Program-made: the position numbers and the translations under genes | IMG/VR virus record: IMGVR_UViG_2713896834_000007 | Coordinates: 1-17,048 of that record | Reading direction: 5' to 3' (one strand) | Length of the DNA stretch: 17,048 bases | DNA from: a virus | Lineage: Duplodnaviria > Heunggongvirae > Uroviricota > Caudoviricetes | Notes under the pieces: generated by a model | Database searches by the model: none | What the model saw: the letters and a program-made list of their open reading frames with translations, nothing else | What the model was told of the DNA's origin: nothing | Shown here: piece after piece, positions 1 through 17,048 of the stretch | Layout: each line of letters starts with the position of its first letter | Position numbering within the stretch: the first letter of the stretch is position 1

Positions 1-1254
1 ATGCTGGAACAAATGGGCATTGCCGCGAAGCAAGCCTCGTATAAATTAGCGCAACTCTCCAGCCGCGAAAAAAATCGCGTGCTGGAAAAAATCGCCGATG
101 AACTGGAAGCACAAAGCGAAATCATCCTCAACGCTAACGCCCAGGATGTTGCTGACGCGCGTGCCAATGGCCTTGGCGAAGCGATGCTTGACCGTCTGGC
201 ACTGACGCCCGCACGGCTGAAAGGCATTGCCGATGATGTGCGCCAGGTGTGTAACCTCGCCGATCCGGTGGGGCAGGTAATCGATGGCAGCGTACTGGAC
301 AGCGGCCTGCGTCTTGAGCGTCGTCGCGTACCGCTGGGGGTTATTGGCGTGATTTATGAAGCGCGCCCGAACGTGACGGTTGATGTCGCTTCGCTGTGCC
401 TGAAAACCGGTAACGCAGTGATTCTGCGTGGCGGTAAAGAAACCTGTCGCACTAACGCGGCAACGGTGGCGGTGATTCAGGACGCCCTGAAATCCTGTGG
501 CTTACCGGTGGGTGCCGTGCAGGCGATTGATAATCCTGACCGTGCGCTGGTCAGTGAAATGCTGCGTATGGATAAATACATCGACATGCTGATCCCGCGT
601 GGTGGCGCTGGTTTGCATAAACTGTGCCGCGAACAGTCGACGATCCCGGTGATCACAGGTGGTATAGGCGTATGCCATATTTATGTTGATGAAAGTGTAG
701 AGATTGCTGAAGCATTAAAAGTGATCGTCAACGCGAAAACTCAGCGTCCGAGCACATGTAATACGGTAGAAACGTTGCTGGTGAATAAAAACATCGCCGA
801 TAGCTTCCTGCCCGCATTAAGCAAACAAATGGAGGAAAGCGGCGTGGCATTACACGCAGATGCAGCTGCGCTGGCGCAGTTGCAGACAGGCCCCGCGAAG
901 GTGGTGGCTGTTAAAGCGGAAGAGTATGACGATGAGTTTCTGTCATTAGATTTGAACGTCAAAATCGTCAGTGATCTTGACGATGCCATCGCCCATATTC
1001 GTGAACACGGCACACAACACTCCGATGCGATCCTGACCCGCGATATGCGCAACGCCCAGCGTTTTGTTAACGAAGTGGATTCGTCCGCTGTTTACGTTAA
1101 CGCCTCTACGCGTTTTACCGACGGCGGCCAGTTTGGACTAGGTGCGGAAGTGGCGGTAAGCACACAAAAACTCCACGCGCGTGGCCCAATGGGGCTGGAA
1201 GCACTGACCACTTACAAGTGGATCGGTATTGGTGATTACACCATTCGTGCGTAA
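1..1254 (+). CDS. proA: Gamma-glutamyl phosphate reductase (glutamate-5-semialdehyde dehydrogenase), complete
   Basis: 417 aa ORF beginning [25 protein letters not shown], which I recognise as enterobacterial ProA; full length with TAA stop at 1252-1254; tRNA-Thr lies downstream as in the E. coli proBA-thrW locus. Confidence 0.93.
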
Positions 1255-1368
1255 ATAAAACCGGGTGATGCAAAAGTAGCCATTTGATTCACAAGGCCAT
1301 TGACGCATCGCCCGGTTAGTTTTAACCTTGTCCACCGTGATTCACGTTCGTGAACATGTCCTTTCAGG

Positions 1369-1444
1369 GCCGATATAGCTCAGTTGGTAGAGCAGCGCAT
1401 TCGTAATGCGAAGGTCGTAGGTTCGACTCCTATTATCGGCACCA
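1369..1444 (+). tRNA. thrW: tRNA-Thr (anticodon CGT), thrW-type; prophage attachment site
   Basis: 76 nt GCCGATATAGCTCAGTTGGTAGAGCAGCGCATTCGTAATGCGAAGGTCGTAGGTTCGACTCCTATTATCGGCACCA; acceptor stem GCCGATA/TATCGGC, anticodon loop CATTCGTAATG gives anticodon CGT, T-arm GGTTCGACTCC, 3' CCA encoded; integrase gene starts 15 bp downstream. Confidence 0.9.
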
Positions 1445-1458
1445 TTTAAATCAATAAG

Positions 1459-2622
1459 TTACACATCATTAGTACCTTCCTTATTTTTTGACTGGGACAA
1501 ATTTGGGACCGATGGGTTCAGGATCGAGTCTATTTGCCGTGCGTGTTCGGTAAGGTGATTAGGTGCAAGGTGAGCATATCGACGAACCATTTCGATAGAC
1601 TCCCAGCCTCCCATTTCCTGTAACACTGACAACGGGACTCCGGCTTGAACCAGCCAACTTGCCCAGGTGTGTCTCAAGTCGTGAAATCTGAAATCATCAA
1701 TACCAGCCCGTCTCAGCGCCGCTTTCCAGGCTGTGTTTGCGTCATACCGCATCTTCCTTACTGTTGGCGCTTTCGTTCCGTCTGGTTTGGTACAGCTTTC
1801 CTTGTACACAAATACCCAACGGTGATGATTCCCGATTTGTTTTTTCAATACGCGACATGCAGTATCATTCAGCGCAACGCCAATTGCGCGGTTTGATTTA
1901 CTCTCTTCCGGGTTTATCCATGCCACCCGGCGCTGCATATCTATTTGTTGCCATTCAAGGTTGATGATGTTCGAGCGTCTTAAGCCTGTTGCCAGTGCAA
2001 ATTCAACAACAGACTTTAATGGCTCCGGACATTCATCAATCAGCCTTTGTGCTTCATGGGGCTCCAGCCAGCGGATCCGTTTATTCTTTGGTTGAGGCAC
2101 TTTAATAATTGGTGCCTTATCCAGCATTTTCCATTCACGCTCTGCGGCTCTTAGTAGGGCCTTTATAAATGAAAGATGCGTAGCCTTCGTTGCAACGGAC
2201 GCTGGTTTTGGCGTGTATTCTGGAACAGGTTTCCCTTTTTTTCTGCATGCTTCTGCCCTGAGTTTCCAGTTTTCCTCATGACGCCGGTTCGTCATTTTCT
2301 GCATTGCTGAATAAATTTTTGATTCAGTAATGTCTCTTAGTTGCATTCCTGCGAAATGTTGAAGCCAGAATCCGATCCGGCTTTTGTCATCGTCCAGTGA
2401 TTTTTTATGTGCTTTCTCTTCAAGCCACCTGACACACGCTTCCTCGAACGTTATATCAGGTATTTCACCAAGTTTGCTGACCCGCCATGCTTCAGCCTTT
2501 AGCTTGTCATGGAGTTCTGTCGCCTGCCTTTTGTCCTTTGTTCCAAGAGACTGTTTAAATCTTTTACCGTTCGGCAATGTGAAACTGGCGTACCATATTT
2601 CACCTCTGCGGAAGAGTGACAT
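1459..2622 (-). CDS. int: Site-specific tyrosine integrase, phage P22 Int family
   Basis: 387 aa, [46 protein letters not shown]..., near-identical over long stretches to P22 integrase as I recall it; catalytic region [10 protein letters not shown] ... VRRYAHL; adjacent to tRNA-Thr, the P22 attachment site. Confidence 0.93.
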
Positions 2623-2849
2623 TTTCTTTCCTCTGTTATGCCATCACCCGCGCTCACCTGGACAGTATGCAGCGGAGATTGAAGAGCCGCAATGCAGGCT
2701 TGTCGTGTTGTGAGGTAAGGAGATTTATTCTTAGTGGGATCTTTGCGTGTTGCCTGAAGACGCCCTGTGCGTATCCAGTTAATGGCAGTCGGTCTGGATA
2801 TCTTGAGAAAATGACAGGCCTCATCGAGTGTGAGGCTGTATGGCTCCAT
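2499..2849 (-). CDS. xis: Excisionase (P22 Xis-like), 116 aa, overlapping the 5' end of int
   Basis: Internal Met of the 144 aa ORF: [32 protein letters not shown]... (HTH); start ATG at 2849-2847 overlaps the stop of the upstream gene (TAATG); 124 nt overlap with int is typical of int-xis pairs. Confidence 0.82.
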
Positions 2850-3154
2850 TATTTCACCTCTTGCTGTGACATTGTTGAGAAATGGATACCAGCTCGTTGC
2901 TGCCAGACGATCCAACCGAGAGTCATATCCCATGCCATGTATTCGTTATCGCCGTTTTTTGCTCTCCGACGATCTACTAAGTCACCAAAACGCTTTTCCA
3001 TGAATAATTCATAAGCTTCGCGTTCATCTGGTTCTACTTCCAGAGATAGGAGTGCGATTTCATAAGCACGGCGCTCAATATCGTCTCGCACGTCAAGGCT
3101 GCTGATACGCTCTTTAATTTCTTTAATCAGTTCTTTGTCGGTAAAAGTGGTCAT
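2849..3154 (-). CDS. yfdT: Early-left operon protein, YfdT-like (101 aa), function unknown
   Basis: 101 aa ORF translationally coupled to both neighbours; size and position match the K-12 CPS-53 yfdT gene as I recall it (assignment by recollection, not search). Confidence 0.55.
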   Translation of the reverse strand: MTTFTDKELIKEIKERISSLDVRDDIERRAYEIALLSLEVEPDEREAYELFMEKRFGDLVDRRRAKNGDNEYMAWDMTLGWIVWQQRAGIHFSTMSQQEVK

Positions 3155-3516
3155 TATGCTCCAGCCTCCGGTGCTTTTGGCATTACTGCCCAGTGAGTGA
3201 TATTGACGTTTTCAAGGTCCCCGACCTGAAATGTCCACTGCCATTCTCCGGTTTCTTTTTGTCCCCAGGTGTACCAGAGAGAACGCCAGCCAATCAGCCA
3301 GCCTTCTCCGTTAGCATCGAATAACAAAACACTTTCATTTGCTGGTGGCAGTTCAGTTGACACTGGTATTACTTTGTTTTCCAGTGCCGCACATTTAGCT
3401 TCAAGCGCGTCGAATTTACGTACCAGGTACTCAGCATTTGTTTCGTTCACTTTCAGATCTCGCGGTACACATTTCCCGCGAAGAAACCCTTCCATTTCGA
3501 AAACATTCATGCGCAT
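3154..3516 (-). CDS. yfdS: Early-left operon protein, YfdS-like (120 aa), function unknown
   Basis: 120 aa ORF; overlaps downstream gene start and upstream gene end; size/order match CPS-53 yfdS by recollection. Confidence 0.55.
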   Translation of the reverse strand: MRMNVFEMEGFLRGKCVPRDLKVNETNAEYLVRKFDALEAKCAALENKVIPVSTELPPANESVLLFDANGEGWLIGWRSLWYTWGQKETGEWQWTFQVGDLENVNITHWAVMPKAPEAGA

Positions 3517-4043
3517 TTGCGTAACTCCGATAACTCGTTAAAACGTTCCATAAACATCCCGTAGGCATGGCTAGGTGCCAGTGGAATCACGTTGAACATC
3601 TCTGTTGCCGGGATGCCTTCCAGTACAGGCCAGAAAGAGCCATCATCAAGCCCGAGATCGCGGCGTTCGGTTGCCAGCATGATAAGATCGGCATATTTCA
3701 CGGGCGTACTCATAACTGGGGGTAACCCGTATTTCTCACGGATTACGGCGTCAATTTTTTCTTCCATCCGTTTATAGTCAGGCAGAAGGCGTTTCAGTGG
3801 AGCGGGAATATCCTGGCAATACGCTTCTGTTGCATCATGCATTAACGCTTCAAAAGCAAATTCCTGCGGCACCAGCTGGCTGCAAAGCACCGCATGTTGG
3901 GCGACACTGTAGAAGTGAGAAAGATGACCGGCAAAGCGGCAGATATTTGAAAGGGAAACCGCGATATCGTTAATCACGATGTCGTCTTTATTTATCTTGT
4001 CATAATAAAAATGCTTCCCGGAAAAAGTTTTAATAAATGACAT
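3507..4043 (-). CDS. yfdR: HD-domain phosphohydrolase (YfdR-like 5'-deoxynucleotidase), 178 aa
   Basis: H...HD metal-binding signature (SVAQHAVL ... EALMHDATEAY); start chosen at MSFIKTF (ATG 4043-4041) preceded by GGAGAA RBS rather than the upstream in-frame ATG at 4070; 178 aa matches K-12 YfdR. Confidence 0.7.
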   Translation of the reverse strand: MSFIKTFSGKHFYYDKINKDDIVINDIAVSLSNICRFAGHLSHFYSVAQHAVLCSQLVPQEFAFEALMHDATEAYCQDIPAPLKRLLPDYKRMEEKIDAVIREKYGLPPVMSTPVKYADLIMLATERRDLGLDDGSFWPVLEGIPATEMFNVIPLAPSHAYGMFMERFNELSELRKCA

Positions 4044-4136
4044 TTTGTTCTCCACGTATATGCGCTGCACCGCGCTGAGTTTGGGTAAAAGGAAGCCCTC
4101 ACCATCCGGTGATTATTGAGTTAATTACGTTTCCAT

Positions 4137-4158
4137 AAATGCCCCCGCAGGGGCATTT
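4137..4158 (-). terminator. Intergenic hairpin between yfdQ-like and yfdR-like (possible partial terminator or RNA stabiliser)
   Basis: Perfect inverted repeat AAATGCCCC-cgca-GGGGCATTT in the 127 nt gap between the two genes; downstream U-tract is weak (TTTATGG on the minus strand). Confidence 0.3.
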
Positions 4159-4170
4159 GCAGTAATGAAA

Positions 4171-4995
4171 TCAGGCGGTGAAAGTACCAATAAAGGTTTC
4201 TACTTTGCTGTCTTTGAATTTTTCAACAAGCAGATCACGAAATTCGTTAGCCATTTCTTCCTGCACTGCTTCCAGCTGAATAATGCGCAGAACCAGTACA
4301 GGGCGATCACCAGTGATAATGCTGAGGCGTAATTTAAACGGACGTTCTTTCAGGCCTTCAAACGGAACGCATTTAAACTCAAATGCTACTGGCATAATGT
4401 CTTTGGTTTTCGCTTCGACAGACTCCATCAGAGAGCGTTTGCCGCTGAAGTCATTGTCTTCAAAATCAGCGGTCTGGTTTGCTTCAATCGTGATTTTACG
4501 GACCGCCGCAGCCGCTTTTGTTGCCTGAATGGCGTCACCATTAGCATCAAAGCCCACAAGGTAGTCGGCCCAGTCTTCAATCCATTCTGCCAGTGACTTC
4601 TGGGAGTTACGCTCGCCGTTAACAGACAACAGGGCAGAGAACGGTGCTGTCTTTTTCAGTTTGAGAGTGGCGGTGTTATCTGCGTGACCTGGTTCATCAA
4701 TAGTACCCAGGTTAAGCACACTGACGGCACGCATATTATCAGCATCGATAAAGCAGCGGGTGCCTTCATCTGCAAGATCTTTAGAATAACGGGTAAAATC
4801 ATCGATGCTGGCAGTGGAAAGCGCGCCACGGAAACGGAAGCGATTTAAATTAAATTTTTCCAGATCATGAATGCGGAAATTCTCAGGCAATGCCACAGCA
4901 TCGGCACCAATCTTACTGATAATTTCATTAACACCCTGAGCAGAAATAAGGGCATGGATTTGATTAATTGCGGTTGCGTCTAAGTTCTGAGACAT
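4171..4995 (-). CDS. yfdQ: YfdQ-like protein (DUF2303-type), 274 aa
   Basis: 274 aa [24 protein letters not shown]...; size and position match K-12 CPS-53 YfdQ by recollection. Confidence 0.65.
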
Positions 4996-5060
4996 AATAA
5001 GTCCTCACTATATAAAGATATTCAGTGATGAGATAAATAATCAGTTAATTAAGAACGATA

Positions 5061-5423
5061 TTAATGACCTGCTGCGCGTAGTTTTCCGTCAGGTTCACCG
5101 GCAAGAGTCAGTAATTGTCCCTGGTCTTTCTGCAGAATAGTCAGGCGACCACCGCGATTGACATACATCGGCGTTTCGGTGGTGTCTTCTTCGGAAATTT
5201 TCCCGCGGTTAGTCGGGCGAACATATGAGAGTTTGTGTTTGATTTTCACACGGTTCTCATCAAATGGTTCGATTTCCAGGTTGAGTGAGACCTTACCTTT
5301 GGTTTTCGTGTTCATCACACCGGAAGCGACTTCACTGAGAACTGCGCCGATTTTGGTTTCAAATACGCCGCCGTCCAGCTCCCCGATAAATGCCTGCACA
5401 TCAGTACTGCGTTCGCTAGCCAT
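5061..5423 (-). CDS. yfdP: YfdP-like protein, 120 aa (first gene of the early-left operon)
   Basis: Start placed at internal MASERSTDVQAFIGELDGG (ATG 5423-5421) with GAGGAA RBS 8 nt upstream; the 77 codons upstream in the 197 aa ORF read as junk and run into the structured leader. Confidence 0.6.
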   Translation of the reverse strand: MASERSTDVQAFIGELDGGVFETKIGAVLSEVASGVMNTKTKGKVSLNLEIEPFDENRVKIKHKLSYVRPTNRGKISEEDTTETPMYVNRGGRLTILQKDQGQLLTLAGEPDGKLRAAGH

Positions 5424-5555
5424 TTTGCTGTTCCTCATCATATCGACCCTGCAAGGTCGGTTGGTTTCTCCACAAAACAGAGAAGAACACCTGCGGTGGC
5501 AGCCGCCCGGATGGATTGGGTTATGAGCCCGTCGTCCGGTGATGCTCTTCTCTGT

Positions 5556-5607
5556 TTTGTAAAAAGAGCGGTACCAGCCGGAAGCAAGTGTACAAACTGG
5601 TACCGCC
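5556..5607 (-). terminator. Intrinsic terminator within the PL leader (leftward transcription)
   Basis: Minus-strand RNA GGCGGUACCAG-[loop ~19 nt]-CUGGUACCGCU followed by CUUUUUAC; 10 bp perfect stem (plus 5568-5577 pairs with 5597-5606) with a U-tract only on the minus strand. Confidence 0.5.
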
Positions 5608-6000
5608 AAAGCAGTGGCTGTTGTGGTGGGGTTGTCACTCAGGCGTATGGTCAACCTGACAATCCGGTGTCCTCAACGGGGAAAGAGTAACCCCGCCATA
5701 CTTACCGCCGCGCCATTTCGCGGATTACCACAACGCTGAGAGCACTTAGCCAGTTACGGCACCACACTTTGTCGCGGCTCCATAAATGCCCTCATCGTTG
5801 CACCCTGGTCTCTTCCCAGGCGTCAAACCGAATCGCCACGCTGGTTAGGCGTCTTATCAGCATCATCATTGACTTGCACATTCCGGCTACCTGGTTTGTT
5901 TGCCCGAGCAAGGAGTGGATTGTCCCCTTTAACGTCCCCAGACCGCTAACGACGCATGTGCCATACGCCGTGTTACAACCAAATTTTGTTAGTACCTTGT

Positions 6001-6080
6001 TTGTTTGTCTGGAAAGAAAGATAAAATGAAGTTGCGCATTATGCAAGTGTTTTTGTTGCGAGATATGCAATTTAAAGGGT
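6001..6080 (-). promoter_or_regulatory. Putative OL/PL: leftward early promoter with operator sites
   Basis: Two 15 bp TTGC-N7-GCAA sites (TTGCGCATTATGCAA at 6033-6047; TTGCGAGATATGCAA at 6055-6069) sharing the TTGCG half-site found at OR; minus strand shows TTGCAT -35-like hexamers. Exact -10/-35 assignment is uncertain. Confidence 0.45.
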
Positions 6081-6087
6081 AATGAAA

Positions 6088-6105
6088 AGCCACCTTTGGG
6101 TGGCT
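6088..6105 (-). terminator. Terminator hairpin downstream of the repressor gene
   Basis: AGCCACC-tttg-GGTGGCT 7 bp stem located 21 nt past the cI-like stop, followed on the minus strand by UUUCAUU. Confidence 0.45.
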
Positions 6106-6125
6106 AATTGATGAGGAGGTAAGGG

Positions 6126-6818
6126 TTAATTGTGTCGCTTAAGGGTTTGTGACTGGCTGATTAAGACCTTTCCAAAGACCATAAACCGGTGTTCATTTTC
6201 GCTGGTAATTCCCCATTCACGGTAAATCTGGTTATCAGAAATCACCAGTAGTTTGTCAGGTATCATTTGCAGTCGTTTGACATAAATTTTATCATCAAAA
6301 CCAAATACATAGATACCATCTCCATCAAACTGATTGATACTGACATCAACGAAGATGAGATCTCCTGGCTCAATGGTTGGACACATACTGTCCCCACGAA
6401 CGTTGATAACTTTAATGTGATTGGCTGGCCGTCCGCCAAACATCGATACAGCATTATCAGTTCTGTATTCAATGGCATGAATCACATCAATGACATCACC
6501 GCCCTGGATAAGGCCATTTCCCGCACTGGCACTGACATCCAGCATTTCAATACGGAATACATCCTTCACCTGCGCAACATCCTCACTAATACTGTTTTTA
6601 CATACAGTATTACTTTTGACGTCTGAGGTAAAGAGATCAGCAATATCAACACCTAAGCTCCTGGCAATATTACTCAGGGCTTGTTCAGTGAATTGTTTCT
6701 GCTTACCTGTTTCCAGGCGTGAGATATTCGCCGCATCCACTCCTATTGCTTCAGCGAGATCGGCGATTTTCATGTTCTTCGCCTGGCGAAGTTGTCTGAC
6801 TCGGTTTCCTATGTTCAT
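6126..6818 (-). CDS. CI-like prophage repressor (N-terminal XRE-family HTH + C-terminal S24 LexA-like peptidase domain)
   Basis: 230 aa; N-terminal VRQLRQAKNMKIADLAEAIGVDAANISRLETGK HTH; C-terminal VRGDSMCPTIEPGDLIFVD (Ser nucleophile) and YVKRL (Lys) typical of autocleaving S24 repressors; divergent from a Cro-like gene. Confidence 0.9.
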   Translation of the reverse strand: MNIGNRVRQLRQAKNMKIADLAEAIGVDAANISRLETGKQKQFTEQALSNIARSLGVDIADLFTSDVKSNTVCKNSISEDVAQVKDVFRIEMLDVSASAGNGLIQGGDVIDVIHAIEYRTDNAVSMFGGRPANHIKVINVRGDSMCPTIEPGDLIFVDVSINQFDGDGIYVFGFDDKIYVKRLQMIPDKLLVISDNQIYREWGITSENEHRFMVFGKVLISQSQTLKRHN

Positions 6819-6915
6819 GCGTTTATTACATTTCTTTATTGCGCGTTAAGCAAATCAACTTGCGCAAAATATTTGCGTGAAATAATATGCTCATCACGCA
6901 ATATGTGGAGGTCAT
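6819..6915. promoter_or_regulatory. OR region: divergent PR/PRM promoters with repeated operator half-sites
   Basis: TTGCGCGTTAAGCAA (6839-6853), TTGCGCAA (6860-6867), TTGCGTGA (6873-6880) and inverted TCACGCAA (6893-6900); PR candidate -35 TTGCGC (6860-6865), 17 nt spacer, -10 TAATAT (6883-6888), GGAGG RBS before cro ATG at 6916. On the other strand TTGCTT-17 nt-TGTAAT ends 6 nt before the cI ATG, suggesting a leaderless cI transcript as in lambda PRM. Confidence 0.6.
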
Positions 6916-7176
6916 ATGCAATCACCATTACGGAATGTGCGTAAGGCGCACGGATTTACTTTGCAGCATGTTGCTGCTGGCGTTCAGGTCAATCCAGCGA
7001 CGCTGAGTCGTATTGAAAGACTGGAACAAATTCCATCTATAGATCTTGCAGAACGTCTGGCCAATTTTTTTAAGGGTGAAATCAGCGAAATGCAGATTCT
7101 TTATCCGGCACGTTTTCAATCTAGCCAAAACCAGAATGGGTTTAAACCACAGGAACAGGAGGTAAGCCGTGGGTAA
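6916..7176 (+). CDS. Cro-like HTH transcriptional regulator (XRE family)
   Basis: 86 aa; HTH LRNVRKAHGFTLQHVAAGVQVNPATLSRIER; first gene of the rightward operon opposite the repressor. Confidence 0.8.
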   Translation: MQSPLRNVRKAHGFTLQHVAAGVQVNPATLSRIERLEQIPSIDLAERLANFFKGEISEMQILYPARFQSSQNQNGFKPQEQEVSRG

Positions 7177-7726
7177 TCATCACTGGAAAGTGGAAAAACA
7201 GCCTGAGTGGTACGTGAAAGCTGTCAGAAAAACTATCGCGGCGTTGCCGGGGGGTTACGCTGAAGCTGCTGAGTGGCTGGATGTAACAGAGAACGCATTA
7301 TTTAACCGCCTTCGTGCCGATGGCGATCAGATTTTCCCGCTGGGATGGGCAATGATTTTACAACGTGCTGGTGGCACTCACTTCATTGCTGACGCTGTGG
7401 CGCAGTCTGCAAATGGCGTCTTTGTGTCTCTTCCTGACGTCGAGGATGTGGACAATGCCGATATTAACCAGCGTTTACTGGAAGTCATTGAACAGATCGG
7501 CAGTTATTCAAAACAGATTCGTTCGGCAATCGAAGACGGTGTAGTGGAACCGCATGAGAAGACAGCAATTAACGACGAGCTGTACCTCTCAATTTCGAAG
7601 CTGCAGGAGCATGCAGCACTTGTCTACAAAATTTTTTGCGTTTCAGAAAGTAATGACGCCCGCGAGTGTGCAGCTCCGGGCGTCGTGGCGTCGATTGCTT
7701 CTGGTTGTGGAGAAACTAACGCATGA
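7169..7726 (+). CDS. CII-like / YdaT-family regulatory protein
   Basis: 185 aa, GTG start with AGGAGG RBS 5 nt upstream; occupies the cII position between cro and the replication gene; region [31 protein letters not shown] resembles the CII/YdaT DNA-binding core. Family assignment by resemblance only. Confidence 0.5.
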
Positions 7727-8081
7727 ACAGTTTAACAACACACTACCGTCGCTCGCAACTGATTGCGCTTCCTGTACCGGGTGGAAAAGCGAAGGTGGAG
7801 TATTGCTATGCAGTAAATGTACCAGGTGACAGGGAAATTGTAACCCACAGCTTTGCTGAGTGGGCTGTGGGGGATTTCAACCGGCAGAAGGAGACAGTCC
7901 TTTGCGACAAGTTAACCGCTGGTTCAAAGATCACTACGGAGTGCCCGTCAGAGTCATTCGTTGGGAGCCGGAAACACAACGGGTTATCTACCTCCGCGAA
8001 GGCTATGAGCATGAGTGCTTCAGCCCGCTCGAACAGTTTCGTCGTAAATTCAGGGAAGTAGAGGTCGGTCATGAGCACTAA
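7723..8081 (+). CDS. Hypothetical small protein; two overlapping frames (7723-8061 and 7860-8081), possibly frameshifted
   Basis: Frame beginning at 7723 (ATGA overlap with upstream stop) reads protein-like for about 50 codons then becomes low-complexity ([15 protein letters not shown]); the -1 frame from 7860 reads protein-like in its C-terminal part ([37 protein letters not shown]) and overlaps the replication gene start. Confidence 0.35.
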
Positions 8082-9012
8082 ATTAACCGGCTATGTATGG
8101 GATGGTTGCGCTGCATCAGGCATGAAATTATCCAGCGTGGCAATTATGGCCCGCCTGGCTGATTTCAGTAATGACGAAGGTGTGTGCTGGCCATCAATTG
8201 AAACCATTGCCCGCCAGATTGGCGCGGGGATGAGTACCGTCAGAACGGCTATCGCACGGCTGGAAGCAGAAGGCTGGTTAACGCGTAAGGCGCGTCGCCA
8301 GGGTAACCGCAATGCGTCGAATGTTTATCAGCTTAACGTTGCGAAGCTTCAGGCAGCGGCATTTTCTCAACTGTCAGATTCTGACCCGTCAAAATCTGAC
8401 GCATCAAAATCTGACCCGTCAAAATTTGATGCGTCGAAATCTGGCAAAAAAGCGGGTTTTCACCCGTCAGAATCTGGTGGGGATCCGTCAGTAAAATCAA
8501 AACATGATCCGTCAGATAAAAAAACTTCTCGTCCGGACGCTTCGCAACCGGACACGCAGACGGCTGAACAGGATTTTTTAACTCGCCATCCTGATGCGGT
8601 TGTATTCAGCCCTAAAAAGCGCCAGTGGGGAACGCAGGATGATTTGACCTGTGCACAGTGGCTCTGGAAAAAAATCATTGCCCTGTACGAGCAGGCCGCC
8701 GAATGTGACGGCGAGGTGGTTCGTCCCAAAGAACCGAACTGGACAGCCTGGGCAAACGAAATTCGCCTGATGTGTGTGCAGGATGGTCGTACTCACAAAC
8801 AAATCTGCGAGATGTACAGCCGCGTCAGCCGCGATCCGTTCTGGTGCCGTAACGTGCTCAGCCCGTCGAAGTTGCGGGAAAAATGGGATGAGCTTTCCCT
8901 GCGCTTATCGCCGTCCGTCAGCACGTACACCGAAAAACGCGAAGACCCGTACTTCAAAGCCAGTTACGACAACGTGGACTACAGCCAGATCCCGGCAGGA
9001 TTCAGGGGGTGA
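8071..9012 (+). CDS. Phage replication initiation protein (lambda O-like; N-terminal winged-helix DNA-binding domain, repetitive linker, C-terminal domain)
   Basis: 313 aa; N-terminal KLSSVAIMARLADFSNDEGVCWPSIETIARQIGAGMSTVRTAIARLEAEGWL wHTH; internal SKSDP/SKSDA/SKFDA peptide repeats encoded by DNA iterons; position after cro/cII-like genes. Confidence 0.8.
   Translation: MSTKLTGYVWDGCAASGMKLSSVAIMARLADFSNDEGVCWPSIETIARQIGAGMSTVRTAIARLEAEGWLTRKARRQGNRNASNVYQLNVAKLQAAAFSQLSDSDPSKSDASKSDPSKFDASKSGKKAGFHPSESGGDPSVKSKHDPSDKKTSRPDASQPDTQTAEQDFLTRHPDAVVFSPKKRQWGTQDDLTCAQWLWKKIIALYEQAAECDGEVVRPKEPNWTAWANEIRLMCVQDGRTHKQICEMYSRVSRDPFWCRNVLSPSKLREKWDELSLRLSPSVSTYTEKREDPYFKASYDNVDYSQIPAGFRG
8376..8530. 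repeat. Putative origin of replication: ~15 bp direct iterons plus A/T-rich tract inside the replication initiator gene
   Basis: Four to five tandem units AAAATCTGAC(C/G)C(G/A)TC (about 8376-8450), further CCGTCAG copies and A-rich runs (GGCAAAAAAGCGGG, GATAAAAAAACTTCTC) to about 8530; the same layout as lambda ori inside gene O. Confidence 0.55.
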
Positions 9013-9503
9013 TCATGAGTCTTTTGAATGAAGTTCAGAAATACATTGAAGCCCATCCGGGGTGTACTTCCGGAGACATTGCGGATGCTTTTGCTGGTTA
9101 CTCACGGCAGCGCGTTCTGCAGTCAGCAAGCAAGTTACGTCAGAGTGGGCGTGTGGCTCACCGTTGTGAAGGAGATACACGCAGACATTTCCCGCGCCTG
9201 ACTGAGAGAGCGCAGGAGCCGGAACCACAACCAGTTCGTGAAACCAGACCTGTGCGCAATTTCTATGTCGGCACTAACGATCCCCGGGTAATTTTGTGCC
9301 TGACCCGCCAGGCTGAAGAACTGGAGTCCAGGGGCTTATACCGTCGTGCTGCAACGGTGTGGATGGCGGCATTCCGTGAAAGCCATTCCCAGCCAGAACG
9401 AAACAATTTTCTGGCGCGTCGTGAGCAGTGTTTACGGAAAAGCAGCAAGCGCGCTGTATCGAGTGATGAGTGGTATCTGTCAGGGAATTACGTGGGGGCG
9501 TAA
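9009..9503 (+). CDS. yfdN: YfdN-like / PerC-family-like protein, 164 aa
   Basis: 164 aa ORF overlapping the upstream gene stop; size matches K-12 CPS-53 YfdN by recollection; C-terminal RRAATVWMAAFRES...ERNNFLARREQC segment resembles PerC-type regulators. Weakly supported. Confidence 0.45.
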   Translation: MIMSLLNEVQKYIEAHPGCTSGDIADAFAGYSRQRVLQSASKLRQSGRVAHRCEGDTRRHFPRLTERAQEPEPQPVRETRPVRNFYVGTNDPRVILCLTRQAEELESRGLYRRAATVWMAAFRESHSQPERNNFLARREQCLRKSSKRAVSSDEWYLSGNYVGA

Positions 9504-9829
9504 TGACGACGTTAACTCAATGCCAGCAGCAGGTGCTGGATATGCTGATTTCTTACCAGAAAGAACGTGGCTTCCCGCCAACCAATCAGGAGGTGGCAAC
9601 CATGCTGGGATACCGTTCAGTGAATGCAGCGGTGGAGCATCTTCGCGCACTGGAGAAAAAAGGCGTCATCACGATAAAGCGTGGCGTGGCCCGGGGGATC
9701 ACGCTTCATACCGCGGTGAAGGACGACGACAGCGAGGCGGTCGGTATCATCCGCGCACTGCTTGCCGGTGAGGAAAACGCCAGGCAGCGTGCAGCCCACT
9801 GGTTACATGAGAGGGGCCTGAAAGTATGA
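9503..9829 (+). CDS. LexA N-terminal DNA-binding-domain-only protein (no S24 peptidase domain), 108 aa
   Basis: MTTLTQCQQQVLDMLISYQKERGFPPTNQEVATMLGYRSVNAAVEHLRALEKKGVITIKRGVARGI aligns position-for-position with the E. coli LexA N-terminus ([63 protein letters not shown]); start at ATG 9503 overlapping the upstream stop (TAATG). Confidence 0.75.
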   Translation: MTTLTQCQQQVLDMLISYQKERGFPPTNQEVATMLGYRSVNAAVEHLRALEKKGVITIKRGVARGITLHTAVKDDDSEAVGIIRALLAGEENARQRAAHWLHERGLKV

Positions 9830-10215
9830 AGCTGATCTTGCCTTTCCCGCCCAGCGTGAACACGTACTGGCGACACCCCAACAAAGGGGCGTTTGCAGGT
9901 AAGAGCCTGATAAGCGCGGCGGGGCGCAAATTCCAGAGCGCGGCGTGTGCAGCAATAGTTGAGCAGTTACGTCGTCTGCCAAAACCAACGTCGGCACCTG
10001 CTTCAGTGGAGATCGTGTTGTTTCCTCCGGATAACCGGATCCGCGATCTGGACAACTATAACAAGGCGCTGTTTGACGCCCTGACCCACGCGGGTGTGTG
10101 GGAAGACGACAGCCAGGTGAAAAGAATGCTGGTGGAGTGGGGACCGGTTATCCCGGAAGGGAAGGTCGAGATCACTATCAGTAAGTACGAGAAAACGGCG
10201 GGTGCAGCCGCCTGA
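9826..10215 (+). CDS. rusA: RusA-family Holliday junction resolvase
   Basis: 129 aa; LPFPPSVNTYWRH ... NRIRDLDNYNKALFDALTHAGVWEDDSQV with the conserved RusA Asp cluster; ATGA overlap with the upstream gene; typical nin-region location. Confidence 0.85.
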   Translation: MKLILPFPPSVNTYWRHPNKGAFAGKSLISAAGRKFQSAACAAIVEQLRRLPKPTSAPASVEIVLFPPDNRIRDLDNYNKALFDALTHAGVWEDDSQVKRMLVEWGPVIPEGKVEITISKYEKTAGAAA

Positions 10216-10234
10216 TCAAGAGGAGAAACGAAGT

Positions 10235-11032
10235 ATGAATAATCTGATGGTCATTGATGGTATTGAAGTTCGTCGTGATGCTTATGGGCGTTACAGCCTG
10301 AACGATCTGCACAGGGCTGCTGGTTCTCTGGATAAGCATAAGCCTGCATTCTGGCTCCGCAATGAGCAAACTGAACGTTTAATAAGCGAGTTGCAGATTT
10401 GCAACTCGGTCAATATAGAGCCAGTTAACGTTATTCGTGGCGGAAATAACCAGGGGACGTATGTCTGCAAAGAACTGGTGTATGCCTATGCAATGTGGAT
10501 CAGCCCGTCATTCCATCTGAAGGTGATCCGTACTTTCGACATGGTAACCAGCGCACCGGAAAAATTATCCGGACAGGCTGCTGACAAGATGCAGGCTGGT
10601 GTGATTCTGCTGGACTTTATGCGCCGGGAATTAAACCTGTCTAACTCTTCAGTGCTTGGTGCCTGTCAGAAACTCCAGGAGGCTGTTGGCTTACCGAATC
10701 TGGCACCGCGCTATGCCATTGATGCTCCTGCTGACGCGCCTGATGGCTCAAGCCGCCCCACGCTGTCACTGAGTGCACTGCTGAAGCAGTATGGTATCCG
10801 CCTGACAGCTAATCAGGCATATCACCAGATGGTGAAGCTGGGGATCGTCGAGCAGCGCGAACGATACAGCCGTACCGCGATTAACAACATCAAAAAATTC
10901 TGGTCGCTGACAGCGAAAGGCTGCATGTTCGGCAAGAATATCACCAGTCCCGCAAATCCGCGCGAGACGCAGCCGCATTTCTTCGAATCCCGATTCCCTG
11001 AGCTGTTAAAGCTGCTCGATACCGTTCATTGA
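10235..11032 (+). CDS. KilA-N domain protein (antirepressor-like)
   Basis: Start at MNNLMVIDGIEVRRDAYGRYSLNDLHRAAG with AAGAGGAG RBS upstream; N-terminal KilA-N-type domain (KPAFWLRNEQTERLI ... YVCKELVYAYAMWISPSFHLKV), C-terminal domain unassigned. Confidence 0.7.
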   Translation: MNNLMVIDGIEVRRDAYGRYSLNDLHRAAGSLDKHKPAFWLRNEQTERLISELQICNSVNIEPVNVIRGGNNQGTYVCKELVYAYAMWISPSFHLKVIRTFDMVTSAPEKLSGQAADKMQAGVILLDFMRRELNLSNSSVLGACQKLQEAVGLPNLAPRYAIDAPADAPDGSSRPTLSLSALLKQYGIRLTANQAYHQMVKLGIVEQRERYSRTAINNIKKFWSLTAKGCMFGKNITSPANPRETQPHFFESRFPELLKLLDTVH

Positions 11033-11033
11033 G

Positions 11034-11612
11034 GTGACCGTGAGAGCACTACTGACCCCTGAAATTGCCCCGCGTATGGGGATCGTATTGTTCAGGCCAG
11101 GTTCAGAGTTGATGCCCCTGTTTATGCAGGGGCGTGTCCTGCTGGAGCCTGAGCCGGAACGTTATTCATCTTTCGCCAGTGGTGCAGTTCCGGCGGCATC
11201 ACAACCGCTGGCGGATGATCCTGCCGTTCGGGCCGTGTTCCGCAATGAGGCAGTGATCCGTCGTGCTGGTGGCGTGGAATGTCTTGAAAGCTGGTTACTT
11301 CGTGAAAAAAGCTGCCAGTGGCCTCATTCCGACTGGCACAGCGAGAACATGACCACAATGCGACACGCTCCGGGCGCAATCCGTCTGTGCTGGCACTGCG
11401 ATAACCAGCTGCGCGATCAGTTCACGGAACGGCTGGAATCAATGGCAACGGATAACTGTGCCCGCTGGGTGTTGTCTGTTGTGCGTCGGGATCTCGGTTT
11501 TGATGACAGTCACGTTGTGACAATGCCGGAACTGTGCTGGTGGCTGATTCGTAATGATCTGGCGGATGCCTTTCTGGTGTTGAGTTTGATGGTTCCAGAG
11601 ATATTACTTTAA
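11034..11612 (+). CDS. Hypothetical Cys/His-containing protein; 3' end probably disrupted at the prophage internal deletion junction
   Basis: 192 aa, GTG start; contains CQWPHSDWH ... LCWHCDNQ (possible metal-binding); its last ~18 codons overlap, out of frame, the open tail-fibre reading frame that begins by 11558. Confidence 0.35.
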
Positions 11613-12538
11613 CCGCCGCGCATGTGGCTGCTTTTGCCAGAAGGGCAACGGATACATATGCCGATGCGGATGGTGGCGTTCCCTGGAATGCCGAATCAGG
11701 CGCTTACAATGTCACCCGCTCTGGCGACACCTATATTCTGGTTAACTTCTATACCGGAGTCGGAAGTTGCCGGACCCTGCAGATGAAGGCGCATTACAGA
11801 AATGGAGGTCTGTTCTACCGTTCCTCAAGAGATGGCTATGGTTTTGAGGAAGGCTGGGCAGAAGTTTATACCTCGAAAAATCTTCCACCAGAAAGCTACC
11901 CAGTTGGCGCACCAATCCCGTGGCCATCAGATACCGTTCCGTCTGGTTATGCCCTGATGCAGGGGCAGACTTTTGACAAATCTGCTTACCCGAAACTTGC
12001 AGCGGCTTATCCGTCAGGCGTGATCCCTGATATGCGTGGCTGGATGATTAAGGGCAAGCCCGCCAGTGGTCGGGCCGTATTGTCTCAGGAACAGGACGGC
12101 ATTAAATCGCACACCCACAGCGCCAGCGCATCCAGTACGGATTTGGGGACGAAAACCACATCGTCGTTTGATTACGGCACTAAATCCACGAATAACACTG
12201 GTGCGCATACCCATAGTGTTAGCGGTACGGCTGCTTCAGCCGGTGCACATACCCATTCGATGACATTTGTTTCAGGTGGTTCCAGTGGTGCTCCGGGAAG
12301 TGGATCACCTGATTATTCTAAATACAGTGTTAACACTTCTTCTGCAGGCGCTCATACGCACTCTGTATCGGGTACTGCTGCAAGCGCAGGTGCACACGCA
12401 CATACTGTCGGTATTGGTGCTCATACGCACTCCGTTGCGATTGGTTCACATGGACATACCATCACCGTTAACGCTGCTGGTAACGCGGAAAACACCGTCA
12501 AAAACATCGCATTTAACTATATTGTGAGGCTTGCATAA
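11558..12538 (+). pseudogene. 5'-truncated side tail fibre gene (C-terminal fragment)
   Basis: Reading frame is open from 11558 (after an in-frame TGA at 11555-11557) with no proper start; tail-fibre-like sequence ([12 protein letters not shown] ... repeated [20 protein letters not shown]); first in-frame GTG at 11624; followed directly by tfa. Confidence 0.7.
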
Positions 12539-13122
12539 TGGCATTCAGAATGAGTGAACAACCACGGACCATAAAAATTTATAATCTGCTGGCCGGAACT
12601 AATGAATTTATTGGTGAAGGTGACGCATATATTCCGCCTCATACAGGTCTGCCAGCAAACAGTACCGATATTGCACCGCCAGATATTCCGGCAGGCTTCG
12701 TGGCTGTTTTCAACAGTGATGAGGCATCGTGGCATCTCGTTGAAGATCATCGGGGTAAAACGGTTTATGACGTGGCTTCCGGCGACGCGTTATTTATTTC
12801 TGAACTCGGTCCGTTACCGGAAAATGCCACTTGGTTATCCCCGGAAGGGGAGTTTCAGAAGTGGAACGGCACAGCCTGGGTGAAAGATGCAGAAGCAGAA
12901 AAACTGTTCCGGATCCGGGAGGCGGAAGAAACAAAAAACAGCCTGATGCAGGTAGCCAGTGAGCATATTGCGCCACTTCAGGATGCTGTAGATCTGGAAA
13001 TCGCAACGGAGGAAGAAACCTCATTGCTGGAAGCCTGGAAAAAGTATCGGGTGTTGCTGAACCGTGTTGATACATCAACTGCACCGGATATTGAGTGGCC
13101 AGAAGAACCAGACACCGTGTAA
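12538..13122 (+). CDS. tfa: Tail fibre assembly protein (Tfa)
   Basis: 194 aa; start ATG overlaps tail-fibre stop (ATAATG); N-terminal [62 protein letters not shown] is typical of lambda-type Tfa chaperones. Confidence 0.8.
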
Positions 13123-13133
13123 GCAAAAAAGAA

Positions 13134-13172
13134 AAACCGCAGACACGACGTATGCATGACGTGCTGCGGTTT
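13134..13172. terminator. Bidirectional intrinsic terminator between tfa (+) and the GIY-YIG gene (-)
   Basis: AAACCGCAG ... CTGCGGTTT 9 bp stem enclosing a near-palindromic ATGCAT-centred loop; A-tract upstream (GCAAAAAAGAAAAA) and T-rich downstream, so each strand sees a hairpin followed by a U-tract. Confidence 0.6.
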
Positions 13173-13191
13173 ATGCTTATCACTTAAAGAC

Positions 13192-14010
<819 letters not shown>

Positions 14011-14371
14011 TCATTGCAAGGGCTCACAACCAGTAGTGTTGAGAAAACCATCGGAGAAATGAGGCTAAGCCTTTGAATTTACATAGTACAAAAAAGATAC
14101 TTTTCCTCATAATGTGAGCTAATTTTATGTTTCGTTTGATGATTGGACCGGTCTCGAAAACCGTAGACACATAGTATGCGTTAATTTATGAACAAACTAC
14201 TTGTCTGCTGTTTTTCTGTCATTAGTCGTATATAGAATGATTCTCTATGCCTAACAAAGCATCACCAGTGCTAGATTACGTTGTAGTCACTGTTTAAATA
14301 TCCAGATAAAACATTTCCTTCTGGGTTGAATGAGTGATAAAGTTTCACCCATTAGACCCCTTGGAGGAATT

Positions 14372-15805
14372 ATGTCTGAATTTGAAGTGTTGGCACAGCA
14401 TCTGCTGAAGGAAGCCGAGGCGGAAGAAAAGCTGCGACAGGAAAATGATAAAAAGCTTATCGAGAAAGTGCTGGAAATCTATGATCAGAAGTATGTGGCT
14501 GAATTACTGAGAAAAGTCGGAAAAAATGAGTGGAGCCGTGAAACCATTAACCGCTGGATTAATGGCAAGTGTTTACCAAAATCGTTGACTTCAGTAGAAG
14601 AGTCTCTTCTGCGTAAGATGCTACCAGAACCACCTGCAAACCATCCGGAATATGCTTTCCGCTTCATTGACTTATTTGCTGGAATTGGAGGGATACGGAA
14701 AGGTTTTGAGGCCATTGGAGGCCAGTGTGTTTTTACCAGTGAATGGAATAAAGATGCTGTGCGTACATACAAGGCCAACTGGTTTAACGATGAACAGGTG
14801 CATAAATTCAATCTCGATATTCGGGAAGTCACGCTGAGTGATAAAACCGATGTATTGGAAACGGATGCTTATGCATATATTGATGAGCATGTGCCGGATC
14901 ATGATGTGCTTCTTGCGGGGTTCCCGTGCCAGCCATTTAGCCTTGCTGGTGTTAGTAAGAAAAACTCACTTGGTCGTGCGCATGGTTTTGAATGTGAAGC
15001 ACAAGGAACACTTTTTTTTGACGTGGCACGTATTATACGAGCAAAAAAACCGGCAATTTTTGTGCTGGAAAATGTCAAAAATCTGAAGAGCCATGATAAG
15101 GGTAAAACTTTCAAAGTCATTATGGAGACCCTTGACGAGCTGGGCTACGAAGTTGCCGATGCTGCAGAAATGGGAAAAAACGATCCAAAGATTATCGATG
15201 GGAAGCATTTTTTGCCTCAGCATCGTGAACGCATTGTTCTGGTCGGATTTAGACGAGATCTGAATATTCACAAGGGGTTTACCTTGCGTGATATCAGTCG
15301 TTTTTATCCGGAACACCGCCCATCATTTGGTGAATTGCTGGAGCCTGTAGTCGACAGTAAATATATACTTACGCCAAAACTATGGGAGTACCTTTATAAC
15401 TACGCCAAAAAGCATGCAGCCAAGGGGAATGGTTTTGGCTTTGGGTTGGTCAATCCTGAGAATAAGGAAAGCATTGCACGCACACTTTCTGCCAGATATC
15501 ACAAAGACGGATCAGAAATTCTTATTGATCGTGGTTGGGATATGGCAACGGGAGAGGCTGACTTTATGAATGAGAGTAATCAGGCTCGTCGACCACGCAG
15601 GCTGACTCCCCGAGAGTGCGCACGCCTTATGGGATTTGAAAAACCTGGAGGGAAACCATTCCGTATTCCGGTTTCAGATACTCAGTCATATCGGCAGTTC
15701 GGTAACTCAGTTGTGGTGCCAGTATTTGAAGCTGTTGCCAGACTTCTGGAACCCTATATCCTCAAAGCTGTTTCTGCTGATGCTGGTAAGACTGGGCAGC
15801 CTTGA
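14372..15805 (+). CDS. ecoRIIM: DNA-cytosine C5-methyltransferase, Dcm / M.EcoRII-like (CCWGG-type), 477 aa
   Basis: Start taken at MSEFEVLAQ (ATG 14372) with GGAGGA RBS, not the upstream in-frame ATG at 14330; motifs [16 protein letters not shown] (AdoMet binding), [11 protein letters not shown] (catalytic PCQ), [16 protein letters not shown]; long stretches near-identical to E. coli Dcm as I recall it. No vsr follows; it is paired with an EcoRII-like endonuclease instead. Confidence 0.9.
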
Positions 15806-15811
15806 GAACAT

Positions 15812-15834
15812 CTCCCGGCCTTTTAAGCCGGGAG
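15812..15834. terminator. Bidirectional terminator shared by the convergent M and R genes
   Basis: CTCCCGGC-cttttaa-GCCGGGAG perfect 8 bp stem sitting in the 34 nt gap between the two stop codons. Confidence 0.6.
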
Positions 15835-15839
15835 TCAGC

Positions 15840-17048
15840 CTATGATAGTTCAGCGTAAAGCTCTATCAGCTCAGTAATGAATGCTCCGAGCGTTATTAAT
15901 TCTTCTCTAACTGCTTCTGGGTATTTTTTATGTAAAGTTGATGGTACAACGAGTCTGACACCCGCATCTTTCATTTCTCGGTATTGTGCTGAAGAAACAC
16001 CTTCTTGCAGTGTAAATAAATGTACCTGATGGATTTTATCTGCTTCATTCAGTATCTGACGCCAGCGATCTTTGCAGGTGGTCTTTACTGCCAGCATACG
16101 TAAGTTTTCTACAGGAAATTCAACGTTATGATATGCCTCTGCTGAAGGAAACAGGAAATCTGGTTTTTTATTACCTTCAGTAACTGCCTGAGTGGAGAAA
16201 TGCCGTAGTCCGTGCTCGATAAAAAGCTTCTCTAGGTGAAGTTCAAGTGATTTGCCTGCCCTTGATTTACGTCGATTACTGACAGAGTTGGCTAATGCAA
16301 TAAACTCATCTACAGAATCGAATCCTTTCTTAATAATATCAAGAACATGTAATTCCTCGACGAGTAGAAAAATATCATACTCGACACGCCGACGGTCAAT
16401 CAGTTGCTCATCTGGATCCTTGGAGTTTTTAGCATAATGGCCAGCAGCATATTGAATAATTTCGTTTCCAGAAGGAAAACGCTTCTTCCAGTCTTCAGGA
16501 ATAACATATTTATGATTTACTGGAGTTTGCTGAAGAGACAATCCGCCCAAAATTTGTCCGGCAGGGCCGGAAATTAGGGTTCCAGGTATGATTTCGCCAA
16601 TAGCAGACTCGATGATATCCTCTTCATCGGGATTGACGCAGACCCATATATCTACCTCGGAACAGTCAGTGTTCTGTTCGTTTAACCTGAAAGCAAGAAT
16701 TGTGAGGGCTCCTGTATTTTCAGGGTTCTGTAATGGACTTCCTCTCCCCCAGCGCGTAATTCTTTTTTCGTTTCGGGTCTTACCAAAATAACGGTTGTTG
16801 TAATAAATTGCGCGTGCTTGGGTATCAGGGCAATCATGGGATGATACATGCGCAGTAAGGAAGACTGAAGGGTTCAGTTCGCGAGTATGATTGATAGATG
16901 GAAAAAGCTTTTCAACGATATTTGAGGGGATATAAAGTCCGACCTGATGGCCACCTGTTGCGCCTGTGTCGTTTGCAGAAAGGCGTTTGATGTAGATAAA
17001 GTAATTCCCGCTTGCGATATCAAGCAGCCAGTTATGAAAAACCGACAT
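15840..17048 (-). CDS. ecoRIIR: Type II restriction endonuclease, EcoRII-like (complete; start codon at the window edge)
   Basis: 402 aa, MSVFHNWLLDIASGNYFIYIKRLSANDTGATGGHQVGLYIPS... matches the R.EcoRII N-terminus and overall sequence as I recall it (EcoRII is ~404 aa); ATG occupies 17048-17046; convergent with the Dcm-like methyltransferase. Confidence 0.88.
   Translation of the reverse strand: MSVFHNWLLDIASGNYFIYIKRLSANDTGATGGHQVGLYIPSNIVEKLFPSINHTRELNPSVFLTAHVSSHDCPDTQARAIYYNNRYFGKTRNEKRITRWGRGSPLQNPENTGALTILAFRLNEQNTDCSEVDIWVCVNPDEEDIIESAIGEIIPGTLISGPAGQILGGLSLQQTPVNHKYVIPEDWKKRFPSGNEIIQYAAGHYAKNSKDPDEQLIDRRRVEYDIFLLVEELHVLDIIKKGFDSVDEFIALANSVSNRRKSRAGKSLELHLEKLFIEHGLRHFSTQAVTEGNKKPDFLFPSAEAYHNVEFPVENLRMLAVKTTCKDRWRQILNEADKIHQVHLFTLQEGVSSAQYREMKDAGVRLVVPSTLHKKYPEAVREELITLGAFITELIELYAELS

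Follow-up and report, generated by a model that had tools for sequence, protein, structure and literature searches.

Structured, exchangeable RNA modules in the non-coding PL leader of an N-less lambdoid phage

Introduction

Few RNAs from the early leaders of temperate phages are known, for example the put elements of HK022 and scattered prophage sRNAs. In lambda, the loop of the nutL boxB hairpin reads GAAGA. HK022-type put RNA acts in cis to let polymerase pass terminators, an effect that mutations in the beta' zinc-binding domain abolish. In put RNA, residue G35, which follows stem I and pairs with A9, is essential (PMC9378689). In the mEp460-type prophage of E. coli K1 RS218, 5'/3' RACE and Northern blotting defined sRNA-17, an RNA of 193 nt; in the wild-type strain it is seen by Northern blot, while the genes yfdP (0.49) and yfdR (0) are essentially silent (PMC7719688).

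Here we describe the stretch between PL and the first left gene in a phage DNA of 17,048 nucleotides, called the window below (IMG/VR record IMGVR_UViG_2713896834_000007, positions 1 to 17,048). This leader is non-coding and mosaic, and four of its parts (module A, domain 2, the terminator T1 and module C) are conserved at the RNA level. Its 3' end is, on alignment, identical to that of the experimentally mapped sRNA of a sister prophage.

Results

The PL region and the left operon

The cI gene (HTH and Peptidase_S24 domains) ends at 6126 and is followed by its terminator at 6105-6088. Next come two 15-bp operators of the form TTGCAnnnnnnGCAA, namely TTGCATATCTCGCAA at 6070-6056 and TTGCATAATGCGCAA at 6046-6032, a −35 hexamer (TTGCAT, 6046-6041), a 17-nt spacer and a −10 hexamer (TATCTT, 6023-6018). 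The hexamers were read by eye and a consensus promoter scan gave PL no score; the promoter reading of the region is plausible, and we infer that transcription would start near 6010. The same layout was found in the PL regions of SfII and ST64B. The left-operon proteins are, by Pfam, YfdP-like, DUF2303, HD/YfbR-like, DUF551 and an HTH_17 excisionase. Neither among them nor among the leader ORFs did Pfam and an ORF check reveal an N-like or Arg-rich conserved protein, in agreement with a sequence-only reading of this DNA that had seen no N-like ORF behind PL. The features of the region are as follows.

6018 to 6070, minus strand: PL region; operators, −35 and −10 read directly from the sequence
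5972-5796, minus strand: module A (domain 1), a pseudoknotted RNA, from covariance model and covariation
5970-5966 with 5954-5950, minus strand: helix P1 of module A
5820-5816 with 5808-5804, minus strand: helix P4 of module A, loop GAAGAGA
5820-5804, minus strand: small hairpin CCUGG-GAAGAGA-CCAGG, read from the sequence
5800-5731, minus strand: domain 2, a long imperfect hairpin with a variable tip, from folds of 15 representatives
5735-5562, minus strand: variant of sRNA-17 (module B, a single-stranded stretch and T1), placed by mapping the published primers
5724-5709, minus strand: small hairpin CCGCG-AAAUGG-CGCGG, read from the sequence
5695-5677, minus strand: small hairpin CGGGG-N9-CCCCG, read from the sequence
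5606-5560, minus strand: terminator T1, GCGGUACCAG, a 19-nt loop and CUGGUACCGC, then UCUUUUUA, from the sequence and a repeat search
5560-5472, minus strand: module C, an 89-nt element, from a repeat search and comparison of homologues
5471-5424, minus strand: end of the 5' UTR, with GGAGAAACCAAC, a hairpin at 5461-5442 and a Shine-Dalgarno-like GAGGAA, before the yfdP-like ATG at 5423

The leader is structured, non-coding and mosaic

From PL to the first left gene the leader spans about 590 bases of the minus strand, of which 582 nt were used for folding. Its minimum free energy was −225.7 kcal/mol, compared with −195.5±6.1 for 100 dinucleotide shuffles (z = −4.94, no shuffle being equal). 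The dense RNA structure noticed in the sequence-only reading is thus borne out, and every hairpin that it listed, as well as the terminator, is present on the minus strand. The same reading held the leader to be non-coding. Indeed, its minus-strand ORFs are short (at most 92 aa), a Pfam search with them gave no match, and no frame is kept in homologues. The sole AUG ORF of the conserved part (29 aa) begins at the invariant GGAAUGUGC; its homologues use three different frames with lengths of 6-80 aa, and the spacing between invariant anchors takes every residue modulo 3. Coding on either strand of module A was rejected, as there was neither a Pfam match nor a conserved frame, and this also applies to an 86-aa plus-strand ORF annotated in mEp460 as a hypothetical protein. 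No Rfam 15 family matched positions 5300-6200, either at the gathering threshold or at E ≤ 10, and a tRNA search of the whole window found thrW alone. The earlier view of the stretch as one structured non-coding element was right about its nature but not about its unity: it is composed of at least five modules that are conserved separately and form a mosaic of independently mobile, exchangeable RNA units.

Module A is a pseudoknotted RNA family

Module A measures about 165-185 nt across its members. It contains helices P1, P2a and P2b (the last two surrounding a variable sub-domain), P3 and P4, a pseudoknot PK2 (AACC with GGUU) and a proposed second one, PK1 (GCACAU with AUGUGC). To assess covariation, 23 representatives sharing less than 95.5% identity were aligned with MAFFT. 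In this alignment 99.0% of the cells were paired and 11 of the 30 pairs were altered on both sides, which none of 500 shuffles matched; the covariation score was 0.281, against 0.107±0.010 for the shuffles and at most 0.057 for slid controls, in which only 25-40% of cells were paired. Stem-preserving changes, proposed earlier as a check on the leader structure, were therefore found, and they support four helices (P1, P2b, P3 and P4) together with PK2. PK1 (6 pairs) and P2a (3 pairs) showed no variation at all, so that both are unproven. Many unpaired bases are invariant, although part of the invariance in module A stems from retrieval by exact-pattern scans and anchor-based extraction. An RNAalifold consensus that paired the P1 strands with distant partners was rejected, since two-sided changes are lacking there and present in the local P1 hairpin.

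A covariance model of module A (R1) scored 149.4 bits (E = 3.5e-45) at 5972-5796, its only match in the window when both strands were searched with filters off, and module A matched no family of Rfam 15. The covariation shows that module A is a real RNA family.

Module A occurs in three kinds of phage context

We found module A, unannotated, in 1376 of 5426 complete E. coli genomes. It lies behind repressor-controlled early promoters in lambdoid phages, beside tRNA-Arg in epsilon15-like phages of Salmonella, Klebsiella and Enterobacter, and in the ban operon of P1; P1-type plasmid prophages also carry it. In 8 of the 12 lambdoid-type representatives a repressor gene on the same strand ends 115-510 nt upstream. 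The P1 copy is located 2.3 kb into the ban operon, with tRNA-Ile flanking it and no terminator before ban. The elements found downstream vary (module B variants, tRNA-Arg, tRNA-like pieces, an RprA-like sRNA or ban), and the constancy of the module A fold while its neighbours change indicates an autonomous unit and not half of a terminator/antiterminator switch. An intrinsic terminator follows within 80-575 nt in 16 of 23 representative contexts; P1-type copies have none. In epsilon15-like phages two tandem terminators come after the RNA and the tRNA, and cassette and terminase gene are convergent, a layout that fits a self-contained RNA gene. Most of module A has been lost from epsilon15 itself, and SfII and ST64B lack the module A core. 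The carriers retrieved were enterobacterial phages or Enterobacterales, except for one short MAG contig labelled Bacillota and one phage with a Stenotrophomonas host. A full-text literature search covering conserved 15-22-mers of module A, ncRNAs of the P1 ban operon and put-like RNAs (King 2011 apart) gave no description of it. The Pas sRNAs (bioRxiv 2026) were considered as relatives and rejected, being unrelated and located in late regions.

Module A as promoter DNA or as a nut-like site

The fragment equivalent to window positions 5984-5735 has been described as an ArcA-regulated promoter of sRNA-17, and it could act mainly as DNA, the RNA structure of module A being incidental. Phosphorylated ArcA indeed shifts this fragment in gels (PMC7719688), and two GTTA direct repeats are present in CGTTAGCGGTCTGGGGACGTTAAAGG. 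Nevertheless, compensatory changes preserve P1, P2b, P3, P4 and PK2, none of which a protein-binding promoter needs, and most members (SPN1S, mEp390 and Klebsiella phages, for instance) lack the GTTA repeats. Moreover, no sRNA-17 follows module A in the ban operon of P1 or where it precedes tRNA-Arg. The forward qRT-PCR primer of the authors lies at the 5' edge of module A, meaning that the region is transcribed, and before 5735 we saw no convincing −35/−10 pair by eye, nor did the consensus scan list one on the minus strand. We thus regard this explanation as quite improbable.

The small hairpin at 5820-5804 had been singled out as boxB-like. It is real and it covaries, but it belongs to the larger pseudoknotted RNA as its helix P4. 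One could still propose that the leader is a nut-like loading site whose GAAGAG/GAAAGA hairpins serve as boxB for an unrecognised phage or host antiterminator protein. P4 follows GAC and its loop, GAAGAGA, resembles that of lambda nutL boxB; solitary copies of the form GAC-stem-GAA(A/G)(A/G)-stem...ACAAC also occur in the leaders of BUCT708 and mEp390. Against this stand the lack of an N-like or Arg-rich conserved ORF in leader and left operon, the lack of a shared candidate protein in the P1 and epsilon15-like loci inspected, and the place of P4 as just one helix of a conserved fold. In addition, boxA is not above chance: the window has 7 matches to the pattern (CGCUCUUA-like; YGCTCTTWA, one mismatch) for 12.7 expected, and within the leader it matches the tail of T1 (5570-5562) alone. 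Such a nut-like function is therefore very improbable.

Domain 2 and the sRNA-17 variant

Downstream of module A, domain 2 is closed by the helices CAACG/CGUUG and GAGGGCA/UGCUCUC. Folding of 15 representatives showed that the basal helices are kept by other sequences (AAGAGCA/UGCUCUU, GAUGGCU/AGUCAUC, GGAAA.GGCG/CGCC.UUUCC), with a tip that ranges from 51 to 158 nt and in some cases includes tRNA-like pieces. Long ACAAC...GUUGU hairpins near module A are of a kind that carries an RNase III site annotation in epsilon15, and in epsilon15-like homologues tRNA-Arg starts 4 nt downstream of the position equivalent to the foot of domain 2. Module A is thus flanked by RNA-processing landmarks: tRNA-Ile in P1, tRNA-Arg in epsilon15-like phages and the ACAAC...GUUGU hairpins. 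The mapped 5' end of sRNA-17 coincides with the 3' basal strand of domain 2, and we infer that RNase III would cleave within this domain.

We placed sRNA-17 on the window through its published primers (PMC7719688), which map to 5735-5727, 5627-5609 and 5593-5562, and through mEp460 (L001, 2897-3090). Its 5' end is CGUUGUGGU (window 5735) and its 3' end the U-tract of T1 (window 5562). Module B is closed by an inverted repeat, GUUGUGGU (5734-5727) pairing with ACCACAAC (5627-5620); GUUG at 5734-5731 has two possible partners, CAAC at 5800-5797 or, as part of GUUGUGGU, the strand at 5627-5620. In RS218 the qRT-PCR amplicon runs from the equivalent of 5984 to about 5608, from module A through module B, so that both modules are on one RNA in vivo. 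A discrete prophage sRNA ending at the terminator had been envisaged with a size of up to about 450 nt. The homology with sRNA-17 supports such an RNA for the 3' third of the leader, but its size would be about 174-193 nt.

In sister phages the segment preceding the terminator looks sRNA-like. The SfII equivalent of module B gave a full-length match to Rfam STnc100 (RF02076; 39.5 bits, E = 8e-7) and that of ST64B scored 35.1 bits, for a gathering score of 47; in BUCT708 and Flotzy the RprA seed AAUUGCUGUGUGUAGUCUU stands directly before the terminator (50 and 43 bits to RF00034, below threshold). Module B of the window itself matched no Rfam family, STnc100 and RprA included, in a 216-nt search at 5545-5760 with E ≤ 10, and, its core being unlike that of sRNA-17, it may be inactive. 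Module B was also considered as a tRNA, as tRNA-Arg fills the same place in epsilon15-like phages, and rejected because the tRNA search recognised none.

T1 terminates in vivo

T1 consists of a perfect 10-bp stem (5606-5597/5577-5568, 7 G-C pairs) and UCUUUUUA at 5567-5560; a GC-rich stem followed by a U-tract, here UCUUUUU, is what defines an intrinsic terminator. The terminator with a 10-bp perfect stem that the sequence-only reading had placed here is therefore confirmed, and the consensus scan missed it because of its 19-nt loop. Covarying homologues follow module A in lambdoid and epsilon15-like phages (GGUACCAG/CUGGUACC, GGUGAU/AUCACC and GGUGG/CCACC), each with UUUUUACA after the stem. 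In RS218, T1 is the mapped 3' end of sRNA-17 (PMC7719688), and the presence of this RNA while yfdP and yfdR remain silent means that T1 terminates in vivo.

A ligand-sensing riboswitch or attenuator could act on T1 through alternative pairing, and the complex pseudoknotted fold of module A with its invariant junction bases, as well as the alternative partners of GUUG 5734-5731, a possible switch, are in line with this idea. However, module A and T1 share no complementary segment. Module A does not overlap or compete with a terminator stem either: the 80-575 nt between module A and terminators are filled by sequences unrelated between contexts, the P1-type copies have no terminator to control, and the module in between is itself a stable sRNA or tRNA. 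We consider that there is hardly any likelihood of such a switch.

Module C travels with yfdP

Module C begins on the last base of the T1 tail, upstream of the yfdP-like genes. As the sequence-only reading had noted, a 15-bp perfect inverted repeat directly follows the terminator (5560-5546/5486-5472); it extends to 25 nt with 84% complementarity. This gives module C a closing stem of 15-16 bp around a conserved three-hairpin core, and its length was 89 nt in all 20 distinct versions retrieved. ST64B shows compensatory changes (AGAAAAGAG/CUCUUUUCU, and GCUG/CAGC in place of GCGG/CCGC), and G.U pairs are possible on the minus-strand RNA only. In SfII and ST64B, which lack the core of module A, module C accompanies T1 and yfdP. 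Module C is a conserved 5'-UTR element that travels with yfdP. The stem-loop seen earlier before the yfdP ribosome-binding site also proved correct (hairpin 5461-5442). CPS-53 of K-12 retains only the last ~43 nt of the leader before yfdP, and K-12 transcriptomics are therefore uninformative for it.

Antitermination by module A

The sequence-only reading had suggested RNA-mediated antitermination of the HK022 put type, and membership of that family was not supported. The comparison was made with model R1, the likeness between P1 and put stem I being judged by eye. At E ≤ 10, R1 matched the put sites of neither HK022 (L129) nor HK639 (L130, putL-like element at 9188-9313). Among the 23 representatives all four bases occur directly after P1, at the position equivalent to put G35, and three (A, C and U) occur before P1. 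No second, putR-like copy was found behind PR in the window (R1 with filters off), which is a weaker criterion as HK639 is annotated with a putL-like element alone.

Module A might nonetheless be a cis-acting, put-like processive antiterminator, the nascent RNA binding its own polymerase, letting it pass T1 and later terminators into yfdP-xis-int after induction and so replacing N. Its position is that of a put element, with P1 about 40 nt after the inferred start, T1 about 365 nt further on and no N-like ORF. Behind PL of lambdoid phages without N, no conserved element precedes it, the repressor lies upstream in 8 of 12 cases, and in 16 of 23 contexts terminators separate it from the genes. 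It is modular and independent of the downstream content, has many invariant unpaired bases and is carried, with the Bacillota and Stenotrophomonas exceptions, by Enterobacterales and enterobacterial phages, while the E. coli P1 hairpin matches the base of put stem I. Since the PR operon has no strong intrinsic terminator (6900-11600), one left copy could suffice. In addition to the R1 result and the variable G35 equivalent, several observations argue against it. RS218 makes a leader RNA that contains module A, yet yfdP and yfdR are silent and the RNA ended at T1 accumulates. SfII and ST64B keep T1, module C and the left-operon layout without the core of module A, which epsilon15 also largely lacks. 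The P1 copy lies far into the ban operon with no terminator to pass before ban, and read-through in epsilon15-like phages would enter the terminase gene in antisense. The put-like reading is thus weakened by the in vivo data of RS218 and unsupported by the membership tests, and we think it unlikely.

Discussion

We favour the reading, which we give an even chance, that the stretch is an operon of non-coding RNAs: PL drives it, T1 closes it, and its transcript is processed into discrete RNAs. PL, together with low-level transcription in lysogens, would yield a precursor of about 450 nt that mostly ends at T1. This precursor would be cut at the foot of the domain 2 hairpin, probably by RNase III, to free a 5' RNA of about 275 nt containing module A, which would fold autonomously, and a 3' RNA of about 174 nt, a core-swapped variant of sRNA-17 with the 3' stem-loop and U-tail typical of Hfq-type sRNAs. 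T1 would insulate the yfdP-to-int operon, reached by read-through only. The role of PL as the promoter, the identity of the processing enzyme, the accumulation of module A as a separate RNA and the existence of a partner for it are all deductions within this scheme.

Several points count against it. The authors of the sRNA-17 study see the DNA of module A and domain 2 as an ArcA-regulated promoter, and no processing would be needed if sRNA-17 is a primary transcript. A strong terminator behind PL without N, in a phage that needs xis and int, invites antitermination. Finally, base-pairing sRNAs are not typically so large and pseudoknotted, nor do they typically have so many invariant unpaired bases.

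As to what module A does, our guess is that it binds protein, RNA polymerase being one candidate, and that it is produced as soon as the early programme begins. That it represents a new class of protein-binding phage RNA, the first early product, acting on RNA polymerase (pausing or termination) or sequestering a host factor, is a doubtful proposal. With RNA polymerase as the partner the effect would be analogous to that of put, through an unrelated and larger pseudoknotted architecture; a ribonuclease or a defence protein are examples of a host factor. If it is true, a protein-binding RNA is carried by three unrelated temperate lineages (lambdoid, epsilon15-like and P1-like), and by about one quarter of complete E. 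coli genomes. This family has no entry in Rfam 15 and no annotation in RefSeq, and it has not yet been described as an RNA. It bears on the use that phages make of their very first RNA and on how N-less lambdoid phages, many Shiga-toxin phages among them, pass the terminator behind PL. The published 'promoter region' of the virulence-linked sRNA-17 can likewise be re-read as a structured RNA on the same transcript.

As regards lambda, a GAAGA-type hairpin in the PL leader of the window occupies the operon position of nutL and N, but the window has no N-like protein and no boxA, and the hairpin is part of a larger RNA; the stem of P4 covaries and has 5 bp, and its invariant 7-nt loop, GAAGAG(A/U), is similar to the GAAGA of lambda but longer.

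The window variant and sRNA-17 stand at an identical place in prophage leaders of one type. The first 9 nt (CGUUGUGGU) and the last 67 nt, including ACCACAACAGCCACUGCUUUG and T1, are identical to those of mEp460, whereas the central ~100 nt are unrelated, with only short islands aligning, and the lengths are 174 nt and 193-194 nt; the window copy belongs to the class that the authors call 'degenerative sRNA-17'. The 250 bp upstream are promoter DNA according to these authors and, by covariation here, structured RNA (module A and domain 2). In the STnc100/RprA-like leaders of sister phages, a helix UGGUG...CACCA, a single-stranded seed and a terminator are arranged as are module B and T1, the seed stretch being AGCCACUGCUUU in the window and UGCUGUGUGUAGUC in the STnc100/RprA type.

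Put and module A, finally, are alike in position, immediately after PL in a lambdoid phage that lacks N and with terminators downstream, and the E. coli P1 helix reads A-CGGCG...CAUG-CGUCG, like the base of put stem I, including a G.U pair and the CAUG that holds U28. Module A is nevertheless 165-185 nt long and has two putative pseudoknots, of which covariation supports one, whereas put has about 70 nt and two stems. Unlike put, module A is also present in P1 and adjacent to a tRNA in epsilon15-like phages, and the RS218 data on its leader indicate termination at T1.

Results

The prophage and its early leftward promoter

The window is an SfII/SfV/mEp460-type lambdoid prophage whose insertion adjoins a tRNA-Thr. 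We studied its minus strand between the yfdP-like ATG and the operators and promoter that lie beyond the end of cI.

Features of the window in and around the leader (PL operators and hexamers as read from the sequence)
1369-1444: tRNA-Thr
Minus strand: integrase and excisionase genes
6818-6126, minus strand: cI-like repressor gene (HTH and Peptidase_S24)
Plus strand: cro and a CII/CP76-like gene
6070-6056 and 6046-6032: two 15-bp operators of PL, the early leftward promoter
6023-6018: PL −10 hexamer TATCTT, 17-nt spacer from the −35 hexamer TTGCAT
5972-5796, minus strand: module A, a conserved pseudoknotted RNA
5800-5731, minus strand: domain 2, a long imperfect hairpin 3' of P4 of module A
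5735-5562, minus strand: module B with the intrinsic terminator T1
5560-5472, minus strand: module C
5423, minus strand: ATG of the yfdP-like gene

The transcription start of PL is a predicted position, and this layout gives a leader of about 587 nt.

Elsewhere (9800-13200) the prophage has the look of a truncated or rearranged one: the RusA and KilA-N genes are followed straight away by tail-fibre genes, and Q, lysis and head genes could not be recognised between them. A full-length match to Rfam IS009 (RF02111, 229.5 bits, 12881-13079, plus strand) lies inside a 194-aa ORF (12538-13122) that follows closely on a tail-fibre gene with Collar/Phage_fiber domains (11624-12535); a 2026 preprint places IS009 among the commonest Rfam matches in regions flanking PasB sRNA genes. 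In mEp460, C4 antisense RNA (83.6 bits) and isrK (67 bits) match the antirepressor region right of cro/cII (366-554, minus strand); both are unrelated to the leader and illustrate how rich in RNA such immunity regions are.

The leader is structured and non-coding

The elements picked out by the sequence-only reading were all recovered: the 10-bp stem of T1 (5606-5597 with 5577-5568, then UCUUUUUA), a perfect 15-bp inverted repeat (5560-5546 with 5486-5472), the small GC hairpins and a hairpin ahead of the ribosome-binding site. Its impression of dense structure was borne out by a fold with a 30 kcal/mol advantage over dinucleotide shuffles (z = −4.94). The leader is also non-coding, as had been proposed: its ORFs had no match in Pfam and no reading frame is conserved, the sole AUG ORF of the conserved part differing in frame and length (6-80 aa) between homologues, in which the distances between invariant anchors take all residues modulo 3. 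None of the left-operon proteins resembles N, the lambda-type antiterminator, in agreement with the absence of an N-like ORF claimed earlier; that the leader holds a nut-like site for an unrecognised protein appears quite improbable.

The yfdP frame is open for 77 codons 5' of its ATG, forming a 197-aa ORF from TTG (5061-5654, minus strand) that crosses T1 and module C. Small "hypothetical proteins" annotated over these RNA modules in the phiSTEC1575-Stx2k, Flotzy and SfII records are most likely mis-annotations.

Structure and distribution of module A

We collected 139 instances of module A (78 distinct) from phage records, IMG/VR contigs and 20 Enterobacterales genome loci (Kosakonia, Citrobacter, Kluyvera, Klebsiella, Phytobacter, Scandinavium, Superficieibacter, Pseudescherichia and also Candidatus Erwinia dacicola). 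Its structure was scored with 23 representatives of less than 95.5% identity, aligned by MAFFT.

Elements of module A
P1: hairpin with the invariant loop UAUGGCACAUG
P2a, P2b: helices surrounding a variable sub-domain
P3: hairpin with loop UUCACCA
P4: hairpin with loop GAAGAG(A/U)
PK1: pseudoknot, GCACAU with AUGUGC
PK2: pseudoknot, CACC with GGUG, elsewhere AACC with GGUU

Pairing held in 99.0% of cells, and 11 of the 30 pairs had changed on both sides, which are the stem-preserving changes that the alignment of homologues had been proposed to reveal. None of 500 shuffles matched the real score, and only 25-40% pairing was obtained when partners were slid by 1-3 columns. PK1 and P2a are unproven because neither ever varies among the representatives; exact-pattern retrieval contributes part of the invariance of the module. 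A riboswitch is, of the readings considered, the one to which we give least credence.

The covariance model derived from this alignment matched the window once (149 bits) and had no match in HK022, HK639, SfII, ST64B, Flotzy or K-12 CPS-53. The Rfam search suggested earlier returned no family for module A in Rfam 15. Of 5426 complete E. coli genomes, 1376 carry the module (1641 places, 256 on plasmids), with no annotated feature at it among the matches listed. Full-text literature searches, whose reach did not include King 2011 on put-like RNAs, did not find it, and as an RNA it appears previously undescribed.

Genomic contexts of module A

In lambdoid-type phages, the early leftward promoter precedes the start of module A by 30-150 nt. 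Of 12 such representatives, 8 have a phage repressor gene (HTH + S24, or HTH/CI) on the same strand whose end lies 115-510 nt upstream of the module. Epsilon15-like phages carry it between the terminase and portal genes, in a small cassette of opposite transcription direction whose promoter region has repressor and IHF sites (annotated in epsilon15) and in which module A is usually followed by tRNA-Arg(UCU), two terminators and one small gene. Epsilon15 itself retains the first ~50 nt and lacks most of the module (1506-1581); the rest and the tRNA-Arg were apparently lost by recombination or deletion between two UUCCCUUGAUGCU motifs. Copies of this motif, present in the module A inner loop and the T1-type terminator loop, both occur in SPN1S, and YCCCUUG is common to the two loops. 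In phage P1, the C1-controlled ban operon holds module A at 2.3 kb from its start, straight after tRNA-Ile and ahead of ban.

The leader is a mosaic

When compared with phage records by BLAST, the leader broke up into pieces of different distribution. The 5' ~260 nt (74-83% identity) occurs in P1, P7 and D6, in the epsilon15-like phages phiV10, SPN1S, PAT1, Tyrion and Klebsiella phages, and in lambdoid phages of other immunity (mEp390, 733R5, BUCT708); the middle piece is found in other phages, and the terminal ~210 nt (terminator, inverted repeat, yfdP start) co-travel in SfIV, SfII and ST64B.

A shared alternative 5' module, GAACAGGCAGGACGCCCACGAAGUAGCCGCC...CCGGAUGAUUCG, replaces module A in SfII (2625-2790) and ST64B (935-1010), and a stub of hairpin P1 is still seen in SfII (ACGGUGCAUGUGUCGU). 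Another conserved module, AUCAGCCAUUCACGCUAAGCAUC...GGUGCUUAGCGGGACUGGAAGAGUUACCACUUGGAGACGGUCC, follows module A in place of domain 2 in mEp390 (2095-2200) and, at equivalent positions, in PAT1, Kosakonia and Phytobacter loci. Solitary P4-type hairpins (GAC, a 4-5 bp stem, loop GAA(A/G)(A/G), often then ACAAC) occur on both sides of the terminator in the leaders of BUCT708 (~1925, ~2370, ~2430) and mEp390 (~2285).

Domain 2, module B and the published sRNA-17

At its base, domain 2 has the helices (A)CAAC(G)/(C)GUUG(U) and GAGRGCA/UGCUCUC, which persist from phage to phage in altered sequence; its tip ranges from ~50 to 160 nt, with tRNA-like arms in some. Similar hairpins precede module A in epsilon15-like phages, and the record of epsilon15 marks an RNase III site there. 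GUUG is followed at once by UGG, bases that in epsilon15-like phages are among the first of tRNA-Arg, and in the window GUUGUGGU pairs with ACCACAAC 100 nt downstream (inverted repeat I6); module B therefore occupies the place of the tRNA of other phages.

The sRNA-17 of E. coli K1 RS218, 193 nt by 5'/3' RACE and Northern blotting, comes from an mEp460-type prophage (PMC7719688). Its full-length primers map to 5735-5727 (CGTTGTGGT...) and 5593-5562 (T1 stem and tail), and its 5'-RACE primer to 5627-5609. The fragment that its authors termed the sRNA-17 promoter and used in an ArcA gel shift (PMC7719688) corresponds to 5984-5735, which spans module A and domain 2. The qRT-PCR amplicon runs from the equivalent of 5984 to near 5608, and modules A and B are therefore on one RNA in vivo; it is improbable that 5984-5735 acts as promoter DNA only. 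In wild-type RS218, yfdP (0.49) and yfdR (0) were essentially silent, and they rose to 47 and 8.5, respectively, when the sRNA-17 core was swapped for a cat cassette whose P1 priming site, from the primer design, is on the T1 side (PMC7719688).

T1 and module C

In lambdoid and epsilon15-like contexts alike, module A is followed by terminators of the T1 type (GGCGGU...ACCGCC, then UUUUUACA), whose stems covary. Of 23 representative contexts, 16 have an intrinsic terminator 80-575 nt past the module, and no terminator was found downstream in any of the four phage-P1-type contexts. Module C is 89 nt in every case, shows compensatory changes in ST64B and Citrobacter, and has G.U pairs that are possible on the minus-strand RNA only, as read from the sequences. 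It accompanies T1 and yfdP even without module A, and the simplest reading is a 5'-UTR element of the yfdP operon.

Discussion

We give about half of our credence to the leader being a non-coding RNA operon behind PL. A PL-driven precursor would end at T1 and be cut at the foot of domain 2 into a module A RNA and an sRNA-17-type sRNA, and yfdP-int would be reached by read-through past T1. This reading is solid in its structural and architectural parts; we infer the processing step and that module A exists as a separate RNA, and our statements on function draw on sequence and on one paper on a sister prophage. Given how Datsenko-Wanner cassettes are built, the rise of yfdP and yfdR in the cat mutant would most simply be read-through from cat.

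RNA-mediated antitermination, as by put, the antiterminator RNA of HK022 and HK639, had also been suggested for the leader. The position of module A, the sole testable membership feature that agrees, and the absence of N are as for put, and its hairpin P1 resembles the base of put stem I (A-CGGCG...CAUG-CGUCG, G.U pair included). However, the covariance model had no match at the put regions, the base equivalent to the essential G35 varies, no second copy was found behind PR, T1 terminates in RS218, the module A core is missing from SfII and ST64B, and the location in phage P1 and the convergent layout in epsilon15-like phages are hard to reconcile with such a role. We thus consider a put-like antiterminator unlikely, although we rank it above the promoter-DNA, nut-like and riboswitch readings, and prefer the RNA operon.

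The sRNA portion of the proposed operon is a variant of a published sRNA. The suggestion of a discrete sRNA ending at T1 is supported by the 3' end, which is that of mapped sRNA-17; compared with the mEp460 sRNA-17, 5735-5562 is identical in the first 9 and last 67 nt and the core is replaced, a class named "degenerative sRNA-17" (PMC7719688). The window copy had no match to the Rfam STnc100 and RprA models. The equivalent stretch matches the full STnc100 model at 39.5 bits in SfII (below the gathering threshold of 47) and scores 35 bits in ST64B. BUCT708 (2183-2302, after module A) and Flotzy (1370-1506) have an RprA-like segment (50 and 43 bits; gathering threshold 70), with the exact RprA seed AAUUGCUGUGUGUAGUCUU directly before the terminator of their PL leaders, and this phage segment could be a mimic of the host rpoS-activating sRNA.

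What the first reader, a model, noticed from the sequence alone, without database searches (positions are those of the whole stretch)
9503..9829. Prophage-encoded LexA DNA-binding domain without the autocleavage (S24) domain
The 108 aa product aligns across its length to the winged-helix DNA-binding domain of host LexA but stops where the LexA hinge and peptidase/dimerisation domain would begin; its last ~40 residues are unrelated. A protein that recognises SOS boxes but cannot be inactivated by RecA-stimulated autocleavage could act as a non-cleavable SOS-box binder or a competitor of host LexA. The prophage's own repressor is an S24-type autocleaving protein, so the two would respond oppositely to DNA damage. 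The gene is translationally coupled into the replication/nin operon (TAATG and ATGA overlaps on both sides).
Basis: partly seen in the sequence, partly recalled or inferred. Interest (0 to 1): 0.5.

Follow-up and report, generated by a model that had tools for sequence, protein, structure and literature searches.

The report
Phage stand-alone LexA DNA-binding protein
A defective E. coli prophage carries a small, intact and very common gene that copies only the DNA-binding head of the host SOS repressor LexA and adds a short conserved helical tail. It probably binds DNA without being switched off by DNA damage, but nobody appears to have tested what it binds.

Summary
Window 9503-9829 (+) encodes a 108-aa protein whose residues 1-65 match the whole LexA DNA-binding domain (Pfam E 2.9e-19). 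The model superposes on DNA-bound E. coli LexA at 0.9 A with 50% identity. There is no S24 domain, and RusA starts inside the stop codon.

It is not a frameshift remnant. 53 DNA haplotypes in 83 loci are all intact, with synonymous changes in excess. Homologues down to about 41% identity keep the length (104-135 aa), the tail and the position before rusA. It matches PHROG 362 end to end and is SfV orf42. It also occurs in SfII, SfIV, cdtI, mEp460 and Stx2 phages.

The tail is a confidently predicted helical hairpin and a plausible dimeriser. All four LexA base-contacting residues (S39, N41, A42, E45) are kept. Related prophages carry strong SOS boxes at conserved places, including one inside this prophage's cI gene.

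The best reading (about 0.45) is an uncleavable, early-expressed, SOS-box-type repressor. The main rival is a regulator with its own operator, like gp6 of Bacillus phage GIL01, the one characterised precedent. No experimental paper on this enterobacterial family was found. Interest is moderate.

The parts
9503..9829 (+). Gene for the 108-aa stand-alone LexA-head protein, called LexN in this report. It is orf42 of phage SfV and is annotated by NCBI as 'LexA family transcriptional regulator'.
   Evidence: ORF and PF01726 over 1-65; PHROG 362, 1-108 against 1-106 of 106, E 1.5e-59; annotation in E. coli KKa014 and in SfV.
9503..9706 (+). Winged helix-turn-helix domain, aa 1-68: helices 6-22, 28-35 and 40-52, and strands 56-58 and 66-68.
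   Evidence: AlphaFold2 model with block pLDDT of 81-91. Foldseek hit to 3jso at rmsd 0.9 A and 50% identity. A profile of the family matches LexA 1-74 in the PDB.
9617..9658 (+). Recognition helix SVNAAVEHLRALEK, aa 39-52. It keeps S39, N41, A42 and E45 of E. coli LexA ([14 protein letters not shown]); P40 and E44 are both replaced by V.
   Evidence: Alignments. Contact residues come from PMC11442139 and PMC3091678.
9707..9724 (+). Flexible acidic linker, aa 69-74.
   Evidence: pLDDT is below 50 for residues 71-74. This segment varies in length and sequence across the family.
9725..9811 (+). C-terminal helical hairpin, helices 75-88 and 93-103. It is a candidate dimerisation or partner-binding module.
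   Evidence: pLDDT is about 90. It is conserved down to about 41% identity, with A97 and L101 nearly invariant. Polymorphism gives 21 synonymous against 9 non-synonymous changes in codons 71-108. It has no counterpart in the PDB by sequence.
9009..9503 (+). Upstream PerC-family gene (yfdN-like). Its stop overlaps the LexN start as TAATG.
9826..10215 (+). RusA Holliday-junction resolvase gene. Its start overlaps the LexN stop as ATGA. It is the near-constant downstream partner.
   Evidence: PF05866; same overlap in 77 of 79 loci; the nearest co-oriented gene downstream of LexN is rusA in every distant-homologue locus: overlapping by 4 bases in L003-L008, 2 bases apart in L010, and separated by an inserted opposite-strand gene in L009.
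6126..6818 (-).
6590..6609 (.). Near-consensus SOS box TACTGTTTTTACATACAGTA inside the cI gene, in its linker codons. It is a candidate cis site for host LexA, LexN or both; binding is inferred, not shown.
   Evidence: the only zero-mismatch match; PSSM score 25.8; the arms are conserved at nucleotide level between alleles that are 69% identical; 2 sites scoring at least 18 in the window against 0.02 in shuffles.
14288..14307 (.). Weaker SOS-like box CACTGTTTAAATATCCAGAT, 23 bp before the start of a C5 DNA methyltransferase gene. Binding is inferred only.

Best explanation
LexN is a functional, stand-alone LexA-type DNA-binding regulator that RecA cannot inactivate because it has no S24 domain.

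It has no promoter of its own. It is made from the early rightward operon (cro, cII-like, O-like, PerC, LexN, RusA, KilA-N), so it appears only after the cleavable cI repressor has been lost.

The winged helix keeps the LexA residues that read CTGT. The conserved C-terminal helical hairpin is proposed to replace the missing LexA C-terminal domain as the dimeriser. The dimer would then occupy CTGT-N8-ACAG boxes.

Its proposed job is to re-impose or retune repression of SOS-boxed promoters once host LexA has been destroyed. Targets would include host SOS genes and SOS boxes carried by the phage itself, such as the box inside cI here and the box at the start of the late-region methyltransferase gene in complete relatives.

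Shown here: domain identity, intactness, purifying selection, synteny, the operon position inferred from the gene overlaps, and the presence of strong SOS boxes.

Inferred: DNA specificity, dimerisation, repression and the biological benefit.
For: - Full-length PF01726 match with no S24 domain.
- The model superposes on DNA-bound LexA at 0.9 A with 50% identity.
- S39, N41, A42 and E45 are all retained. These are the residues reported to mediate direct readout of CTGT (PMC11442139).
- The wing residues G61, R64, G65 and I66 are invariant or nearly so.
- The tail is a high-confidence helical hairpin. It is conserved to about 41% identity and is under purifying selection, 21 synonymous against 9 non-synonymous changes.
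- No promoter-like site lies in 8900-10300, and the gene overlaps its neighbour on each side.
- Strong SOS boxes recur in these prophages. The window has 2 sites scoring at least 18 against 0.02 in shuffles. All 21 loci that carry the late methyltransferase have a box at its start. The box is present in 23 of 31 cI-230 alleles in the LexN-centred set and in 80 of 80 in the cI-centred set.
- The arms of the cI box are conserved at nucleotide level across a diverged linker.
- In L010 a consensus box sits in a promoter-like stretch upstream of the 75-aa ORF, LexN and RusA unit, an arrangement like that of lexA itself.
- From general knowledge, not tested here: engineered fusions of the LexA head (residues 1-87) to foreign dimerisation domains such as leucine zippers repress SOS-box reporters and are uncleavable. 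LexN resembles a natural version of that design.
Against: - No binding, oligomerisation or expression data exist.
- P40V, E44V and R28N differ from LexA. The engineered LexA408 specificity change, recalled from memory, involves residues 40-42.
- Several family members in hosts with the same SOS box have altered recognition helices: P0086 SVNTIAGH, P0172 SQNTVFIH, P0160 and P0243. The family as a whole is therefore not held to LexA specificity.
- 33 of 80 LexN loci have no strong SOS box (PSSM at least 16) within about 10 kb, and L004-L009 have no site scoring at least 12.
- Host LexA alone is enough to explain the phage SOS boxes.
- The near-complete linkage of the boxed cI allele with LexN (63 of 66) comes from near-identical prophages and is not independent evidence.
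- The only characterised analogue, GIL01 gp6, recognises a different palindrome and activates transcription.
- The SOS-box PSSM was built from sites recalled from memory.
Confidence: 0.45

Rival explanations
1. LexN works like gp6 of GIL01. It is a phage-specific transcription factor, either activator or repressor, that has drifted from LexA specificity. It binds its own operator in the phage genome to time early or late genes and has little or no effect on host SOS boxes.
For: - gp6 is a LexA-head-only protein that binds GaCACAnnTGTGaC rather than the host LexA box and activates the late promoter (PMC6182141).
- Recognition-helix positions 42-45 vary among LexN family members living in hosts with the same SOS box.
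- Many LexN prophages show no strong SOS box nearby.
- Databases label the family simply 'transcriptional repressor'.
Against: - In the E. coli, Shigella and Citrobacter clade that includes the window, all four LexA base-contact residues are intact. Helix 3 matches LexA at 12 of the 14 positions 39-52 apart from P40V and E44V, counting the K48R and R52K swaps as conservative.
- These phages already have Q antiterminators for late control.
- No alternative conserved palindrome was identified here, though the search for one was limited.
Confidence: 0.3
2. LexN antagonises host LexA instead of substituting for it. It could occupy half-sites or make mixed head-to-head contacts on DNA without stable repression. 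It could also present its LexA-like hinge (LLAGE) as a decoy to S24 proteases or RecA*. Either way it would change SOS timing.
For: Residual similarity to the LexA hinge and cleavage site: AGE aligns with A84-G85-E86.
Against: - The Ala-Gly is not conserved across the family, where the equivalent positions read LLANEEN, MVERESD, LLTRKEN and so on.
- The segment is predicted to be helical, not the strand-loop seen in LexA.
- SOS boxes overlap promoters, so occupancy by any protein would normally repress. This rests on general knowledge.
Confidence: 0.1
3. LexN is a DNA-targeting accessory of the recombination and nuclease genes that follow it (RusA, DUF968/HNH), not a transcription factor.
For: - rusA overlaps the LexN stop codon in 77 of 79 loci.
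- rusA follows LexN in homologues down to about 41% identity even though the upstream genes differ.
- One metagenomic protein, P0159, fuses a LexA head to the C-terminal part of DUF968.
Against: - RusA occurs in 409 phage records but LexN in only 61, and most RusA subfamilies have no LexN.
- In Edwardsiella phage EPP-1 the two genes are not adjacent.
- The single fusion may be a product of a deletion.
- RusA is known to act alone as a resolvase; this rests on general knowledge.
Confidence: 0.08
4. It is a decaying remnant of a full-length lexA-like gene and has no function.
For: The window prophage is defective: DUF968 is truncated and joined to tail-fibre genes, and the Q, lysis and head genes are missing. 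LexA similarity fades out near the cleavage site.
Against: - 53 haplotypes in 83 loci are all intact, with 52 synonymous against 12 non-synonymous changes.
- The length and the tail are conserved to about 41% identity.
- The gene is present in viable phages such as SfV, SfII, SfIV, cdtI, mEp460 and Stx2 phages.
- rusA starts within the stop codon, which leaves no room for a lost S24 domain.
- The nearest full-length LexA is a chromosomal housekeeping copy.
Confidence: 0.02

Closest known systems
E. coli LexA (SOS repressor; PDB 3jso, 1lea, 1jhh)
   Same: Same winged helix-turn-helix fold (rmsd 0.9 A, 50% identity over 68 residues). Same base-contact residues S39, N41, A42 and E45, and the same wing motif RGI. 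Weak similarity continues through the hinge.
   Different: No S24 peptidase and dimerisation domain and no catalytic Ser/Lys. The TIGR00498 score of 71 is below the cut-off of 111. The C-terminus is a 30-residue helical hairpin instead. P40V, E44V and R28N differ. The gene is phage-borne and sits in an early lytic operon.
gp6 of Bacillus thuringiensis tectivirus GIL01 (PMC6182141)
   Same: [quoted passage not shown]
   Different: gp6 is 66 aa with no tail. It has no detectable pairwise similarity to LexN, so the two are independent captures from different host LexA lineages. gp6 binds its own palindrome and activates the late promoter in a phage that lacks its own repressor. LexN phages have a cI repressor and a Q antiterminator, and LexN keeps LexA's contact residues.
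Engineered LexA(1-87) fusions to dimerisation domains, as used in LexA-based bacterial two-hybrid systems (recalled from general knowledge, not retrieved here)
   Same: A LexA head joined to a short foreign helical dimeriser gives an uncleavable SOS-box repressor. This is the architecture proposed for LexN.
   Different: Those are artificial constructs. Dimerisation by the LexN hairpin is only predicted.
BlaI/MecI-type and MarR/Rrf2-type repressors (winged helix plus C-terminal helical dimerisation element)
   Same: Overall layout of a winged helix followed by helices. These are weak whole-chain Foldseek hits, for example 1okr, 2g9w and MepR. Pfam gives a sub-threshold Rrf2 hit.
   Different: No sequence relationship. 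The rmsd is high (about 9-10 A) because the domains are arranged differently. The head of LexN is specifically LexA-type.
Other stand-alone viral LexA-head proteins in BFVD (uncultured Caudovirales, Mycobacterium phage Wildcat, Tectiviridae; 65-150 aa)
   Same: Same fold with no S24 domain. This shows the architecture is common in phages.
   Different: Different or absent C-terminal extensions. They are uncharacterised. Tandem two-head versions also exist (P0132 and P0133).

Membership tests
LexA proper (TIGR00498 equivalog, SOS repressor) | N-terminal LexA winged-helix DNA-binding domain (PF01726) | tested here: met
   E 2.9e-19 over residues 1-65 against profile 1-65 of 65. Structural match to 3jso at 0.9 A.
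LexA proper (TIGR00498 equivalog, SOS repressor) | C-terminal Peptidase_S24 domain with the catalytic Ser119/Lys156 pair, which also provides dimerisation | tested here: not met
   No PF00717 hit. The protein ends at residue 108 and rusA starts inside the stop codon.
LexA proper (TIGR00498 equivalog, SOS repressor) | Whole-protein score above NCBIfam's curated cut-off | tested here: not met
   71.2 bits against a cut-off of 110.95. The alignment covers profile positions 1-92 of 203 only.
LexA proper (TIGR00498 equivalog, SOS repressor) | Ala-Gly self-cleavage site in the hinge, used in RecA*-stimulated autocleavage | tested here: inconclusive
   A88-G89 aligns with LexA A84-G85. There is no protease domain, the Ala-Gly is not conserved in the family, and the segment is predicted to be helical.
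LexA proper (TIGR00498 equivalog, SOS repressor) | Binds CTGT-N8-ACAG SOS boxes and represses SOS genes | not testable with these tools
   The only proxy is that the four base-contact residues are retained.
PHROG 362 / NCBI 'LexA family protein' (about 106-aa phage LexA-head proteins) | End-to-end match to the family profile | tested here: met
   E 1.5e-59, residues 1-108 against profile 1-106 of 106. The protein is 95-98% identical to SfV orf42, SfII, cdtI, mEp460 and Stx2-phage proteins.
PHROG 362 / NCBI 'LexA family protein' (about 106-aa phage LexA-head proteins) | Conserved C-terminal helical hairpin and a position just upstream of rusA in a lambdoid early or nin region | tested here: met
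GIL01 gp6-type truncated LexA homologues | Phage-encoded and LexA DNA-binding domain only | tested here: met
GIL01 gp6-type truncated LexA homologues | Sequence relationship to gp6 | tested here: not met
   BLASTP finds no alignment with E of 100 or better.
GIL01 gp6-type truncated LexA homologues | Binds a phage-specific palindrome and activates a late promoter | not testable with these tools

The most novel reading that the evidence does not exclude
LexN is a phage-made, RecA-proof surrogate LexA. Once DNA damage has destroyed host LexA and the prophage's own cI, LexN would dimerise through its helical hairpin and re-occupy SOS boxes.

That would shut host SOS functions back off, for example division inhibition, SOS-induced toxins, mutagenic polymerases, and LexA-controlled rival prophages and colicins. 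It would also act on SOS boxes embedded in phage genes. One such box lies inside the cI coding sequence, where binding could block re-synthesis of the repressor and lock in lytic growth.

The 1.2-kb PerC-LexN-RusA segment was found in about half of complete E. coli genomes, and the gene is carried by Stx2-converting phages. If the reading is right, it describes a widespread and overlooked layer of SOS control.
Probability: 0.3. Interest if true: 0.7.

Novelty: new variant of a known kind. Interest (0 to 1): 0.45.

Why it matters
The SOS response governs prophage induction, Shiga-toxin release, colicin production and antibiotic-induced mutagenesis. An uncleavable LexA look-alike expressed exactly when host LexA disappears would rewrite the late phase of that response.

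The 1.2-kb PerC-LexN-RusA segment matched 2691 of 5426 complete E. coli genomes, and 2171 of them hold at least 80% of it. The gene also sits in Stx2a and Stx2c phages and in Shigella serotype-converting phages. Even a modest effect would therefore be broadly relevant.

The system is easy to test: a 108-aa protein, known reporter strains and defined candidate sites. If LexN instead has its own operator, it would be a second, independent case, after GIL01 gp6, of a phage turning the LexA head into a private regulator.

Tried and rejected
1. Frameshift or remnant idea. Rejected on haplotype intactness, the excess of synonymous changes, the conserved length and tail, and the chromosomal context of the nearest full-length LexA.

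2. Alternative start at GTG 9470 (119 aa). Rejected because the homologues and both profiles begin at MTTLT.

3. Homology to gp6. No pairwise alignment was found.

4. A known fold or family for the tail. Nothing was found: only a sub-threshold NIL hit in Pfam, PDB profile hits that stop at residue 74, and Foldseek whole-chain hits that reflect only a generic winged helix plus helices.

5. Anti-phage defence role. PADLOC gives only a meaningless weak CARF hit.

6. Own promoter. None was detected in 8900-10300. No convincing promoter was detected around the cI-internal SOS box either.

7. Correlation between recognition-helix variants and nearby SOS boxes in the distant loci L003-L010. No pattern emerged.

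8. Co-occurrence of the boxed cI allele with LexN (63 of 66). Judged uninformative because the loci are near-identical.

9. The search for related loci with the diverse alignment failed because no stretch was conserved enough. As a result, all 80 LexN-centred viral loci carry a 98-99% identical gene.

10. Literature. Seven searches found no experimental work on the enterobacterial family. The Zhang et al. 2010 LexA-DNA paper could not be retrieved, so the contact residues are cited second-hand.

11. A dimer or protein-DNA model could not be built with the tools available.
Full report
**1. Setting**

The window holds proA (1-1254) and tRNA-Thr (1369-1444), followed by a lambdoid prophage. The prophage genes, in order, are:
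- an integrase (1459-2622, minus strand);
- early-left genes of the yfdT/yfdR/yfdQ/yfdP type;
- a cI-type repressor (6126-6818, minus strand; HTH_3 plus Peptidase_S24);
- cro (6916-7176);
- a cII/YmfL-like gene (7169-7726);
- a YmfM-like gene (7723-8061);
- an O-like replication gene (8071-9012);
- a PerC/yfdN-like gene (9009-9503);
- the gene in question (9503-9829);
- rusA (9826-10215);
- a KilA-N gene (10202-11032);
- a DUF968/HNH gene (11034-11612).

The DUF968 gene is cut after about 179 of about 330 residues and runs straight into tail-fibre genes (11624-13122). The prophage therefore lacks the Q, lysis and head genes and is defective. An otherwise identical region in E. coli KKa014 is complete. 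Beyond the tail-fibre genes lie a PD-T4-3 defence gene and a type II restriction-modification pair.

**2.

ATG 9503 to TGA 9829 encodes 108 aa. PF01726 (LexA_DNA_bind) matches residues 1-65 against the whole 65-position profile, at E 2.9e-19, with no S24 hit. BLASTP against E. coli LexA gives 43% identity over residues 1-90.

An AlphaFold2 model built on a 19-sequence family alignment has a mean pLDDT of 85. It shows three helices and a two-stranded wing, a floppy linker at residues 69-74, and then a helical hairpin at 75-88 and 93-103. Foldseek places the head on the LexA-DNA complex 3jso at 0.9 A rmsd and 50% identity.

The TAATG and ATGA overlaps are exactly as stated. The prophage repressor is S24-type, with GDSM and VKRL catalytic motifs and an Ala-Gly in its linker.

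One claim needs correcting. Similarity to LexA does not stop at the end of the wing. The NCBIfam lexA model aligns through position 92, and BLASTP pairs LLAGE with the VAAGE cleavage site. The gene therefore looks like a lexA that was cut just past the hinge, after which the end evolved into a new structured element.

**3. It is a real, selected gene and not a remnant**

- In 83 loci the gene has 53 DNA haplotypes, all intact. Codons 1-70 show 31 synonymous and 3 non-synonymous differences. Codons 71-108 show 21 and 9.
- An exhaustive HMMER search of 1.84 billion representative proteins finds family members of 104-135 aa that align over residues 1-105 at 42-53% identity.
- In those members the tail pattern is conserved: hydrophobic positions in helix A, and A97 and L101 nearly invariant.
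- PHROG 362 matches end to end.
- The nearest full-length LexA, which is 58% identical in the head, sits next to accA and tilS and so is a host chromosomal copy.
- No related locus has a full-length paralogue at this position.

**4. It is common and already catalogued, but apparently unstudied**

The 1.2-kb PerC-LexN-RusA segment is found in 2691 of 5426 complete E. coli genomes, and 2171 of them hold at least 80% of it. The protein is 95-98% identical in SfV (orf42), SfII, SfIV, cdtI, mEp460 and many Stx2a and Stx2c phages. Annotators variously call it 'transcriptional repressor', 'LexA-like protein' or, wrongly, 'SOS-response repressor and protease LexA'.

Seven full-text searches found no experimental work on it. 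The only characterised phage LexA-head protein found was gp6 of GIL01.

**5. Genomic grammar**

The start of rusA overlaps the LexN stop codon in 77 of 79 close loci. In every distant homologue examined, rusA is the nearest co-oriented gene downstream of LexN: it overlaps the LexN stop by 4 bases in L003-L008, lies 2 bases away in L010, and is separated by one inserted opposite-strand gene in L009. This holds even though the upstream gene varies among PerC, Dam, a large DNA methylase, a replication protein and a 75-aa ORF.

RusA is far more widespread than LexN, with 409 phage records against 61. Only one RusA subfamily carries LexN. I read this as a co-inherited two-gene cassette and not as proof of a shared biochemical function.

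No promoter-like site lies near the gene. It is therefore an early-operon gene that stays silent until cI is lost.

**6. What it is likely to bind**

Reviews of the LexA-DNA structure attribute readout of CTGT mainly to S39, N41, A42 and E45 (PMC11442139). An older list adds E44 (PMC3091678). LexN keeps all four main residues. Its helix 3, SVNAAVEHLRAL, differs from LexA's [12 protein letters not shown] only at P40V, E44V and K48R. The wing motif R64-G65-I66 is invariant.

I scanned with a position-specific scoring matrix built from 20 E. coli LexA sites recalled from memory. In the window this found:
- a near-consensus box, TACTGTTTTTACATACAGTA, at 6590-6609 inside the cI gene (score 25.8);
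- a weaker box, scoring 18.3, 23 bp upstream of the C5 methyltransferase gene.

That is 2 sites scoring at least 18, against 0.02 in shuffles.

The cI box is under selection at the DNA level. The window allele and an allele that is 69% identical to it differ throughout the surrounding linker codons, yet both keep the arms ACT GTA ... AAC AGT A exactly. Three spacer variants of the box exist.

Complete relatives carry another box, TACTGTAAAAATAAACAGTG, across the start codon of the late-region N6/N4 methyltransferase. It is present in all 21 loci that have that gene, in SfV, and in variant form (CACTGTAAAAATAAACAGTG, just upstream of the start codon) in a distant locus. In locus L010 a consensus box lies in a promoter-like stretch just upstream of the unit made of the 75-aa ORF, LexN and RusA.

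These prophages are therefore clearly wired into LexA-box control.

**7. Limits of that inference**

Host LexA alone explains the boxes. 33 of the 80 LexN loci show no strong box (PSSM at least 16) within about 10 kb. Loci L004-L009 have no site scoring even 12.

Some enterobacterial family members have changed helix 3. P0086 of Citrobacter, 65% identical overall, reads SVNTIAGH. P0172, P0160 and P0243 lose E45. This would be unexpected if every member had to mimic host LexA.

gp6 shows that a captured LexA head can evolve a private site and even activate transcription. gp6 and LexN share no detectable pairwise similarity. They are independent captures, and gp6 has no tail.

**8. The tail**

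The tail is a 30-residue helical hairpin with pLDDT of about 90. It is rich in conserved hydrophobic residues (V80, I82, I83, L86, L87, A97, W100, L101). That is more than a lone hairpin needs, and it fits either a four-helix-bundle dimer or a partner-binding surface. This is inference.

LexA needs its C-terminal domain to dimerise, and engineered head-plus-zipper fusions restore repression; this rests on general knowledge. A dimerising tail would make LexN a natural version of those constructs.

Other solutions exist in nature. Tandem two-head proteins occur (P0132, P0133), and some heads carry different tails (P0135, Klebsiella phages). Many head-only viral proteins appear in BFVD.

**9. Verdict**

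The finding is real. The remnant hypothesis is excluded. A regulator of the gp6 kind with its own operator is a serious rival, at about 0.3.

The kind of protein, a phage-encoded stand-alone LexA head, is known. This lineage is a distinct variant with an added conserved hairpin and LexA-like contact residues. It is very widespread in E. coli and no experimental study of it was found. Interest is moderate, and it would rise if the protein proves to re-repress the SOS regulon.

Noticed in passing
window 6590-6609 (inside cI, 6126-6818, minus strand); also L003 836-855, L014 7095-7114 and 80 of 80 loci L092-L171: A near-consensus LexA/SOS box lies inside the coding sequence of the XRE-plus-S24 cI repressor, in the inter-domain linker codons (T-V-x-x-N-S). 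Its arms are identical at nucleotide level between alleles only 69% identical, while the surrounding linker has diverged. Three spacer variants exist. No convincing promoter overlaps it, so its role is unexplained: a roadblock to cI transcription, an internal or antisense promoter, or something else.
   Followed up: partly
L001 15481-15500; L002 (SfV) 8907-8926; L010 7739-7758; 21 of 21 LexN loci that carry this gene: An SOS box, TACTGTAAAAATAAACAGTG, spans codons 3-9 of the late-region N6/N4 DNA methyltransferase (SfV orf48), downstream of Q. In the distant locus L010 a variant (CACTGTAAAAATAAACAGTG) lies just upstream of the start codon instead. The gene is absent from the window because of the deletion. 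This suggests LexA-box control of a phage methyltransferase. An in-frame GTG or TTG just after the box could act as an alternative start.
   Followed up: partly
window 14288-14307, with 14330-15805 (+) and 15840-17048 (-): An SOS-like box, CACTGTTTAAATATCCAGAT (PSSM score 18.3), lies 23 bp upstream of a C5 cytosine methyltransferase. That gene is paired with a type II restriction enzyme gene on the opposite strand. This could be an SOS-linked restriction-modification system at the prophage end.
   Followed up: no
window 13192-13965 (-): A GIY-YIG protein matches the PADLOC model PD-T4-3, an anti-phage defence gene, end to end (E 7.6e-140). It lies between the tail-fibre assembly gene and the restriction-modification pair.
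   Followed up: no
window about 11570-11630: A deletion junction. The DUF968/HNH gene (11034-11612) stops after about 179 of about 330 residues and abuts a 3' fragment of a tail-fibre gene (11624-12538). The Q, lysis, terminase and head genes that are present in the otherwise identical E. coli KKa014 prophage are missing, so the prophage is defective.
   Followed up: partly
L010 4531-4580: In a distant relative, a consensus SOS box (TACTGTTTATATATACAGTG) follows TTGCAT and TACTAA promoter-like hexamers upstream of a 75-aa ORF, LexN and RusA. In that phage the cassette looks directly SOS-regulated, as lexA itself is.
   Followed up: partly
P0132 (222 aa), P0133 (141 aa), P0159 (240 aa; L172 5001-5723): Other architectures built on the LexA head were found. 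Some proteins have two tandem LexA heads in one chain. One prophage protein fuses a LexA head to the C-terminal part of DUF968/HNH. The same prophage (L172 3576-4584) carries a RecA-like gene split into two ORFs.
   Followed up: partly
P0001, P0023, P0121, P0092, P0004, P0055 (database proteins): Many database entries fuse LexN to its neighbours (O-like::LexN, Dam::LexN, LexN::RusA read-through) or carry local frameshifts. These probably reflect sequencing or assembly errors or sporadic decay in individual genomes. They inflate apparent family diversity, and some public records mislabel the gene as a 'protease'.
   Followed up: no
window 7169-8061: Homologues of the e14 genes ymfL (7169-7726) and ymfM (7723-8061) follow cro. 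RefSeq annotates K-12 ymfM as a cell division inhibitor. De-repression of this defective prophage may therefore block cell division.
   Followed up: no

Follow-up and report, generated by a model that had tools for sequence, protein, structure and literature searches.

EcoRII is among the best-characterized Type IIE restriction systems, and a further member therefore carries little mechanistic weight. Control of the plasmid-encoded methyltransferase M.EcoRII over its own gene, through its N-terminal domain, is already established (Som & Friedman 1994, in the summary that PMC12707154 gives of it). The chromosomal methylase Dcm blunts the post-segregational killing exerted by EcoRII (PMC3874152), and conjugation is restricted by EcoRII only when the donor is dcm-minus (PMC11602122). 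On temperate phages, an enzyme of Burkholderia phage KL3 has been termed an EcoRII-C endonuclease (PMC3091744). A different defense, CMoRE/PD-T4-3, described as a single-gene system, is a Type IV nuclease specific for 5hmC/5ghmC DNA (PMC12923530).

Here, we analyzed a 17,048-nucleotide stretch of viral DNA (IMG/VR record IMGVR_UViG_2713896834_000007; hereafter the window). We propose, with a probability of roughly 0.85, that it carries a functional EcoRII-type Type IIE restriction-modification (R-M) module, which lies beside CMoRE in a defense cassette at the tail-fiber/att end of a temperate coliphage. The R-M pair is a real, ordinary and catalogued relative of the textbook EcoRII system and holds no new biology. 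Its modest value is ecological, as it represents a distinct, long-diverged EcoRII allele that resides in prophages and is almost always linked to CMoRE. The features on which this reading rests are collected in Table 1.

Table 1. Features of the window (strand as + or -; a dot marks features without strand).
Feature	Coordinates	Strand	Description
tRNA-Thr thrW, 1369-1444 (+); prophage integrase, 1459-2622 (-)	1369..2622		attL end of the carrier prophage
Deletion junction	11571..11572	.	27.5-kb internal loss, from within a DUF968 gene to within the tail-fiber gene
Tail-fiber gene remnant (C-terminal part) and tail-fiber assembly gene	11624..13122	+	Flank the cassette
CMoRE/PD-T4-3	13192..13965	-	Type IV GIY-YIG nuclease, divergent from M; second defense gene of the cassette
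A/T-rich divergent intergenic region	13966..14287	.	GC 34-36%
M leader/promoter region (predicted)	14288..14371	+	Common to plasmid EcoRII loci; left edge of the exchanged R-M module
ecoRIIM-like gene (M)	14372..15805	+	477-aa C5-cytosine methyltransferase; N-terminal DNA_meth_N plus catalytic domain
Inverted repeat	15812..15834	.	Perfect 8-bp GC-rich stem, 7-nt loop, between convergent stop codons
ecoRIIR-like gene (R)	15840..17048	-	402-aa Type IIE restriction endonuclease; EcoRII-N effector plus EcoRII-C catalytic domain

The open reading frame that contains M begins at an in-frame ATG at 14330, which would give 491 aa and is not preceded by a Shine-Dalgarno sequence. In contrast, a GGAGG at 14363-14367 lies 4 nt ahead of the ATG at 14372, and the RefSeq annotation of the identical protein also has 477 aa. 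The start supported by a ribosome-binding site, as given in a preliminary description of this DNA, thus agrees with the coordinates and the annotated length. The C5-methyltransferase motifs were all found (FAGIGG, PCQ at 185-187, ENV at 233-235, QHRER and GNSV); the catalytic residue is Cys186, within P185-C186-Q187. Pfam detected the full DNA_meth_N profile (PF18284, profile positions 1-57; residues 42-98 of the 491-aa frame, E=7e-27) and DNA_methylase (PF00145, E=5e-78), and the NCBIfam model PRK10458 (Dcm) scored 927 bits (cut-off 710). The protein is 90% identical to the plasmid M.EcoRII, with which it is collinear from end to end, the segment between motifs VIII and IX included, whereas its identity to the chromosomal Dcm is only 65%. 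The assignment as Dcm/M.EcoRII-like is therefore well founded.

The same description had matched the convergent gene to R.EcoRII from its N-terminus (MSVFHNWLL) onward. Indeed, the alignment with the crystallized protein (PDB 1NA6; E=1e-242) covers residues 1-401 without a gap, and 346 of these 401 residues are identical (86%). The two-domain Type IIE layout is present, with an N-terminal B3-like effector domain (EcoRII-N, residues 16-163, E=4e-61) and a C-terminal catalytic domain (EcoRII-C, residues 227-391, E=2e-71). We then read the functional residues from the alignment, using the published 404-aa numbering, which equals the window residue plus 2. PMC2770665 lists 32 residues for catalysis, recognition, base flipping and the effector domain, and all 32 are kept: the active site E271, D299, K324 and E337 (window residues 269, 297, 322 and 335), the CC:GG readout residues K328-D329-R330, N260 and R262, the flipped-base pocket R222, E225, Y226, F229, R265 and A266, and the effector-domain contacts N28, H36, Q37, Y41, R81, Y85, K92, T93, R94, E96, R98, T100 and R101. 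The N-arm (27-42) is identical to the 1NA6 chain, and the C-arm carries five substitutions relative to it, one at the engineered R88A position and none at a contact residue. Thus, the alignment to R.EcoRII and M.EcoRII, which had been suggested as a check, revealed conservation of all functional residues and no inactivating substitution in the endonuclease. From these residues, R is predicted to cleave unmethylated CCWGG in a two-site dependent manner.

We also considered whether the module might be functionally silent, with R unexpressed or inactive and M acting as a redundant second Dcm. The window ends exactly at the R start codon, so the R promoter and leader lie beyond it. The -10-like box that precedes R in the intact prophage is TATAAC, not the TATAAT of the plasmid allele, and expression of R could therefore be weak; a strong terminator also insulates R from upstream transcription. 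Against silence, R is not only intact, with every functional residue kept, but is conserved at >=99% identity in 263 records among the 5,426 complete E. coli genomes searched. Moreover, dN/dS relative to the plasmid allele is 0.042 for R and 0.034 for M at a dS of 1.5-1.8, which indicates that both genes have been under strong constraint throughout. We therefore consider a silent module quite unlikely, and a functional pair remains our preferred reading.

Next, we asked if this could be an orphan methylase. In a tblastn search with the E. coli Vsr protein, the best match in the window had E=0.46 compared with 1e-107 for the positive control, and the same search was negative for the plasmid locus, the phage circle and the intact prophage. 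As initially described, then, no vsr follows M, and what does follow it is the convergent R gene. The orphan dcm-vsr alternative was rejected on these grounds. With both enzymes full length, all functional residues present and vsr absent, the reading as a complete EcoRII-type CCWGG pair holds.

The stop codons of M and R are separated by 34 bp, a gap that holds a hairpin with the arms CTCCCGGC (15812-15819) and GCCGGGAG (15827-15834). Folded in its 56-nt context, it has an energy of -18.2 kcal/mol on the + strand and -20.4 kcal/mol on the - strand (z = -1.9 and -2.4, respectively), and the plasmid allele keeps an intergenic hairpin as a 6-7 bp stem. The element had been called a perfect bidirectional terminator. 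The perfect, conserved 8-bp hairpin stands, but the terminator part was overstated: the terminator scan made no call at 15812-15834, as the stem is followed by a T-run on neither strand. An intrinsic bidirectional terminator was thus rejected as stated, and any role of the hairpin is putative.

Upstream of M, the preliminary description had pointed to an A/T-rich region, and the intergenic interval 13966-14371 indeed has a GC content of 35.5%, compared with 48% for the whole window. This interval is composite. Matches to loci that carry CMoRE alone end at query positions 1014-1030 (window 14163-14179), so that the sequence up to ~14179 is common to the CMoRE-only loci, while ~14180-14287 occurs only in the combined cassette. 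From there on, the M leader is identical to the plasmid allele at 72 of 84 positions (86%), as opposed to 56 of 144 immediately upstream. By analogy with the M.EcoRII literature, this leader may serve as the operator of M. A search of the leader for inverted repeats of at least 8 bp, which would have indicated an extended palindromic operator, found none. By eye, we noticed a CCAGA-N13-TCTGG, which is too short to weigh.

Having characterized the pair, we turned to its distribution. The exact M and R proteins are already in RefSeq, each on at least 1000 contigs, and roughly 4.5-5% of complete E. coli genomes have prophages with the allele, ST131, ST95 and O103 strains among them. The plasmid EcoRII allele is carried by ~320 E. 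coli records. Identities are distributed bimodally, at >=99% or at ~79%; together with the ~20% nucleotide divergence and the saturated dS, this led us to reject a recent transfer from plasmid to phage. When the R-M DNA was compared by megablast with 50,697 deposited phage genomes, there was no match, and tblastn of R against deposited phage genomes retrieved only KL3 and two fecal fragments, all below 40% identity. In the literature searched, we found no publication describing this prophage allele.

The reading as prophage cargo was borne out by other genomes, in which the same block lies at the tail-fiber/att end of intact prophages. The cassette separates the last virion gene, for tail-fiber assembly, from the attachment site of the integrated temperate phage, and it lies beside the att site in the four prophage contexts examined (thrW or ssrA) and in one circular phage genome. 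KKa014 has the cassette in an intact prophage at thrW, SA186 and CFSAN064035 in ssrA prophages of the siphovirus type, and Z1323MEC0002 in an ssrA prophage of the myovirus type; in the circular phage genome CT01, R abuts attP-DinI-int. In the window, the flanking phage genes (Pfam Collar/Phage_fiber/gp37_C and Caudo_TAP) match the 3' part of the 3351-bp tail-fiber gene of KKa014. Each side of the deletion junction matches KKa014 at 99.8-100% identity; in that genome 27,474 bp separate the two sides, which share a 2-bp overlap. The window prophage is thus a deletion remnant that has lost 27.5 kb of late genes. The junction was found in no complete E. coli genome, and a search of GTDB species representatives for the exact 37-mer gave 0 hits; the deletion may be a feature of the strain or an artifact of assembly, although the clean overlap looks biological.

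This location just downstream of the late tail-fiber genes raises the question of a lytic-cycle role, in which R would degrade host or competitor DNA and M would protect the progeny from hosts with EcoRII-bearing plasmids. The same has been proposed for the EcoRII-C/Vsr/methylase module of KL3 (PMC3091744), and the records carrying the plasmid allele represent hosts that progeny could meet. However, M and R have separate leaders that are conserved in the plasmid system, itself no lytic-cycle element; prophages no longer able to make virions still retain the cassette; and these sites are already methylated by host Dcm, which would leave the chromosome of a dcm+ host resistant to R anyway. We regard such a role as very unlikely. 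Defense in the lysogen remains our preferred reading. In the prophage early region, a search for CCWGG avoidance found none, with 29 sites observed and 19 expected.

The preliminary description had also held that Dcm-positive hosts would tolerate the module. This fits the data: a second dcm-like locus was present in 60 of 60 sampled host chromosomes, a dcm-like match was found in 5367 of the 5426 genomes (~99%), and the published effects of Dcm on EcoRII killing and conjugation agree with it. As the hosts already carry dcm, we infer that the chromosome would be pre-protected, lysogenization safe and loss of the module non-lethal. These data also bear on the idea that the pair is mainly a selfish addiction element, one that stabilizes itself and the prophage remnant by post-segregational killing rather than defending the cell. 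Such killing is documented for EcoRII (PMC3874152), and both M and R are intact in two independently decayed prophages, that of the window, despite its 27.5-kb deletion, and that of CFSAN061772. Yet the same study reports that Dcm neutralizes the killing, and with a second dcm-like locus in every sampled host, such hosts should lose the module without harm. We therefore think addiction an unlikely main function, and we retain the defensive reading. The defensive benefit is itself questionable against other E. coli DNA, since ~99% of the genomes have a dcm-like match and DNA from dcm+ donors is not restricted. By published results, then, host dcm neutralizes the killing by the module and, in large part, its barrier function. 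The locus is thereby a natural case in which to ask what an R-M system contributes when a species-wide orphan methylase pre-empts it, and why defense cassettes persist as their prophage decays.

The GIY-YIG gene adjacent to M, which had been overlooked, is the known CMoRE/PD-T4-3 and belongs to the same cassette. It was identified over its full length by PADLOC (PDLC04031, PD-T4-3; E=8e-140) and by PDB 9U75 (E=5e-171; also 9U7U), the crystallized E. coli O157:H7 protein, from which its product differs by only a handful of substitutions. The GIYxY-YIG tyrosines Y17, Y19 and Y31 can be read directly from its sequence. CMoRE is contiguous with M and R in 244 genomes and occurs alone in ~600 further genomes. 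One could hypothesize that the pairing has been selected as a two-sided check on the state of cytosine, an idea we find possible but doubtful. If it were true, only DNA with plain 5mC at CCWGG would pass: unmodified phages and foreign plasmids would fall to the R-M pair, and the T-even phages that evade R-M by hypermodification to CMoRE. In this reading, its place beside the att site would let the cassette pass from one temperate phage lineage to another and persist after they are gone. Alternatively, the linkage may reflect a single recent origin and hitch-hiking rather than selection, as all copies are >=99% identical.

Our model is as follows. M would methylate the inner cytosine of CCWGG and, by analogy with M.EcoRII, its N-terminal domain would repress its own promoter. 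R would act as a dimer whose catalytic domain stays autoinhibited until the B3-like effector domain has bound one unmethylated CCWGG; once freed, the catalytic domain would flip the central A/T pair and cut a second site. The two genes, each with a short conserved leader of its own, converge on the conserved GC hairpin. Together with CMoRE/PD-T4-3, the 2.8-kb R-M module forms a two-gene-system defense cassette, carried here by a thrW prophage that lacks 27.5 kb of late genes. In the lysogen, where we predict that the genes are expressed, R would destroy incoming DNA without 5mC at CCWGG, and CMoRE would destroy incoming hmC/ghmC DNA.

Finally, we compared the module with its described relatives. 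The closest is the plasmid EcoRII system (IncN/IncF-type; PDB 1NA6/3HQF/3HQG; M.EcoRII), which shares the convergent M/R order, the domain architecture, the protein lengths (477 aa; 402/404 aa), all functional residues, the hairpin, the ~85 bp M leader and the ~75 bp R leader. The two alleles nevertheless differ, with ~80% nucleotide identity, amino acid identities of 86% (R) and 90% (M) and a saturated dS; while the plasmid allele resides on conjugative plasmids, that of the window is chromosomal, prophage-borne, att-adjacent and CMoRE-linked. The chromosomal dcm-vsr locus encodes a methyltransferase of the same family, also with an N-terminal DNA_meth_N domain and presumably the same CCWGG target, and it coexists with window-type modules in the same genomes; M differs from it in being paired with a restriction gene instead of an overlapping vsr. 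Phage KL3 likewise combines an EcoRII-family nuclease and a C5 methylase on a temperate phage, but the similarity of its enzyme to R is confined to the catalytic half (R residues 169-395, 39% identity), and its genes are co-directional and include vsr, whereas those of the window are convergent. Lastly, the SsoII/Ecl18kI-type systems also fuse an N-terminal DNA-binding regulatory region to a C5 methyltransferase, and their nucleases have a catalytic core related to that of R (R versus 2FQZ, E=2e-4). They differ in their divergent transcription and CCNGG recognition, and their methyltransferase controls both genes via a defined operator, whereas for EcoRII the account summarized in PMC12707154 reports autoregulation of M only.

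We found that the reading of an EcoRII-type restriction-modification pair offered in the preliminary description is supported, with corrections to the terminator, the state of the prophage and a neighbouring gene. Both open reading frames were present as described and carry the following Pfam domains: DNA_meth_N and DNA_methylase in the ecoRIIM-like C5-cytosine methyltransferase gene (M), and EcoRII-N and EcoRII-C in the ecoRIIR-like Type IIE endonuclease gene (R). M was assigned to the Dcm subfamily at 927 bits (NCBIfam cut-off, 710) and retains the FAGIGG, PCQ (Cys186), ENV, QHRER and GNSV motifs. It is 90% identical to, and collinear with, plasmid M.EcoRII, versus only 65% identity to chromosomal Dcm. 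This plasmid system can fairly represent the prototype, as its R shares 96.5% identity with the crystallised R.EcoRII, 1NA6. The 477-residue length claimed from the start with a ribosome-binding site agrees with the RefSeq entry for the identical protein, WP_001288444.1. The in-frame ATG at 14330 is kept in the plasmid allele and has no Shine-Dalgarno sequence. A candidate extended -10 box, TGaTAAAGT (14335-14343, read by eye only), overlaps this region and, if real, would mean that transcription begins downstream of that ATG. For M.EcoRII itself, autorepression through a fused repressor domain is established (Som & Friedman 1994, summarised in PMC12707154).

Coordinates of the features in the window and in L002, the comparison locus of E. 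coli strain KKa014
Feature	Coordinates	Strand	Remarks
CMoRE/PD-T4-3 gene	13192-13965	-	full-length PD-T4-3 match, PADLOC E=8e-140
M open reading frame	ends 15805; opens at ATG 14330	+	491 aa; ORF listing and direct reading
M start	ATG 14372	+	477 aa; GGAGG at 14363-14367, 4 nt upstream
Inverted repeat	15812-15834		perfect 8-bp stem, 7-nt loop; between convergent M and R
R open reading frame	15840-17048	-	402 aa from MSVFHNWLL; convergent with M
Deletion junction	11571-11572		DUF968 gene to tail-fibre gene; clean switch, 2-bp overlap
Junction flanks	11034-11612; 11624-12538		truncated DUF968 ORF; tail-fibre remnant
ssrA remnant and terminator	L002 3640-3668; 3791-3814		230 bp upstream of R, beyond the window end

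R aligns with 1NA6 without gaps (E=1e-242; 346/401 residues identical), bearing out the proposed match from the N-terminus onwards. We then compared R with the functional residues of R.EcoRII listed by Golovenko et al. 2009 (PMC2770665), whose 404-aa numbering runs +2 relative to the 402-aa R and was corrected for this offset. The list comprises the active site (E271, D299, K324, E337), the CC:GG readout (K328, D329, R330, N260, R262), the pocket for the flipped base (R222, E225, Y226, F229, R265, A266) and the effector-domain contacts (K23, N28, H36, Q37, Y41, N61, R81, Y85, K92, T93, R94, E96, R98, T100, R101). All of these are kept in R, as are R88 and Y308, and thus the alignment revealed no inactivating substitution. 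The window ends exactly on the ATG of R, so its promoter lies outside. Immediately beyond position 17048, an in-frame ATG-TAT (L002 3892-3897) makes the 404-aa form of the published numbering possible for the prophage protein too. The R leader also carries, outside the window, a direct repeat, ATGTTAAC-N9-ATGTTAAC (L002 3861-3868 and 3878-3885), between a -10-like box and the R start; the plasmid allele keeps only its second GTTAAC.

The inverted repeat between the two genes had been called a perfect bidirectional terminator. The stem is indeed perfect and folds at -18.2 and -20.4 kcal/mol (56-nt context), but on neither strand is it followed by a T-run, and a terminator scan made no call. As the plasmid allele has a counterpart with a 6-7 bp stem, the element is a conserved hairpin that separates the two convergent genes, and at most a putative terminator. 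The reported absence of vsr was confirmed: tblastn with E. coli Vsr gave only chance matches in the window (positive control, 1e-107), and vsr was likewise not found in the intact prophage, the circular phage genome or the plasmid locus.

The prophage and plasmid alleles differ at dN/dS of 0.034 (M) and 0.042 (R) with dS of 1.5-1.8, which means that both genes have been diverging for a long time under strong constraint. The module matches about 580 plasmid EcoRII loci at ~80% identity. This homology begins abruptly at ~14288, taking in an 84-bp leader ahead of the M start (72/84 positions identical versus 56/144 directly upstream), and on the R side stops ~75 bp upstream of the ATG, as seen in related loci only, and includes a TATAAT/TATAAC box. 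Thus, the exchanged unit is a compact ~2.8 kb module that brings along short regulatory leaders of its own.

Across complete E. coli genomes, R identity is sharply bimodal: 263 records at 99% or more, of which those sampled are nearly all chromosomal, and ~320 of the plasmid type at ~79%. A few chromosomal copies at ~69% nucleotide identity represent a third EcoRII-like allele (for example NZ_CP122768.1 and NZ_CP135959.1). Proteins identical to R and to M are each present, under generic names, on at least 1000 public contigs. A dcm-like match is present in 5367/5426 E. coli genomes, and each of the 60 best-matching chromosomes contains exactly two M-like places; these hosts therefore hold the prophage M and, presumably, chromosomal dcm. 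The view that Dcm-positive hosts would tolerate the module is sound from published work, which had already established it for the prototype: EcoRII no longer causes post-segregational killing when Dcm is present (as cited in PMC3874152), and its barrier to conjugation applies only to dcm-minus donors (PMC11602122). These results point to a limited barrier value against other E. coli DNA. The early region of the prophage (1451-11571) has 29 CCWGG sites against ~19 expected from base composition; this lack of depletion fits life in hosts with Dcm methylation. Only 2 sites (15644, 16582) lie inside the module.

The window opens with proA, tRNA-Thr (thrW), an integrase and lambdoid early genes. 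The description of the pair as prophage cargo stands, as the same block occurs in the intact, ~43-kb thrW prophage of KKa014, but the prophage in the window is a deletion remnant. Window 1-11572 matches KKa014 at 99.8% identity and 11571-17048 at 100%, and there the two parts stand 27,474 bp apart. Consequently, the window prophage has lost 27.5 kb, with the Q, lysis, head and tail genes, and kept the cassette. In KKa014 the tail-fibre and tail-fibre assembly genes are followed by the GIY-YIG gene, M, R and then the attR side. Searches of the complete E. coli genomes and of the GTDB species representatives did not find the junction.

The GIY-YIG gene beside M had been missed. Its product matches crystal structures 9U75 and 9U7U (E=5e-171) and has the GIYxY-YIG tyrosines. 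PD-T4-3 has been characterised under the name CMoRE: this Type IV nuclease degrades the 5hmC/5ghmC DNA of T-even phages, and its binding to 5mC or plain DNA is much weaker (PMC12923530). Activity of PD-T4-3 in its native host is documented. The cassette therefore combines nucleases for two kinds of target, hypermodified cytosine and unmethylated CCWGG. The three genes CMoRE, M and R stand side by side in 244 complete E. coli genomes, against the 263 records with this R allele, and ~600 further genomes have CMoRE without the pair. Because all copies are at least 99% identical, the linkage may have a single origin; we consider it unlikely that the combination was selected as a complementary check on cytosine state.

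The same block also occurs at ssrA, in lambdoid siphovirus-type prophages and in an e14/SfV-like myovirus-type prophage. One decayed ssrA prophage (NZ_CP042893.1, 1120768-1135564) has fused portal and tape-measure pseudogenes and has lost CMoRE, with M and R intact; its decay is independent of the deletion in the window, and its retention of the pair echoes that remnant. In CT01 (NZ_CP081794.1), a 43.7-kb circle filed as a plasmid, R adjoins attP, DinI and int. With terminase, capsid, sheath tail, integrase and repressor genes, the circle is the complete genome of a temperate phage and probably represents a prophage that has been excised or circularised. Three circular E. coli "plasmid" records of 30-44 kb carry the cassette at 99% identity (NZ_CP081794.1, NZ_CP081704.1, NZ_CP104634.1), and CT01 is the one examined. 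The R start is always ~235 bp from ssrA, a highly expressed gene that in most lysogens sits immediately upstream of R. Even the KKa014 thrW prophage holds, upstream of R, ~25 nt from the end of ssrA together with its strong intrinsic terminator, identical in sequence to those of ssrA-integrated lysogens. The cassette end therefore came from an ssrA-integrating phage, and this prophage end is of mosaic origin.

We found no close homologue in deposited phage genomes and, in the literature searched, no paper describing the prophage EcoRII allele. Among phages, the nearest precedent is the Burkholderia KL3 module, in which an EcoRII-C nuclease is accompanied by Vsr and a methylase. The prophage pair itself belongs to the thoroughly known EcoRII kind.
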